A stretch of DNA of 64,000 bases, from positions 1,280,001 through 1,344,000 of the forward strand of contig OZ253462.1 of assembly GCA_965261395.1 (NCBI GenBank). The letters are read 5' to 3'. The position numbers and the translations under genes were made by a program. The DNA is from Candidatus Latescibacterota bacterium (lineage in GTDB: Bacteria > Latescibacterota > UBA2968 > UBA8231). Below the pieces are notes generated by a model. The model was not told where the DNA came from. It saw only the letters and a list, made by a program, of their open reading frames with translations, and did not search any database. Shown piece after piece: positions 1 to 64,000 of this stretch. The stretch's first letter is position 1. The number at the start of each line of letters is the position of its first letter.

Positions 1-522
1 TACGACCGCGGCGGCGGCACCCGTATGGACTATCCCCTGCCCAGCCCACCCATTGCCATAGCCTAGTGGTTTGTCCGGGTCTTGGGTAAAGCGCCGGAAC
101 ATCGCCGTGGCCGGATTGCCGTCGAACATATCCTTGACGATGGGATTTTCCTTGCCCAGATGGACACAGCTATTGGTTACCTCGACTTTCCCACCGGTGT
201 AGAGCAGGGGGATCTTCTGGGGATCGCTCTCCAGATCGGTCAAGACCATATTGGCGCTAGCTTCGACAAAGCGGGGTTGGATGGCCGTGCCCGAAAAGTC
301 GATCAACGTGTCTGTCCCCGCTCCGTGCGGCGTCACCTTCACCCCCACTCGCCGCATTTCCTGACCCTCCGCATCCAGCACCACATAGGCGCTGCTCCCC
401 TCCAGCGAAAGCGCCGTCGCCCAAGCATTGCCGTCGGCCCCGCCCAGGCGATACTCCGTCACGCTCCAAGCAGGGGAGTGGGCGATCCAACCGATGAGAC
501 AAGAGAGGAGAAGCTGTTGCAT
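1..522 (-). CDS. 5' part of secreted protein, paralogue of 571..2691 (runs off window start)
   Basis: Not in ORF track. ATG at 522 with GGAG RBS; reads MQQLLLSCLIGWIAHSPAWSVTEYRLGGADGNAWATALSLEG...DTLIDFSG...KDMFDGNPAT, open to position 1; N-terminus nearly identical to 571..2691. Confidence 0.9.
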   Translation of the reverse strand, partial: MQQLLLSCLIGWIAHSPAWSVTEYRLGGADGNAWATALSLEGSSAYVVLDAEGQEMRRVGVKVTPHGAGTDTLIDFSGTAIQPRFVEASANMVLTDLESDPQKIPLLYTGGKVEVTNSCVHLGKENPIVKDMFDGNPATAMFRRFTQDPDKPLGYGNGWAGQGIVHTGAAAAVV

Positions 523-570
523 GGCCCGGTCTCCGTTTTTTGGGCCGCGGTCTTCACGCGGAGGCTAGTC

Positions 571-2691
571 TCAGTAGGCTATGGCGAAGGAGCCGATTTG
601 GCGCTCTTGGTCTTTGGTCTCCAGCGTTAGTTCGTAGAGATAAGTGCCCGGCGGCAGGAGCTGTCCTTGTGCGTTGCGACCGTTCCACGCCTGCTCGAAC
701 GCCCCGCTCTTGGCACTGGTCGCCGGCAAGATATGCACCACCCGACCCGCCAGATCATAGATCCGCAACGACACCGGCCGCGCCGTGGCCACCTCCCGCA
801 GCTTATAGGAGAAGACTACTTTGTCGTTGACTCCATCGCCGTTGGGCGTGAAGACCCCCGGCCCGGCCTCCACCTGGATCAGCAGATCGCCCCCCAAAGG
901 CGTCTTCACCGAGAGCGCGTCGCCTGAAAAGCGGAAGGTTGCGTTGCCCGGCTGGATCTGCTGCCGCACTTGGTCGGCATCGGCGCTATTGAACACCCAG
1001 CCCGAAAACTCCGTGCCGAAACGCAATACCGTCGCGTCGAAAACCACCTCAATCAGCTTGAAACTGTCCTCTTCGCCTACTAGTTGGGGGAAGCCGACGA
1101 TTAAGTGCTCATCCTCCATCTCCGGCGGAAAGAGAGCGAAATCCACCTCAACCCCATTTACCTTGAGCGATCGCACGGAATCGACGCGAGTGGGGGTGCG
1201 GATCTCCAGATGGTCGAAACCCACATCTCCCACCCCGAAGACGGGACGAGCGACATAGGTAAAGGTGGTCGGCGTGAAGTCCTCTACAATGATCGGCCAG
1301 ATCTCGCCGACCACCTCCTGCGCCGAAGGCACTTCGGCAAACTGCAAACTCACCTGTTCCAAGCGTGGAGCCGCGGTGAACGTCGAATAGAGCTTGATCT
1401 CCACTTGGATATACTGGCTCGGACCCGGCGACAATAGCGCCGTCCCGTCCGCCCAGGCTGCCGCCACCGTCCCCACGTCCCGCAGCCCCGATGCAAACTC
1501 ATACGGCGTTGACCAGAAACTCCAGTGCGCCGTGTCGTACACCGGGGCCAGCCGCGCGCCCACGTCGATCTTGAGATAGTCCTTCAACGCGATCTGGTCG
1601 AGGTCTCCGTTGGTGTTCTCGGCAAAGTAGAGGCTGGGGTTGGGTGTTTGTCCGGTTCGGGTACGGATCTCAATGCGGGTTCCTTCTGGCACGTCGGCGC
1701 TCCAGCGGATTTTGCCCCAGTTGATCGGCTGCCCAAAGTCGAGGATTTGCGTCAGGTAGGTGGTCTCCTCGACAAAGCCTTCTCCATACACCTCAAACTC
1801 TGCAATCTCCCACGTGCGTAAAGGAAATGGCTGCAGATTGAGATAGCGGATTGACTGGGTGGGGAAGCGCAGGTCGACCACCACATCCAAATTTTCGGTG
1901 GTGGTCTTGAGCACCTTGAGTTGGGGATCAGAAGGGCTTATCCAGTCGAGCCCTTGGCTCTCAGCGGCAAAATTGCAAGGTCCGGGAGCGAAGAGTCGGC
2001 TATTGTCGCCGATCCGCAGTTCGAACCAGCCCAAGAAATTCTCGGCGAAGCTGTCCTGGCCGAACGCTTCGAGCGCCGGTTTGGGCGCGGTGAACTCCTC
2101 GATCAGCAAGCGATCGTCCACCTGGCTCAGCCGAGGATAAAAGCGAATGCGGTTGACGGGGATGGCCCCACCAAAATCCATGGCCACCGACCTCGACCCA
2201 GGCAAGGCCCCCCAGCCATCGCCGAAGCCCGGCGGAAGGTTGGGGTCTTGGGCGAAGGGACGGAAGAAAGCCGTAGTCAAATCCCCGTCAAACATCTTGC
2301 GAATCGCCTTGGAGTCGTTACCCAACGTCGGACAGTAGATATTGTTGGAAGGTCCGGCATTGCCGCCGGTGTAGAAGAAGGGGATCTTTTCCTCCACGCT
2401 CTCCGGGTCAATCAGCGTTATATTGACATTCGAGTCGATAAAGCGGGATTGGATGGCATGGCCCGAAAAGTCGATCAACGTGTCTGTCCCCGCCCCATGC
2501 AGCGTCACCCCCACCTCCACTCGCTGCAGTTCCTGACCCTCCGCATCCAGCACCACATAGGCGCTACCCCCCTCCAGCGAAAGCGCCGTCGTCCAAGCAT
2601 TGCCGTCGGCCCCGCCTAGGCGATACTCCGTCACACCCCAAGCAGGGGAATAACCCAATAGCAAAACGACCAACAGCAATAATGGTTTCAT
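571..2691 (-). CDS. Secreted protein, discoidin-like domain plus C-terminal FlgD-Ig/CHU_C-like domain (706 aa)
   Basis: Signal peptide; MFDGDLTT..DFGGAIPVNRIRFYP motif; C-terminal FTPNGDGVND..YDLAGR..WNGRN..PGTY. Confidence 0.85.
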   Translation of the reverse strand: MKPLLLLVVLLLGYSPAWGVTEYRLGGADGNAWTTALSLEGGSAYVVLDAEGQELQRVEVGVTLHGAGTDTLIDFSGHAIQSRFIDSNVNITLIDPESVEEKIPFFYTGGNAGPSNNIYCPTLGNDSKAIRKMFDGDLTTAFFRPFAQDPNLPPGFGDGWGALPGSRSVAMDFGGAIPVNRIRFYPRLSQVDDRLLIEEFTAPKPALEAFGQDSFAENFLGWFELRIGDNSRLFAPGPCNFAAESQGLDWISPSDPQLKVLKTTTENLDVVVDLRFPTQSIRYLNLQPFPLRTWEIAEFEVYGEGFVEETTYLTQILDFGQPINWGKIRWSADVPEGTRIEIRTRTGQTPNPSLYFAENTNGDLDQIALKDYLKIDVGARLAPVYDTAHWSFWSTPYEFASGLRDVGTVAAAWADGTALLSPGPSQYIQVEIKLYSTFTAAPRLEQVSLQFAEVPSAQEVVGEIWPIIVEDFTPTTFTYVARPVFGVGDVGFDHLEIRTPTRVDSVRSLKVNGVEVDFALFPPEMEDEHLIVGFPQLVGEEDSFKLIEVVFDATVLRFGTEFSGWVFNSADADQVRQQIQPGNATFRFSGDALSVKTPLGGDLLIQVEAGPGVFTPNGDGVNDKVVFSYKLREVATARPVSLRIYDLAGRVVHILPATSAKSGAFEQAWNGRNAQGQLLPPGTYLYELTLETKDQERQIGSFAIAY

Positions 2692-2902
2692 AGCTTCCCC
2701 TCTTCCCGATGGGAAGATAGCGGCTATACCCAGTATATTTATATTGCTTATAATATGAAGATTTACAGAGGCAATCCAGCTTTTAAAACGCGCTACCGAG
2801 CGGAGCGCTGTTGTTGCTCGGTGCTGCCGCCGAAATCGCGTATATTGAGGTTTATCAGTTAAACTGAACTAGCGGTAAAGCCGCCATCTCCCAGAGGCTG
2901 AG

Positions 2903-5029
2903 ATGTTCGAATCCAGTCGTGTGCTGAGCCTGATCGTTGGTGTATCAAGTCTCACTTTCCTCTCTGCGGCCGGCACTGCGGCCCTAGAGTCGGTCGTGAT
3001 CGGCTGGGACGGCGATCTCGATTGGCAGGGTAGTGGTTCGGCTACCGTGGAGACCATCGACGCCGAATACCTCGCCCCACCCGATCCCAACAACCCCGGG
3101 GGCACTCCCCAATTGCTGATCGGTAATGCACCCGGCGATCTCGTCGAATTCGATAGTGCCGATTTTCCCAAAAGCCTGCTGCCCCAACTACTGGTCGAAT
3201 GTCCTGATGGCACCTGCCCCGAGGCCAATGTAGCCGCCGGCACGATCTCTCGGGGCGGACGCATCCGGATCCCTACCTTCTCCAGCTTCACACTCCAGTA
3301 CAAGTCGACCAATCTCAAGGAGAATTTGGAGGAGATGATAAACAGCAGGGCCGGAGGCGAGGAGGATGCGCTCGAACTCAAGAACTTCAACGCCTTTGGC
3401 CAGCTCCTCATTCTCGACATGGGTGCCCGCTTTCCCGTCAACCGCATCCGCTTCTATCCGCGCGATTCGGTCCAGAAATCGCCCGCTACGCCCTTCCAGA
3501 ACGACTTTCTAAGGGCCTACGAACTCTTTACCAACGACGGCCTCAATCTCACTAGGGAGGGGAACCAGATCTGGAATCCCTTGGTGCTCGAACGGGACAA
3601 CCGCCACCCCGTCGTCGATGTGCGGCTCGACCCACCGCGCTATGTCAGGTCCATACGCATGAAGTCGCTTACCCAATTCGATTGGGAGATCGACGAGTTC
3701 GAAGTCTATGGCCAGGGCTTCCTGCCCACAGCTTCCTATATATCCGACATATTCGACGCCGGCGGACCCGCCACTTGGATCAAGCTGCGTTGGGACGAGG
3801 AAATAGTGGGGGACCCGGACTTTTCCCAGATGCAGATCCGCACCCGGACCGGCATCGACGACTCGCCTTTCGTCTTTACCCGCACTCTGCGGGGCAAGCC
3901 CAACGCCGAAGAGATCCCCTTCTCCGTCGACGACCCGACCCAAGATATGACCCGCAGGGAGTTCGAGAGCCTGCCCAAGATCGATGCCGACGGCCGCGAA
4001 TGGGAACCCGCCTCAGTGCTGGATGACCTAGTGAACTGGAGCCCTTTCAGCACGCCCTTTGCCGCCAACGCTGCCAATGGCCCCGGCAGTCCCATCGTCT
4101 CGCCCAGCCCGCGGCGCTATTTCCAGTTCCAGGTGTTCTTCGATAGCAAATCCTTGGACGCCGCCCGCGTGCTGCGGTCCCTCGGTTTCGATTTCCTGGT
4201 CCCGCCGCTCGCCGACGAACTCATCGGCGAGATCTTTCCGCGCCGGGTCGAGCCGTCGACATCCGTTTCTTTTATCTACGCGGTGCGGCCCGTCATGCAT
4301 ACGACGGGTTTGCTGGGCTTCGACACCATTGAGATCTACACCCCGACCCAGGTCGAGAGCATCGACCGAATCGAGATCTTGGACGCGGAGGGTCAGATGG
4401 TCGCCAGCCGCGATTTCGCCGACCTGTCTGACAGGACCTTGGTCGACGATTTCCAGATCACTGCGGTGGCCAACGACCGCTTCTCGGTGCGTCTGCCCCT
4501 GATCCAGGAAGATGGTGCCCAGGCTCGCATCTTCTTCAGTACCAGCGTCCTCACCTATAGCACCAATTTTCCTTCTGCAGCCCTGATTTCCACCGAACCC
4601 GACGCCGCGCAGGGGATTACTTCGGGTGAGGTGGCCGTCCTTGGGGAGGACGACCGGCCCGATTTCTCCGGAATCACCGTGCTCAGCCCCAAAATCCAGG
4701 AAGGGAGCATCCTCGCTAAGGTCGAACTCGGCCCCAACCCCTTCACTCCCAACGGGGACGGCGTCAACGATGTGATCGGAGTGAACTACAGCTTGCTTTC
4801 CCTCAGCGTCCCCCGGCCTGTCTATATCGGCGTCTACGACCTCGCAGGCCGGAGCTTGCGCGTCTTGCACGAAGGCCCCGAACGCAATGGCCGCTACGAG
4901 GACAAGGGCTGGGATGGCCGCGACGACGCGGGCGCACTGGCCGCTCCCGGAATCTATATAGTGCGGATTGAAGTCGTGGGAGACGCCGAGACCGATGTGC
5001 AGTCTCGGGTCGTCGCGCTGGTCTACTGA
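2903..5029 (+). CDS. Secreted protein of the same FlgD-Ig-tailed family (708 aa)
   Basis: DMGARFPVNRIRFYP, EFEVYGQGF, RTRTG, NPFTPNGDGVND, YDLAGR, WDGRD motifs; divergent from 571..2691. Confidence 0.85.
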   Translation: MFESSRVLSLIVGVSSLTFLSAAGTAALESVVIGWDGDLDWQGSGSATVETIDAEYLAPPDPNNPGGTPQLLIGNAPGDLVEFDSADFPKSLLPQLLVECPDGTCPEANVAAGTISRGGRIRIPTFSSFTLQYKSTNLKENLEEMINSRAGGEEDALELKNFNAFGQLLILDMGARFPVNRIRFYPRDSVQKSPATPFQNDFLRAYELFTNDGLNLTREGNQIWNPLVLERDNRHPVVDVRLDPPRYVRSIRMKSLTQFDWEIDEFEVYGQGFLPTASYISDIFDAGGPATWIKLRWDEEIVGDPDFSQMQIRTRTGIDDSPFVFTRTLRGKPNAEEIPFSVDDPTQDMTRREFESLPKIDADGREWEPASVLDDLVNWSPFSTPFAANAANGPGSPIVSPSPRRYFQFQVFFDSKSLDAARVLRSLGFDFLVPPLADELIGEIFPRRVEPSTSVSFIYAVRPVMHTTGLLGFDTIEIYTPTQVESIDRIEILDAEGQMVASRDFADLSDRTLVDDFQITAVANDRFSVRLPLIQEDGAQARIFFSTSVLTYSTNFPSAALISTEPDAAQGITSGEVAVLGEDDRPDFSGITVLSPKIQEGSILAKVELGPNPFTPNGDGVNDVIGVNYSLLSLSVPRPVYIGVYDLAGRSLRVLHEGPERNGRYEDKGWDGRDDAGALAAPGIYIVRIEVVGDAETDVQSRVVALVY

Positions 5030-5112
5030 AGCGGAGCTGTCGCGGGACCGAATGGCTATGGGGGATACGTTCCCAGCTTTACTCGTAGCGCAGGGTATTG
5101 CGCCCGATCACC

Positions 5113-7404
5113 TTACTCTTTCGCACCCATACCGCCGAAGATTTCCTCAACCTGCTGCCGCGCTTGCCGTTGCGCCTTGTGCTCAAGGCGCTTTTCCCGG
5201 TTAGCGCGGGCATAGCGCGCCATATGCTCTTGGGCCGCGGCTGCTTCTCCCGTGCGTTTATACAAGTTGGCTAAGCAAAAATGCGTCTGGATCATTTGCG
5301 GATCGAGTTCCAGAACCCGCCCAAAATGCTCGATAGCCTCCTCATAGCGACCTAGTTTAGCCAGCATCATGCCCAGCCCCCAGTGCCCAGCCACGTCGTC
5401 CGGCTCCAACTCGACCGCTTGGCGGTGATGGGCTTCGGCCTCACTGATTCGGGCATTCGGCTTTAGGGGAAGAGTCTGTTGCTGGGCTCCTTCATGCGCC
5501 ACCAGCAGATTCGCCAGACGGGTGTGTAGCTCCGCTCTCTCTGGCTCGTCGCTCAATAGCCGGCGGTACTCTCTGGTAGCCGCCAGACTGTCCTGCGTCT
5601 CGTAGAGACGGGCCAACTGGTAGCGCACCACGCTCGAGTCGGGGCGGATCTCTAGGGTGCGGCGATAGGCACTCGCCGCCAAGATGGGTTTTCCGGCCAT
5701 CAGATAGGCATAGCCGAGACGGCCGAAGAGGGCTGCCCAGTCGGGCCGCAGCGCAGTGAGGTTTTCGTACTGGACGATGGCCTCTGGGTAGCGTCGAGCC
5801 GCCAGAAAGGCATGGCCCAACAGGAAGCGGGCCGGGGTGGCCTCCGGATTCTTTTTTACGTAGGTGCTATAGGCCTCAATGGCCTTGGCATGCTCCTGCC
5901 TTTCCCCGTAGAGCGCGGCCAGCCGCAGGAGAGCTTCCCCGTGATCGGGCTGACGCTCAAGCGCGATGCGGAACTCGTGTAGGGCATCGGCCTGCATCCC
6001 CTTTCGCACATAGGCATCCCCTAGGGCAAAATGCTCTTCGGCGCTCCCTACCATGTTCATGGAACCGATGCCGGTATTGACCGCCAGCGTCAAGGCGACA
6101 AAGAGGGGCCAGAGAATGATCTTCCGACCCCTAGACCGAAACATTTCGCTCAGGCCAAAACCGGCGAGGAGCAGGGCGAAAGGCACCGCCGGCAGGCGAT
6201 AGCGCGAAGTGACGAAAAACAGGACGACCGAAAGCATGTAAACCAGTAGGAAAAGCGCAGGCAGAGTCGCGGCACCAGCATCGGACCGACGCCACAGACA
6301 GACTATGCCGATCAGCGCCAGGGGGGCGACCAGACCGAAGGGAAAGGCCAACCCGTACTTCCACAGCAGGAGGCGCAGCACAGTAGAATCGCGCCGGGCG
6401 TAATACGGGTCGAGGTTGCGCTGGATTTCATCGCCGCGCCAGAAGAGACGGAGCTTGTGGGCCAGCAAGCGCAGATAGCCCAAGGGATCTGCGCTGATAA
6501 ACTGCCAGGATTGGGCAAAAAAATAGTGCGACTTGGCGGATGGCCGTTCTATCCCCGCTTCGATTTCGGGTTTTTCTACCAGCAGGGCCCAATCCCTTCC
6601 CGGACGGATATTGACCGTGCGCTCGTAATCGGGGTTGTTGCCGATGTAGAAGTTAATACCGGCGTTGTGCGAGATCAGCACCCAGTCGCCGCCCACCAGA
6701 TGGTTGCGCACCGTCACTGGGGCTATGGCCAGAGCGCAGCCCAGGAGCAGCAAAGCAGTACGCTTCGCCTTGTCGGCGTTGGGAATGGAATCTTCCAAGC
6801 GCCAGAGCCACCATACCACGACTGGCAGGAAGAGCAGGATGTTGGCCACGGCCAGTGCGGCCAAACCCATCAGCGCCCCCGCTAGTAGCCAGCGCTTGGA
6901 GTCGCCGTAGGGTGGCCGGACCACCGAGAGAAAGAACAGCAGGTTGAGGAAAATCGCCAGGCCGACTGGCAGCAACTCACCATCGAAGTAAATGAGAGGT
7001 CCGCAACAGGCGGCACCCAGAGCGGCACCTAGGGCGATTCCGGGCGCGAAGAGCCGGCGTCCTATGATTAGGAGCAAGATGCAGCTTCCCGCCCCTAACA
7101 AGGCTTGAACTAGGCGCGGCCAGTAGTAATTCTCCCCCCCGACCCCAAAGATCAGCGCCAGAAAGTAGGGATAGAGCGGTGGCTGCCAGAAGGGCTCAGG
7201 TGCGTCTGCCCAAGCCCCGCCGGCTAGGTCGAGCGCCATCTCGGTGTAGACTCTGGCGTCGATTACCGGCGCGTCGAAAAAGGGACTCGCGGCGCTTTCG
7301 TGGATGTACAATACTCGCAGAGCCAGAGCTAGGCAGCCGATCAACAGCGCCTGGCTCCAAGGCTGCTGCAACCAGTTTGTCTCCCCGTCCTTATAGACCT
7401 GCAT
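5113..7404 (-). CDS. GT-C (PMT/GT39-like) membrane glycosyltransferase with C-terminal TPR repeats
   Basis: DARVY..FWQPPLYPYFLA motif, many TM segments, NAGINFYIGNNP, RYRLP, then TPR repeats; start may be slightly downstream. Confidence 0.85.
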   Translation of the reverse strand: MQVYKDGETNWLQQPWSQALLIGCLALALRVLYIHESAASPFFDAPVIDARVYTEMALDLAGGAWADAPEPFWQPPLYPYFLALIFGVGGENYYWPRLVQALLGAGSCILLLIIGRRLFAPGIALGAALGAACCGPLIYFDGELLPVGLAIFLNLLFFLSVVRPPYGDSKRWLLAGALMGLAALAVANILLFLPVVVWWLWRLEDSIPNADKAKRTALLLLGCALAIAPVTVRNHLVGGDWVLISHNAGINFYIGNNPDYERTVNIRPGRDWALLVEKPEIEAGIERPSAKSHYFFAQSWQFISADPLGYLRLLAHKLRLFWRGDEIQRNLDPYYARRDSTVLRLLLWKYGLAFPFGLVAPLALIGIVCLWRRSDAGAATLPALFLLVYMLSVVLFFVTSRYRLPAVPFALLLAGFGLSEMFRSRGRKIILWPLFVALTLAVNTGIGSMNMVGSAEEHFALGDAYVRKGMQADALHEFRIALERQPDHGEALLRLAALYGERQEHAKAIEAYSTYVKKNPEATPARFLLGHAFLAARRYPEAIVQYENLTALRPDWAALFGRLGYAYLMAGKPILAASAYRRTLEIRPDSSVVRYQLARLYETQDSLAATREYRRLLSDEPERAELHTRLANLLVAHEGAQQQTLPLKPNARISEAEAHHRQAVELEPDDVAGHWGLGMMLAKLGRYEEAIEHFGRVLELDPQMIQTHFCLANLYKRTGEAAAAQEHMARYARANREKRLEHKAQRQARQQVEEIFGGMGAKE

Positions 7405-10042
7405 AGAAGGTGAGAAAGCTCTGCGTAATTGTCTCCGATGCCTGTGTCTTGAAGTTCTTGCGGTCGATCTTCACTCCGCCTTGCATAGTGAGTTGATATC
7501 CTTGGTAGGCGGATACGTTGGTGAATTGGGCCGCCCAGGCGATGCCGTTGAAGTCGTTGGAGTCGCGCACGAAATCGTTGGAGAAGGTCAGCTCCAACCC
7601 CGACTGGAAGCGAGTGTGAGCGAGCAGCGGCACGCTCAAGATAAAGCCGCCGATCTCCGCCAATTCTTCCCTCTCCTCGTGCGAGAAAAGGTCGAATGTC
7701 TGCCTACGGTACTCGCTTTTCCAACGTGGCTCGATCTGCAGCGCACCTAGGTCGAAGCGATAACTGAACTTGTTGATCAGACCGATGAAATAGTCCTGCT
7801 TGCGTAGGCTCAAGAGCGTGCGCTGTTCCTTATCGATACGCTGGCGATAAAACTCGTATTTGAAGAAGTTCTTGGTCCTGAACCCTCCCTGTTGGTAATC
7901 GTGGCCCGCCCATAGCGAATTGACCCAAGTGTCGGGGGCGAGGAGTGGGTCTTCGATCAGGGTCCCCTCGCCGGTGCGCAAAAGTGCGCCTGGCAGCCAC
8001 TGCAGCAGGTTGTCGGGAATATTGTCTTGCACCGATTTGAACGAATCGAAGAGACGGAATCGGCCCCACTCCGGCGTATCCTTGTCCAGGGTGAAGAGCA
8101 GATACTTGGAGATATTCTCGCGGTCGGCCGAGATCAACTCCTCACGCATCAGGCCGGCCGTGACGCGGATCTCGGGCGTGACGTGGGCACCGGCGTAGAT
8201 GTTGAATCCGCGGTGGTCCTTGCGATAGGGGTAGTCCGGTTCTTCGTCGTTTTCGAAGCGGTCGATCCAGATATTGTTATTCATGTCGATGCCGAAGAGA
8301 AACTCCGGTCGGTCGACGTTGTGGCGCAGGAAAGCCTCTTCGTAGTCGGGGGTGGAATTGGTTAAGAGCCGGTTGTCGTTCTGGTTAAAGTCGGAGATGA
8401 AATCGTTGTTCTCGTCCCAACCGGGGAAGACTGCGTTGTCGCCGTTGCGCGTGTCCATGCGGATGGTGTCGGCGAAGCGATCTTGGTCGTCGTTGTCAGC
8501 GACGAATTCCACCACGTAAATCCGCTCGTCCTCGTAGTCGATAAAGCCACCGGCATCCGAGGTGAAGGTGCTGGTATTATAGCGCGGATCCATGCTGTAA
8601 GCCTCGCCAAAGAAGAACCAGGGATAGGTGGACTTTGAGAGGTTCATCATCCAGGCCGGGGCCGACCGCTGTCCCTTGATGCCCGACGAGGTCGAGTGGC
8701 TTTTGGCGTTGATGTTCGGGTACTTGGTGTAGCTGTAGCTCAGGTCGTACTCGCCGTAGAAGTCAAAGCCCTTCACATCTCTCACCTCCACGGTGCCGCC
8801 CCATATCTGGGTGGCGGTGGGCAAACCGTATTGGAAACTCACCGTCCTCAGGTTCGTGTTGTCTTGGATATTGCCCTCGGCTTGGGCTACTAGGAGCAAC
8901 ACCGAGGTGTTGCTGGTGTTCAGTTGTCGGTCCGAAGTCATCCAGATCTGGTAGTCGTTGGCCAGCACCATCTGGAATTCGATGTTCTCGATCTGCTCCT
9001 TGGAGCCGCTCGAGCGGTTGAGGAAGGCCGGGCTGTCGAAATCGTAGCGCAGGCGGATCTGCTCGGTGCCATCAGCGGCGATAAATCCCTCGCGGATAAA
9101 ACCGCCTTGGATGATTGGTTCGAAGCGGATCTCCTTTCCCCGGTCCACGGTGCCGTCTCTATAAGTGATGATGATATCTGACCCGGCGGGGAAGAAGGCT
9201 GCGCCGCCTACCCCATCCTCGGGGCTGTCGTCGCGCAGCACGACCTCAATCGCCGAGACCGTGGCCTTTTGGTCGAGGGTGAGTTCACCTTGGATAGGGT
9301 TGCCCCGAAACCCATCGACGAGCGTATTGGACTGGTGGGCGTTGACATTGGTGAGGCCCATGGTGACGAAGTCGCCGACCTGGACGGTCAAGCGCCCGCC
9401 GGCCAGAGTCGTCATATTGGTGACCAGATTCTCCTGGTCCCGGGTCGAACTGCCTCCCGGACGGCTCAGACGCGAGAAAATGACGGTCCCCTGGTACTTG
9501 TCGGAAGCGAAATCGACTTGCACTCCGTCCCAGCGCGGCTTGGAAAAGGTCATCGGCGTCAGCGTCGAACGAATCTCGTTGCTCACCGTTACCGCATAGT
9601 GGTATTGGCCCTTAGTGTCGACTGAGATGAGCAGCCCGGAGAACCACTCTTGGAAACGCGACGACTTGAAAATGGAACTACCAAACTGCGCGGGCTGGAC
9701 TTGGGAGGTGTTGAAGATCAGCCAGCCCCGGCCGATATAACTCCCGTACAAGTCGTAAAAGTAGTCCCCTTCTAGGGTCGTATTGACGTAGCGCTGGAAG
9801 TTTTGCCGGGCGTAGTTTGAATATTCCCACTGCTTCCAGCGGTACTCGTTATAGAGTTCCTGGGGCACATACCACCGACGCACCGCCGGGTCCAGCGCCC
9901 CGAACATCACGCCGGCCCCCTGGGGTTCGTAAGTGACCTCCCCACCCCGTTGCACACCCAGACGGTTGCCGTAGTCCTGAGCCTGTACGACAGATACTAG
10001 GAAAGAGCAACATATAACGCATAGCAGGCAAGCTCGTCTCAC
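7391..10042 (-). CDS. Secreted hypothetical protein (883 aa), possible outer-membrane beta-barrel with acidic Ca-binding-like loops
   Basis: Signal peptide (VVQA-QDY), amphipathic strand pattern in C-terminal third, DxNxD-type repeats. Confidence 0.7.
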   Translation of the reverse strand: MRRACLLCVICCSFLVSVVQAQDYGNRLGVQRGGEVTYEPQGAGVMFGALDPAVRRWYVPQELYNEYRWKQWEYSNYARQNFQRYVNTTLEGDYFYDLYGSYIGRGWLIFNTSQVQPAQFGSSIFKSSRFQEWFSGLLISVDTKGQYHYAVTVSNEIRSTLTPMTFSKPRWDGVQVDFASDKYQGTVIFSRLSRPGGSSTRDQENLVTNMTTLAGGRLTVQVGDFVTMGLTNVNAHQSNTLVDGFRGNPIQGELTLDQKATVSAIEVVLRDDSPEDGVGGAAFFPAGSDIIITYRDGTVDRGKEIRFEPIIQGGFIREGFIAADGTEQIRLRYDFDSPAFLNRSSGSKEQIENIEFQMVLANDYQIWMTSDRQLNTSNTSVLLLVAQAEGNIQDNTNLRTVSFQYGLPTATQIWGGTVEVRDVKGFDFYGEYDLSYSYTKYPNINAKSHSTSSGIKGQRSAPAWMMNLSKSTYPWFFFGEAYSMDPRYNTSTFTSDAGGFIDYEDERIYVVEFVADNDDQDRFADTIRMDTRNGDNAVFPGWDENNDFISDFNQNDNRLLTNSTPDYEEAFLRHNVDRPEFLFGIDMNNNIWIDRFENDEEPDYPYRKDHRGFNIYAGAHVTPEIRVTAGLMREELISADRENISKYLLFTLDKDTPEWGRFRLFDSFKSVQDNIPDNLLQWLPGALLRTGEGTLIEDPLLAPDTWVNSLWAGHDYQQGGFRTKNFFKYEFYRQRIDKEQRTLLSLRKQDYFIGLINKFSYRFDLGALQIEPRWKSEYRRQTFDLFSHEEREELAEIGGFILSVPLLAHTRFQSGLELTFSNDFVRDSNDFNGIAWAAQFTNVSAYQGYQLTMQGGVKIDRKNFKTQASETITQSFLTFYAGL

Positions 10043-10061
10043 GAGGAAGGCTCCTTGTAAA

Positions 10062-13000
10062 TTAATAAGCTACATGTATCAATGTTGATCTCGTGGTGGG
10101 TCCGATGTCGTCGGCATCAACGGCGAGATCGACCTGCCCCAGATAGATCCCCGGCGGCACTCGTTGCCCTGTCTGATCTGTACCCGACCACACCACCGCC
10201 ACCTCACCACTGTGCACCGCCTGTCGGTGCTGCCACACCCGTCGGCCATCCAGCCGATACACATTCACCGTGGCCTGTCGCGTCGTCCCCAGTCGAAACA
10301 CCGAAAAGCCGATCGTCGTCTGGTCGTTGACCCCGTCGCCATTGGGCGTAAACGGGTTGGGATAGGCGGCAATCACGCCCAGCGGCTTTAGGTTCAAAGG
10401 CACCTGGATCGACAGCGCCTCCGACGCGACCTGCGCTGTCGCATCGCCGGCGGCCACTCCCTGCCAAGGCGCGTCTTGGGCGCTGCCCCCGGCCGTGTTG
10501 CGCACCGCTAGGTCCACCGTCGCTCCGTTGACGAACACCGGCGTAGCAAAACGCATCCGCAACAGCGGCCCTGCTCCCACGATCCGCCCCCGCCGCGCCG
10601 ACCCAAGCCCGTTGTAGGCTGCCGCGTCCAGTGAGTCGCCTGCGGCGTCAAAGGCAAATTGGCCTCCTTCGTCGAACAGGATGCGGAAGTAGCGATCCTC
10701 CCGCTCGTCCTCGGCCAACGCGTCGAACTCACTCTCATTGACTAGGGTTAGAGCCACCTCTCCGGTTGCCTCGACGGTGCGGCGGAAGTAGCGTCGGTCG
10801 CCCCGTTCCTCCGGTGCCAACTGGCCATAGCTCACCGCGGTCAATACCTGCCCCTGCCGGTCAATGGGCACCTGCTCCTGTTCGCTCATCACTTGGTAGT
10901 AGATCCGTTCATCGACCGTCCCCAGCGCATGCACTGCTGCAGGCAGGCGCACCCAGATCGAGTCCGACCGATCCTGCAACACTGTTAACAGCTGACCAGC
11001 TTCGTCAACAAACGACCCATCTGCCTGCGGACGAAAGACTTGGTCTTCGCCTAGGGCCAACTCCAACAGCGTCAGGTTCTCTGCCCCCGATAAGGTCAGT
11101 GCCACCTCGTCGAAACCGTCGCTGCGCACGCTGAAGGGCTGCTCGACGAAGAAGGGCTGGGCAAACACCTCAAACGTGTCGACCCGTCCGGGCACGGCCA
11201 CCTCGACCGGCCACAACTCAGCCTGCATCTGTTCCACCACCGGATTCAACAGTTCGATCTCAATGGCACCAATCGACGCGGCTTGGAAGCGATCTTGGGT
11301 GCGCAGTGCCACTTGCAGTTGCAGAAGACCGTGTTGCGCTGGCGCATTGACCCGGGTGCCTGGCTGCCGATAGCTGCGGCTCCAGTTGCTCCAGTCGCTG
11401 CCAGCGACAAAGGCGGTGTCGACGGGACCTTTGAAGCTGCCCATGAGATTGTTCCACTGTTTCTGGGTGATCTCGCTGCCGGACTTGTCGAAGTGGCGCA
11501 CGACCTTGCGCAGCAGACTGCCGGTGCGGCTGCGGAGGTCTAGTTCGGTGCCCGGCGGCGTTTCCCCTTCCCAGAAGATTCGTCCCAAGCTGCGTCCTGC
11601 TGGCAAGGCCATCAGGGCCGAGTGCAGCACCACCTCCGACGGGTAGCCCGCCGAAAATAGCTGGTACTCTGCGATTTTGGGACCCGGCGCATAGATGTCC
11701 AGGCTCTGGTCAATGATAGTGATCTCGATATAGCGAAGCTTTTGCGGCGAAGCGAAATTTTCGAGCAGATGCCGGAATCGGCTAATACTATTGTTTTCGC
11801 GCTCCAGCGAAGTCAGCCGCTTCCATTTGAGCCGACCATTGGTATCCCGCGTACCATCCGAGCCCAGCATCTTATAGCCCTCGACAATAGGCCAGGAAAA
11901 GGGAGCCGAGGTCCGCACCGCGTCGAGCCAGAAGGTCGCGCCCATGTCGATGGTCAACACCCCCCGATCCACGATCGCCGTCTTCTCGCGAAAGGGATGC
12001 ACGAAATTGGTGGCGTAATCCCCGTCGAAACCAGCCCCCGGACTGAAGCCATCCCCCGTCAAAGCTAGGCTGCCGCCACCGTCCAGCATTCTCGCAGTGA
12101 TATTGTCGCCATAGCCCCAGACTTCGATATCGGCCAGCCGGGGCCGCTCGCGGCGATAGTACTCCTTCCGACCCTGACGCGCCGCTGGCAAACCCTCATA
12201 CACCGAACGATCCACCGGCTCCTCGAAACCCTCCCGAACCTTGACGAAATGGACGATTTCGCCTTGGTCTGCTGTGGGCAACGCCTCCCACTCCGCCGCA
12301 GTCACCAGCCGACCCCGCGCGCCCTTGCTTTCCGTCACCACCACCCGCAAGGTCTCCACCATCCGACCCGTCCACTCCGGCGACGCCCGCGGCTGCGCAA
12401 AACCAAAACCGAAAAGCCGCTGATCCTCATTGGGGGCCGTCGTCCGCGCCACCAACTCAAACCCCACCTTCGCCACCTCCTCCATCACCGGCTTCTGATT
12501 CGGTGCCACCAACAGCCGAAACTGGCGAAACGGATCCCCCAGCGACGCCTCGACAAAGTGCAACACCACCGAATCCACCACCGCCACCCGACCCAGATCC
12601 ACCTCCACCCACCAGTCGTCCAAAGGTGCCGCCGCATCCGGCTCCCAATACGTCGTCGGATCTCCGTCCAGAATCGCCGCCGCATCCGCCCCATTCGAGC
12701 CCACTCGACTGATCCCCATCCGCATCAGATAGGTATAGACCGGCACATTCTTCCCGCTTTTCTTCTGCGTCAGCACATTGCCGCGGATATCCAGTGTTAG
12801 GGTGCTGTCCAGATTCAGAATTGCCGTTTGCGTCCGGCCCCGCTTGAAGTCCTTCAAGGCCCGTTGGAACGTCGCTCGATCATCCAGCAGGCTATAGCGG
12901 CCACGAAAGCGATGCGGCACTACCACTCCCGTCGGCTCTACCTCCACCGCGTGTGTCGGCAGGGTCCATGCCCGCCAGTGCGCCGCGGTCTCCACCACCA

Positions 13001-13130
13001 GCCGATCCTCGCTGAGCCGATAGCCCGCTCCCTCTTGCGCAATCGCGCCACTGCCTGCCACAAGCAATCCTATGGCCCATAAAAAGAAACAGCCGCGACC
13101 CAAACGGGAACCTAAAACCGTGCCCTTCAT
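10062..13130 (-). CDS. Large secreted FlgD-Ig-tailed family protein with two discoidin-like domains, copy A (1022 aa)
   Basis: Signal peptide; LDGDPTTYW..VEVDLGR and FDGDYAT..IDMGATFWLD motifs; NPFTPNGDGVND tail. Confidence 0.85.
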   Translation of the reverse strand: MKGTVLGSRLGRGCFFLWAIGLLVAGSGAIAQEGAGYRLSEDRLVVETAAHWRAWTLPTHAVEVEPTGVVVPHRFRGRYSLLDDRATFQRALKDFKRGRTQTAILNLDSTLTLDIRGNVLTQKKSGKNVPVYTYLMRMGISRVGSNGADAAAILDGDPTTYWEPDAAAPLDDWWVEVDLGRVAVVDSVVLHFVEASLGDPFRQFRLLVAPNQKPVMEEVAKVGFELVARTTAPNEDQRLFGFGFAQPRASPEWTGRMVETLRVVVTESKGARGRLVTAAEWEALPTADQGEIVHFVKVREGFEEPVDRSVYEGLPAARQGRKEYYRRERPRLADIEVWGYGDNITARMLDGGGSLALTGDGFSPGAGFDGDYATNFVHPFREKTAIVDRGVLTIDMGATFWLDAVRTSAPFSWPIVEGYKMLGSDGTRDTNGRLKWKRLTSLERENNSISRFRHLLENFASPQKLRYIEITIIDQSLDIYAPGPKIAEYQLFSAGYPSEVVLHSALMALPAGRSLGRIFWEGETPPGTELDLRSRTGSLLRKVVRHFDKSGSEITQKQWNNLMGSFKGPVDTAFVAGSDWSNWSRSYRQPGTRVNAPAQHGLLQLQVALRTQDRFQAASIGAIEIELLNPVVEQMQAELWPVEVAVPGRVDTFEVFAQPFFVEQPFSVRSDGFDEVALTLSGAENLTLLELALGEDQVFRPQADGSFVDEAGQLLTVLQDRSDSIWVRLPAAVHALGTVDERIYYQVMSEQEQVPIDRQGQVLTAVSYGQLAPEERGDRRYFRRTVEATGEVALTLVNESEFDALAEDEREDRYFRILFDEGGQFAFDAAGDSLDAAAYNGLGSARRGRIVGAGPLLRMRFATPVFVNGATVDLAVRNTAGGSAQDAPWQGVAAGDATAQVASEALSIQVPLNLKPLGVIAAYPNPFTPNGDGVNDQTTIGFSVFRLGTTRQATVNVYRLDGRRVWQHRQAVHSGEVAVVWSGTDQTGQRVPPGIYLGQVDLAVDADDIGPTTRSTLIHVAY

Positions 13131-16100
13131 GGCTTCCTCTAATCGGGAGTCGGCAAACTATGACTATATCTGCAAAACCCAATCTGGTCGGCGACCGCTG
13201 GGCGATCTTACAGACACAATCCAATATTTACCGGCTCTCAATAAGCTACGTGTAGCAATGTTGATCTCGTGGTGGGTCCGATGTCGTCGGCATCAACGGC
13301 GAGATCGACCTGCCCCAGATAGATCCCCGGCGGCACCCGTTGCCCCGCCTGATCCGTACCTGACCACACCACCGCTACCTCACCGCTTTGCACTACCTGT
13401 CGATGCTGCCACACCCGTTGACCGTCCAGCCGATACACATTCACCGTGGCCTGTCGCGTCGTCCCCAGTCGAAACACCGAAAAGCCGATCGTCGTCTGGT
13501 CGTTGACCCCGTCGCCATTGGGCGTAAACGGGTTGGGATAGGCGGCAATCACGCCCAGCGGCTTTAGGTTCAAAGGCACCTGGATCGACAGCGCCTCCGA
13601 CGCGACCTGCGCTGTCGCATCGCCGGCGGCCACTCCCTGCCAAGGCGCGTCTTGGGTGCTGCCCCCGGCCGTGTTGCGCACCGTCAGGTCCACCGTCGCT
13701 CCGTTGACGAACACCGGCGTAGCAAAACGCATCCGCAACAGCGGCCCTGCTCCCACGATCCGCCCCCGCCGCGCCGACCCAAGCCCGTTGTAGGCTGCCG
13801 CGTCCAGTGAGTCGCCTGCGGCATCAAAGGCAAATTGGCCTCCTTCGTCGAACAGGATGCGGAAGTAGCGATCCTCCCGCTCGTCCTCGGCCAACGCGTC
13901 GAACTCACTCTCATTGACCAGGGTTAGAGCCACCTTTCCGGTTGCCTCGGCGGTGCGGCGGAAGTAGCGTCGGTCGCCCCGTTCCTCCGGTGCCAACTGG
14001 CCATAGCTCACCGCGGTCAATACCTGCCCCTGCCGGTCAATGGGCACCTGCTCCTGTTCGCCCATTACTTGGTAGTAGATCCGTTCATCGACCGTCCCCA
14101 GCGCATGCACTGCCGCAGGCAGGCGCACCCAGATCGAGTCCGACCGATCCTGCAACACTGTTAATAGCTGACCAGCTTCGTCAACAAACGACCCATCTGC
14201 CTGCGGACGAAAGACTTGGTTTTCGCCTAGGGCCAACTCCAACAGCGTCAGGTTCTCTGCCCCCGACAAGGCTAGTGCCACCTCGTCGAAACCGTCGCTG
14301 CGCACGCTGAAAGGCTGCTCGACGAAGAAGGGCTGGGCGAACACCTCAAAGGTGTCGACCCGCCCCGGCACCGCTATCTCGATCGGCCACAACTCAGCCT
14401 GCATCTGTTCCACCACCGGATTCAACAGCTCGATCTCAATGGCACCGATTGACGCAGCTTGGAAGCGGTCTTGGGTGCGCAGTGCCACTTGCAGTTGCAG
14501 AAGACCGTGTTGCGCTGGCGCATTGACCCGGGTGCCTGGCTGCCGATAGCTGCGGCTCCAGTTGCTCCAGTCGCTGCCAGCGACAAAGGCGGTGTCGACG
14601 GGACCTTTGAAGCTGCCCATGAGATTGTTCCACTGTTTCTGGGTGATCTCGCTGCCGGACTTGTCGAAGTGGCGCACGACCTTGCGCAGCAGACTGCCGG
14701 TGCGGCTGCGGAGGTCTAGTTCGGTGCCCGGCGGCGTTTCTCCTTCCCAGAAGATTCGTCCCAAGCTGCGTCCTGCTGGCAAGGCCATCAGGGCCGAGTG
14801 CAGCACCACCTCCGACGGGTAGCCCGCCGAAAATAGCTGGTACTCCGCGACATTAGGCCCGATGCACCACATACAGAGATCACCGGCATTGGGATTGGTA
14901 ATGGTAATCTCGATATAGCGAAGCTTTTGCGGCGAAACAAATTTTTCGAGCAGGTGTTCGAAGAGATTATCGCGGTTGTTTTCGCGCGCCACTGATGTCA
15001 GCCGCTCCCACTTGAGCTGGCCATTGGTATCCCGCGTGCCATCCGAGCCCAGAATCTTATAGCCGTCGATAAAGGTCCTGGGCAAGGTCGAGGACGTCCG
15101 CACCGCGTCGAGCCAGAAGGTCGCGCCCATGTCGATGGTCAATACCCCCCGATCCACGATCGCCGTCTTCTCGCGGACCACGTGCGGAAAGGAGGTGGAA
15201 AAGTCGCCATCGAACGCCCCAACCGGACTGAAACCATCCCCGGTCAAAGCGAGGTTGCCGCCACCTTCCACCATGCCCATACTGATATTGTCGCCGTAGC
15301 CCCAGACTTCGATATCGGCCAGCCGGGGCCGCTCGCGGCGATAGTACTCCTTCCGACCCTGACGCGCCGCTGGCAAACCCTCATACACCGAACGATCCAC
15401 CGGCTCCTCGAAACCCTCTTCGTCGACGATAAAGTGGACGATTTCGCCTTGGTCTGCTGCGGGCAACGCCTCCCACTCCGCCGCAGTCACCAGCCGACCC
15501 CGCGCGCCCTTGCTTTCCGTCACCACCACCCGCAAGGTCTCCACCATCCGACCCGTCCACTCCGGCGACGCCCGCGGCTGCGCAAAACCAAAACCGAAAA
15601 GCCGCTGATCCTCATTGGGGGCCGTCGTCCGCGCCACCAACTCAAACCCCACCTTCGCCACCTCCTCCATCACCGGCTTCTGATTCGGTGCCACCAACAG
15701 CCGAAACTGGCGAAACGGATCCCCCAGCGACGCCTCGACAAAGTGCAACACCACCGAATCCACCACCGCCACCCGACCCAGATCCACCTCCACCCACCAG
15801 TCGTCCAAAGGCGCCGCCGCATCCGGCTCCCAATACGTCGTCGGATCTCCGTCCAGAATCGCCGCCGCATCCGCCCCATTCGAGCCCACTCGACTGATCC
15901 CCATCCGCATCAGATAGGTATAGACCGGCACATTCTTCCCGCTTTTCTTTTGCGTCAGCACATTGCCGCGGATGTCCAGCGTTAGGGTGCTGTCCAGATT
16001 CAGAATCGCCGTTTGCGTCCGGCCCCGCTTGAAGTCCTTCAAGGCCCGTTGGAACGTCGCCCGATCATTCAGCAGGTTGTAGCGACTGCGAAAGCGATGC

Positions 16101-16300
16101 GGCACTACCACTCCCGTCGGCTCTACCTCCACCGCGTGTGTCGGCAAGGTCCATGCCCGCCAGTGCGCCGCGGTCTCCACCACCAGCCGATCCTCGCTGA
16201 GCCGATAGCCCGCTCCCTCTTGCGCAATCGCGCCACTGCTTATCACAAGCAATCCTATGGCCCACAAAAAGAAACAGCCGCGACCCAAACGGGAACCCAA
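10062..16300. repeat. Tandem direct duplication of a ~3.1 kb gene (period ~3176-3185 bp)
   Basis: Long identical DNA runs, e.g. 11290-11660 vs 14470-14840 and 12290-12760 vs 15475-15945. Confidence 0.95.
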
Positions 16301-16315
16301 AATCAGACCTCTCAT
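13238..16315 (-). CDS. Large secreted FlgD-Ig-tailed family protein, copy B (1025 aa)
   Basis: Near-identical to 10062..13130 except for clustered patches in the second discoidin-like domain. Confidence 0.85.
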   Translation of the reverse strand: MRGLILGSRLGRGCFFLWAIGLLVISSGAIAQEGAGYRLSEDRLVVETAAHWRAWTLPTHAVEVEPTGVVVPHRFRSRYNLLNDRATFQRALKDFKRGRTQTAILNLDSTLTLDIRGNVLTQKKSGKNVPVYTYLMRMGISRVGSNGADAAAILDGDPTTYWEPDAAAPLDDWWVEVDLGRVAVVDSVVLHFVEASLGDPFRQFRLLVAPNQKPVMEEVAKVGFELVARTTAPNEDQRLFGFGFAQPRASPEWTGRMVETLRVVVTESKGARGRLVTAAEWEALPAADQGEIVHFIVDEEGFEEPVDRSVYEGLPAARQGRKEYYRRERPRLADIEVWGYGDNISMGMVEGGGNLALTGDGFSPVGAFDGDFSTSFPHVVREKTAIVDRGVLTIDMGATFWLDAVRTSSTLPRTFIDGYKILGSDGTRDTNGQLKWERLTSVARENNRDNLFEHLLEKFVSPQKLRYIEITITNPNAGDLCMWCIGPNVAEYQLFSAGYPSEVVLHSALMALPAGRSLGRIFWEGETPPGTELDLRSRTGSLLRKVVRHFDKSGSEITQKQWNNLMGSFKGPVDTAFVAGSDWSNWSRSYRQPGTRVNAPAQHGLLQLQVALRTQDRFQAASIGAIEIELLNPVVEQMQAELWPIEIAVPGRVDTFEVFAQPFFVEQPFSVRSDGFDEVALALSGAENLTLLELALGENQVFRPQADGSFVDEAGQLLTVLQDRSDSIWVRLPAAVHALGTVDERIYYQVMGEQEQVPIDRQGQVLTAVSYGQLAPEERGDRRYFRRTAEATGKVALTLVNESEFDALAEDEREDRYFRILFDEGGQFAFDAAGDSLDAAAYNGLGSARRGRIVGAGPLLRMRFATPVFVNGATVDLTVRNTAGGSTQDAPWQGVAAGDATAQVASEALSIQVPLNLKPLGVIAAYPNPFTPNGDGVNDQTTIGFSVFRLGTTRQATVNVYRLDGQRVWQHRQVVQSGEVAVVWSGTDQAGQRVPPGIYLGQVDLAVDADDIGPTTRSTLLHVAY

Positions 16316-18600
16316 GGTTTACTCCTCGCGATTTCGTAGTCCGTGTTGCCTTCGGTCAGGCGGATGACGCTATTGGCGGGAATATGCTCCCAACTCTGAC
16401 GGTGCCCGCTGGGCCAGCGGATCTCTAGGCGGTCGACCATTTCTTTGTCGCCTAGTCCTAGATGCAGTGCTGGGGCGTTGCTCGAACCAAAGCCGTAACC
16501 GCTGGACACCTCGGCATGTACCTGATGATCGCCGCTATGTAGGGACACGCGGGCCCCAATACCGTCTCGATTGCTCTCGGTCCCTCTGGTTATCACTGCC
16601 AGGAAGTGGCCGTTTTCACCGTCGTTGCGATACAGACTATTGGGCCATACGTCCCCGTCATAATGGCCCCCCAACCCGGCGTAGAGATCCATATCGCCGT
16701 CGCCGTCGAAATCGGCGAACGTGGCACCGTGCCCCTTGCCCAGATTGCCCACCCCAGCCTCTGCGGTGATATCCGCAAAAGTTCCGTCGCCCCGATTGAG
16801 CAAGAGGGTATTGGGTTCAAGGCGGTACATCTCCGGACCGCCATTGGCTAGATAAATATCGGCGAAACCATCATTGTCGATATCGCTCACGCCGATGCCC
16901 ATCGTACTAAAGGAACGGCCTAGGCCAGCCTCGACCGTCGCATCGGTAAAGGTGCCGTCACCGTTATTGCGGTAGAGGAAGGGCCGATTGAGTTGGTTAT
17001 TCTGTCCCTCGACCATACTGTTGAGCATCCCTTCGAGGCTACTCATCGTCGCGACAAAAAGATCTAGGGCCCCGTCATTATCGTAGTCGAAGAAAAACGC
17101 GACGTACCCCCCTTCGAGGGGAAAAAGCACGTCGGCTTGTGCCGCCCGGTCGGTGAAGGTTCCGTCGCCATCATTGTGGTAGAGCCGATTGGGCTGGCCG
17201 ATATTCACCGCATAGAGATCCGGATAACCATCGCCGTCGTAGTCTCCAAAGGCGCAGCCGATAGTCTTACCCGGATCGGCGACTCCGGCACTTGCAGCCA
17301 CGTCAGCAAAGACACCGTTTTGGCTATTGCGATACAGGTTGTTATTTCCCCCGTCCCCCAAAACCCCGTTGGCCACATAGAGGTCGAGGTAGCCGTCTAG
17401 GTCGTAGTCGCCCCAGGTCGCGGTAAAACTGCAAGCTAAATCGACCATCCCCACCTGCAAGGCGACGTCGACATACTCGCCTTGGTCATTGCGGTAGAGA
17501 GAATTGGCTGCCTTGCCCTCCCAGGCGTCCCGCGTGACGAAAAGATCCGCGTCTCCGTCATTGTCGAAATCGGCACGGGCAGCACCCCACCCCCCTCGCA
17601 CGTCGGCCAACCCCGTCGTCTCTGTCACCGCGTGGAAACGCCCGTCCCCGTCGTTGCGGTAAAGTGCGTGCAAAGTTCGGATCCCTACCGAAAATAGGTC
17701 TGGATCCCCGTCGAGGTCGTAATCGAGCCAAGCGCTGCCCCGGCCTCGGTCGATTTTGTCCACCCCGGCTGAGGGGGCAATATCGGCGAAGCGGACCGAC
17801 GTGGAAGCGGGCACGGATTCGCGGGCCACAAGTCGATAACGGTCCGGCAAACTCGTAGGATAACCCTCCCAATAGACCAGTTTGATCAGCCAGAGTGCCT
17901 TCAGACGTTCCGCGTACTGGTCCAGCGACAGATTCACCGCTCGCTGCAGAAACGGCATAGCCGCTGGCCCATCGCCCTTCCACAAGGCGGCAGTACCTGC
18001 CAACAGAGTAAGCGTATAGCTCTCGGGATACTGCTGTGTTAGTTGCCGGCCCAATTCCAGTGCCTGCTCGAACCGCCCCAATCTCAACTCGGCTTTAAGC
18101 AGCATCAGCGCGGCGCGGCTTTCTTGGGGTACCGCGTGCAAGATTTCCCGGCACAACTTGCGAGTCTGTTCCAGATCCATGGCAAAGTCAGCGCGCAAAC
18201 CTAGCTGTGCCAACAACAGCTTGGCGTCAATGGAGCGAGGATGGCTTTTTAGAACCTCTTCGGCCAGCGTTCGGGCCTCGGCAATTCGTCGCTCCGAACT
18301 CAGCAACCGGGCATGCAGAATCTGGATTTCGGGACGCTCTAAGTCCTCTCCGGCTATTGTTTTTAGCATCTGCATGGTAGCTTCCCTCTGGTCCATCGCC
18401 AAATAGATCTCGCACAACCTCACTTGGGCTACGGTACTGTCGGGTGCTAGGCGCAAACAGCGCTGAAAATGCTCGGCGGCTTCTTTCCACTGCCCGGCCC
18501 GAAAAAATTCCATGCCCTCGCTATAGAGCTTATCCGCCTCTTTGGGGGGACTGCCGCAGCCGACCCCCAACACCGCCCAGAACACGATCCAAGGTATCAC
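16312..18600 (-). CDS. TPR + FG-GAP/ASPIC-UnbV (CRTAC1 family) lipoprotein
   Basis: Lipobox-like GVGC; TPRs; repeated DxDxDGxxDL/LYRNxGDGTF; C-terminal RDGIGARV..LHLGLG..IRWPSG. Confidence 0.9.
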   Translation of the reverse strand: MIPWIVFWAVLGVGCGSPPKEADKLYSEGMEFFRAGQWKEAAEHFQRCLRLAPDSTVAQVRLCEIYLAMDQREATMQMLKTIAGEDLERPEIQILHARLLSSERRIAEARTLAEEVLKSHPRSIDAKLLLAQLGLRADFAMDLEQTRKLCREILHAVPQESRAALMLLKAELRLGRFEQALELGRQLTQQYPESYTLTLLAGTAALWKGDGPAAMPFLQRAVNLSLDQYAERLKALWLIKLVYWEGYPTSLPDRYRLVARESVPASTSVRFADIAPSAGVDKIDRGRGSAWLDYDLDGDPDLFSVGIRTLHALYRNDGDGRFHAVTETTGLADVRGGWGAARADFDNDGDADLFVTRDAWEGKAANSLYRNDQGEYVDVALQVGMVDLACSFTATWGDYDLDGYLDLYVANGVLGDGGNNNLYRNSQNGVFADVAASAGVADPGKTIGCAFGDYDGDGYPDLYAVNIGQPNRLYHNDGDGTFTDRAAQADVLFPLEGGYVAFFFDYDNDGALDLFVATMSSLEGMLNSMVEGQNNQLNRPFLYRNNGDGTFTDATVEAGLGRSFSTMGIGVSDIDNDGFADIYLANGGPEMYRLEPNTLLLNRGDGTFADITAEAGVGNLGKGHGATFADFDGDGDMDLYAGLGGHYDGDVWPNSLYRNDGENGHFLAVITRGTESNRDGIGARVSLHSGDHQVHAEVSSGYGFGSSNAPALHLGLGDKEMVDRLEIRWPSGHRQSWEHIPANSVIRLTEGNTDYEIARSKP

Positions 18601-20075
18601 CGGCGCTGCTCCAACTGCGCCAGCATCTCGCGGGCCTTCGCGTGGCTGGGGTTGAGTTTGAGGACGGTCTCGAAGGCGCTCTTGGCTTCCGCGTAGGCAT
18701 CCTCCTTCATCAGGGCGAGCCCCAACGAGTAGCGGGCTCGCAGGAAGGAGGGGTCGATGACGACACTCTGATCGAAACAGGCTCGGGCTTGGCGATACTT
18801 GCCTTGCTTCAGATAGATAGTTCCTAGGTAAAAATAAGCCCCGCTATGGTCTGGCTCGCTATCCAGAACTTGGCGCAGCACGGCGATGGACTCCGGCAGA
18901 TTGCCGAGTACCAGATGAGAACGGCCCAACCCGTAAAGGGCCCGCGCCGAAGTGGGCGCTATACTCAGGGCTTCGACAAAGGTCAGCAGTGCGACTTTGG
19001 GGTCATCAGCCATCAGCAACGCCTCGCCTAGCATACAGTGTATATCCGGGTCCCCGGCGTCGAGACGCAAGGCTTGCTGCAACCTCGGAATGGCTTTTTC
19101 CGGCATTTTCTGCCGCATGAGGGTTTGCCCCATTCTTAGGTAGGCGTCGAGCAAGCTCGTATCGGCTGCGACCGCCTGCGTCCAGGAGGTTATGGCTTGC
19201 TCCCACTCACCCCGCTTGGCAAAAATTGCCCCTTGGTCGAAGTGCTTCTGCGCCGTGCTCAAACGGCGAAACGCCGCCAACTCGACTTCGGCTTCCCGCC
19301 GCCGGTCCGTCTGCTGGTAGGCCTGTCCTAGGAGATAGCGGGCGCTGGCGGCTCTCGGGTCTAGGTCAATTGCTCGCCGGAGTATATCGGCGGCATCTTG
19401 GTGGCGATCTAGCTGGCTGTAGAGGCGGCCTAGGTCCAGATGGGCCGCTAGGTGGCCGGGATCCAACTCCAGTACGCGCCGGTATCCCTCTTCCGCCTCG
19501 ATCAGGCGGTTGCTGCGCGCCAGCATGTCGCTAAGATAGTAATAAGCTTTCACATGAGTGGAATCCAGGCGGATAACCTCCTCGAACGCCGCTAAGGCAC
19601 CAGTGAAATCGGCACTGGCCCTAAGGGCTTCTCCCGTGAAGTAATGGCACTCGGGGCGCTCGGGTGCAAGCTCGGCGGCTTGGGCAAAAAAGTCTGCCGC
19701 TTCTCTATCGCGGCGCTGGGCCCGCAACGAGCCCCCCAGGGCTAAATAGAGCTCCGCAGTCGGCGGTCCCAGCTCGAGGGCGCGTTCAAAAGCCGCTACC
19801 GCTTCGGCGTGCCGTCCCAGCCGCTCGTAGGCCAAACCCATATTGAAGTGGGGCTCGACCATGGCGGGGATTTTCTCCACCGCCTCCTTGAGCGCGGCCA
19901 GCGCGCGCTGAGGTCTTCCCTGTTGCAGAAAGAGCACTCCTCGGCCGGTCAGCAGCAGACCTTGCCGCCGGAGTTTTTCCGCCGCTACATCCGAGTTAGC
20001 TGCCGGTTCGTGCTGGCTGCACCCTGTAATCAGCAGCATCGCAATGAACGTGGCTTTTTCCACAAGAGAGGGCAT
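18597..20075 (-). CDS. TPR repeat lipoprotein
   Basis: LITGC lipobox; consecutive 34-aa TPR motifs throughout. Confidence 0.9.
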   Translation of the reverse strand: MPSLVEKATFIAMLLITGCSQHEPAANSDVAAEKLRRQGLLLTGRGVLFLQQGRPQRALAALKEAVEKIPAMVEPHFNMGLAYERLGRHAEAVAAFERALELGPPTAELYLALGGSLRAQRRDREAADFFAQAAELAPERPECHYFTGEALRASADFTGALAAFEEVIRLDSTHVKAYYYLSDMLARSNRLIEAEEGYRRVLELDPGHLAAHLDLGRLYSQLDRHQDAADILRRAIDLDPRAASARYLLGQAYQQTDRRREAEVELAAFRRLSTAQKHFDQGAIFAKRGEWEQAITSWTQAVAADTSLLDAYLRMGQTLMRQKMPEKAIPRLQQALRLDAGDPDIHCMLGEALLMADDPKVALLTFVEALSIAPTSARALYGLGRSHLVLGNLPESIAVLRQVLDSEPDHSGAYFYLGTIYLKQGKYRQARACFDQSVVIDPSFLRARYSLGLALMKEDAYAEAKSAFETVLKLNPSHAKAREMLAQLEQRR

Positions 20076-20081
20076 CAGCGC

Positions 20082-21731
20082 TCAATTTTCCACCAATTCG
20101 TCTGGTAGGGCCTGTTGCAACTGCGACTCATCGATTGTTATTTGCGACGCGTATTTGGATCTCAGCTCTTTAACTAGGGACTCCAATCCCCGATTTTCCC
20201 ACTGTCTGCGCACCAGCGCTCGGGCCCTGCGGCTCGAACTGGCGAACGGTTCGAGCTTACTTTCTGCGCGGCGCAGGACGCGGAACAGGGAAAAACCGTC
20301 GTTGACCTCCACCGGGCCGATCAGTCCTCCCGGTTCAGCGGCCATGATGGCTGGCACCAACTTGGGATAGAGCACCTTTTCGCGCGGATGAAAGTGAAAC
20401 TGGGCCGCGTTCTTGACAGCGCTTTTGCGCTGGCTATGTTCGGCCAACTCGCCGAAGGTGGTCCCGGCCTCCAGTTCCAATTTCACCTGCCGAGCTTCAA
20501 CCTCCGTAGAGAGCAGCAACTCTTCGACCCACGCCGCCGCTTCGTGGTGGAAAAGCTCCGGACGGTTGTCATAAAACTGGCGCGCCTCTTCCTCTGAGAC
20601 GTCAATCTGCTGGGTTATAGCGACCTTTTTCAAGGTCTCCAGCAACGCGTCCTCCAGCCGCTCTTGCTCCAACTGGCGAATTTCCGGTTCGTCGTAGATC
20701 CCAGCTCGCTTGGCCGCTTCCGCCAGCAGGAAGGGACGCAGAATTGTCTTCCTCAGTCCGACGAGAGGGCCGGAGCTATCGGCTAGGACCCGGTAGAGGA
20801 GCATTCGCTGGGAACCCCGCAGCACTTCGCGTAGCGAGATTTCGCCCTTGTCGTAGTGGTATAATCCGCTCGGGTCCGTAGCCAAACGGTCCAGAGCTTT
20901 CGTGCGAAAAGCCTCTACCAGTTTGTTCAGTACCTCCGCGTCCAAGCGCAGTTGGAAAGCCCTCTCCAACTCCTCGAGGTGCTCATCCTCGGCCTGCATT
21001 TCCCGCTCCCTAATCAGGCGCGAGCGAATGAAATCGCCGAATTTGCCAAAATCTCCCGGTCGTTCCTCGGTAAAGCGGACCACGTGCCAGCGGCCGGCTG
21101 CATTAAGGGGTTCGGACACCGCGCCCAGAGGCAGTGTACGGAAAACGTCGAGCGGCACATTGAGTCGCAGGGCCATGTTTGGATCGATAAAGCCCAACTC
21201 ACCACCCTGCTCGGCCGAGCGCTTGTCCAGCGACCGGGTCCGGGCCACTTCTTCAAAGGGTTCCCCGCGCCGCAACTTTTCTGCAACATCGAGAATATCC
21301 TCACGGCTGTCTACCAGAATGGCGTAGAGCTTGCGCTCCACATCGTAGCCTTCCGCGTCGAAGCGATGGCGCACTTCTTCTTCCGTCACTGAAATTTTGG
21401 CATCGATTTCCCGATGCCGATAGAGATTTCGCGCCCGGGCGTCGATGGCGCTTCGGACCGCCGTGCGCACGGCCTCGGTGGTATCCAAGCCACGCGCCCG
21501 GGCTTCCATGAGCAATAGTCGGCCATCCACCAGATCCTGCAAGTAGCGTCTGCGGGCGTCGTCGCCTCGCTCTTCTATGCGCAATCCCTCGGGCAGGTCG
21601 GCGACAAAGGCGCGCAGGGAAGTGGCGGAGATCGAATGCGGGCCCACTTGGGCAACGGCGGGATCTGGTGCTTGGTCGCATCCCGTTGTCACGCCAATAG
21701 CACTTATATACACAACCCACCAAAATTTCAT
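20082..21731 (-). CDS. PpiC/parvulin-type peptidyl-prolyl isomerase lipoprotein (SurA/PrsA-like, two rotamase domains)
   Basis: FEEVARTRSLD..GGELGFI and FGELAEHS..GPVEV motifs; start reassigned to MKFWWVV..TTGC (ORF-track start overlaps upstream gene). Confidence 0.85.
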   Translation of the reverse strand: MKFWWVVYISAIGVTTGCDQAPDPAVAQVGPHSISATSLRAFVADLPEGLRIEERGDDARRRYLQDLVDGRLLLMEARARGLDTTEAVRTAVRSAIDARARNLYRHREIDAKISVTEEEVRHRFDAEGYDVERKLYAILVDSREDILDVAEKLRRGEPFEEVARTRSLDKRSAEQGGELGFIDPNMALRLNVPLDVFRTLPLGAVSEPLNAAGRWHVVRFTEERPGDFGKFGDFIRSRLIREREMQAEDEHLEELERAFQLRLDAEVLNKLVEAFRTKALDRLATDPSGLYHYDKGEISLREVLRGSQRMLLYRVLADSSGPLVGLRKTILRPFLLAEAAKRAGIYDEPEIRQLEQERLEDALLETLKKVAITQQIDVSEEEARQFYDNRPELFHHEAAAWVEELLLSTEVEARQVKLELEAGTTFGELAEHSQRKSAVKNAAQFHFHPREKVLYPKLVPAIMAAEPGGLIGPVEVNDGFSLFRVLRRAESKLEPFASSSRRARALVRRQWENRGLESLVKELRSKYASQITIDESQLQQALPDELVEN

Positions 21732-21805
21732 TAACAAGACCCTCTTCACAGACGAGAAATAGAATCGGGCAAGGACGGGCACTGCACGAGTCGCGGCCTC
21801 GGGAC

Positions 21806-21857
21806 AATAGAAAGCCCCTGTCTCGTTCCAGCGTGGGCTGTCAAACGAAACAGGGGC
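21806..21857 (-). terminator. Intrinsic terminator or stabilising hairpin after the 305-aa gene
   Basis: GCCCCTGTTTCGTT...AACGAGACAGGGGC stem followed by TTTCTATT on minus strand. Confidence 0.65.
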
Positions 21858-21894
21858 GAAACTACTGCTGGGAACGATCGGTCTCCAGATTCGC

Positions 21895-22812
21895 TTATTT
21901 ACCCAACCCGGCTTTGAGCCGTCCCCAACTGACTTCCTCAACCGCCGTCGAGGCATCGCCGATGGCCTCGATGAGCAGCGGGTCCAGTTCTGCCATAGCC
22001 AGATCCGTGCTCGACTTGCAGCAAGGAGCGTCGGTGCTCAAGCCCCAGAAGCTCTGGTAGTTATCCTCGCCACCCGGCTCGTCGATATCGCCGACGTTGG
22101 GGGTGAAGTGGATAATAGTCCCCTCTTCGAGGTCTAGGAATTCCGAACCTTCGAGGGAGGAGGCTTCGTCCCTCGAGAGCGACAGCACTGGGATAATGGC
22201 CATCTCGTAATAATAGGTGCTCTCACCGAACATCTCGCCGTCGAAGCTCCAGCCGAAGTTGATGTAATCGGTGCCATCTTGGAACCAGGTGTAGTTGCCG
22301 ATGGGTTCGAGGTATTGGTACTGACCCTCGATCGGGGGCACCGTCCACTTGTAGCTAATATTGACGCCGGGCTGGTCTGCTATTCGCTGCTCTTCGACGC
22401 CGACATGCGAAGCGTTGACCTCGATTTCCAGCGCGTCGTCGTCCCAGAACCGCGCCACGTCCTCGCGGTCGACATTGTGGATATTGTCGAAAACCTCGCT
22501 CATGAAATAGAGCTTGTTCTGGCTCTCGTTCCAGCCGACTACGTGGTGCATATTCAGGTCACTCGGATCCTGCGAACCGCGCGCCGCAGTCAGAATGCTG
22601 GGATCGGGAGCCACCAAGCGATCGTTGCGAATGCGATAGGGGGTTTCCGGCACTACGTCCCATTCCGATATATCGCCATCGATTTGGGGAATGTAGTTGT
22701 CCGGGAACTGAACGGCGAAGAAGATTTCGCCTTCAGGAGTATGGGCACTGGCGGTTGTAGCTATACCCAAGGCAAATACGCAAACTAGACCTACAATTGC
22801 TTTCTTGCTCAT
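21895..22812 (-). CDS. Secreted acidic protein, CBM9/DOMON-like fold, C-terminal TAVEEVSWGRLK motif
   Basis: Signal peptide, PQIDGDISEW..LYF..V.D..DDALEI pattern, strong GAGGAGG RBS. Confidence 0.75.
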   Translation of the reverse strand: MSKKAIVGLVCVFALGIATTASAHTPEGEIFFAVQFPDNYIPQIDGDISEWDVVPETPYRIRNDRLVAPDPSILTAARGSQDPSDLNMHHVVGWNESQNKLYFMSEVFDNIHNVDREDVARFWDDDALEIEVNASHVGVEEQRIADQPGVNISYKWTVPPIEGQYQYLEPIGNYTWFQDGTDYINFGWSFDGEMFGESTYYYEMAIIPVLSLSRDEASSLEGSEFLDLEEGTIIHFTPNVGDIDEPGGEDNYQSFWGLSTDAPCCKSSTDLAMAELDPLLIEAIGDASTAVEEVSWGRLKAGLGK

Positions 22813-23258
22813 TTTTACCTCCTCAAAGGACCGTGGAAGATAACAGAGAAATATTCCAAACGCGAAGTTCGATCATCACCTCCTTGAGCTAAAAAGCACT
22901 ACTACATTACGTATCGCGTATTTTCTGAAAATATAGGCCTCATTGTACGCAGGCGATAGCAAATTGTCAAATTTTATCTTTTCTCTTTACTCCGCGATCT
23001 CCGACAGCGTATTTAGTCGAGCTGCGGGTTGATTGCGGCGGCGGCCTGACCGAGTGTTTCCCTAGGGACCAGCAGCGGCTGCACTGTTCATACTCTACCC
23101 GTCTCCGCCCTCGTTCCATCTCCCGTGCGGACGATTGGATATTCGCCGATCAATCCGTATCTTTTCGCCATCTCGCTGTCGGCCTTTTAATAGCATCTCA
23201 AAAATATATCAAAAAATGGGGCCGTCGTCAGCAGTACGCTCCCGTACGGGAACGCCCT

Positions 23259-24794
23259 ATGAGTTCACTCTTCGCCACTAACTTCACCGCTCTCGATTGG
23301 CTTATCGTCGCCGCCTATTTGAGCCTGACGGTACTCATCGGCATCGCGGCCAATCGATTCATACACAGCGTCAGCAACTACATGGTTGGGGGCCGTTCGG
23401 TCGGCGCGGCGCTGAATTCCGCTACCTATATGGGCACCCTCACGGCACTGTCGGTCGTCATGTACTCCGGGCTCGACGGGTTTACGCGCGGCTTTTCCTA
23501 CATGATGGTGCCGCTGATCGCTATGCTCGGCGTCCTCGTCTGCGGCTCGACCGGCTTCGTGGTAAAGCACCTGCGCCAGCTCGACCTGACGACGATCCCC
23601 GAGTATTTTGAGGTGCGCTACAACCGTCGGGTGCGGATTACAGCCGGCATCATCTGCGTCGCCGCTGGTATCATCAACATGGGCCTCTTCCCCAAGGTCG
23701 GGGCCATCTTCATTACCTACACCACCGGGTTGGCCGCTTCCAGCGACGACCCGGAAACCCTAGTCAATATCATTACCTCCGCCTTGATCGTGCTGGTGCT
23801 GTTCTACACCATACTCGGGGGCATGGTCTCGGTGATCCTGACCGACTTCATGCAGTACATAGTCATCTCAATCGGCATCCTCATCGGACTCTACTTCTGC
23901 TTTTCGCTCCCCGGCATGAGCTGGGACAGCATGGTCCAGCTACAGGCCGAAGCAAGGGGCGTGGCTGCCTTCAACCCCTTCCACGAGGATTCCTACGGCT
24001 GGACCTATATGATCTGGCAGGTCCTCCTGATCACCACCGCCGTCATCGCTTGGGCACCCGAGGCTGGTCGGATGTTGACCGCCGAAGACCCCAAAGCGAC
24101 CATGCGCACCTTTCTTTTAGGCAGCCCGGCTTGGATCGTCGGCTGGGCCATCCCCGCCCTCTGGGGCATAGCCGCCTTCACTGCCTTTGCCGCCGACGCG
24201 CAACTCTCGGCTTACTTCATGCCCCAAGGGCCGGCCGGCCAAAGCGAAAACGCGATCAACGCCCTACCCCTCTTCCTAGGCAAAATCATTCCCACCGGCC
24301 TACTTGGGTTTTTCACCGCGGGCATGTTGGCGGCCTTCATGTCGACCCACGACAGCTATTTTCTCTGTTGGGCCTCGGTCATCGTCCGCGACATCGTCAA
24401 TCCGCTGCGCCAGTCCCCCCTCGACGACCGGGCCCAAATCCGCGTCACCCGTATCATCATCCTAGTCATCGGTGCGTTCCTCCTAGCTTGGGGCGTATGG
24501 TACGATTTGCCCGACAGCGTCTGGACCTATATGGCGATCACCGGCAATATCTTTCTCAGCGGCGCGGGTGTCATTATCATTGGCGGCATCTACTGGCCGA
24601 AGGCTTCGAGTACCGGTGCTCTGATCGCGATGCTCGTGGGATTGAGTTCCATCGCAGGCCTTTTCCCCGGGCCCATCCAAGAGGTCGCGCCCTGGGCCAC
24701 CGCAGGCGTCTTGGGCGCTAGCAGCTACGTCCTCTGCGCCGTGACCTTCGTCATTTTTTCCCTACTCTACCCCGACCCGCCGGAGACCGTCTGA
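23259..24794 (+). CDS. Sodium:solute symporter family protein
   Basis: YMVGGRS, TIPEYFEVRY, YTILGGMVSVILTD, GMLAAFMST motifs; many TM helices. Confidence 0.93.
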   Translation: MSSLFATNFTALDWLIVAAYLSLTVLIGIAANRFIHSVSNYMVGGRSVGAALNSATYMGTLTALSVVMYSGLDGFTRGFSYMMVPLIAMLGVLVCGSTGFVVKHLRQLDLTTIPEYFEVRYNRRVRITAGIICVAAGIINMGLFPKVGAIFITYTTGLAASSDDPETLVNIITSALIVLVLFYTILGGMVSVILTDFMQYIVISIGILIGLYFCFSLPGMSWDSMVQLQAEARGVAAFNPFHEDSYGWTYMIWQVLLITTAVIAWAPEAGRMLTAEDPKATMRTFLLGSPAWIVGWAIPALWGIAAFTAFAADAQLSAYFMPQGPAGQSENAINALPLFLGKIIPTGLLGFFTAGMLAAFMSTHDSYFLCWASVIVRDIVNPLRQSPLDDRAQIRVTRIIILVIGAFLLAWGVWYDLPDSVWTYMAITGNIFLSGAGVIIIGGIYWPKASSTGALIAMLVGLSSIAGLFPGPIQEVAPWATAGVLGASSYVLCAVTFVIFSLLYPDPPETV

Positions 24795-24952
24795 TGGAAG
24801 CGTGGATCGCGTTCTGGAAATTTGTACTCGGCGGTGGCGTGGCCGTCTACTACCTGATGGCTTTGTTCCTCGTGCCGTTGGCCTTCCGCGACGTGCTCGC
24901 CCTGATCCGCAAACTCGGCCGCGGAAGCGACCGCGCCGCCGATGAGGATTAA
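24794..24952 (+). CDS. Small 52-aa membrane protein coupled to the symporter
   Basis: TGATG overlap with symporter stop; MEAWIAFWKFVLGGGVAVYYLMALFLVPLAFRDVLALIRKLGRGSDRAADED. Confidence 0.7.
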   Translation: MEAWIAFWKFVLGGGVAVYYLMALFLVPLAFRDVLALIRKLGRGSDRAADED

Positions 24953-25091
24953 CGGACCGGTAGCATGGCTGCGGGGGATGAAGTCAGTATCTAGGCGCTA
25001 CGCTGCGACCGAACTCGCGGTATGGGCGCTACGCTGCTGGACAAGGAGATCTTTGCCTACGAGGCGGCCTATCGCCGGCTGGGTGCCGTAA

Positions 25092-26099
25092 TCAGCGGGC
25101 GTACTCATCCACTATCTGCTGCACCTTGACTAGATCCACATCGCCCCCATCGCGGGGAAAATCGTAGGGTAAGAGCCACCAGTCTTCAGTGAAGGACGCC
25201 ACTTCGCCCGGATCCAAGATCTCTTTCGGGCCGAAAGGCTCAAGTTCGCACATTTCGTCCTCGAAATACCACAACACCACCGTGTAGGCTCCGATGTCGG
25301 GGTACATCCTTTCCGGGAAGGTCGGAAAGCGCTTGACGAAAAGGAGGTCGTTCCGCATCAGGTAGCCGAACCAGCCCGCGTACGAGTCCACGGCGATCCA
25401 AGGCTCTATGGGTGTATCGACGATTTCGAGGAAGTTGTCCCGCACGCGGATATTGGGATCCTCCGGCTCGTAGTTGATGATCGGACCCGGCCCGAAGACG
25501 ATGTACTTCCTAGGAAAGCGGTTGAAGTGGTCCCCTAGGGGCACCAAGCAGATCCCTCGGCCTTGGCCGAAGGTCCGGCTCCAATGGTTGCGCTCTATGG
25601 TCTCGCCAGAGATGTTTTTGATCAGTTGGGTGCAGGAAAGATGCGACGACTCCGCGTCGAGCTCGAACTCACGCATGAGTTGGGTACCCGTGGCTTTGTC
25701 CTTGACGCTGACCATCCGGGCGCGACGCGGTCCGAGGAGTTCACCCTCCCACTTGCCGACCCACAGATCTGGATGTGGGGGCAGTACCAGCTCGGGACCG
25801 ATGTCGAAACGCCCCCCGCTTGGATCGATCTGGGGCTTGTCTGGATCGTAGATCCAGCCTTCGTGGTCGGGATTGAGGTAGATGGCGTTCTCATCCTTCC
25901 ACGAGTACTCGAGCACACGTCCACCGTGAAGCCCCAAAACGACGCGGACATTCTCGTTTACTAGTTCAATACAGTCGGCATAGCCGAAATAGTCAATCCA
26001 ACCCGTGCCTTCAGGCATGTCCTCTGCTCCGGAATCTTGAGGTGAACATATCAACGCCCACACCACCGTGAGCATGGGGAGCATTCGGTGTGGTTTCAT
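25092..26099 (-). CDS. Secreted hypothetical protein, DUF4380/galactose-mutarotase-like
   Basis: Signal peptide; GGRVLEYS, C-terminal ELEPFGP..L.PGE..F.EDW pattern; AGGAGG RBS. Confidence 0.65.
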   Translation of the reverse strand: MKPHRMLPMLTVVWALICSPQDSGAEDMPEGTGWIDYFGYADCIELVNENVRVVLGLHGGRVLEYSWKDENAIYLNPDHEGWIYDPDKPQIDPSGGRFDIGPELVLPPHPDLWVGKWEGELLGPRRARMVSVKDKATGTQLMREFELDAESSHLSCTQLIKNISGETIERNHWSRTFGQGRGICLVPLGDHFNRFPRKYIVFGPGPIINYEPEDPNIRVRDNFLEIVDTPIEPWIAVDSYAGWFGYLMRNDLLFVKRFPTFPERMYPDIGAYTVVLWYFEDEMCELEPFGPKEILDPGEVASFTEDWWLLPYDFPRDGGDVDLVKVQQIVDEYAR

Positions 26100-26410
26100 C
26101 TCTTTACCTCCTTAGGGGAAATGGACGCGATTTAGCTGCCTAGCACCGCAGGGCACAGGTCGCGTCGGTCAAAGGATAGGCCTTCTACGGGAGCTTTCCA
26201 AACGCGCATTGCAACAGAGCCACTCTGCAGCACCGGCGACCCGTGGAAGGGCGAACAAACCTTTGGACATGTCTATAATATCTATGTTTCGCGTTAGTAT
26301 GTTCTGCTATCACCTCTTGTATACGCAGACCTTGTGCGCCGAATGCCATACAGCAAGATTAACCTGCGATATCTGGGCGTCGGCGCGACTACGCATATAA
26401 AGGGTGGGAT

Positions 26411-28375
26411 ATGAGTGAGCCGAACGAAAATGCATCGGGCCTGACCCTCCGGGCTTTCGTGGTAGGCGCACTGCTGTCGGCCTGTATCGGCGCTGGGGCG
26501 TGTTACGGAGCCAACGTCATCGGCGGCTCTCTGATCTCCGTGAACTTCACCACTGGAGCCGCGCTTTTTCTATTCTTCTTTTTGGTCGGAGGCGTCAACT
26601 CCTTTTTGCGGATAGTCTATCGGCCCTTCGCGTTCACTGGCGGGGAGTTGGCGACCATTTACGTCATGATGATGGTCGCCTGCGCCATTCCGACGGTTGG
26701 GCTCATGGGCTATCTGCCCCCCCTATTGACCGCGCCCTACTACTACGCGACCCCTGAAAACGACTGGGCGACCATTATCCAGCCGCATATCCAATCTTGG
26801 CTGGTCCCTGACCCTGGCACAGCCAAAGCGTTTTTTGAAGGACTGCCCAAGGGAGCCTCGATCCCCTGGCAGGTGTGGATCTTCCCGCTCCTGGCTTGGA
26901 GCGCGTTCTTCTTTGCCCTTTACTTCGCAATGATCTGCATGATCGTGATCCTCCGCAAACAGTGGATGGATAATGAGCGATTGATCTACCCCATCGTCCA
27001 AGTGCCTCTGGATATCATCAAAGGGGAAGACGCACCCGGCTATATCAACTCCTTCTTCAAGAGCAAGTTGATGTGGGCGGGCTTCCTCATCCCCTTCGTC
27101 ATCCAGTCCCTGAATGCCCTCCACAACTACTACGCCTACCTACCGAGTATTCAGTTGAGCTATGGCCTGCCCATTTTCCGTAACACCATGACTATCCCCT
27201 TCTTCCTCAGCTTCCCAACAATCGGCTTTTCTTATCTGATCAACCTAGACATCGCCTTCGGACTCTGGTTCTTCAGCCTCGTCGCTGTCCTCGAAAAAGG
27301 GCTTTTCAACGTCATCGGCTTCCACAGCACCGAACAGAGCAGCATCTACGGTGTGGGCGACTATCCCTATCTGGCCCATCAGGGCATGGGTGCGATGATC
27401 GTGCTCGTATTGTTCGGCCTGTGGGCGGGACGCAAGCATTTGAAAGGCGTCTGGAGGACGGTGCTAGGCAAGGATGGCGGAGAGGACGACAGCGGCGAGA
27501 TCCTCTCGTACCGAGGTGCGGTGTTGGGCATGCTGGGAGCGCTCGCGGCCATGGCCTTCTGGCTCTGGTTGTCCGGGTTCTCCTCGTGGTGGATGATCGT
27601 GCTTTTCCTGTTTGGCACCTTCGTCATCTACCTAGGCCTGACGCGCATCGTGGCCCAGGGTGGAGTAGCCGTGGCACGCTCCCCGATGATCGCCTCGGAC
27701 TTTGTCATCCTCAGCGTGGGCAGCACCGCGCTCGGTTCGGCGGATCTGGTGTCCTTGGCTTTTACCTATATCTGGTCCGCCGACATAAGCACCTTCGTCA
27801 TGGCCTCTTCTGCCAACGGACTGAAGCTGGCTTCCGACGCGGGGGTCGGCAAGCGCAAGCGGCTCCTGTTCTGGGCGATGCTGCTGTCGATCACGGTGAC
27901 GCTGGCGGCTTCCTTCTGGGTGCTTACTCGCGAGAGTTACCTACACGGAGGCATCAACTTCGTCGGCCAAGGCGGCTGGAGTTTCGACGCAGGTGCGCGC
28001 TATCCCTTCGAATACGTGAGCCGAGCGATAATGACGCCGGCCGAGACCGATACTGGGGGTTGGATCTTCACAGGGGTGGGGGCGTCTGTGATGGGCTTGC
28101 TCATGGTCGCCCGGCGGCACTACCTTTGGTGGCCCCTGCATCCGCTGGGGTACCCGATCAGCGTAATTGGCTACCCCGTGCTGACCGTCTGGTGCAGCGT
28201 CTTTTTGGCCTGGCTCTGCAAACTGGTCATTATGAAATACGGCGGGCCTAGGCTTTTCAGGAAAAGCCGTCCTTTCTTTTTAGGATTGATCGCCGGCCAA
28301 TTTGTCGTCGCCGGCATCTGGTTAATCATAGACCATTTCACGGGCATGATCGGCAACCAATTGGGACTCACCTAG
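26411..28375 (+). CDS. DUF6785/DUF6784-type polytopic membrane protein (putative peptide transporter)
   Basis: LRKQWMDNERLIYP, WWPLHPLGY, RPFFLGLIAG motifs; many TM helices. Confidence 0.75.
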   Translation: MSEPNENASGLTLRAFVVGALLSACIGAGACYGANVIGGSLISVNFTTGAALFLFFFLVGGVNSFLRIVYRPFAFTGGELATIYVMMMVACAIPTVGLMGYLPPLLTAPYYYATPENDWATIIQPHIQSWLVPDPGTAKAFFEGLPKGASIPWQVWIFPLLAWSAFFFALYFAMICMIVILRKQWMDNERLIYPIVQVPLDIIKGEDAPGYINSFFKSKLMWAGFLIPFVIQSLNALHNYYAYLPSIQLSYGLPIFRNTMTIPFFLSFPTIGFSYLINLDIAFGLWFFSLVAVLEKGLFNVIGFHSTEQSSIYGVGDYPYLAHQGMGAMIVLVLFGLWAGRKHLKGVWRTVLGKDGGEDDSGEILSYRGAVLGMLGALAAMAFWLWLSGFSSWWMIVLFLFGTFVIYLGLTRIVAQGGVAVARSPMIASDFVILSVGSTALGSADLVSLAFTYIWSADISTFVMASSANGLKLASDAGVGKRKRLLFWAMLLSITVTLAASFWVLTRESYLHGGINFVGQGGWSFDAGARYPFEYVSRAIMTPAETDTGGWIFTGVGASVMGLLMVARRHYLWWPLHPLGYPISVIGYPVLTVWCSVFLAWLCKLVIMKYGGPRLFRKSRPFFLGLIAGQFVVAGIWLIIDHFTGMIGNQLGLT

Positions 28376-28423
28376 TGTGTTGTCCTATAATTGTCTCGAA
28401 AAATTTTACAGGCACTGGCAATA

Positions 28424-29473
28424 ATGGGCGAGCGCATCCGCGGCTTTGGCAGCGACAATCACGCCGGGGTCCACCCCGAGGTCATGGCGGCCTTACAGCG
28501 AGTCAACGTGGGGCACGTGCATTCCTATGGGGACGATCCCCACACTGTTGAAGCCGTGGCGCTTTTTCGGGAGGTGTTGGGCGCGGAGGTAGAGGTTTTC
28601 TTTGCATTCAATGGCACCGGAGCCAATGTTACAGCCCTCTCCGCGCTCACGCGCTTTTACGACGCGGTGATCTGCTCGGACACCGCTCATCTCCACATCG
28701 ACGAATGCGGTGCCCCCGAACAGGTGGCCGGCGTCAAGCTCCTGCCTGCGCCTGCGCCCGACGGCAAAATCACGCCCGAAGGGATAGCCGCCCACATTGC
28801 GGCTCGCGGCGACGAGCACCAAGTGCGTCCCCGCGTGGTGTCGATTACTCAGGCCACCGAATTGGGCACCGTCTATGCGCCCAGCGAGATCCGCGCCCTC
28901 GCCGACTGCGCCCACGAGCACGGGTTGCTCCTGCATGTCGATGGAGCGCGGATCGCCAACGCAGCGGTGGGCTTGGGCCTAGGACTGCGGGAAATCACCG
29001 GGGATTGCGGGGTTGATGTGCTGTCGTTTGGCGGCACCAAGAACGGCCTGATGCTGGGAGAAGCCGTAGTCTTTTTTAAGCCTGAGTTGGCCGAGGACTA
29101 TCGCCGTGCGCGCAAGCAGGGTATGCAACTGGCCTCTAAGATGCGCTTTGTCGCCGCGCAATTTACGGCCCTGCTGACCGACGACCTGTGGCGTCGGAGT
29201 GCCCAGCACGCCAACGCCATGGCGCAGGTGCTGGCCGAGCGAGTGCGGCCCATTCGCGGGGTGGAGGTGATTTACCCAGTGCAGGCCAACGCCGTCTTCG
29301 CCCGGTTGCCGACAGAAGTGATCCCCATTTTGCAGCAGGAGTTCTTCTTTTATCCCTGGAATGCCACGCGAGGTGAGGTGCGTTGGATGACCTCGTTCGA
29401 CACTGAGACGGAAGATATAGAGGCATTTGCGACGCTGATTGAATCCACTATGACAGAAAGGAACGCATCGTGA
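28424..29473 (+). CDS. ltaE: Low-specificity L-threonine aldolase
   Basis: FGSDNHAG, NGTGANV, HIDECGAPE, LHVDGARIANA, SFGGTKNG (PLP lysine), QLASKMRF. Confidence 0.92.
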   Translation: MGERIRGFGSDNHAGVHPEVMAALQRVNVGHVHSYGDDPHTVEAVALFREVLGAEVEVFFAFNGTGANVTALSALTRFYDAVICSDTAHLHIDECGAPEQVAGVKLLPAPAPDGKITPEGIAAHIAARGDEHQVRPRVVSITQATELGTVYAPSEIRALADCAHEHGLLLHVDGARIANAAVGLGLGLREITGDCGVDVLSFGGTKNGLMLGEAVVFFKPELAEDYRRARKQGMQLASKMRFVAAQFTALLTDDLWRRSAQHANAMAQVLAERVRPIRGVEVIYPVQANAVFARLPTEVIPILQQEFFFYPWNATRGEVRWMTSFDTETEDIEAFATLIESTMTERNAS

Positions 29474-30303
29474 TCATCGACACCCATACCCACTTCTACG
29501 ATCCCACGCGGTCCGAAGGAGTGCCTTGGCCACCGGCTGACAACGAATTGCTCTACCGCACGGTATTGCCCGAGCACCACCGCGCCCTTGCCGCGCCCGA
29601 AGGGGTGACCGGGACGGTGGTAGTGGAAGCTAGTGCGTGGTTGGCGGATAATCAGTGGATTCTGGATTTGGCCGCTGCCGACCCTTGGATCGTCGGGCTG
29701 GTGGGCCACGTCGATCCCAACCGAGAGGACTTCAAAAGCGACATCGACCGCCTTGCAGCGAACGCGCTCTTCCGCGGCATTCGCTGCGGCAGCGGGTATT
29801 TTGCCGACTTGGAGGCTGGGTCTTTTCTCGCCGACATAGAGCATCTCGTCGCACGGGATTTGCAGCTCGACGCGCTAGTGGGGCCGGCGGACTTGGGCCA
29901 AGTGGCCGAACTGGCCCGGCGACTGCCCGAATTGCGCATCGTCATCAATCACTGCGGTGGAGTGGGGACCGACGGTGGTGATCCCGATCCGGCGTGGTTG
30001 GACGCCATGGCTCAAGCAGCCGAGCAACCGCAAGTCTTTATGAAGGTTTCGGCGATCATGGAACAAAGCAGGGTAGATCCGGTGCCGGAAGAGCTGGACT
30101 TTTATCGCCCGATCCTCGACGCGATGTGGGACGCCTTTGGCGCAGACCGCGTGATCTACGGCAGCAATTGGCCCGTCAGGGACCGGGCGGGGAGTTTTAA
30201 GGCCGCCATCTCCATCGTCAAAGCGTACTTTGGCGAAAAGGGCGTGGCGGAGAAGTACCTCTGGCAAAACGGCAAGATCGCCTACAAGTGGTTAGACCGC
30301 TAA
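29470..30303 (+). CDS. Amidohydrolase_2 family protein (L-fuconolactonase-like)
   Basis: IIDTHTH, VINHCG, FGADRVIYGSNWPV. Confidence 0.88.
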   Translation: MIIDTHTHFYDPTRSEGVPWPPADNELLYRTVLPEHHRALAAPEGVTGTVVVEASAWLADNQWILDLAAADPWIVGLVGHVDPNREDFKSDIDRLAANALFRGIRCGSGYFADLEAGSFLADIEHLVARDLQLDALVGPADLGQVAELARRLPELRIVINHCGGVGTDGGDPDPAWLDAMAQAAEQPQVFMKVSAIMEQSRVDPVPEELDFYRPILDAMWDAFGADRVIYGSNWPVRDRAGSFKAAISIVKAYFGEKGVAEKYLWQNGKIAYKWLDR

Positions 30304-30313
30304 GGAGGCCATT

Positions 30314-31612
30314 GTGAAATTTTGGGTTTTCACCCACAGCGACCAGCCCCTCGAACACTGGCTCGAAGGCTACCAGCAGCGCTTCGACGCTTGGGAAGAA
30401 GGCGGCGTAGAAGGCATTATCGTCGGCCGCATGCAGTTTAAGCAGGACGATGGTTCGATTATCCCCAGCTATCCGGCCAATCCCAAGCTCTACGCCGAGC
30501 ACGGCGTCGAGCTGCCGGAGGAGACGCCCCGCGACTTAGAAAAAGAAAAAAAGCTCCAAGCCATGATGGACGACGCAGCGGCGCGTGGCTGGCAGATTAT
30601 GACCTTTGGCATGGGTCGCGGTGGGGTGGTTGGGCTGGAGGACTTAATCACTTTCTACCCGCAGGTCCACGGCGTCATTATCGACGGCCCCGGCGAAAAC
30701 CACTACGAGCTAGCGTTCCACCACGGCGGGGAGCTACTGGAGCTCCGGCCCGGCGAGGATCAACAGTTTGCCGGCATGGGGGCCGATGTCGGGCGGATAC
30801 AGCGCGGCATTGACCATCTGCGGCAAGCCCTGTGTCGGCTGACGCCCCAGCGGGTGCGCTACCTCGCCCAAGGCGGCCTCTTTTCGGTGCTGAATTTAAT
30901 CGACCTCGACGAGGATGGGCTGTATTGGTTGCGGATGCGGCAGGAGAAGTCGCGCCGCTCTTGGGCAGACGCCCGCACAATCGTCAATCAGGCCTCGCGC
31001 AAGATCGAGTTGGGTGGGATTCCGCGCACGGCCGTCGTCTCTGGTTTGACCGGGCAGGACTACGAGCGGATGGCTGGCTACTTCGATTACATACTGCCCA
31101 AGCACTACTACTGGCATCGCGGTTTTGACGGCCTTTATGGTACACTGGCGCGCTGGGTGCAGACGCTTGGGGAGTGGAATCCGGGGCTAACGGAGGAGGA
31201 CGCCTTTGCTGTGGTCCAGGCGCTTTTTGGCATCAAACTGCCTCAGGTGCGGACGCTTTTTGACTTAGAGGCGGGTTTTCCCGACGAGTTTTTCAGCGAG
31301 GTCGTGTACGGTGAGACGCGCCGCGCTTTGGAGGCGGCTGGTGCCGACAAGGTGATTTGCTGGGTCTCGACCGGTCGCACGCCGCACGCCGGCGACCCCA
31401 TGCCCGCGCGCGATCTGCTCGGCATTTTGCGGGCGTCCGAGGCAGCCGGGCTGAAGCGCTTCGTCTTTCATCCAGAGGTTATGGGCGCGTCTGAGTGGCG
31501 GGTTTTGACGGAGTTGTGTGGGACGCCGTGGCGCGAGGATCCGAGCGGGTATTGGCCTTCGGGTACCGAGAAGCCGGATGCTTTTAATGGGGGACGGAAG
31601 AAAGAGAATTAG
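30314..31612 (+). CDS. Hypothetical protein (432 aa), possibly a TIM-barrel enzyme
   Basis: Long ORF with AGGAGG RBS, coupled in operon; no recognised motif. Confidence 0.7.
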   Translation: MKFWVFTHSDQPLEHWLEGYQQRFDAWEEGGVEGIIVGRMQFKQDDGSIIPSYPANPKLYAEHGVELPEETPRDLEKEKKLQAMMDDAAARGWQIMTFGMGRGGVVGLEDLITFYPQVHGVIIDGPGENHYELAFHHGGELLELRPGEDQQFAGMGADVGRIQRGIDHLRQALCRLTPQRVRYLAQGGLFSVLNLIDLDEDGLYWLRMRQEKSRRSWADARTIVNQASRKIELGGIPRTAVVSGLTGQDYERMAGYFDYILPKHYYWHRGFDGLYGTLARWVQTLGEWNPGLTEEDAFAVVQALFGIKLPQVRTLFDLEAGFPDEFFSEVVYGETRRALEAAGADKVICWVSTGRTPHAGDPMPARDLLGILRASEAAGLKRFVFHPEVMGASEWRVLTELCGTPWREDPSGYWPSGTEKPDAFNGGRKKEN

Positions 31613-31653
31613 GGCCACCAACATTCTAGCCCGAATCTACGAAGAAAAGAAAA

Positions 31654-32787
31654 ATGACTCACACACTCGCAAAATTGCCTGACTACGCCGCATGGCTATG
31701 CGCGATGAAAGCGCGCATCCGGTCGGCCCATCTCAGCGCAGCGCGGGCGGTGAACCGCGATATGATCCTGCTGTATTGGGACATCGGGCGCGGGATCTTA
31801 GAGAATCAGAAGGAACAAGGCTGGGGTAAGTCAATAGTGGACAGGCTGGCCGCAGACTTGAGAAAGGCGTTCCCCCACATAAGTGGTTTCTCGGCACGCA
31901 ACCTCTGGGATATGCGTCGGTTGGTCGAGGCGTATTCTAACGCTAGAGTCCTTGCACAAGCGGTGCAGGAAATAGGAACCCTGGAGAAAGATGCAATTCT
32001 GCGACAGCCTGTCGCAGAATTAGGAAATGATCGCACGGAACAAGCCAAGGAATTTCTGCGACAGCTTGTCGCAGAAATTCCTTGGGGACACAACATATTG
32101 ATTTTAAATAAGATATCTGATTTCGACGCCCGCCTGTACTATCTCCGCGCCACCGCCCAATTCGGCTGGACGCGCAATGTCCTACTCAACCAGATCAAGG
32201 CCGGAGCATATCAGCGCTCCTTGGCCGAAGGCAAGACGCATAACTTTCCGAGCACACTGCCCGAACATCTGGCCGAACAGGCGGAAGAAACCCTCAAGAG
32301 TTCGTACAATCTCGAATTCCTGGGGATCTCACACGAGGTAAAAGAACGAGAACTTGAGACTCGGCTCATCGAGCAATTGCAGGATTTCATTCTAGAACTG
32401 GGCTATGGCTTCTGCTTCGTGGGACGGCAGCATCGCCTGACCTTGGGCGACAAGGAGTATTTCGTTGATCTGCTGTTCTATCACCGCTTTCTAAAGTCGC
32501 TGGTTGCCTTTGAACTGAAAGCGGGACCATTCGAGCCAGAATACGCCGGCAAGATGGACTTCTATCTCAACGTGCTCAATGAGAAAGAGCGAGCCAGAGA
32601 CGACAACTCTTCCATCGGCATCATCATGTGTGCGGAAAAGGACAACCTCGAAGTGGAGTTTGCGCTCAAGAGCAAAACCAATCCCATCGGTGTGGCCGAA
32701 TACCAGTTGCAATCGACTTTGCCGGAGGAATTCAAAGGCAAACTCCCGACATCCCAACAACTGCGGGAAGCGCTGCGCCTATCGTGA
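31654..32787 (+). CDS. yhcG: YhcG/DUF1016 family PD-(D/E)XK nuclease
   Basis: LYWDIGR, GFSARNL, FILELGYGF.FVGRQ, VDLLFYHR..VAFELK, GKMDFYL. Confidence 0.93.
   Translation: MTHTLAKLPDYAAWLCAMKARIRSAHLSAARAVNRDMILLYWDIGRGILENQKEQGWGKSIVDRLAADLRKAFPHISGFSARNLWDMRRLVEAYSNARVLAQAVQEIGTLEKDAILRQPVAELGNDRTEQAKEFLRQLVAEIPWGHNILILNKISDFDARLYYLRATAQFGWTRNVLLNQIKAGAYQRSLAEGKTHNFPSTLPEHLAEQAEETLKSSYNLEFLGISHEVKERELETRLIEQLQDFILELGYGFCFVGRQHRLTLGDKEYFVDLLFYHRFLKSLVAFELKAGPFEPEYAGKMDFYLNVLNEKERARDDNSSIGIIMCAEKDNLEVEFALKSKTNPIGVAEYQLQSTLPEEFKGKLPTSQQLREALRLS
31995..32021. repeat. Perfect 13-bp-arm inverted repeat inside yhcG
   Basis: AATTCTGCGACAG-C-CTGTCGCAGAATT. Confidence 0.95.
32045..32085. repeat. 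Perfect 19-bp-arm inverted repeat inside yhcG
   Basis: CCAAGGAATTTCTGCGACA-GCT-TGTCGCAGAAATTCCTTGG. Confidence 0.95.
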
Positions 32788-32833
32788 AAAGCCGTAGAGA
32801 ATAGACCATGCCGAAACCGACAGGAGTTTGAAA

Positions 32834-33472
32834 ATGTACGACGAATGGAAACCTATCTACTCGGCTTTAGTTACCGACATCATGGACCAACTCGGCTACC
32901 GCGATCAGGCCATGACTCCCGATATCCGACCCAGCCGCCCCGACGCCTTCATCGCTGGCCCGGCCCTCACTATCGACGCGTATGCTGATACCGAACCCCA
33001 CCCCGATCCCTACGGTCAAATTTTTGCCGCCTACGATCAAGCTAGCCCCGGCGATGTCTTCGTCATCGCCACCAATGGCGAAGAGCGCTCCGGCCTTTGG
33101 GGCGAGCTTCTCTCCACGGCTGCCCAAGCTCGCGGCGTCGAATCCGTGCTCACCGACGGCTTGGTCCGCGATGTGCGCCAGATGAACGCCATGGGCTACC
33201 ACTGCTTCTGCAAAGGCTATTCGCCGCTCGACTCGGCGGGCCGCATCCTCGCCAAAACGATCAACCAACCGATCACCTGCGGCGGCGTGCAGGTTCACCC
33301 CGGCGATTTTATTCTAGCCGACTACGATGGCGTGGCGGTGATTCCGGCGGCGATCAAAGGCGAAGTCCACAAAAAGGCTATGGAAAAGCTCGCCGGGGAA
33401 AACGTCGTGCGCGATGAACTGGCTGCGGGGCAGTCGCCGAGGGAGGTTTTTGATCGCTACGGGATATTGTGA
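32834..33472 (+). CDS. RraA family / 4-hydroxy-4-methyl-2-oxoglutarate aldolase-like protein
   Basis: WGELLSTAAQARG..DGLVRDV, V.PGDFILADYDGVAVIP. Confidence 0.88.
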   Translation: MYDEWKPIYSALVTDIMDQLGYRDQAMTPDIRPSRPDAFIAGPALTIDAYADTEPHPDPYGQIFAAYDQASPGDVFVIATNGEERSGLWGELLSTAAQARGVESVLTDGLVRDVRQMNAMGYHCFCKGYSPLDSAGRILAKTINQPITCGGVQVHPGDFILADYDGVAVIPAAIKGEVHKKAMEKLAGENVVRDELAAGQSPREVFDRYGIL

Positions 33473-33509
33473 TTGTTGGACGTTCATAGATTTCAGTTTC
33501 ATCCAACAG

Positions 33510-33737
33510 TTATACCTCAGTTAGCTCAGGAACGTGTTCATCCTCATATTTCTCAATCAGCACACCTATGACCTCCATTAATGAGGCTAGGGGGTGATTT
33601 TCGTTCTCGCCTACTACATCAATCAAATCGTCTAGTACAGCCACAAGCTGTTGATATTCGCTCTCTGCATGAGGAACGAACACAACAGGGGTCAGCATGG
33701 GCCATACATCTTGAGCGGTTTGTATTTTTGCTTCCAT
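33510..33737 (-). CDS. HigA-like antitoxin, N-terminal domain only (no HTH)
   Basis: EYQQLVAVLDDLID..HPLASLMEVIGVLIEKYE; directly downstream of higB. Confidence 0.75.
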   Translation of the reverse strand: MEAKIQTAQDVWPMLTPVVFVPHAESEYQQLVAVLDDLIDVVGENENHPLASLMEVIGVLIEKYEDEHVPELTEV

Positions 33738-33740
33738 AAT

Positions 33741-34028
33741 TTACTCCTTCCATCTTCCTTTATCATACTCATCATGCGTTAGTACCGCACGAATATAGAT
33801 TTTCTGTCGGTTGTAATGTATTGCCGTGATAAGACGTGCCTTGTTCCCACCAATGTTGAAAACCGTCAATTTTTTTACCTGATCGGCGTGAGGAAATACT
33901 TTTTGCAACTCGACAAATGAACGGAAATCTCCTCGCTTCATTAATTTATACCAATGTCCGAGTGATGCCTTGGTATCAGGATGTTTCTGGGCAAACTCGT
34001 TCAGGCGTTTTCGCGTGATGATATGCAC
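33741..34028 (-). CDS. higB: HigB toxin (mRNA interferase)
   Basis: MHIITRKRL..F..KHP, FPHAD.V...VFNIGGNKARLI...IYIRAVLTHDEYDKGRW. Confidence 0.92.
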   Translation of the reverse strand: MHIITRKRLNEFAQKHPDTKASLGHWYKLMKRGDFRSFVELQKVFPHADQVKKLTVFNIGGNKARLITAIHYNRQKIYIRAVLTHDEYDKGRWKE

Positions 34029-34052
34029 GGAGCATTCCTGCCGATAAGGAGA

Positions 34053-34361
34053 TCAAGATTCTTCGATTTCGGATCGGAATTGTTCGAGTATGTCTTCTCT
34101 CCAACATTCGCGCTCGATTCGTGGCTGTTTGCCCATACCGATTTGTTGGCCGAGTGAGCCAAGTTCGGCAGCGTCACTGGGTTTCCAACCGTTTTCTATT
34201 GCCCACGATTCTATTTCGTTCGACAGTAAAATCTCACCCTCTCTATGAAGTCGCACGAACATCTCTTTGGCAGCATTCATATCGTTTGGATGTGCCAATC
34301 CTGTGGAAATATTCGTTCTCGCGGTAATCGCTTCAAGTGCTTTTTCGATGAGCGGGCTCAT
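34053..34361 (-). CDS. DUF1889 (YoaC-like) protein
   Basis: MSPLIEKAL..AAKEMF..L...G....EI..WA..NGW pattern recalled from YoaC. Confidence 0.6.
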   Translation of the reverse strand: MSPLIEKALEAITARTNISTGLAHPNDMNAAKEMFVRLHREGEILLSNEIESWAIENGWKPSDAAELGSLGQQIGMGKQPRIERECWREDILEQFRSEIEES

Positions 34362-34378
34362 TGCTGTCTCCTAATCGT

Positions 34379-35506
34379 CTAATGCTGGCCATCACCAGTA
34401 GCCCATACCTCAGAAACTTGACGGACACCTGCTTCATTCAGCAGCAATCGATCACCCTCCAGCATTCCGATTGGTTCTTTCGCTATGCCGGGCATAGGCA
34501 TGACGGTCTCATGCTGAAAGACGTTCAAGTCTTCCCTGTTGATGTACTCTTCGTATACTAGCTTTGGTTCAATTGTTGGAAAGACAGAGTCGAGCATCTT
34601 GCGCATGAGGATAGCGGTGGCGATTGCGGCCACTGGTCCGATGAACGGGCCAAGGAATCCGTTCGCGGAGGCAGCAAAAGTAACCAAGGTATGCACAGCA
34701 GATGCGGAGGCACTGGTCGCAACCGCCTTAGGCACATCAGTCCATGAGTCTCCGGTGAAGATACTGGCGCATGCGCCAATTAGTGTTCCCATTGCCACAG
34801 ATTGGCCGAGTGCTGGGAGGAAGACACTGGCGGGAACTCCCACCACCGGAAGTATTGGATCGACTATCGTCCGATAGGTTGTGGCAATACCGACTCCAAT
34901 CTCTGTCGCTCCTGCGGTTAGGAGAAGAAAATTCGGTGGATACAGACCCAAAGCAATGTCCAATGCCCCGAGTCCGAAATATGTCCCTGCGGCAAGAAAA
35001 GTGTGCGGTATTTTGTCGGAGAATGCGAAAAATACATCCCTTCCCGCACAGGCAAGACTGACACTGCCTCCCAGAATTTTGGGCACATTGATCGTCAGGA
35101 ATTTATTCACAAGCTGCGGCCTCATCCCAAGCTTCACAAGCTGTTCGCCAACGGCCGGCGGTAAGAGTGGGTTGGGTATTCCTTGTTTTGTAAGCGAATC
35201 CATACCCAAGTGATGCAGGAACTCCCCGAATTTTAGTCTCGGGTCCTTTAAGACTTTGTAGCCATTACAAAACAGATGGTGCCCGTGGGTAAGACGGTGA
35301 AAAGGGCCTTTGACTACGCCGCCTAGTGCTGTGGAACCGGTATCCATCCAACGTCCAGTAAATCCCGGAATATGATGTGCATAGTGAAGTTTCGTCAGGG
35401 CCTCCATCGGGTATACTGCATTGACGAGAGCGGGAGAGATCCCGCCAAGACATCTTAACGATATGTCAGTGGTACCAAGACCTGTTGCTGTGAAGAAATT
35501 TGTCAT
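34379..35506 (-). CDS. Hypothetical protein with several hydrophobic Gly/Ala-rich helices (375 aa)
   Basis: Long ORF, lower GC than host; His-rich N-terminal part (FHRLTHGHH), glycine-zipper-like C-terminal half. Confidence 0.7.
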   Translation of the reverse strand: MTNFFTATGLGTTDISLRCLGGISPALVNAVYPMEALTKLHYAHHIPGFTGRWMDTGSTALGGVVKGPFHRLTHGHHLFCNGYKVLKDPRLKFGEFLHHLGMDSLTKQGIPNPLLPPAVGEQLVKLGMRPQLVNKFLTINVPKILGGSVSLACAGRDVFFAFSDKIPHTFLAAGTYFGLGALDIALGLYPPNFLLLTAGATEIGVGIATTYRTIVDPILPVVGVPASVFLPALGQSVAMGTLIGACASIFTGDSWTDVPKAVATSASASAVHTLVTFAASANGFLGPFIGPVAAIATAILMRKMLDSVFPTIEPKLVYEEYINREDLNVFQHETVMPMPGIAKEPIGMLEGDRLLLNEAGVRQVSEVWATGDGQH

Positions 35507-36104
35507 TTCGAGCCTCTATCTGTTAAGATCTTATCACGAGCCAAAATACGAAGCTTTGGAGCAATATCCTCGTCGAATTTGGCTATAAGAGCCTTGCGAA
35601 CGAGCTTGCGCCGATACTTCCTCATACTGATAGCGACACCGACTCCCACACCTGCTCCCACGACGCCCCCCCCCCTGCCGTGACAATACCAGCGGGAGCA
35701 CCAACAGCGCTACCAATGCTAGCAGCAGTGGTGAGAGTAGTGGCCCAAATCCACCAACCCGCTGTTCCCACAGGAATCAATGCAACAAGAATCGCGCCAC
35801 CACCACCTGCGATGATCGAGGAAGCTATCTCAGGTATTCGATCGATAGGAGGTGCCTCAACTACAAACTCCTCTGTATCTGGATTCACCCCCCCATCGCG
35901 AACCTTTGATAGGTAGTCCATAAATTCGTGCTGGAAGATTACAAGTCGCTGGTTGAAGACGGTCAGCATCTTCTCAAGGGCGTCCCTGTCGAGAGGGTCC
36001 GCTTCTTGAAGATTCTTTTGGTACTCGTACTTTACCTTGGCAAGCCCGGCTTCAAACTGCCGGTTCAAGTCGTTTATCAAGTCCTTCGATAGTTCTTGGG
36101 TCAT
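35503..36104 (-). pseudogene. Glycine-zipper membrane protein frameshifted at a G10 tract
   Basis: C10 at 35666-35675; G8 or G11 gives ..GVVGAGVGVGVAISMRKYRRKLVRKALIAKFDEDIAPKLR..GSK* ending in ATGA overlap with 34379..35506. Confidence 0.75.
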
Positions 36105-36331
36105 TGGCAAGCTCTTTCTTTGCGAGTTACCTTCAATCTGTTAGCGAGCGCGGTTCCTTCAGAATCTAGCGTAGCTTCGCGACTATAATTTCGCTCTCGA
36201 CTAGGTCGGAAGGGAAAAATCATCCAACGTTGTCTCCCAGAGATACATAAGATAGGAAGTTAGGAGGGTTCAGTCATGGAGCCTTTTCGCATTTCCTAAA
36301 TTTTCTGTTTACTGCACGATTTCAGAGCACC

Positions 36332-36590
36332 CTACACCCTAGCCAGCGCTTGCGCAAAGTCCGCGCACAGATCCTCGGCGGCCTCAATGCCGCACGCCAC
36401 TCGCACCAAGCCGTCGGCTATGCCCATGGCCGCCCGCTCCTCTCGGCTCAAGCCGCTGTGCGATGTGTTGACGGGCCGAGTAATGAGGGTTTCGACCTCG
36501 CCCGCGACGAGGTCCGAATAGCCGTTGAGGTACTTGATTGCGCGGTGTAGCTCTATATCAAACCCGATTTCCAGCGGGTGGAAGTTCCTT
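36332..36590 (-). pseudogene. Remnant of PLP-dependent trans-sulfuration enzyme (cystathionine gamma-synthase/lyase family)
   Basis: KYLNGYSDLVAG fused directly to C-terminal ETLITRP..SH..GI.DGLVRVACGIE..EDL; large internal deletion, no N-terminus. Confidence 0.8.
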
Positions 36591-36735
36591 TGTGTTCGGT
36601 AGCTACTCACTAGGTTAAACGCTTTCCAACCTCCGTCCTAGATAGACGGGATTAGGCGGACCAAGACCTTGATTTGCTTGGGTCTGTGTCAGTATTATGG
36701 CTCTCAAAGGGGTCAAGTCATGTTTGCAGCCCTAA

Positions 36736-36942
36736 ATGAAGGAGAGACCTGTGCCCACGCGTTTTACAGCCGTAATAACCAAGAGCGAAGATTTGCCTTT
36801 ATTCGTCGCTCGTTGCCCCCAGGTAGGCACGGTTAGCCAAGGAAAGACTGAGGAGGAAGCATTGAAAAACCTCAAAGAGGCTACCGAGCTGTACTTGGAA
36901 GAGGTCACAGATTCTTCACATCAGACTCTTCACCTTGCCTAG
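36736..36942 (+). CDS. hicB: HicB family antitoxin (short form)
   Basis: FVARCPQVGTVSQGKTEEEALKNLKEATELYLE. Confidence 0.85.
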   Translation: MKERPVPTRFTAVITKSEDLPLFVARCPQVGTVSQGKTEEEALKNLKEATELYLEEVTDSSHQTLHLA

Positions 36943-37057
36943 CCTTCCCTCTGGGATCTCAGCTAGAAAAGCCCAGCGTGCTCTCGAGCGCTTGGGCTTT
37001 TATTTTGTCCGGCAGAAGGGCAGCCATATGGTACAGAACGCGCAAGCTACCGGCTGA
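36935..37057 (+). pseudogene. hicA: Truncated HicA toxin
   Basis: TTG start overlapping hicB end; (M)PSLPSGISARKAQRALERLGFYFVRQKGSHMV then stop at 40 aa. Confidence 0.75.
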
Positions 37058-37497
37058 ACAACGCGGAGCGATACCCACCACCTCCCGGTCCCGTCCCCCG
37101 ATCATCCAGAGCAAGGCACAAAGACGCCTTGCTCTTCTAACCCGGGCGACGCAAAAGGACGCGACGCCCTTCCCGAAAAATCTACCACACGCCTTCGCCG
37201 CACGTCCCCGAAGGCTTTGTTTCTACGAACCGAGCTATGATGTGGGTCGAGAGAGAGGCCCGCAAGATATGACCGAATTAGACCACCCCACAAGCCCCCG
37301 GCGTGTGGGGATTTTTCAACAGCCAAAGCATAAAAAAGGCGTTCTCGATTCGATGAGAACCGAGAACGCGATGTGTCAGGCCCGCAGAGCCTCGCAAGGT
37401 TGCGAGGCTTGACTACAGAGGCCCAATGTAAGCATCCGGGCGGGGAGGTCAAGGAAGCACTGGCGCGGCGACCCTCGTCGATTAGTCATGCGGTACT

Positions 37498-37733
37498 TCA
37501 GCGGAGGGGTATCTGTTTCTCTCTTGTATAATAGCTTCCATTGAACGGGATCGTCCCCTTTTCAACTTCAAACTTCAATAGCGCGAGAACACTGTTTCGC
37601 CAATCTGGAGGAAGGGATAATCGTCCTGGTGAATCGAGAAGGGCGTCGTCTCCTTGTTTCCCTTCCTGAGATAAACGCACCATTTCGTAAATCTCATGGC
37701 GACGCCATAACGATCCCTTTTCCATGTTTTCAT
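37498..37733 (-). pseudogene. 3' fragment of unknown gene cut by IS5 element
   Basis: Open frame (..EKGSLWRRHEIYEMV..KQIPLR*) starting at the IS boundary; lower GC. Confidence 0.4.
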
Positions 37734-37735
37734 TA

Positions 37736-38630
37736 GAAGTGGTTTCATAACTTGATAGGGAGTCAGGTTTTTTCTTTTTTTCGGTCTTCTATTTTTTTTG
37801 ACCAGGAGTCCTGCCATGTCCCGCCATAGTTCCGAACTGACGGATACCCAGTGGTCGCCTATTGCTCCGCTGCTGCCGGAACCCCAAGCCTCCGCCAACG
37901 GGGGCCCCCAACCGATTCCCAACCGCCCGGTGTTTGAAGGCATTTTGTGGGTGCTCCGTAGTGGCGCACGCTGGAAAGATCTGCCTGAGCAATACCCCTC
38001 GCCCAGTACGTGCTGGCGTCGGCTGCGGGCTTGGGAAGCCGACGGGATCTGGCTAAAGGCGTGGCGGGCCTTGCTGCGACCACTCGATGCGCAAGGCCAA
38101 CTCGACTGGGCCGAAACCTTCGCCGATGGTAGTTTTGCCCCGGCCAAAAAAGGGGGCCTTGTGTCGGTAAAACCCCCCGTGGAAAGGGTCCGAAGTGGAT
38201 GGTGGTGGTCGACGGCCAAGGTCTTCCTCTGGGAAACTACCTGGACTCGGCGTCCTGTGCAGAAGTCACGTTGATTGAGCCCACGCTGGAGCGGGTGGCG
38301 ATCCCTCGACCCGGCCGCGGTCGGCCGCGGAAAAATCCGCGTCGGTTGATCTACGACAAAGCCGCCGATTCGGATCCGCTACGGACTCGATTGGCGCGAC
38401 GCGGGATTGAGTTGATCGGTCCCCATCGGAAAAATCGAAAGAAACCGCCGACGCAAGATGGACGACCCTTGCGCCGCTACAAGAGACGATGGAAAGTCGA
38501 ACGCACCTTCTCGTGGTGGGGCAATTTTCGACGGCTGGTGGTCCGATGGGAGTATCATATTCAGATGTATCAAGCCTTTGTCAATGTCGCCTGTCTGGTG
38601 ATCGTACTCAGACAGTTATGAAACCGCTTC
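37736..38630 (+). mobile_element. IS5 family element (IS427-like, two-ORF transposase)
   Basis: TIRs GAAGTGGTTTCATAACT / AGTTATGAAACCGCTTC, flanked by TA on both sides. Confidence 0.9.
37816..38621 (+). CDS. IS5 transposase expressed by -1 frameshift (orfA 37816..38274, orfB to 38621)
   Basis: ELTDTQW..GILWVLRSGARWKDLP; slippery AAAAAAGGGGG at 38146-38156; YDKAADS..RWKVERTFSW. Confidence 0.88.
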
Positions 38631-38633
38631 TAA

Positions 38634-39563
38634 GAAGCCGTCTGAAAACCCTCTGATGTAGCCGAATTTGAAAGGGCGTACTCATCGAGCCATATTCAGG
38701 TTTCACCACAAAATCTGAACAGAAAGGCTTGTATAATGAGTACGCCGCGTAGGCAATATGCCACCGATCTAACCGATGGACAATGGCAGCGGATCGAACC
38801 GTTGCTGCCCGCGCCGCGCTGGCGGCTTCACGGTCCGGGTCGGCCGCCGCGGGATCGACGCCAAATCGTCAACGGCCTTTTATATTTGAACAAGACGGGG
38901 TGTCCTTGGGCTTTGTTGCCTGCTTGTTTTGGGCCGTGGAAAACGGGGTATGATTACTTTCGTCGCTGGAGCCTGCAAGGGGTCTGGCCGCCGGTGTTGG
39001 ATCGGTTGACCAAGCGGGAACGCCGCCAGAGCGGCCGGGCGGCGATGCCGTCGGCTGGCTGCGTCGATAGTCAGACGATTAAGACCGCAACGCATGGTAA
39101 AACAACCGGGTATGACGCCGGTAAAAAGATCAAAGGCCGCAAACGGCATTTGTTGGTGGACACGTCGGGTTTGCTTCGACAGGTGGTGGTCACCGCCGCC
39201 GATGTCGATGATCGAGAGGGTTTGAAGCAGGTGTTGACCCGCTTGAAGGCCGCCGGAGTGGCTCGGTTACGCAAGCTGTGGGTTGATGGCGGCTACCAAG
39301 GCGAGGCCATCCGAACGTGGGTGGCCAACCAAAAAAAGACGCACAAAATAGACTTGGAAGTCGTCGCCAAACAAGGCTCCGGATTTACCCTAGTTAAACG
39401 CCGGTGGGTCGTCGAGCGCACCTTGGCGTGGTTGATGAATTTTCGCCGACATGCGAGAGATTATGAGGTCTTGACCCGCCATAGTGAAGCCTTGATCCAG
39501 ATTGCCATGATCCACTTGCTACTTAAACGAATCAAATGAAAATTAGAGTTTTCAGACGGCTTC
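38634..39563 (+). mobile_element. IS5 family element (IS1031-like)
   Basis: Perfect 16-bp TIR GAAGCCGTCTGAAAAC; TAA on both flanks. Confidence 0.92.
38736..39539 (+). CDS. IS5 family transposase (267 aa)
   Basis: Y.TDLTD.QW, VDSQT, GYDAGKKIKGRKRH, DGGY, RWVVERT. Confidence 0.95.
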   Translation: MSTPRRQYATDLTDGQWQRIEPLLPAPRWRLHGPGRPPRDRRQIVNGLLYLNKTGCPWALLPACFGPWKTGYDYFRRWSLQGVWPPVLDRLTKRERRQSGRAAMPSAGCVDSQTIKTATHGKTTGYDAGKKIKGRKRHLLVDTSGLLRQVVVTAADVDDREGLKQVLTRLKAAGVARLRKLWVDGGYQGEAIRTWVANQKKTHKIDLEVVAKQGSGFTLVKRRWVVERTLAWLMNFRRHARDYEVLTRHSEALIQIAMIHLLLKRIK

Positions 39564-39566
39564 TAA

Positions 39567-39856
39567 GAATCCCGCTGCCTTGACGGCATCATACTGGGCA
39601 GGATCATACAACACCTTTTCGGGTGGACCACCTTCAAGACGGGAGACATCCACGTTGATACCTTTGCCGATCCGCTCGAACATGATCTCCCCTTTGCTCA
39701 ACTTCGTCGTTGATTCGTAACTGTACAGTTCCCCGGTAGGGGAAAGCCCAGAATGAGTGCTATTGCGATTTTACGGAAGTGGAGTATACTGTTTTTGCAC
39801 CGGCAAAAGCGCCGGAGCCGCCTGGCCAGCGAGGGGCGATTCTTTTCTCCCATTTC
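39567..39856 (-). pseudogene. Diverged duplicate of the 5' end of the GH5 gene (matches 45723..46013), truncated at the IS
   Basis: ~290-bp direct repeat with scattered substitutions and a 1-bp deletion (CCCCGGTAGG vs CCCCCAGTAGG). Confidence 0.9.
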
Positions 39857-40188
39857 AGATATCAGATCTTCCGCGAAAAGCTGGCATAGTAACGAGAATC
39901 CCCTGAGGGATAATAAATCCCACGTTGAAATCAAGAGTTGGGCAGACCATCTGATGAGTTGAGTCGTGACTATTACAGGTCCTGTGTCGTCACTGGCTCT
40001 GCTGAACGATTCCGCTTCCCTCGCGAATCACCAGGACCCGTAGTTGTGAGATACGCGAACTTTGTTTAGTTTGCCGCCGTAGCGGTGTTCTCGGTAGGTA
40101 GCATAGCCGCGGATGTTGAATGGGTTGAGTGGGACGGAGAGATGCCAGAAAACACCGTCCACCCTCCAGAATCCATTGAGGTCTAACT

Positions 40189-41823
40189 ATGGGCATCGAC
40201 ACCTACACAGTGAACCACTGGAACGAGGCGACGCACGTGCACGAGCCATCGATCCTTACCATAGAGCAGGACTTCACCTTCGACGCGCTCGGGTTCGTCG
40301 TGCTGCCGCAACTCCTCAGCCAGGCCGAGCTGTCCGCGTGCCGCGACAGCGGCGATGGGCTGGGCAATCTCTGCAGCGAGGCCGGTGCCGTCGGACGCTA
40401 CGTGCGCGAGCTGTGCGGCGATGGCTTTCGCCAGGACGGCCCTGCGAGGCACGTCCCTGCCGCCGCCGCAGGAGGGTACGACGAAGCCTCGCTGCCACTG
40501 GAAGGCGGGGTGCACACGCTGGACCGGGCGTACATCAACCTAGCGGGGTGGAATGGCCGCAACGCCGACGGAACTCAGCTCCCGCGGGCCGGCGGCGCCT
40601 GGGAAGAGGTCCGCATCCGGCAGTGCCAGGGGCTGGTGGTGGCCATCGCCCTCACGGACTCCGCAGAAGGCAAGTGCCCGCTGGTGGTCGTGCCCTCCTC
40701 GCACAAGAGCGGGCTGCCTGCCCCACCGCTTCCATCCTCCAGCCGCTTCGCCGAGCGCCCGGCGCTGGCGGCGGGCGACGTGCTGCTGTGCGCCGCTAGC
40801 ACGCTGCACGGGGTCTGCCCGCAGGGTGATGAGGGCGAGCTACTCGTGGTAAATTTCATCTCGCGCACGGCTCGGCCACAGGGGCCACCTGACCAGCAGG
40901 ACAAGCAGCCCCTGCCCGCATGGGCGGAAGAGCTGGGCGAGGCCGAGCAAACCGTGCTGGCGGGCGGCGACTCGCGTCGCCTGCTCCTATCGGACGGCAC
41001 TACCACCTGGCTCACCTCCGCCGACGATGCCGACGCGGCGCAGAGGGCCTCCTCTGCCCTCGAGTTCGAACGCCGAGATGATCATGCCGAGCGCTGGGCG
41101 TTTGACACCCAGGGCTTCCTGTTGGTTGAGGGCGTCATGGACGATGATTGGGTCGATGCGGCCGTGGCGGGCATCGACGCCAACCTCGACCGCCAGGTGT
41201 ACCGGGGCGTAGGCGACAAGCTTGACGGGGACGTGACGCTTGCCGACATCCCTGGGGCGCCGACGATCTCGGGCACGGGCCGGCCGGACCTGAAGGACTT
41301 GTTTCAGCTACCGGTGCCGCACAATGCGCCTTTCCTCAAAATGCTGGCGCATCCGGCCGTCATCCAGCGCCTGAACTGGATGATTGGACCAGGGTACAGG
41401 GTAACTCAGAACACGGCCCTGTGCCACGTCAAAGGCTCGAGCGGGCAGATGCTGCACTCGGGGAACGCCAACCCGACCTGCATCGGCAAGCACTACGAGA
41501 TGGTAAACGGGCGCGTGCACACGAGGTCGGGCATCAACGTCGCCTGGCAGCTCACCGACGTCGGGCCCGACGATGGCGGATTTGTCGTAGTGCCGGGCAG
41601 TCACAAATCGTGCTACCCCTTGCCGCATTCGGTGCGGGTCTGCAACGAGCGCGCGCCGATCCGCCACATTCCAATGCGTCGCGGGTCTGTTCTCTTCTTT
41701 TTAGGAGGGACGGTCTGTCACGGGGCGTACCGCTGGGAGGCTGAGTCACCGAGGCGGACAGCGCTCTTCACGTACGGGCACGACGGCCGGTGCCCTTTTG
41801 CATGGCCCTCGAGCAAACTGTGA
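40189..41823 (+). CDS. Tandem-domain phytanoyl-CoA dioxygenase (PhyH)-family Fe/2OG protein
   Basis: Two repeats of FD..GF(V/L)..; LTD....G...VVP(S/G)SHKS; HG..W..RR motif in second domain. Confidence 0.85.
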   Translation: MGIDTYTVNHWNEATHVHEPSILTIEQDFTFDALGFVVLPQLLSQAELSACRDSGDGLGNLCSEAGAVGRYVRELCGDGFRQDGPARHVPAAAAGGYDEASLPLEGGVHTLDRAYINLAGWNGRNADGTQLPRAGGAWEEVRIRQCQGLVVAIALTDSAEGKCPLVVVPSSHKSGLPAPPLPSSSRFAERPALAAGDVLLCAASTLHGVCPQGDEGELLVVNFISRTARPQGPPDQQDKQPLPAWAEELGEAEQTVLAGGDSRRLLLSDGTTTWLTSADDADAAQRASSALEFERRDDHAERWAFDTQGFLLVEGVMDDDWVDAAVAGIDANLDRQVYRGVGDKLDGDVTLADIPGAPTISGTGRPDLKDLFQLPVPHNAPFLKMLAHPAVIQRLNWMIGPGYRVTQNTALCHVKGSSGQMLHSGNANPTCIGKHYEMVNGRVHTRSGINVAWQLTDVGPDDGGFVVVPGSHKSCYPLPHSVRVCNERAPIRHIPMRRGSVLFFLGGTVCHGAYRWEAESPRRTALFTYGHDGRCPFAWPSSKL

Positions 41824-41915
41824 GCTCCTGGTGCCCAATGCCCGCGCCCGAAGCCAGATCGTGCCCGGCCCGCCGTCCTACACAGCAGTTACCGCGCCTA
41901 ACGCTGCTCCCTGTT

Positions 41916-44207
41916 ATGCAATGGTCTTGCCGACATCTGCGCTGCGCCGTGCTGGCGCTCGCTGCGGCTGCTCCGCTCAATGCCGAGGAATTGCGCTTCG
42001 ACAACGCCGCCCAATGGCGCCAGTGGACCCTGCCCCTGGGGATCGTCGAACTGACGCCCCTGGGGGTCGTCCGCCCTTTGCCGGCTCGCAAAAACATCAA
42101 TGCCGCACTCGATGCCCTAGACCATGGCGGGGGCATCCGCGGCGTCGGGTCCAACCGCGCCACTGCGGCCCTGGTCTTCGACGGCGACCCTGCGACCGGC
42201 TGGCAGCCCGCCTCGGGCGACCTGGAAGAGACGGGCTGGATCGAGGTGGATCTGGGCCGCGGCGTCCCGGCCAGCCGCGTCTCCCTGGTCTTCGACGGCG
42301 CCGCACCCCCTTTCGAGATTTTCAACCTGCTGCTGTCCACAGGGGAACAGTTCGTCGACCATGCCAGAGTCCCGGTCCCCGGCACCCTGACCTACCGCAT
42401 CGCCGAGCGCTTCGGCGCAAACAGCGCCCACCGCGTCGACTTCGCCATTCCCGCCATACCCCCGACGCCGATCCAGTTCGTGCGTCTCGAAGCGCTCAAG
42501 GCCGCGCCCGATGCGCGGCTGGTCGAAATCGAAGTGGAAGCCCTGGGCGACAACCTGGTCTCGGGCTTGCGCGAGCGGGGCGGGGACGTCGAGATCATCA
42601 TCGGCACCAACCGCACAGATTTCGAAGCCGCGACGCTGACCAATGCCCTGCGGCTGGTCGACGGCCGAATCAACACCTACTGGCGCAGCGGCCGAGTCCC
42701 GCGCGCCTCCGACGATGTCTGGGCCTGGATCATCCTGGACCTGGGCGCCGTCTACTGGGTCGACCAGGTGCACCACATCGGCCATATCGATCGCGGGCGG
42801 CATTTCAATATGAACTTCCACGAGATGATGACCTCGGACGGCTCGCTGGCCGCGGACGGCTCGCTGCGCTGGACCAAGCACTTTTCCGGCGTCCTGCCGC
42901 GGACCACCCGCAGCCAGGGCATGGTTGCGCACCGCTTCGCCCCCATCCCCACGCGCTTCGTGCGCATCCTCTTCAAGACCTGGGACGCCCAGTGTACCAC
43001 CGCATCCAGCACTAGCGCGCCCGGTTGCTACTCCAGTGGCCACACTGCGGAGATCATGGTCTTCAGCGAGGGTTTTCCGCGCGAGGTGCGCTTCCATTCC
43101 CCCATCCTCGATCTCGAGGGCCGGAAGAATGTCAATGCCCTCCGCTGGGCCGCCGATGTGCCCTCCGGCACCCGGCTCGAGCTGCGCAGCCGCTCGGGCG
43201 ACGAACTGGAGCAGCTTTTCACCTTCTACGACAAGAATCTCAAAGAAGTCACCGAAAAGAAGTGGGACAAGCTCATTCCCTCTTTCCGCGGCCCCATCGA
43301 TACTACCACTGCGCCCGGCGGCGACTGGAGTCCCTGGAGCAATATCTACGCGGCCTCCGGCCAGACCTTCCTCTCGCCCTCGCTCAGGCGCTTCGTCCAG
43401 CTCGACGCGCGTCTGGTGAGCGACTCCCCCCTGCGGGCACCCTCCCTGGACTGGGTGAGCCTGGACTTCACCGATCCCATCGCCGAACGCGTCAGCGCCG
43501 AGGTCTACCCCTTCCAGGTCGAGCCGGGCACCATGGTGACCTTTTCCTACTGGCTGCGCGCCCCTGCTACTCGCGAAGGCTTTGACCGGCTGGCCATAGA
43601 GGCCTCCACGCCCCTGCGCTTTGTCGACACCCGCCTCGATGGCGCGCCCATCGAGGTCCAGGCGCGAGAGGACAGCGCCGGCTTCCGTTTGCAGTTCCCC
43701 CGCCGGGTGCAGAGCGGCGAACTGGTGGAGATGCGCTTTGAGGCCGCCGCTTTCCTGCAGGCCACGCGTTTTGACCTCTTTCTCGAAGACAGCCGGCTGG
43801 GCCCGGACGTGCGCCAGCGGGTCGAACCGGGTGACGCCAACCCACAGGTCGAAAGCAGTACCAATATCATCGAGTTGCCCCTGGACCGCGCTCTCTTCGC
43901 CCATCTCTCCGTGTACCCCAGAGTGCTCACACCCAATGGCGACGGCATAGGTGACCGCCTCTTCATCAGCCTGAACCTGATCAACGTGCTGGAGCACAGA
44001 CCGCTGAAACTGGAGCTTTTCGACCTGGCCAGCCGCCGGGTGCGCCAGATCTCGGCACGAGCGCTGGCCGGCGCCCAGGAACTGGTCTGGGACGGGCGAG
44101 ACCAATCGGGCGACCTGGTGCCGCCCGGCCACTACTTTCTACGGCTCAAAGTGGAAAGCGACGCCCGCAGCCAGAGCGTCAGCCGAATGGTGTCGATCGT
44201 CTATTGA
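41916..44207 (+). CDS. Secreted FlgD-Ig-tailed family protein with two discoidin-like domains (~763 aa)
   Basis: Signal peptide from ATG 41916; QWRQWTLP, FDGDPATGW..IEVDLGR, LDLGAVYWVD, SFRGPIDT..DWSPWS, TPNGDGIGD. Confidence 0.85.
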   Translation: MQWSCRHLRCAVLALAAAAPLNAEELRFDNAAQWRQWTLPLGIVELTPLGVVRPLPARKNINAALDALDHGGGIRGVGSNRATAALVFDGDPATGWQPASGDLEETGWIEVDLGRGVPASRVSLVFDGAAPPFEIFNLLLSTGEQFVDHARVPVPGTLTYRIAERFGANSAHRVDFAIPAIPPTPIQFVRLEALKAAPDARLVEIEVEALGDNLVSGLRERGGDVEIIIGTNRTDFEAATLTNALRLVDGRINTYWRSGRVPRASDDVWAWIILDLGAVYWVDQVHHIGHIDRGRHFNMNFHEMMTSDGSLAADGSLRWTKHFSGVLPRTTRSQGMVAHRFAPIPTRFVRILFKTWDAQCTTASSTSAPGCYSSGHTAEIMVFSEGFPREVRFHSPILDLEGRKNVNALRWAADVPSGTRLELRSRSGDELEQLFTFYDKNLKEVTEKKWDKLIPSFRGPIDTTTAPGGDWSPWSNIYAASGQTFLSPSLRRFVQLDARLVSDSPLRAPSLDWVSLDFTDPIAERVSAEVYPFQVEPGTMVTFSYWLRAPATREGFDRLAIEASTPLRFVDTRLDGAPIEVQAREDSAGFRLQFPRRVQSGELVEMRFEAAAFLQATRFDLFLEDSRLGPDVRQRVEPGDANPQVESSTNIIELPLDRALFAHLSVYPRVLTPNGDGIGDRLFISLNLINVLEHRPLKLELFDLASRRVRQISARALAGAQELVWDGRDQSGDLVPPGHYFLRLKVESDARSQSVSRMVSIVY

Positions 44208-44414
44208 AATCCCGGCGGGACGTTGGGAATCTGTCCCGCAGCACTCACCCGCGGGCAACACGGGGATCTTCCTGCTCGATCGGAACGGCGTCGCGCCGGT
44301 GTTCGCGCTGCCGAGCCAAGGCTTCACTGTTACTTATTGAATCCATGATCAATCTCGGGAATCAGGAGGCGTTGCGGGTTGCATCGAATCCGTCACTTTT
44401 CCGAGTGCTGCTAC

Positions 44415-46010
44415 CTATTCCCGATAGCCGTGCAGTGCAATTCGATCCAGCAGGATAACCTGGTCTCTGTCGCCAAACAGGAACGCCACCCGGACATCTC
44501 TTATATCCCCGCCGGTATGCTTGTACTCAATCGTATATTCCCTTTTTGCGTTCGAGATTGTCACCGGCGTGGATGTCCAAAACCCATCGCTCGAACCGGA
44601 GACGTCGGCCAATCGCACCTTGAGAGTTCCCATCCCACCCACGGACTTGGCCAGGAAGGATATTTTATAAAGCCTTCCCTTTCTCAGGGAGATCAGGTAC
44701 CTACCCGGAGGACTCCACTCTCTCTTGGAGGTTTCCTGATAGATTTCGGCACGGTCCGATTTTTTGATTTCCACTTTGAGTGCAGCTAGGCCGCTCAGGC
44801 CTGCACTCCTTGCCACGGACGTCTGCACGGACCCTTCGCCGGTCCAGTGATCGGTTCCGCTGCTGAACTCCGAATTGATGAGTGGCGACATAGGCGGGGG
44901 CGGGGGGGCCGTGACTTCCGTAAGAATATCAAGTGCGTTCTGGTTCCAACCGTCCTCAGTATTGAGAATGTTGAAGGCCCATTGGTTGTTGAAACCTGCA
45001 CAATAATACATCCAGCCGATGTTGTGTTTCTTGCATTCGTCGGCTACAAACCCAATATAGGCCTTGAAGTCTTCAACCGTATGGCAGGGCGGCACCCAGG
45101 CACCCCATTCGCTCAGAAGCAGAGGCTTCCTCCATTTCTTCGACCATGCCACCGAGTGTGACATCTGCTCTCTCACTTCATCCTTCCACCCAGGAACTTC
45201 GTCTAGCCCCGAGGTCCCATGCGTGAACTTGTGAGGTTGATACATGTGGAAGAGGCCGATGATATTGGTGTCGTCCTCAAACCCTGAGCCGTCTTCCAGC
45301 CTGTACGTCAGATATTCCGGTGTGACGAATTCCTCGAGTTCACGACCCCCGTTAAAGCCAGGTCCGCCGATTCCGAGCGTGCGGTCTGGGTTGGTCTTCC
45401 TGATGATGGGGATCGCCGCGTTGAGGTATTCCATAACGGTCTTGCCGTCCTTTATCCCCTGAATCCCTCCCGGTTCCACTATCAGCCCCGCCGGTTCGTT
45501 CCAAAGTTCAAAGACAAGGCTGCCGGGATAGTCCTTGTAGTACTTCGCAATTCTATCCCAAATTGCGACAAACTCCTGTATGCCCTCTTTCGGCTTTGAT
45601 GCCCATTGACCGCTCCCCCACAAGCAGATCACGACAGCAAGGTCTCGGTCAAACGCGTCCTGTATCCTGGTTTTGTAGATAGCAGGATCTTCCCCAGCGC
45701 CAACGAAGAAGCGAATGCTTTGGAATCCCGCTGCCTTGACGGCATCATATTGGGCAGGATCATACAACACCTTTTCGGGTGGACCACCTTCAAGACGGGA
45801 GACATCCACGTTGATACCTTTGCCGATCCGCTCGAGCATGATCTCCCCTTTGCTCAACTTCGTCGTTGATTCGTAACTGTACAGTTCCCCCAGTAGGGGA
45901 AAGCCCAGAATGAGCGCTATTGCGATTTTACGGAAGCGGAGTATGCTGTTTTTGCACCGGCAAAAGCGCCGGGGCCGCCAGGTCAGTGAGGGGCGATTCT
46001 TTTCTTCCAT
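44415..46010 (-). CDS. Glycoside hydrolase family 5 with C-terminal CBM4/9-like domain
   Basis: AAGFQSIR, FELWNEP (acid/base), FHMY.P..FTH, LSEWG (nucleophile); start 46010 or 45839. Confidence 0.88.
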   Translation of the reverse strand: MEEKNRPSLTWRPRRFCRCKNSILRFRKIAIALILGFPLLGELYSYESTTKLSKGEIMLERIGKGINVDVSRLEGGPPEKVLYDPAQYDAVKAAGFQSIRFFVGAGEDPAIYKTRIQDAFDRDLAVVICLWGSGQWASKPKEGIQEFVAIWDRIAKYYKDYPGSLVFELWNEPAGLIVEPGGIQGIKDGKTVMEYLNAAIPIIRKTNPDRTLGIGGPGFNGGRELEEFVTPEYLTYRLEDGSGFEDDTNIIGLFHMYQPHKFTHGTSGLDEVPGWKDEVREQMSHSVAWSKKWRKPLLLSEWGAWVPPCHTVEDFKAYIGFVADECKKHNIGWMYYCAGFNNQWAFNILNTEDGWNQNALDILTEVTAPPPPPMSPLINSEFSSGTDHWTGEGSVQTSVARSAGLSGLAALKVEIKKSDRAEIYQETSKREWSPPGRYLISLRKGRLYKISFLAKSVGGMGTLKVRLADVSGSSDGFWTSTPVTISNAKREYTIEYKHTGGDIRDVRVAFLFGDRDQVILLDRIALHGYRE

Positions 46011-46168
46011 TTCCTCTAACGGTTTGCCCGTTGACGACCCCGTGTGATCATGAGATGTGCTCCAATTTGCGTCCATTTCGTCCACCACCTGCACCGCTAT
46101 AACCCAGTCGTTTTTGTCGGGAATGGGAAAGTCGGCGAGGGGAGCGTGCCCGGTCTGATATTCCCCGT

Positions 46169-48319
46169 TCAGTATGCTACAGCGACGGACTGCAGGCGGA
46201 TCTCACTGCCCTTATCCGTCTCTACTTCCACCCGCGCCAGATAGATGCCAGGGCCGACCAGCTGTCCGGCTCCATCCCGACCGTCCCAGCGGGCCGTATG
46301 GCGCCCCGCGGCCTGAGCCTCTGGCTGCGCCTGCCATACCCGCCGTCCGTCCAGGGCATAGATGCCGACCTTTACCTCGGACGCCTGCTGCACCCGGAAC
46401 AAGGTATACTGGATGGATAACTGGTCGTTGACGCCGTCCCCCTGAGGGGTAAAAGCGCGGCTCCCCACCTCGAGATCCCCCAGAACTCCCCTTGCCGAGG
46501 AGGCCGACGCCACCACCACCAGCTGGTTGGAACCAAGCTCCTCGCTGACATCACCGCCTTCGACCCGCTGCAACAAGCTCTGTTCCCCGCGGTTGAAGAC
46601 CTCCCCTCCGAACTCGCCGGCCTCGTCGTAGAGCACCGTTTCCAGCCCAATGCGCAGCCGCTGATCGCCCTCCGGACTCAAGCGGCGGGGCAAAAATACA
46701 ACAAAACCGCTTTCCTCGTTCACGATGCTGTCCGGTTCCACGGCGCCCAGGGGCTCACCTATCTCCAGCCAGCCGAACTCCGCTTCCGCCGGCGTCATGA
46801 CCCGCACGACGTCGAAGCCGGTGCGATCCGCGCTGGAAAATTCAACGCCAATATCGTATACGAACGACTTTTTCTCGCCCGCCGGCACGCGCACTCGCCC
46901 GCCCTGCGGCTGGTGATCTTCCTCCAGGACCACCTCGCCCACGACCCGATCCGCCAACAGCGGCGCGATCTCGATCTGCAGCGAATCCAGCCGGGCAAAG
47001 TCAAAGAACGCATCCGTCTCCAGCTGCACCCGCAGCTGAAAGTAGCGCCCCCACGGCAGGCGCGGGTGCTGTCCCGACTCCTCGAGTGGCACCGACCAGA
47101 AACTCCAGTTTTTCAGATCCTCGACCACCGGCCCTCGGAATCCCACCGCCGGCACCGTGGTGCCGCGCGCCTCCAGTCTAGATATGGAACTGATCAAGGT
47201 CGCCCTCGGCACGGAGGAAGTCAGCCGTTCCCACTGTTTCTTGGTCACCTCCACGTGGGCTCCCAGATCGTCAAAGCCGAAGTAGGCCGTCGGAGTGCCG
47301 TCGCGACCCGTCCTGATCTCCACCTGGACGCGAACCGGACCGTCCTCGAGGGCGACCAACTGCTCCCCGTCCTTGCGCCACTTGCTCACCTCGAAGACCA
47401 CTCGCCCGAAGTTGACCTCCCGCCCCAGGTCCACTATCTGCGACTCCCAGGTCGCCGTAGGCGCAAAACCCCGGCCGTAGACCTCCATCTCCGCATAAGC
47501 CGACTGGACGACGATCGGCTGATCGTCCAAAGTGACTCCGTCGGGGACTTCCAGCAGGCGCAAATAGCGCAAATTCTGCAGCGGGAAGCGGACCTCGGTG
47601 ACGCTGTCGCGGTTGGCTTCGCGGTAGGCTAGCTGATTTTCCAGCGGGCAGCAGAAGCCCGCCCCGCGCCATCTGAAGCCCCGCTCCATCTCCTCTTCCA
47701 TTATACCTCCCTCGTCCTGGCGGGCTGTCAGGCTGAATGATTTGAGGACATAGTTGGGACGAAAGGGCTGGTCGCTGTCGGGGTTCACCCCCTCGGGAGG
47801 GTAGAACACAAAGCGCTCCACCGGCACCTGCGCGCCCATATCTATCGTGTAATAGAAAGACGACCCCGATGGTGGGCGGCTGCGCCGGTCGGCGACCTCG
47901 TCCCTGCGCTCGACGTAGGTGGCGGGATCGCCGTCGACGAAGACGAGGAGGTCGGCCTGGTACAAAATGCCATAATTCCCCAGGTTCTCGTCGCGGCTCT
48001 TCAATAGAAAGTTGCCCTGTCCCAGCCACAAACGCGGATGACCCGAGTGGTAAACCGGGTCGAAGGTGAACCTGAAGGGCTGCCAGGGTCCCAACCGAGG
48101 CAAGAGGTTCTCGTCCGGCTTGAGTTCGAAAGGCTGGAGCGCCCCGGCGGCGGTCGAGTCGTCCGTCATCAGGCTGAAATCCGCTACTTCCGTCCAGGAA
48201 ACGCCGCCCTCTCCTCCGAGCCGCCACCAATTTTCTTGGGCCGCCCCATGGCTGCAAAACCCTGCAATCCCACACAGCACGGCAAAGGCCAAAATCGCCA
48301 CTTTCGCGTTTATGCGCAC
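46169..48319 (-). CDS. Secreted FlgD-Ig-tailed family protein (~716 aa)
   Basis: GTG start with GAGG RBS; VDGDPAT..IDMGAQVPVERFVFYP, EMEVYGRGF, WSFWS, FTPQGDGVND, WDGRD. Confidence 0.85.
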   Translation of the reverse strand: MRINAKVAILAFAVLCGIAGFCSHGAAQENWWRLGGEGGVSWTEVADFSLMTDDSTAAGALQPFELKPDENLLPRLGPWQPFRFTFDPVYHSGHPRLWLGQGNFLLKSRDENLGNYGILYQADLLVFVDGDPATYVERRDEVADRRSRPPSGSSFYYTIDMGAQVPVERFVFYPPEGVNPDSDQPFRPNYVLKSFSLTARQDEGGIMEEEMERGFRWRGAGFCCPLENQLAYREANRDSVTEVRFPLQNLRYLRLLEVPDGVTLDDQPIVVQSAYAEMEVYGRGFAPTATWESQIVDLGREVNFGRVVFEVSKWRKDGEQLVALEDGPVRVQVEIRTGRDGTPTAYFGFDDLGAHVEVTKKQWERLTSSVPRATLISSISRLEARGTTVPAVGFRGPVVEDLKNWSFWSVPLEESGQHPRLPWGRYFQLRVQLETDAFFDFARLDSLQIEIAPLLADRVVGEVVLEEDHQPQGGRVRVPAGEKKSFVYDIGVEFSSADRTGFDVVRVMTPAEAEFGWLEIGEPLGAVEPDSIVNEESGFVVFLPRRLSPEGDQRLRIGLETVLYDEAGEFGGEVFNRGEQSLLQRVEGGDVSEELGSNQLVVVASASSARGVLGDLEVGSRAFTPQGDGVNDQLSIQYTLFRVQQASEVKVGIYALDGRRVWQAQPEAQAAGRHTARWDGRDGAGQLVGPGIYLARVEVETDKGSEIRLQSVAVAY

Positions 48320-48326
48320 CCGAACC

Positions 48327-49322
48327 TCAGGAATCCACAAGGCTTTTTAATCCACTTTCCAAGTCATCCAGCCATTGCGGCGTTTTGGGGTGAAAGGCTC
48401 CCAACACTTCCCAGAACCAGCACAAACCGGCGCCCATGGTGGCTTGTCTGACTTTAAGGTACGTCTCATCTGGTTCTATCCGCACTCCACCTGCCTCCGC
48501 ATACCCAGACCAAAACTCCTGCGGATAGTGATCGCGGCCATAAATTTCTTGAGGTTCTCGGGTAAACTCTGCTGCGACATGCAGTTGTTCATGTAGAAGG
48601 TCGCCAGTCGCTCCGTTCTCAAAATCGTAAATGCCGACTATATGGCCATCATCATCAACCAAAAGATTGTGTATAGTTGCATCTCCCCATAGAAGCCCTT
48701 GAGGACTCGGATTCGGCACGACATCAATCTTGTCCAGAAGATCTTCGATAATGGGCAACTTGGCTTGACAATCCTCTGGCAGGTCGGCTACCAAGTCCTG
48801 ATTGTAAAGGAGCTTTCTCCGTATGTCTTCTCGCCATTGGGTCACATCCTGCACGGGCAGAAGACCGTCGGATACTCTCTGTTCATTGATGGCAGCGACC
48901 ACTGAGCCAAATTCTTTGAGCAGGCGACACCGCCGATCATCGCTAGTACTGGGCATCTCGAAAAAGTCTCGTCCTTGAGTACCGGGGAGCAGACTAGAAA
49001 TCAGATAAGGATATCCGAACGCATCGGTGTCCTCGCATAATACACTGATCTCCGGGACGGGCAGAGTGGTTGTATCGCGTAACAATGCGGTAATATTGAA
49101 ATCGACCGCTAGCGAGAAGGCTTTTCGATACTTGATCTTGATCACATAGCTGCCGTCGCAACACACTGCCTTGTAGACACAGTTGGTTGGATTTGCTTCA
49201 AGTTCAGTCCATTCGATAACCGAGCCTAGCCCCTGTCTATCAAAAGCCACTGCTCCCTGCTCAGCAGTAAAGGTCGGCTTTGCCTTGGAGGCTTCTATAA
49301 ATGCTTGCTTGCTGATCGCCAA
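48327..49322 (-). CDS. Aminoglycoside phosphotransferase/choline kinase-like protein
   Basis: LPVPEI..PYLISSLLPG, WGDATIHNLLV..GIYDFE. Confidence 0.8.
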   Translation of the reverse strand: MAISKQAFIEASKAKPTFTAEQGAVAFDRQGLGSVIEWTELEANPTNCVYKAVCCDGSYVIKIKYRKAFSLAVDFNITALLRDTTTLPVPEISVLCEDTDAFGYPYLISSLLPGTQGRDFFEMPSTSDDRRCRLLKEFGSVVAAINEQRVSDGLLPVQDVTQWREDIRRKLLYNQDLVADLPEDCQAKLPIIEDLLDKIDVVPNPSPQGLLWGDATIHNLLVDDDGHIVGIYDFENGATGDLLHEQLHVAAEFTREPQEIYGRDHYPQEFWSGYAEAGGVRIEPDETYLKVRQATMGAGLCWFWEVLGAFHPKTPQWLDDLESGLKSLVDS

Positions 49323-49389
49323 ATCTACGCTCTGATATACTGTAACTTTCTTGATGTGCTAACTGATGTGCACAAGGATCTCATTTTTC

Positions 49390-49475
49390 GCGTAACGGTT
49401 GGTGCACTTGTGAACTTGCTGCAAGCAAGTTAGGTCGAGGGGCGCAGGCCCGAGCCACAAGTGCTGCTGTAAGAC
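49390..49475 (-). other. Degenerate integron attC site (attC3)
   Basis: Minus strand GTCTTAC..GCACTTGTG...AACTTGCTTGCAGCAAGTT.CACAAGTGC..GTTACGC; same layout as attC1/2, R'' degenerate. Confidence 0.65.
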
Positions 49476-49901
49476 GTGGGACATAAAAATAAAGATGAAC
49501 AGACCTTCTTTCCCATTTATGATTTCCAACGGATCTGAGTCCCAGTGCCATCCCGTCGGAATATTCCACATATCGGGGGATTCAGGCATCGTGTGGAGCA
49601 AGGTGCCCCAGTGGGTGGGTGATTTCCAGCTAGGACCTAGGAGCTGGGTGATCGCATATGTGATCTTCTGGTCGCCAATATTCCAAAGGTCTCGGTTCGC
49701 TTGCAGTATCTTGATGAGTCCTTTTGTCGGGCGATTCCAGGTTGAGGAATCTTCGCGATCGAAGCCGTATCTCTGCTCAAGTATTTCCCATATGTACGTC
49801 ATCACGCGGTGCGTAAGTGTGCGATCAAAAGCCGATTCGAGGCGGACGTACCCGTTCAGATGGAAGCGTTCAATGTCCTCTTGAGAGAGAATTTGATTCA
49901 T
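49470..49901 (-). pseudogene. Truncated PhyH-family dioxygenase (cassette 3)
   Basis: LSQEDIERFHLNGYVRLESAF..WHWD..LFIFIFMSHV then runs into attC3; C-terminal half absent. Confidence 0.75.
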
Positions 49902-49931
49902 CGATGAAGTCACATTTCCTTGGGTATTTTC

Positions 49932-50021
49932 GGCTAACGTCTTCACGATTTGCGAACCCGCGCAGCGGGTTGGCGTAGCCCAAGGCGCGTATGCGCCGCA
50001 GCGCAAAACGCTGTGTTAGAT
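49932..50021 (-). other. Integron attC site (attC2)
   Basis: Minus strand ATCTAAC...GTTAGCC, inner arms CGTTTTGCG/CGCAAATCG, two internal hairpins. Confidence 0.85.
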
Positions 50022-50344
50022 GAAGTGAAGTCTTCATCCTTATATCACAAAATTATTAGCCTATTGCGTAATCACCATTTGATACCAAATCAAGTTGAGG
50101 CATTCTGTCTACTATCAGAGTTTGAGTTATCATATACTCCAACGCTTCAGAGTCACTATTGAAATATTCACTTTCTTTCTCCTGAACGATATCTCCAATA
50201 TCGTCATATATCCAGTGAAAAAAGCCATCGGTTAATTCCACTTTTTTACCTTCAAAAAACAGACATACATTAACTTGCCTCTGATTGGAACGGCCTGTTA
50301 TTTGAGGGAGAAAGCTGATTACAGCACTAATGCGATGGCCTTTA

Positions 50345-51276
50345 GAAGCCGTCTGAAAACTATATTTTTTCTATTTGATCCGTTTGAGCAGCAAGTGGAT
50401 CATAGCAATCTGGATCAAGGCTTCGCTATGGTGGGTCAACACCTCATAATCTCGGGCATGTCGGCGAAAATTCATCAACCACGCAAACGTGCGCTCGACG
50501 ACCCAACGGCGTGGTAACACCTCAAAGCCGGGGCCTTGTTTGGCGACGACTTCCAAGTCTATTTTGTGCGTCTTTTTTACGTTAGCCACCCACGTTCGGA
50601 TCGGATCGCCTCGATAGCCGCCATCGCCCCACAGTTTGCGTAACCGGGCTACGCCGGAGGCCCCCAAGCGGGTCAACACCTGCTTGAGGCCGTCCCGATC
50701 CTCTACATCGGCGGCGGTGACCACCACCTGTCTAAGCAAGCCCGAGGTGTCGACCAACAGATGACGCTTGCGCCCCTTGACCTTTTTTCCGGCGTCATAA
50801 CCGGTTGTTTTACCATGGGTTGCCGTCTTGATCGTCTGACTATCGACTACGCCAGCCGACGGCGTTGGAGCCCGTCCGTTGAGGCGGCGTTCCCGCTGGG
50901 TGAGTCGATCCAATACCTGCGGCCAGACCCCTTGTAGACTCCAGCGACGAAAGTAATCATACACCGTTTTCCACGGTCCAAAACAAGAAGGCAACAAAGC
51001 CCAAGGACAACCGGTCTTGGTCAGATACAAAAGGCCGTTGACGATCTGGCGTCGATCCCGCGGTGGCCGACCCGGACCGTTCGGCTGCCATGTCGAAGCC
51101 GGCAGCAACGGTTCGATCCGACGCCATTGCACATCGGTTACATCGGTGGCATATTGCCTACTAGGCGTACTCATCATACGAGCCTTTCTGTTCAGATTTT
51201 GTCGCGAAACCTGAATATGGCTCGATGAGTACGCCGATTCAAATACCGGCTACAGCAAGGGTTTTCAGACGGCTTC
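50345..51276 (-). mobile_element. IS5 family element (IS1031-like), relative of 38634..39563
   Basis: Same 16-bp TIR GAAGCCGTCTGAAAAC; TTA target duplication at 50342-44 and 51277-79. Confidence 0.95.
50371..51177 (-). CDS. IS5 family transposase (268 aa)
   Basis: Closely similar but not identical to 38736..39539; DDE motifs intact. Confidence 0.95.
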   Translation of the reverse strand: MMSTPSRQYATDVTDVQWRRIEPLLPASTWQPNGPGRPPRDRRQIVNGLLYLTKTGCPWALLPSCFGPWKTVYDYFRRWSLQGVWPQVLDRLTQRERRLNGRAPTPSAGVVDSQTIKTATHGKTTGYDAGKKVKGRKRHLLVDTSGLLRQVVVTAADVEDRDGLKQVLTRLGASGVARLRKLWGDGGYRGDPIRTWVANVKKTHKIDLEVVAKQGPGFEVLPRRWVVERTFAWLMNFRRHARDYEVLTHHSEALIQIAMIHLLLKRIK

Positions 51277-51386
51277 TTAGCAGTGGTGTTGTATACCTCC
51301 ACATATCCGACTCCTTTTTGGCCTCTTTCTGATGCTCGTTCCCATTCATAATTCATTGTATTTTCTCCATATTTACGGAATTGCCA

Positions 51387-52043
51387 TTATTTGGTCATAG
51401 AAGACTCTGTATTCGACTGGATCATTTCGGCTATTGTAGCCCATTCTTGATATAGTTCGGTTAAGTTTAACCTTTCTAACGTTTCATCTTTTTTATATTT
51501 ATGATGCTCGTCAGGATCACCAAATGTCATCTTACTTAGGTCCTTCTCAAAAAAATCGAATGCAATTTTCTCTAGTTGGTGCGCCATATCGATAAAGTCT
51601 GACCGAATGATACGACCAATCTCAGGAAATAGATCGGCAGGGGCTGGCCCGATAAGCATAGATAGGTTTAGCGTATAGTCTTGTATAAAATTGAGTTCAC
51701 GGCTTACAGGCTTTGTTAGCCACGCAGAATAGGTCGCAGCCACTTCTCTATGCTGAATATGCCAAGAGTAAAATTCCTCAGGACTCATGAAGAACTGTGG
51801 CGTTCGGGCAAGTTCTGATTCAGACTCCTGATACTCCAACGACCTCATATGTCTCATTGGAGCAACCAGCTTAAAAATTGCCTCATGGGCTTCGATTCGC
51901 CGATCCAGCACCTTTTCCCGTAGCCGAAGTTGCAACTCCTTCTCTTTTAATCTTGAATTTGCAAAGAAGGTGAACATTGAGCCCAACAAAACTCCTCCAA
52001 GGGCGAATACGGCGGTTATATTCTTCGCTAGAAGTTCATACAT
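51387..52043 (-). CDS. Hypothetical protein with N-terminal TM helix (cassette 2, first gene)
   Basis: AT-rich ORF; ITAVFALGGVLLGSMFTFFA followed by a coiled-coil-like charged helix. Confidence 0.75.
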   Translation of the reverse strand: MYELLAKNITAVFALGGVLLGSMFTFFANSRLKEKELQLRLREKVLDRRIEAHEAIFKLVAPMRHMRSLEYQESESELARTPQFFMSPEEFYSWHIQHREVAATYSAWLTKPVSRELNFIQDYTLNLSMLIGPAPADLFPEIGRIIRSDFIDMAHQLEKIAFDFFEKDLSKMTFGDPDEHHKYKKDETLERLNLTELYQEWATIAEMIQSNTESSMTK

Positions 52044-52120
52044 AACCCATAAACCTGTTCGTTCATAGAATGGTGTTCTTATGGCAATTTATCTGTGTAG
52101 ATCTTTATTTTTTTTATTTC

Positions 52121-52205
52121 ATCTAACGGGCTGCCCGCTCACGAACTCGCGTAGCGAGTTGGGCGGAGGCCCGAATGGGCTGTAGCCGTGGGCGGGTTGT
52201 TAGAG
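52121..52205 (-). other. Integron attC site (attC1)
   Basis: Minus strand CTCTAAC...GTTAGAT, inner arms CCCGCCCACG/CGTGAGCGGG, internal hairpins; 36 bp after stop of 52242..54257. Confidence 0.88.
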
Positions 52206-52241
52206 GATGTGGGACAATTTAGGGCGATGTCTAAGAGAAGA

Positions 52242-54257
52242 TCATATCCCTAGCTTATGAAAGAAAATTTGATTACGCATTTTTGCATCTTTTAGCACTT
52301 TATCCCAACTAATCACTTCTATATAGAGCTTTGTATTTTCGTGCCAATTAAACCAGCCTAAACGATCGGGCATAGGTTTGAAATCCTTTTCTCGCCTAAG
52401 CCATTCTTCAACCTTAGGAGTTAAATCACAAACAACATATCCATAGAATGGGGTATTTTCCTCGACCAGCATTTTACGACCTTCAGGTGTCTTATATTTC
52501 CCATCGCGAATATTGTTAACGTAGCGAATGACTTGCTGGACCGGATCTTCTTTTGAAGATGGATTTACAAAATCATCTCTCTCCGGTTTTTTAAATTCAA
52601 AAATTGTTACAGGATTACTTGCTTCATTATCTCCACGGAAGAGGATACGCTTATTATAAACAAGAAGGTCAGGACGCTCGGAACCTTTGCCATTAAGCGG
52701 CAGATCGGATGATACATAGTTCGTGAAGTTCAGGCGTTCATCTATGATCCAGAGATTGTGATCTTCGAATGAAGTGACATCTGTGTCACCTTTTCGCGGA
52801 AAAATAACATCATGAACTATGCCCTCAGATGAATATTCCCCAGATTCGTCTACCTGAAGGCTTTTTCCAAAGATGTCTAGGATATTACGTCGAAGTGCAA
52901 TGTAGTGGATCAAGTCATTCTTGCTATTTCCTGATATTTTGCTGACGATTTCTGCGACATCTTTCTGTCGAGCTTCTAGATTTCCTTCCTTGTTTAGGAG
53001 TTGCGTGACATCTTTCTTCAGTTGCGTCTCTTGTCTGAATTTTTCTTGGTGTAAACGACTTTCAATCTCTTCGTTCGATGGATTGTAGGGCATCTTAGCC
53101 AAGTCTATAGCCTCAAGTATGTCCTTATGCCACGGCGCTTCTTCTTCCACATATGCCTGGACACTTACCCTCTTCTTTTCTTGACGAATAGCAACGTCTG
53201 AACCAACCGCATTCTTGGCGATTTCAGCAGATCTCGCTTCAATCTCGATCTGTGATATACCGAATTGAAGATCCCTGTCCATTTGGAATTCGAAGCTGCC
53301 ACGCTCTAGCGATACATTATTGTCTAAGTAAGAGCTGAATACGTAGGCTTTTACAATATAATTTCTGTCACGATTGACTTCTCCATTGCCATTATTATCG
53401 TAAAAATCTTCGCTGAACTCTGGTATGTATTTGTCTATAACCGATCCAGACACCTCTCTCTTATGTGCGACGAGGCTAATTCTGCTTCTCTGATTCCTTG
53501 GATAATACAATTTAAAAACTCTAACGATAAACTCTTCTATCGTTTCGTCATTATTACTGCTTTGCAGTGTGAAGGTGCTTTCTGATACTGGAACTTCTTC
53601 AATGACAGACGACAATTCGTTATTGAAGAAATCATTAAGTCGAATTGAGCCTGACCTGTCTTCCTCAGACAATATCACCTCAGGACAGATATAGTCTTGA
53701 GTGATAAAGTATGGGAGAAGTTTCTCGACGATATTTCTGGCTATCGTATTGAGTCTTTTGTCAATTGATCTTCCTTTTTTGAGATTTTTCAGATGAATGA
53801 TAGTTCGTGATGCTTTATCTGAGGAGTCTGATATTTTTTCATTAATGATAATATCAGTATCCTTACCCATGTCGAATGCGCGATGCTTGTAAATGCCATT
53901 GTCTTGGTATACGCTTTCCACATGGAGGTCATCAAAATATTTCAGGCAAGTAAATCGACCAAACCCTTTACCACCATCCTCGATTCTAAGGTCTGTATAT
54001 AATGTATCAAATGACCATCGATTTTCGTCTGTGAAGCCGATGCCATTATCGACTATTTCAAAACTACGGACATCTGACAAAGAACCATCCATTTCAAGCT
54101 GCTCAGACCGGAGAACTTTTATTTCAATTTTTCCATCTTGGCCGCCGCGGCTTTCAATTGCCTGTATTGCATTGACAACAACCTCAACAATCGATGTATA
54201 AACAGTCGTATTCGCTCTGATATTTTCAACCGCTCTCTTGATATTTACTTTGCTCAT
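52242..54257 (-). CDS. GHKL (HATPase_c/MORC-like) ATPase fused to C-terminal PD-(D/E)XK-like nuclease domain
   Basis: EVVVNAIQA, DNGIGF, GGKGFGR GHKL motifs; ERPDLLVY..IFEFKKP nuclease-like motif; AT-rich. Confidence 0.8.
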   Translation of the reverse strand: MSKVNIKRAVENIRANTTVYTSIVEVVVNAIQAIESRGGQDGKIEIKVLRSEQLEMDGSLSDVRSFEIVDNGIGFTDENRWSFDTLYTDLRIEDGGKGFGRFTCLKYFDDLHVESVYQDNGIYKHRAFDMGKDTDIIINEKISDSSDKASRTIIHLKNLKKGRSIDKRLNTIARNIVEKLLPYFITQDYICPEVILSEEDRSGSIRLNDFFNNELSSVIEEVPVSESTFTLQSSNNDETIEEFIVRVFKLYYPRNQRSRISLVAHKREVSGSVIDKYIPEFSEDFYDNNGNGEVNRDRNYIVKAYVFSSYLDNNVSLERGSFEFQMDRDLQFGISQIEIEARSAEIAKNAVGSDVAIRQEKKRVSVQAYVEEEAPWHKDILEAIDLAKMPYNPSNEEIESRLHQEKFRQETQLKKDVTQLLNKEGNLEARQKDVAEIVSKISGNSKNDLIHYIALRRNILDIFGKSLQVDESGEYSSEGIVHDVIFPRKGDTDVTSFEDHNLWIIDERLNFTNYVSSDLPLNGKGSERPDLLVYNKRILFRGDNEASNPVTIFEFKKPERDDFVNPSSKEDPVQQVIRYVNNIRDGKYKTPEGRKMLVEENTPFYGYVVCDLTPKVEEWLRREKDFKPMPDRLGWFNWHENTKLYIEVISWDKVLKDAKMRNQIFFHKLGI

Positions 54258-54352
54258 AGCAGACCTACTTTCTTAAATCGATATTGATGTGCTAAGAGAT
54301 TTCTTGTGCCATGACGCCGCTGCTTACAGCTAAGACATGCGGCTTCCCATGT

Positions 54353-54419
54353 CCTCTAACTACTGTATTCCCGACGTACGTCGTCTAACTCACTTAAAGT
54401 AAGGGGTTAGACGACGTAC
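54353..54419 (-). other. attI-like array start site
   Basis: GTTAGAGG core at 54360-54353 matching R'' of attC1; adjacent 14-bp inverted repeat GTACGTCGTCTAAC/GTTAGACGACGTAC containing extra core sites. Confidence 0.6.
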
Positions 54420-54579
54420 ATCAAAGACTGATTTCTGGCCCCGTAGAATTCGCAAGCATTTATCTGTCAGTAATCTTAAAATTATGTTCGCATAAGTCCC
54501 ACCCGATAGCGCTCCTTGGCCAGGCGCAGATTCTCCTACGCCAGTTCCACTGTGCGCTGAGAAACAAAAACAAGAGGAT

Positions 54580-54610
54580 AAAAAGAAAGCCCCTGAAAAG
54601 TCAGGGGCTT
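54580..54610 (-). terminator. Intrinsic terminator after tRNA-Val
   Basis: AAGCCCCTGA-CTTT-TCAGGGGCTT followed by TCTTTT on minus strand. Confidence 0.85.
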
Positions 54611-54616
54611 AGAAGA

Positions 54617-54693
54617 TGGTGGGCGATACTAGACTTGAACTAGTGACCTCCTGCATGTCAAGCAGGCGCTCTAGCCAGCTGAGCTAATCGCCC
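54617..54693 (-). tRNA. tRNA-Val(GAC)
   Basis: GGGCGATTAGCTCAGCTGGCTAGAGCGCCTGCTTGACATGCAGGAGGTCACTAGTTCAAGTCTAGTATCGCCCACCA; cloverleaf, encoded CCA. Confidence 0.97.
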
Positions 54694-54774
54694 TCGTGTT
54701 GCCTAATTGCAGACGGGTTAATAATATATCCCAGCATACCAACTGCGTCAAGATTGCGCCAAGAGGAGAGCAAA

Positions 54775-55827
54775 ATGCCTACTACCTACCGAGTTGGACT
54801 CATCGGCTGCGGGCGCATGGGCGCCACTATTGACGACGAAGTCAAAGGCGGCCCCAATGCCCAGCTCTTTCTGCCGTATTCGCACGCCGCGGCCATCGTC
54901 GCCTGCGAGCGCATGGAATTGATCGCTGTCTGCGATCCGATTGAGGAGAAGGTCGAACGCATCCGCGACCGCTACGGTGCCCAGCGAGCCTATGCCGATT
55001 ACAGGGAAATGATCGAGCGCGAAAACCTCGACGTGGTCAGCATTGCCACCCGACCGGGGCCGCACGCCGAGCAGGTGATTTTCGCCGCCGAAGCTGGCGT
55101 CAAAGGGATCTACTGCGAGAAGTCGCTGTGCAACGCCGTGCACGAGATGGACGCCATGCTGCAAGCCTGCATGCCGCGGGGCGTCAAATTCAACTACGGC
55201 ACGCAGCGGCGTTATGCCGCGCTCTATCGCGATGCGCGCGCCATGATCGAGCGCGGCGACATCGGCGAGGTACAGGCGGTCGTGGCAAACTGCGGGATCA
55301 GCGTGGCGCAATGGGGGCACACGCACGCGGCCGACATGATGCTCTTTTTTGCGCTGGACTCGGAGGCGGAATTCGCGCAAGGGACAGTACAGGCAGAGGC
55401 CGCAGATTGGGAGGGCGACCGGCTGACCATAGATCCGCGGATTAGCAATGGATACGTAAAGTTCAAAAACGAGATCCACGCGTACTTAGTGGGCACGCCC
55501 GGCTGGGAATTTGAGATCAGTGGCACCGAGGGTCAGCTACGCACCCTGAGCAATGGGATGGGCTATAGCCTGCGCAAGAAAGACGAGCACGGGGAATTGC
55601 GCCCGGTAGCCGCACCCGAAGCTGTCATTGAGAGCGGCACGCTGCGCGGAATGGAGGACATCGTCCGGGCACTCGACGACGACGGCGATACCCAAGGCAA
55701 TCTGCCGCTCGCCTGTCGCAGCCAAGAGCTAATCTTCGCGATCGTCGAGTCGCATCGGCAAGGCGGGGCACGGGTGGCCTTGCCGCTGGAGAACCGGGCC
55801 TTGTCGATTGCTCCAGATCACTACTAG
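54775..55827 (+). CDS. Gfo/Idh/MocA family oxidoreductase
   Basis: RVGLIGCGRMG, LDVVSIAT, IYCEKS; GAGGAG RBS. Confidence 0.92.
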   Translation: MPTTYRVGLIGCGRMGATIDDEVKGGPNAQLFLPYSHAAAIVACERMELIAVCDPIEEKVERIRDRYGAQRAYADYREMIERENLDVVSIATRPGPHAEQVIFAAEAGVKGIYCEKSLCNAVHEMDAMLQACMPRGVKFNYGTQRRYAALYRDARAMIERGDIGEVQAVVANCGISVAQWGHTHAADMMLFFALDSEAEFAQGTVQAEAADWEGDRLTIDPRISNGYVKFKNEIHAYLVGTPGWEFEISGTEGQLRTLSNGMGYSLRKKDEHGELRPVAAPEAVIESGTLRGMEDIVRALDDDGDTQGNLPLACRSQELIFAIVESHRQGGARVALPLENRALSIAPDHY

Positions 55828-55832
55828 CGCCG

Positions 55833-56255
55833 ATGCAGATCAGCGTTGTCTCCTACGAGAAGCATCGCAACTCAGCGCTAGAAGCCGCCGAGCAGGAGTA
55901 TATCAAGCGGCTCTCGCGACAGGCACGGATTGCGCTCTGCCCAGGCAAAGCACGGGGCGGCTTGCCCGACCGGCTGTTGAAAGGGACGTATGTCGTAGGT
56001 CTGTACGTGGAAGGAGAGCCGTTCACCTCTGAGCAGTTGGCGCAACGGCTCCAGCGGCTCATGAACCAAGGTCAATCGCATCTAGTGTTGGTAATAGGAG
56101 GGGCCGAGGGAATGCCGACGGGGGTAGCATCTCAACTACAAGAGCAGTGGTCGCTGTCGTCGCTGACTTTTTCCCACCAGCTAGCGCGCCTGCTGTTGTT
56201 GGAAGCCCTGTATCGGTCCTTTGACATTTTAAGCGGCGGACGGTACCACAAATAG
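55833..56255 (+). CDS. rlmH: 23S rRNA (pseudouridine1915-N3)-methyltransferase
   Basis: SPOUT motifs VIGGAEG, SLSSLTFSHQLARLLLLEALYR, terminal YHK. Confidence 0.9.
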   Translation: MQISVVSYEKHRNSALEAAEQEYIKRLSRQARIALCPGKARGGLPDRLLKGTYVVGLYVEGEPFTSEQLAQRLQRLMNQGQSHLVLVIGGAEGMPTGVASQLQEQWSLSSLTFSHQLARLLLLEALYRSFDILSGGRYHK

Positions 56256-56264
56256 CCGCGCTGC

Positions 56265-57395
56265 TTAGAAGTACGTCATTAGCTTGTCCCAAAGCCCCAT
56301 GCGGCCGATGCTCTTTTCAGCGTGGATGGACACCACGGCGAGCAGGCTATCGCCCAGCGAGACCTTCAGCTTGCCCAGTTCGTCGCCGGCAGCGACCGGT
56401 GCTGTCAATTCCTCGGGCAGCTCTAGACGGCGGACGATCCGTTCCTCCTGTTCGGGAGTGAGCACGGCGACTACGGTGTCTTGGGCCAAGACGCGCACCT
56501 CTGGCTCTATGCCCCAGTCGAGCACGACCTTGCCCATCAGTTCGCCGGTTTTGACGATGGGCACGCGCGAGAAGTTATTAAAGCCCCAGCTTAGCAAGCG
56601 GCGGGTCTCTCGGTTGCGGACGCTCGTGGAGGAGGCCCCCAATATCACAGAGATTAGGCGCATGTTGTGGCGCGTGGCCGTGGAAACAAGGCAGGAGCCG
56701 GCGCGCCGCGTATAGCCGGTTTTTAGCCCGTCAAGCCCTTGGAACCGTCCCAGCAACCTGTTGGTGGCGCGGAGCATGAACTTGCCGTTGCGAAAGGGCT
56801 TGCGGCGGGTGGACGACCATTGCAGCACCTCCGGATGCTGGGCCAAGAGCACGCGGGCGATTTTGGAGAGATCGCGGACCGTGCTTAGGTTGCCCTTGCC
56901 GACCGGCGTGTTGTCGAGGCCGTGGACATTAACGCAGCGCGTGTCCTGCATCCCGAGGCTTTGGGCGCGCTCGTTCATCAGATCGACAAAGCTGGCGGTC
57001 GAGCCGGTGATGTGCTCGGCAATTGCCACGCAGGCATCGTTGGCCGAGGCAATTGCCACGGCCTCCATCAGCTCCTCCAGCGTAAAGACCTCGCCCCGCT
57101 TCAAGAAAACCTGAGAACCGCCGGTGCGCGCAGCGCGACGAGAGACCGAGACCGAGTCCTCTAGCGAGATTTTGCCAGCTTTGATCAATTCTAGGACTAC
57201 TAGTTCAAGCACCAACTTTTGGGTGCTGGCGGGCGAGCGCTGCAAGTCTGGGTGGTGGGCAAAGAGCACGGTACCGCTTTCGGCTTCGAGCAAGATGGCA
57301 GCGGCATACGACGGCTTCGGGCCGGGGTCGAAGACGGCAGCTTGAAGCGGTACCCAGGACAAACATATAGCGACACACAGTGAATGAATGTGCAT
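56265..57395 (-). CDS. dacA: D-alanyl-D-alanine carboxypeptidase (peptidase S11, PBP5/6)
   Basis: PASTQK (SxxK), SAND (SxN), NVHGL, GLKTGYT. Confidence 0.92.
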   Translation of the reverse strand: MHIHSLCVAICLSWVPLQAAVFDPGPKPSYAAAILLEAESGTVLFAHHPDLQRSPASTQKLVLELVVLELIKAGKISLEDSVSVSRRAARTGGSQVFLKRGEVFTLEELMEAVAIASANDACVAIAEHITGSTASFVDLMNERAQSLGMQDTRCVNVHGLDNTPVGKGNLSTVRDLSKIARVLLAQHPEVLQWSSTRRKPFRNGKFMLRATNRLLGRFQGLDGLKTGYTRRAGSCLVSTATRHNMRLISVILGASSTSVRNRETRRLLSWGFNNFSRVPIVKTGELMGKVVLDWGIEPEVRVLAQDTVVAVLTPEQEERIVRRLELPEELTAPVAAGDELGKLKVSLGDSLLAVVSIHAEKSIGRMGLWDKLMTYF

Positions 57396-57588
57396 TGTTT
57401 CTCTCGCTCAAAAAGCCAAAGGGAATTACAAGGGATGGGCCTAAATGTAATAATTAAGACATGTTAGGTCAATCAAGATGTTGCACCGCCCATTCGGGCG
57501 ACGAGAGGGGCGGTACACCACCTTTTGGTCGGCGAGTGCTTGCTTACGAAAGCCAGCAGCGTAATTTTAGTTCCAGAAAGGACGACAT

Positions 57589-58572
57589 ATGACTACGGCA
57601 ACCATACCTCAACTCACGTACAGCGGCAAGCCGATCGCCATGGATCAGGTAGGTGAGCTCCGCCGCTCGGACGATATAACCGACGATCGGGACGCACTCT
57701 GGGAGCGGATGGAAGAAGATGGGTATTTGTTTTTGCCTGGATATTTGGATCGACGCGAAGTGTTGGCGGCGCGGGCAGCATTGTGCGATCGCCTCTTCAA
57801 GTCCGGGGTGCTAGACCCGGCACGTCCGCCGATGGAAGGCGTAGTGGCCACGGACAAGACGATCAATCCAGCGGCCACTGGCCCGTTTATGCCAGTCTTA
57901 GCACGAGACAATCCGCCGCTGGACCAGGTCCTCTACGACGGTCCGATGATGGCTTTTTACGAATTCTTCTTAGGTGGGCCTGTCCGGCACTACGACTATA
58001 CTTGGTTCCGCGCCAAGCAGCCGGGCACTAACACGGCGACGACCCCGCATTGCGACATCGTCTATATGGGCCGAGGGACCAAGGCGCTCTATACGTCGTG
58101 GACGCCCTTCAGCGATGTGCCCTACGAAATGGGGGGGCTGATGGTGTTGGAGGGATCGCACAAGAACCAAGCCCTGAAACAAGGCTACGGCCAGACCGAT
58201 GTGGATGCGTTTTGCGAAAACGACGGCCCCACAGCGGGCCAAATCGTCGCGGTCGCTCAGCAACAGGGCCGCGAGCTGACCCAAGAAGAACGCGAGCAAA
58301 TTCGCTGGAACTCGTCCGGGGCCTACTCGCACGACGCGATTGCCGTGCGCGAGGAGCTACAGAGCCGCTGGCTGACGGCCGAGTACCAGATGGGAGATTT
58401 GCTGGTCTTCTGCATGTATATGTTGCACGCCAGCTCAGACAACCAGACGGACCGCATTCGCCTCTCTTCCGATACGCGCTACCAGCGTTCACACGAGCCA
58501 ATAGACGAGCGCTGGATCGGCGACGACCCACCCGCGCACGGTATCCGCGCCAAGCGGGGCATGGTGTGCTGA
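57589..58572 (+). CDS. PhyH-family Fe/2OG dioxygenase
   Basis: EDGYLFL, PHCD (HxD), GGLMVLEGSH, GDLLVF..LHAS..RLSSDTRY. Confidence 0.9.
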   Translation: MTTATIPQLTYSGKPIAMDQVGELRRSDDITDDRDALWERMEEDGYLFLPGYLDRREVLAARAALCDRLFKSGVLDPARPPMEGVVATDKTINPAATGPFMPVLARDNPPLDQVLYDGPMMAFYEFFLGGPVRHYDYTWFRAKQPGTNTATTPHCDIVYMGRGTKALYTSWTPFSDVPYEMGGLMVLEGSHKNQALKQGYGQTDVDAFCENDGPTAGQIVAVAQQQGRELTQEEREQIRWNSSGAYSHDAIAVREELQSRWLTAEYQMGDLLVFCMYMLHASSDNQTDRIRLSSDTRYQRSHEPIDERWIGDDPPAHGIRAKRGMVC

Positions 58573-59163
58573 TTAGTTGACGGCTGGATCTTTGGGAAAC
58601 ACGGAGATGGGGCGATATTTGCCCCCCATGGAATGGAGCACTGTTTGCCACATGGTTTCGGGCGTGGGCGCGAGGATCAATTTGGGGTCGCCCGGGGCCA
58701 AAAACCAAGTGCCAGCACCAATCTCGGATTCGAGCTGGCCCGGCTCCCAGCCGGCATAGCCCAAGTAGAATCGCAGCCGCGGCACGTCGGACCGGAGCAC
58801 CTCGGCTTCGGCGTACTTAGTGTCGAGGTCGCCACCCAAATAGAGGCCGTCGAGGATTTTCGTGCCCCCTTCGACTAGGCCGTCGAGCCGGTGCAAAAAG
58901 AAAAGATAGCGCTGGTGTACTGGCCCGCCCTGATAGAATATCCGACCTAGCTCCGCACACGCATCTTCGCCGCCCGCGAGGTGTTGCAGAGACTCGGGTG
59001 CATAGCGCCGCACCCGCTCGCCGAGGGGCTGGTTGATCACCAAGCCCATAGTGATGTCGTCTTCGCTATAGTGGGTAATGAGCACGACCGTGCGGTCAAA
59101 GCCGAGCTCTTCGAGCGCGGGAGTAGCGACCAACAGGGTGCCGGTTTGGAGTGGTGCAGGCAT
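58573..59163 (-). CDS. YqgE/AlgH (DUF179) family protein
   Basis: LLVATP, GLVINQP, GGPV, RFYLGYAGWEPGQLESEI. Confidence 0.92.
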   Translation of the reverse strand: MPAPLQTGTLLVATPALEELGFDRTVVLITHYSEDDITMGLVINQPLGERVRRYAPESLQHLAGGEDACAELGRIFYQGGPVHQRYLFFLHRLDGLVEGGTKILDGLYLGGDLDTKYAEAEVLRSDVPRLRFYLGYAGWEPGQLESEIGAGTWFLAPGDPKLILAPTPETMWQTVLHSMGGKYRPISVFPKDPAVN

Positions 59164-59231
59164 GACAGGTATCAGATGTAGCGAGTGCTGCTATGGACGA
59201 TAATAAAGATCGCGTGGCGAGACAACCTCGC

Positions 59232-60395
59232 TCAAGAGTACGCCAAGTAGCGGCGGCGGATAGCGTCAAAGGCTTGGCACGCCTCGGCCCAAGCGGCCTG
59301 CAACTCGGCGACAGTCGCGCCCGCATCGAGTGCACGACGGATCTGGTCAGTACCAGCGAGGCGGTCAAAGTTGTGGATGCCACCGGCGGGCACGCGCCAA
59401 GCGAATTCGCTCGGATAGAGCCGACGCACGGCCGCGAGTGCCTCAAAGCCAGCGCCGACAGGCTCGAAGGCCGCGCGATCGAGGACGTGAACTTGGACGC
59501 CCTCGCAGGTCGCGCCCGCGTACTTGCTGGCCGTCGGCTGGAAAAACGTCGGGCGGAAGCCCACCCCAGGCAGCGCTCGGCTGTTGAGCGCGTCGGCTAG
59601 GCGCGCCCCGTCGATAAACGGCGCGCCAAACTGTTCAAAAGGCTTGGCCGTCCCCCGTCCTTCAGACACGTTGGTCCCCTCGAAGAAGCAGGTTCCCGGA
59701 TAGATCACCGCCGTCTCCGGGCTGGGCATGTTGGGCGACGGCGGCACCCACGGCAGGCCGGTGTCATCCCAGTAAAAGGAGCGTTGCCAGCCCTCCATGG
59801 CGACGATGTGCAGATCCGCGCCGATGCCGTATTCCTCGTTGAAGAGGCGGGCGAGTTCGCCGATGGTCAGGCCGTAGCGCACTGGGATCGGGTACTGCCC
59901 GACGAAAGAGGCAAACGCCGGGTCGAGACAATTTCCGCCGATGGCTTGGCCGCCAATGGGGTTGGGGCGGTCGAGGACGAGGAAGGGGATGCCCGCTTGG
60001 GCGCAGGCGGCCATGCTCAGGCTCATGGTGTAGAGATAGGTGTAAAAACGCGCGCCGACGTCTTGGATGTCAAAGAGCATCAGCTCGACGCCCGCGAGCA
60101 TGGCCGCGTCCGGTGCCCGCGCTTGGCCGTAGAGACTGTAGGTTGGTACGCCGGTGCGTTCATCGGTGGAATGGGCGATGTGCTCGCCGTCCTGCGCTGC
60201 GCCGCGAATCCCGTGCTCCGGCCCGTACAATGCGACGAGCGTACAGAGCTCGGATTGGTGCAAGCGGTCCGCAGTGGACTGCAGGCGGGCATCGACTCCT
60301 GAGTGATTGGTAATCAGGCCGACGCGTCGTCCGCGGATGCGGATCAGGTCAGCGTCCGCGAGCAGGCGTTCGCACCCGAGGACGACGCGACTCAT
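59232..60395 (-). CDS. DUF1343 / NamZ-like exo-beta-N-acetylmuramidase
   Basis: GLITNHSG, PEHGIRG, FDIQDVGARFYTY, LDRPNP, PPSPNMP, SEGRGT; start reassigned to ATG 60395 (ATGA overlap). Confidence 0.92.
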   Translation of the reverse strand: MSRVVLGCERLLADADLIRIRGRRVGLITNHSGVDARLQSTADRLHQSELCTLVALYGPEHGIRGAAQDGEHIAHSTDERTGVPTYSLYGQARAPDAAMLAGVELMLFDIQDVGARFYTYLYTMSLSMAACAQAGIPFLVLDRPNPIGGQAIGGNCLDPAFASFVGQYPIPVRYGLTIGELARLFNEEYGIGADLHIVAMEGWQRSFYWDDTGLPWVPPSPNMPSPETAVIYPGTCFFEGTNVSEGRGTAKPFEQFGAPFIDGARLADALNSRALPGVGFRPTFFQPTASKYAGATCEGVQVHVLDRAAFEPVGAGFEALAAVRRLYPSEFAWRVPAGGIHNFDRLAGTDQIRRALDAGATVAELQAAWAEACQAFDAIRRRYLAYS

Positions 60396-61432
60396 CGGGC
60401 TGCACCTGGCTCGGGCACGAGCGCGGAGGCGCGCTGGACGCGGCGAGCAAAATACTGGTAGAGAACGCTGCCTGGATAGACCCCGTCGCGTGCGACTGCT
60501 GCGCCGCGGATAGCTTGGCTCTGGCGGCGGCGGCGATAGATGTTGCGCGGATGCGCGAGGCACCAGAGCAAAGCGGCACAAGGGGCTGGGGCGCTGGACC
60601 ATCGACCTCGGCGGAGGTAGTAGAGCACGGCCAACACCTCCAACCACAGGCGCAAAGGCAGCAGCCACAGCAGGCGGCTTAGCCTTTCGTTTTTGCACAG
60701 CGTGATTAGACTGTTGCGGTGGTTGAAGTACGTCTTGCGGAAGGTGGCCGGGGGTTGGGAAAAGCCCGAGTGGTGAAAAACCACGGATTGCGGCACGGCG
60801 CGGATCTGGTAGCCAGCGAGTTGGAGACGCCAGCACAAGTCGATTTCCTCAAAGTGCATGAAGTACTCGGGGTCGAAAAATCCAACTTGGCGCACCGCGG
60901 AGACGCGGAGAAAGAGGGCTGCGCCGCAGGCCCAAAAGAGCGGTACGGACGCATCGTATTGCCCCTCGTCGCGCTCGCAGCGATCGAAGAGCCGCCCCCG
61001 ACAAAAGGCGTACCCCAAAGCGTCGATATAGCCACCGGCCCCGCCTCCGTAGTCGAAGTACTCGGGCGCGCTGGCCGAGCGCAGCTTGGGCTGACAGGCG
61101 GCGATCTGGGGGTTGCTATCGGCCATGGCGACGAGGGGGCCGAGCCAGTTCGGCTCGACGTGGGTGTCGTCGTTGAGCAGCACGGCGTAGCGGGTGTGGG
61201 CGGCCGCCAAGCCGCGATTGCAGGCTGCGGCAAACCCGAGATTGCGCTCGTTGCGCAAGATCGCTAGCTCGGGGAAGGCGGCTTTGGCCCGCTGCAAGCT
61301 CGGCGCGTTGCCGCCGTCGTCAACGACGAGTACACAGACGGGATAATCGCTGTGCGCATAAATCGAGGCCACGCAATCGTAGAGCACGTCTGCGCGGTAG
61401 TGCGGGATGACGACAGTGACGGCCTCGGTCAT
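60392..61432 (-). CDS. Glycosyltransferase family 2
   Basis: VVDDG, NLGFAAACNRG, LLNDD, GAALF, FMHFEEIDLCWR. Confidence 0.93.
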   Translation of the reverse strand: MTEAVTVVIPHYRADVLYDCVASIYAHSDYPVCVLVVDDGGNAPSLQRAKAAFPELAILRNERNLGFAAACNRGLAAAHTRYAVLLNDDTHVEPNWLGPLVAMADSNPQIAACQPKLRSASAPEYFDYGGGAGGYIDALGYAFCRGRLFDRCERDEGQYDASVPLFWACGAALFLRVSAVRQVGFFDPEYFMHFEEIDLCWRLQLAGYQIRAVPQSVVFHHSGFSQPPATFRKTYFNHRNSLITLCKNERLSRLLWLLPLRLWLEVLAVLYYLRRGRWSSAPAPCAALLWCLAHPRNIYRRRRQSQAIRGAAVARDGVYPGSVLYQYFARRVQRASALVPEPGAAR

Positions 61433-63999
61433 GGAGCGGCAGACTGGCGGAGGATGCGCTCGGCCTCGACCAACTCCGGCCGCTCGCCGTATTGCTCTTT
61501 GTACTGCTGGAGGATGGCCAATGCCCCGGGAACATCGCCCTTGGCCTGGCGGGCGGCAGCCAACTCGTAGTAGCCCTCCCAGCGGGCCGGAGCGAGGGCG
61601 ATGGCTTGGTGATAGAGACCTTCGGCGCGATCGTAGGCCGAGTAGGGTTCTTGGATCATCACCCCGATCAGTGCGATGATATTGTCGTAGGTGGCGGCCG
61701 GCTCAACGCCCACGCGCTCGATGAGGAACCGAGCGGCCTCGTAAATGTGCTCGGTCGCTACCTCGTGCTGGCCGAGCTCAGTGAAGTAATCGGCCGCCGC
61801 ATAGTGGTTTTCCCAGCTCAGGTAGATATTGTCCCGCGCCCACTGCATCAGTTGCGGCACCTCGGCTCTGCGTCCCTGCTCCTCGTAGCTGCGGGACAAT
61901 TGCAAGACGCAAGCCCAGTAGTTGCCCAAGAGGCGCTCGGAATTTTCGTCCTTGTACAAGGACGGGTCATTGAGGCCGCGGAAGCGATATTTCTCAAGGA
62001 GATTGTGCTCTAGGGCCTCGTCATCTACTCCATCTGTAGGCTCGGGCGAGACTTTTACGCTCATGCCGACCATCGTCAAATAGGGGTCGAGGTTGAGCAG
62101 GTTGCTGGTGGGAACGGTGATGGCAAAGTGGATGGGCTTTTTCCACTCGTTCCAGGCCAGAATTTTGATGACCATGACGTCTTGGACGCGGAGGATCGGG
62201 TACTCGGGATGAGCGCTCACTTCTACGTCAATGCCCAGTTTCTTTAGCTCCGGCGGCACCTTGGGCTCGGGCCAGTATCGTTTGTAGAAATCGACCATCT
62301 GCGTGTCGGTGAGCACGGAGTCGATGAAGTCATCGGTGTAGCGGATGTCGATGCGCGGCTCGCGGTCGCGCAGTTGCTTGATGTACCAGCCGGTGTTCAA
62401 CAAACTCAAGTTGACCACCCGCACATCGCGACGCACCCCTTCTACCTCCTGCAAGAACCACAGCGGAAAGGTGTCGTTGTCCCCATTGGTGAACAGGATG
62501 GAGCCTTCCTCGCAGCTAGTCAGCATGTTGTGCGCGTAGTCATAGGCGATAAAGTCGCCCGTGCGGTCTTCCACGTGATAGAGCCGCGCCGCCACCCCGG
62601 CCGGCAGCAACAACCCGGCCGCTGCCACTGCTATCACGACCGCCCGATGCCGCCCCCACTGCTGCCGCACCGCCTCGACCACGCCCAACCAGCCCAACCC
62701 GATCCACAGCGCGAACGCCAAGTACATTCCCCCAAATACGTAGTGCCGCTCGCGCGGCTGCGGGTCTGGCATGTTCAGGTAGAGCGACAGCCCAAACCCC
62801 ATAATCAAAAACAGTAGCAACACCCCCCCGAACCGCCGCCAGTCCCGCCGCCCGTGCCAAAACAGCCCCCACAGCCCCAGCCCGTACGGTACCAGCGAAA
62901 TGGACACCGGATCCGGCACGTTTATGGTGGCCTTGCGGAACACCTCGACCCGCTCCAAAAGCGGAAAGGGAAACTGCTGAAAGAAGTACTTCATCTGCTG
63001 ATCCCAGAACTGATAGGCGCGGCTCGCCCGCGCCGTCAGCATGGTCGTCAGCATACTCTCAGTGCCGTATTGCTCGCGGTTGAGGAACTTGAGGAACGCC
63101 GCCCAAGTCTCTGGATCGTTCTCGTCGATGGCCGGATTCAAGCCGGAGCGAATGTACAACGCACCATACGTGGAATAGCCCAACCCGAACAGCACGAGGA
63201 CGCCTAGCAGCAAAACGAACAGCCGCCGGTCGCGGCCGTACAGGTACGCCAGCACCCCCGCCAGCCCCAGCCCCAGCACCCCGTTCGAGCCAGCCCCCGG
63301 CCCCAATGCCACCAGCCCCAGCCCACTGACCACGCCCCAGCCGACTAGCAGCACGATCAGCCGTTGCAACTGGCGGTCGGCAAACCACGCCAGCAGCATA
63401 AGCGATGGAATCGTCAACAGACACAACAGGTGCACGCCGCCGCCGAGGCCGAATAAATAGGCCAGCGCCAATAGCCAGCGGTCGTTGGCCGCCCCAGCGC
63501 CGCTGCCTTCCCAGTAGAGAATCAGCCACAGCCCCAGACACGTAAACAAGATGGAGTAGCCGTACACCTCGGCTTCGGAGGCATTGTACCACTGGGTGTA
63601 GGAGAACGCCAACGTCAGCGCGGCCACGGCCCCACCGGCGAGGACGCCGATGTCGCGGGCGTCGCCTAGCGGTTGCAGGGGCTGGCCGCCCAAGGCCCGC
63701 CGCCCCAGCGCAACAGTCGATAGATAGACGCACCAAATAGCCAGCGCGGAGGTCAGCGCGGACATGAAGTTGACGCGGATGGCGACTTCGCCGATGGGGA
63801 ACAAGGTGAAGACCCGCCCCAACAGCACGTACAAAGAAGCGCCCGGAGGATGGGGCACGCCGAGGATATAGGACGTGGCGATGAACTCGCCGCAGTCCCA
63901 AAACGACACAGTTGGCGCGAGAGTCTTCACGTACACGCCCAACGTCAGCACGAAAATCCCCACCCCGAAAACCCGGTGGACTACAGCGGAATTAGGCAT
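61429..63999 (-). CDS. DUF2723 (TMEM260-like, putative protein O-mannosyltransferase) membrane protein with C-terminal TPR
   Basis: APTVSFWDCGEF..GVPHPPG, EAEVY, LNREQY, RERHY, FTNGDNDTFPLW, VVNLSLL. Confidence 0.9.
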   Translation of the reverse strand: MPNSAVVHRVFGVGIFVLTLGVYVKTLAPTVSFWDCGEFIATSYILGVPHPPGASLYVLLGRVFTLFPIGEVAIRVNFMSALTSALAIWCVYLSTVALGRRALGGQPLQPLGDARDIGVLAGGAVAALTLAFSYTQWYNASEAEVYGYSILFTCLGLWLILYWEGSGAGAANDRWLLALAYLFGLGGGVHLLCLLTIPSLMLLAWFADRQLQRLIVLLVGWGVVSGLGLVALGPGAGSNGVLGLGLAGVLAYLYGRDRRLFVLLLGVLVLFGLGYSTYGALYIRSGLNPAIDENDPETWAAFLKFLNREQYGTESMLTTMLTARASRAYQFWDQQMKYFFQQFPFPLLERVEVFRKATINVPDPVSISLVPYGLGLWGLFWHGRRDWRRFGGVLLLFLIMGFGLSLYLNMPDPQPRERHYVFGGMYLAFALWIGLGWLGVVEAVRQQWGRHRAVVIAVAAAGLLLPAGVAARLYHVEDRTGDFIAYDYAHNMLTSCEEGSILFTNGDNDTFPLWFLQEVEGVRRDVRVVNLSLLNTGWYIKQLRDREPRIDIRYTDDFIDSVLTDTQMVDFYKRYWPEPKVPPELKKLGIDVEVSAHPEYPILRVQDVMVIKILAWNEWKKPIHFAITVPTSNLLNLDPYLTMVGMSVKVSPEPTDGVDDEALEHNLLEKYRFRGLNDPSLYKDENSERLLGNYWACVLQLSRSYEEQGRRAEVPQLMQWARDNIYLSWENHYAAADYFTELGQHEVATEHIYEAARFLIERVGVEPAATYDNIIALIGVMIQEPYSAYDRAEGLYHQAIALAPARWEGYYELAAARQAKGDVPGALAILQQYKEQYGERPELVEAERILRQSAAP

Positions 64000-64000
64000 T

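Follow-up and report, generated by a model that had tools for sequence, protein, structure and literature searches.

Two tandem genes in the window (the whole 64,000-nt stretch of DNA that was analysed), designated A and B, encode proteins that are near-identical except in six short patches, and the question raised by this locus is how such a pattern arose and what has kept the patches distinct. The genes and their neighbours are as follows:

7391..10042, minus strand: cassette partner, downstream of the pair; 883 aa, without a Pfam family
10062..13130, minus strand: gene A, 1022 aa (open reading frame and translation)
10125..10364, minus strand: T9SS-type C-terminal sorting domain (CHU_C / FlgD_ig) of A; B equivalent at 13304-13540
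13131..13237, minus strand: A/B spacer, 107 nt from the stop of B to the start of A, outside the duplicated unit
13238..16315, minus strand: gene B, 1025 aa, with the same architecture as A but with B-type loops
16312..18600, minus strand: TPR, FG-GAP and UnbV/ASPIC gene, upstream of B

The duplication covers 3088 nt at 93.9% identity, beginning 9 nt ahead of the start codon and ending with the stop codon; within the 107-nt spacer, a scan for terminator-like and promoter-like sites found none. The copies differ at 192 of 3078 aligned nucleotide columns and at 77 of 1025 residues, with silent-only differences in 70 codons, confirming that the near-identical tandem copies of the preliminary description are real. 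Protein A comprises a signal peptide (assigned by eye), an N-terminal β domain, CBM32/discoidin domain 1 (Pfam F5_F8_type_C at 145-210; 40.1 bits, cut-off 28.2), a hairpin and CBM32-like head bearing the A-type loops, a β-sandwich stalk and the T9SS-type C-terminal domain (Pfam CHU_C at 923-1002; 32.2 bits, cut-off 27); its AF2 model has a pLDDT of 85.5 and a pTM of 0.71. The genome encodes PorU (618 bits, cut-off 420) and SprA_N (78 bits, cut-off 27), and proteins A and B are presumably located at the cell surface. Gene B and the FG-GAP/ASPIC gene upstream share 4 nt, the start of the former overlapping the stop of the latter, and the 883-aa downstream partner has 46 copies in the genome, usually following a family member. 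Small shares of the 64,000-nt stretch are contained in runs labelled as sponge metagenome.

The DNA comes from a metagenome-type genome whose contamination is estimated at 8%, and near-identical flanks ease mis-joins, such that the pair might be an artefact in which the alleles of two co-existing strains were joined during assembly. This is, however, highly improbable. Contigs from four runs, belonging to four studies, carry both heads with 0-5 differences per ~300 nt (although contigs drop rare variants), and the junction of A start, spacer and B stop (13083-13285) is spanned with 0 differences by contigs of two independent runs from different studies. Moreover, in each of the four runs, the A- and B-heads have the same depth, roughly half of that of the shared tracts (42 and 43 versus 69-79 in run X8; 63.6 and 63.5 versus 148 in run X1). 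Additionally, seven metagenomic assemblies contain one protein of each type, co-residence being judged from equally long contigs. On these three grounds, the chimera was rejected. Outside the head, the partners of these seven pairs are 97.8% identical, and in 9 of 14 cases, no other sequence is closer than the partner; in one pair, the identity is only 93.5% and the partner ranks 13th of 13.

All six patch pairs quoted in the preliminary description, together with the 3-aa indel, occur exactly as given in the A/B alignment:

12234..12245, minus strand: patch 1 of A, VKVR, residues 296-299; β-hairpin tip preceding the CBM32-like core
12081..12098, minus strand: patch 2 of A, TARMLD, residues 345-350; loop following strand 332-340
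11991..12038, minus strand: patch 3 of A, GAGFDGDYATNFVHPF, residues 365-380; aligned to the DGD..T.W segment of the NagH CBM32
11880..11906, minus strand: patch 4 of A, APFSWPIVE, residues 409-417; loop joining strands 391-408 and 419-424
11772..11807, minus strand: patch 5 of A, LERENNSISRFR, residues 442-453; short helix and loop, then strand 454-472
11673..11714, minus strand: patch 6 of A, IDQSLDIYAPGPKI, residues 473-486; loop joining strands 454-472 and 485-493
15419..15430, minus strand: patch 1 of B, IVDE (A/B alignment)
15266..15283, minus strand: patch 2 of B, SMGMVE (A/B alignment)
15176..15223, minus strand: patch 3 of B, VGAFDGDFSTSFPHVV (A/B alignment)
15065..15091, minus strand: patch 4 of B, STLPRTFID (A/B alignment)
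14957..14992, minus strand: patch 5 of B, VARENNRDNLFE (A/B alignment)
14849..14899, minus strand: patch 6 of B, TNPNAGDLCMWCIGPNV (A/B alignment and homologue comparison)

Residues 285-492 make up 20% of the length, yet hold 55 of the 77 amino acid differences (binomial p 6e-22), and these are themselves bunched: there are 33 pairs of adjacent differences, whereas permutations gave 14.3 on average and 24 at most (none of 10,000 reached 33). To call the intervening framework invariant is a slight overstatement, as within the head it has ~7 non-synonymous and ~20 synonymous differences. Codons within the patches have undergone multiple hits, and the synonymous sites there are saturated. Patch 6 of A is 3 aa shorter than that of B, and the two also differ in cysteine content: loop 6 of B has C-M-W-C, whereas the A-type loop lacks these cysteines. 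The recurrence of cysteine pairs across the family, as previously claimed, holds only in part: C-x-x-C is present in loop 6 of 8 of 81 homologues and in loop 4 of 4 of 81, and CTTASSTSAPGC of the paralogue at 41790-44207 aligns with loop 6; CPDGTC belongs to the open reading frame at 2903-5029, which has only the C-terminal domain in common with A and B.

The head reaches no family threshold in a Pfam scan of A and B, F5_F8_type_C included, and a profile search of the PDB gave a weak match to the CBM32 of NagH (E 0.03) that takes in the DGD..T motif. For a head-only AF2 model, CBM32 modules were the top Foldseek matches. In VIA, the model matched a Clostridium perfringens CBM32 (4a42_B) with a Z of 13.6 and an rmsd of 2.5 Å (126/126 aligned, model 59-212), and there were many further CBM32 matches at Z 10.7-12. 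The predicted cores are:

11634..12119, minus strand: CBM32-like core of the A head, ~residues 338-499, with patches 2-6 (head-only AF2 model)
14810..15304, minus strand: CBM32-like core of the B head, ~residues 338-502, with patches 2-6, including the C-M-W-C loop

The assignment of five patches to a second discoidin-like domain, thus, holds (core ~338-499), patch 1 lying in the preceding β-hairpin. All six are coil or turn between predicted strands; that is, the patches are loops of the predicted β-sandwich. Two CBM32 studies locate the sugar site at the sandwich apex, where it is built from variable loops (PMC5291390, PMC3313936), and the location of the patches in loops of a lectin-type domain, as modelled, fits with A and B having different binding specificities. 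We infer that these loops form the binding site. Five of the six are consecutive inter-strand segments, and in a simple sandwich such segments would alternate between the two ends, which counts against their lying on one face. Furthermore, the best structural match to the head, CBM32-6 of CpGH89, is reported as non-binding (PMC3313936); the fold by itself is, therefore, no demonstration of lectin activity in the head.

The preliminary description regarded the patches as antibody-like in their hypervariability. This did not stand: the loops come in just two discrete sets, each of them conserved across strains and species. In population clusters at 90% identity (25 members each, 15 of each listed for patch typing), 13 of the 15 listed A-cluster members are A-type in all patches that they have and 2 are mosaic, and 13 of the 15 listed B-cluster members are B-type in all patches that they have and 1 is mosaic; per cluster, one further listed member is a truncated protein without patch 1. 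Between assemblies, identity within a type is 98.7% (A) and 97.4% (B) for the heads, compared with 96.0% and 95.3% for the remainder of the protein, and among ~28 close metagenomic relatives, each loop set is 97-99% conserved. The other elements of that interpretation, namely gene conversion, loops of a lectin-type domain and the absence of a diversity-generating retroelement (DGR), fared better, such that overall it is partly supported.

Programmed diversification, whether by a DGR or by silent cassettes of the pilS/vls type, would account for the confinement of the differences to short segments within one ligand-binding-type domain of a surface protein, but it is the least credible of the explanations considered, and both forms were rejected. 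No third copy or template of the 660-nt region was found at >69% identity in the whole 6.55-Mb genome; the single reverse transcriptase is ~1 Mb from A and B; 72 of the 117 nucleotide differences in the head involve no adenine in either copy, with transitions about as frequent as transversions; and the heads are near-invariant in the contigs of four runs and in the 30 listed cluster members.

The loop sets are also old. A-type loops are also found in G016, a different species of the genus, in a partial orthologue (residues 254-749; on a 1482-nt contig of an 88% complete genome): within the patches, A and G016 agree against B at 71 nucleotide sites and A and B against G016 at 12. In the head framework, the relationship is reversed, with 14 and 59 sites, respectively. 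Relative to G016, the A-type patches have a dN of 0.040 and a dS of 1.23, at which silent sites are close to saturation. The same opposition is seen in the metagenomic relatives, where heads group by type (A with P0012, 92%; B with P0005, 92%; A with B, 75%) and the rest of the protein by lineage (A with B, 98%; P0005 with P0012, 95%; 87% between lineages). In the head tree, there is an A-type clade (support 100/99) with B and P0005 outside, whereas the tree for the rest comprises (A,B) with P0011 and (P0005,P0012) with P0006; AU tests reject lineage clades for the head (p 3e-5 and 2e-4) and a type clade for the rest (p 3e-84). Outgroups that are ~64% identical (P0007-10 and P0015) are closer to B than to A states in nearly every patch. 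Since B-like loops are found in these orthologues, and a 92%-identical B head in the sister lineage, they are, on the sequence comparison, the older state; the A-type loops appear to be derived, and the B type ancestral-like.

Outside the patches, A and B are kept alike by recombination. Three identical tracts exceed 231 nt, the maximum in 10,000 random placements:

12276..12626, minus strand: conversion tract in A, 351 nt identical to B 15461-15811; codons 169-285
11293..11564, minus strand: identical tract in A, 272 nt matching B 14469-14740; codons 526-615
10249..10480, minus strand: identical tract in A, 232 nt matching B 13425-13656; codons 887-963

The longest spans most of CBM32 domain 1, and in run X8, one contig switches copies exactly at its boundary. 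In codons 91-284, 493-614 and 701-960, A and B have a dS of 0.00-0.03, as against 0.14-0.46 elsewhere; across the converted tracts, it is 0.00-0.05, compared with 1.0-2.2 to the other species. In a second paralogue pair in the genome, taken as a control, the copies are 95% identical and the differences are scattered, with no clustering in loops. Together with the conflict between head and rest in the AU tests, the tracts and the dS contrast bear out the proposal that gene conversion homogenised the framework.

A recent duplication, after which positive selection rapidly rewrote the B loops, the framework being alike merely through youth, would explain why patch changes fall almost entirely on the B branch (71 sites versus 9 on the A branch in the A/B/G016 comparison) and why patch dN (0.61) far exceeds framework dS (0.22). 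It is, nonetheless, very unlikely, and it is contradicted by the greater age of the B loops, the rejection of an (A,B) clade for the head and the state of the silent sites. In the head, at least 6 codons away from any A/B amino acid difference, A and B differ at 1 of 53 silent sites (A and G016 at 19 of 48; B and G016 at 20 of 48), whereas 1-2 codons away they differ at 23 of 59, a species-level divergence comparable with the 20 of 54 between A and G016. Silent differences, therefore, crowd the patches (23/59 versus 6/89; Fisher p 3e-6), as expected of old DNA that has been retained, rather than of a recent burst of amino acid change.

What is observed here, namely the mosaic and how old it is, the conservation of both types, their arrangement in tandem and the fold, is best explained by concerted evolution through gene conversion, in which the loops are kept separate as two specificities and mosaic heads arise occasionally, a reading to which we assign a probability of roughly three in four. 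A and B would be an old tandem pair encoding type-IX-secreted, multi-domain surface proteins, each with two CBM32/discoidin-type lectin domains on a β-sandwich stalk. Repeated non-reciprocal recombination between the direct repeats would keep the two genes of each genome near-identical over about four-fifths of their coding sequence, including the β-strand framework of the second lectin domain, whereas in that domain and the preceding hairpin, six loop segments would escape as two discrete, conserved sets. The simplest reason would be that the two sets form distinct binding sites, which most likely recognise different glycans or other surface ligands: cells with both would be favoured and conversions that overwrite the loops mostly lost. 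Strong local divergence may additionally stop the extension of heteroduplex. Rare conversions entering the head would yield mosaics with breakpoints between loops, such as P0006 (ABBAAA), P0012, P0013, P0091 and P0098 (all ABAAAA), and P0107 (ABBBBB). On this reading, selection, rather than a mere failure of recombination, would separate the loop sets; sequence divergence alone could also hinder conversion, which counts against the selective reading.

Alternatively, one head type, or single loops, may have been imported through homologous recombination with DNA of a diverged strain or species, the islands then marking recombination breakpoints rather than selection against conversion. We consider this unlikely, albeit less so than the other alternatives. 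It would accommodate the mosaic heads, the sharing of head types between lineages at 92% identity when the rest is at 87%, and the finding of no B-type head in the genomes of 30 other species of the genus, a result that an old pair can explain only if the B type was lost or failed to assemble in G016 and others. Against it, the framework between the loops tracks lineage rather than type, and import would, therefore, need six separate micro-tracts, or the same conversion process afterwards; moreover, both types occur together in the seven assemblies and in the sister lineage, and donor-like sequence is absent elsewhere in this genome.

Concerted evolution of the kind favoured here has precedents. 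Helicobacter pylori babA/babB and Neisseria opa are surface-protein paralogues that evolve in concert while retaining diverged segments. The tandem lpl cluster of Staphylococcus aureus is likewise described, in PMC2568036, as evolving in concert by gene conversion. A and B resemble all three in that the paralogues are closer than orthologues over most of their length, mosaic boundaries are sharp, chimeric genes occur occasionally and the products are surface or ligand-binding proteins. They differ in that the divergence is confined to six loop-sized islands (4-17 codons) in one β-sandwich domain, with the intervening strands homogenised, in forming two stable types with no sign of phase or antigenic variation, and in their organism, an uncultured member of the Latescibacterota. 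In its predicted fold, the head is like the CBM32s of C. perfringens CpGH89 and CpGH31, in which specificity shifts with the apex loops (PMC5291390, PMC3313936), but it is missed by Pfam F5_F8_type_C and has no attached enzyme domain. Among vertebrate receptors, the MHC family escapes concerted evolution under selection. The same is reported for CEACAM (PMC8860441, PMC7042247). As in those receptor families, conversion homogenises A and B, and the putative ligand-contacting parts stay different; CEACAM and MHC, however, are engaged in host–pathogen arms races, in which alleles are numerous and positive selection can be measured, whereas A and B comprise two types, and each loop set is under purifying selection. 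With DGRs acting on C-type-lectin-fold targets, the pair shares the focus of variation on a ligand-binding surface of a bacterial surface protein, but not the template repeat, the nearby reverse transcriptase, the adenine-specific pattern or, in the run contigs, the variation within a population. Rather than an antibody-like mutation system, the locus represents a clean instance of a familiar kind of gene-family evolution.

The window corresponds to positions 1,280,001-1,344,000 of a single-contig genome of 6.55 Mb, and within it the two genes lie in tandem:

10062-13130, minus strand, gene A, an ORF of 1022 aa, adjacent to B
13238-16315, minus strand, gene B, an ORF of 1025 aa, adjacent to A

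What is duplicated is little more than the ORF: the repeated unit begins 9 nt ahead of the start codon and ends at the stop, with 93.9% identity over 3088 nt; the spacer between the two copies comprises 107 nt and is unrelated to it. Across 3078 aligned nucleotides there are 192 differences, with 77 amino-acid differences and, additionally, 70 codons that carry silent-only changes. The amino-acid differences are concentrated in residues 285-492 (hereafter the head), where 55 of the 77 occupy 20% of the length (binomial p 6e-22). Here, 33 pairs of adjacent differences are seen, whereas 10,000 permutations average 14.3 and never exceed 24, so that none reaches 33. The preliminary description had quoted six pairs of divergent patches and a 3-aa indel, and these match the alignment of A with B exactly; we refer to them as patches 1-6, and to the two sets of loops as A-type and B-type.

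The start codon of B and the stop codon of the upstream FG-GAP/ASPIC gene share 4 nt (window 16312-16315), which suggests translational coupling, and gene A has a 107-nt leader of its own that is dissimilar to the sequence preceding B. A scan of 9800-16700 found no terminator, shuffled sequence giving as many sites or more, and a single promoter-like site, located inside gene A; again, shuffles yield as many or more.

In both proteins, Pfam recognizes F5_F8_type_C (discoidin/CBM32) at residues 145-210 (domain 1) only, and no match to this family reaches its threshold within the head of either A or B. In Foldseek searches, the full-length AlphaFold2 model (81 homologues; pLDDT 85.5, pTM 0.71) retrieves tandem discoidin pairs (neuropilin b1b2, an F-lectin, factor Va C1-C2 and ZmpB CBM32-1/-2), together with macroglobulin-like β-sandwich arrays and PorU. 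For a model restricted to residues 283-500 (36 sequences, pLDDT 73), CBM32 modules rank first (E 3e-6 to 1e-4, TMt up to 0.77), and VIA superposes it on 4a42_B with a Z of 13.6 and an rmsd of 2.5 Å over 126 of 126 residues, the matched span (model residues 59-212) being equivalent to protein residues ~338-499. By both methods, the predicted model has a galactose-binding-like β-sandwich fold. Additionally, a profile of the head searched against the PDB gives a weak match to the CBM32 of C. perfringens NagH (E 0.03), in which the DGD..T motif is aligned. These fold and profile matches point to the head being a second CBM32-like domain with a hairpin in front. Patches 2-6 fall within the CBM32-like core and patch 1 at the hairpin tip, and in the AlphaFold2 model all six are coil or turn between predicted strands. 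As described in PMC5291390 and PMC3313936, the sugar site of CBM32 modules consists of variable loops that project from the sandwich at its apex or edge; by analogy, the patch loops would form the ligand-binding site of the head. CBM32-6, the closest solved structure to the head, is reported as non-binding.

When A and B are compared by the Nei-Gojobori method, dS is 0.00-0.03 in codons 91-284, 493-614 and 701-960, and 0.14-0.46 in codons 1-90, 285-492, 615-700 and 961-1025. Between the copies there are tracts of 351, 272 and 232 nt without a difference; when the 192 differences were placed at random 10,000 times, the longest such tract was 231 nt. Within the head, the framework has a dS of 0.22 and a dN of 0.022; omega is 0.10 for the framework and 0.34 for the head as a whole. 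For the 64 patch codons, pN is 0.42 and pS is 0.75, and dN/dS, considered as a test of positive selection, is not computable because the synonymous sites are saturated and the codons multiply hit. Silent differences cluster around the replacements, being found in 23 of 59 codons that lie within two codons of an amino-acid difference versus 6 of 89 further off (Fisher p 3e-6). A control is provided by a pair of paralogues from the same family that lie 3 Mb apart in this genome (2299410-2301959, minus strand, and 5374984-5377314, plus strand) and are 95% identical over 777 aa: their differences are scattered, without loop clustering, and, therefore, loop clustering is not general for young duplicates here.

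A third sequence comes from G016, a genome of another species of the genus, in which a contig of 1482 nt encodes residues 254-749 of an orthologue; this partial protein is A-type in all six patches. Outside the head, in codons 493-614 and 701-749, dS is 0.00-0.05 between A and B versus 1.0-2.2 between A and G016. Within the patches, there are 71 nucleotide sites at which A and G016 agree and B differs, and 12 at which A and B agree and G016 differs; for the head framework the corresponding counts are 14 and 59. Between A and G016, the patches have a dN of 0.040 and a dS of 1.23, and, therefore, the A-type loops have been kept constant while silent sites became nearly saturated. Six or more codons from any A/B amino-acid difference in the head, silent differences number 1/53 for A-B, 19/48 for A-G016 and 20/48 for B-G016, whereas at one or two codons the values are 23/59, 20/54 and 24/54, respectively. 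Thus, the strands between the loops were homogenized between A and B long after the loop sets had parted; the loops, with a codon or two on each side, are islands at least as old as the split between the species. No B-type head was found in the 30 other species genomes of the genus, in which the best match was that of G016 (70%, A-type), followed by matches of 62% or less.

The same division between type and lineage is seen among metagenomic homologues (P-numbered below), of which a search with the B head returned 82, the 15 closest being aligned. Identity in the head follows loop type (A-P0011 98%, A-P0012 92%, A-P0014 90% and B-P0005 92%, compared with 75% for A-B), whereas in the rest of the protein it follows lineage: A and B are 98% identical there and 96% to P0011, P0005 and P0012 are 95% identical, and the value between these two groups, A-B and the sister lineage, is 87%, with 83% to P0014. 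The maximum-likelihood tree of the head has an A-type clade with 100/99 support, with B and P0005 outside, and that of the rest has (A,B)+P0011 and (P0005,P0012)+P0006. AU tests, in which the groups were chosen after the identity tables had been seen, reject the A-type clade on the rest (p 3e-84; a further value on the rest is 3e-129); for the head, they rule out both (A,B,P0011) and (P0005,P0012) (p 3e-5 and 2e-4). When the patch columns are removed, the type signal is lost from the head tree, which then leans to lineage and is poorly resolved. Concerted evolution by inter-paralogue gene conversion therefore shows its three marks, namely, paralogues more alike than orthologues, segment trees that differ and long identical tracts. 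The framework homogenization by gene conversion proposed in the preliminary description is borne out by the tracts of low dS, the identical tracts of excess length and the incongruent segment trees. Gene conversion between the tandem copies has been repeated, and has entered the head between the loops.

In nearly every patch, the C-x-x-C loop among them, the outgroups, which are ~64% identical (P0007-10 and P0015), resemble B more often than A; the B-like loops are thus older and those of A derived. A pair at a similar distance from A (P0010 and P0017, metagenomic, ~64% identical to it) is 94% identical in the rest and 73% in the head; 62 of its 123 differences are in the head, 34 of those in the same six patches. 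This suggests that the pattern of like bodies and unlike heads recurs in the family. P0017 has a third form of loop 6, without cysteines. In a scan of JGI metagenomes with alignment A1, the nearest loci were 50-51% identical, so that the scan yielded neither close relatives nor tandem pairs.

At 90% identity, A falls in one cluster and B in another, both of 25 members, and all 30 of the members listed (15 per cluster) were aligned. Of the 15 listed for A, 13 are A-type in all the patches that they contain, and of the 15 listed for B, 13 are likewise B-type throughout; each cluster has, besides, one listed member that is shortened and lacks patch 1. Seven pairs of one A-type and one B-type protein are on contigs of the same size, from which we infer that the members of each pair are co-resident. 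Between assemblies, the heads of the listed members are 98.7% (A) and 97.4% (B) identical, versus 96.0% and 95.3% for the rest. The two partners of a pair share 97.8% identity in the rest, and in 9 of 14 cases no sequence is closer than the partner; the pair P0011/P0103 (93.5%) departs from this pattern. There are, then, two old loop sets, each conserved, and occasional mosaic heads. Writing the type of each patch in order, the mosaics in the two clusters are P0091 and P0098 (ABAAAA) and P0107 (ABBBBB); others occur in the sister lineage (P0006, ABBAAA, and P0012), and, further out, P0013 is B-like, B, B, A, A-like, A-like. P0091 and P0098 are on equal-sized contigs (15833), both copies being ABAAAA, and P0101 and P0107 (13139) combine BBBBBB with ABBBBB; in both cases the copies seem to be of nearly the same type, the outcome expected if conversion had almost homogenized the heads.

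Independent sequencing bears on whether the pair is real. Within 11500-15600, both heads are covered by Logan contigs from four runs in four studies; two of the runs show 0 differences, and in the remaining two the A head has up to 5 differences per ~300 nt. The preliminary description had raised an assembly chimera of two strains, against which two observations argue: contigs with 0 differences span 13083-13285 (the start of A, the spacer and the stop of B) in two runs, and the depth of head-specific contigs is about half that of the identical tracts (42 and 43 versus 69-79 in run X8; 63.6 and 63.5 versus 148 in run X1). These data fit two copies in one genome and, at the contig level, show two discrete types with no variation between samples; contigs can conceal rare variants. 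The earlier statement that this is not a DGR holds: when the genome was searched by blastn (word size 7) with both 660-nt variable regions, which would reveal a template or donor cassette, the best third match was a paralogue at 68-69%; the single RVT_1 match in the genome, at 2.31 Mb, is ~1 Mb away; and adenine restriction is absent, A being missing from both copies at 72 of 117 head differences (T at 57). Cassette variation of the pilE/pilS or vlsE type is likewise rejected, as there are no extra copies and the two types are stable across four runs and the 30 listed members.

Gene A matches 143 ORFs of 300 aa or more in the genome: in 59 the match extends across several domains, and in most others it is confined to the C-terminal domain. 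The locus forms part of a recurrent cassette, in the order SurA-like PPIase, (TPR), discoidin-family gene, 883-aa protein and PMT_2+TPR membrane protein; the cassette and the other window ORFs of these greatly expanded families are as follows:

5113-22812, minus strand, cassette; also at 533428, 2002584, 2484251, 4963153 and 6242651 of this genome, among others
571-2691, ORF of the expanded families
2903-5029, ORF of the expanded families
41790-44207, ORF of the expanded families
46169-48340, ORF of the expanded families

The cassette recurs at least seven times in the genome; elsewhere it carries a single family member, the tandem being found solely at this locus. The 883-aa, PMT_2+TPR and FG-GAP/TPR partner families each have 46-52 matches in the genome. 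The 883-aa protein has no Pfam family and 46 copies; it has 39-49 matches in four of the five relatives searched and 28 in G016. In the Atlas it falls in uncharacterized clusters only, a TonB-like barrel family (DUF6029) at 0.89 being a weak lead. Elsewhere in the window, G+C falls to 0.40-0.47 at ~50000-54000, compared with ~0.60, and this segment may be a foreign island. Small word shares of the window occur in runs labelled sponge metagenome and are not taken to indicate habitat.

At the extreme C-terminus, A and B match the type IX sorting domain CHU_C (PF13585) with 32.2 and 32.5 bits, respectively, against a cut-off of 27, and the weaker Pfam match there to FlgD_ig is under its cut-off. 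The search of the genome for type IX machinery covered PorU and SprA: the PorU sortase is present (NF033707, 618 bits versus a cut-off of 420), as is SprA_N (PF14349, 78 bits versus 27) within an ORF of 2164 aa. The presence of both sortase and translocon makes type IX export of A and B plausible. A role for the family in recognizing host or food glycans at the surface is plausible as well.

The loops probably escape homogenization because the two sets bind different ligands, in which case selection for keeping both would remove conversions that overwrite a loop; strong local divergence could, however, by itself impede conversion, without selection. Going beyond retention under selection, the six loops might be separable specificity modules that short-tract gene conversion re-assorts between the tandem CBM32-like heads, the tandem being kept for the evolvability that it supplies. 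The ABBAAA, ABAAAA and ABBBBB mosaics and the P0013 form are the instances of re-assortment that can be cited, and we put the chance of this being correct at roughly one in five.

The A/B pair reveals no new mutational mechanism. Both bacterial surface-protein paralogues and vertebrate receptor families offer well-known examples of concerted evolution in which divergent segments persist; here, in contrast to those, the pattern is resolved loop by loop inside one lectin-fold domain, which is less usual, and the setting is an uncharacterized family in an uncultured phylum. A search for literature on Latescibacteria with discoidin found no paper, and a term search of PMC12993501, on sponge Latescibacterota MAGs, showed no mention of the family, CBMs appearing solely in a CAZyme tally.

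The work flags an uncharacterized, very large family of T9SS-tailed proteins, and a repeated gene cassette, in Latescibacterota that may be sponge-associated. Within it, the locus is a probable case, at the resolution of single loops, of gene conversion and selection splitting one domain into a homogenized scaffold and two fixed sets of putative binding loops, and the A and B heads offer a useful natural test of specificity in the CBM32/discoidin scaffold. Were the loops indeed re-assorted as modules, a symbiont population would sample binding sites combinatorially while the scaffold stayed fixed, which would make this surface lectin a natural system of loop shuffling.
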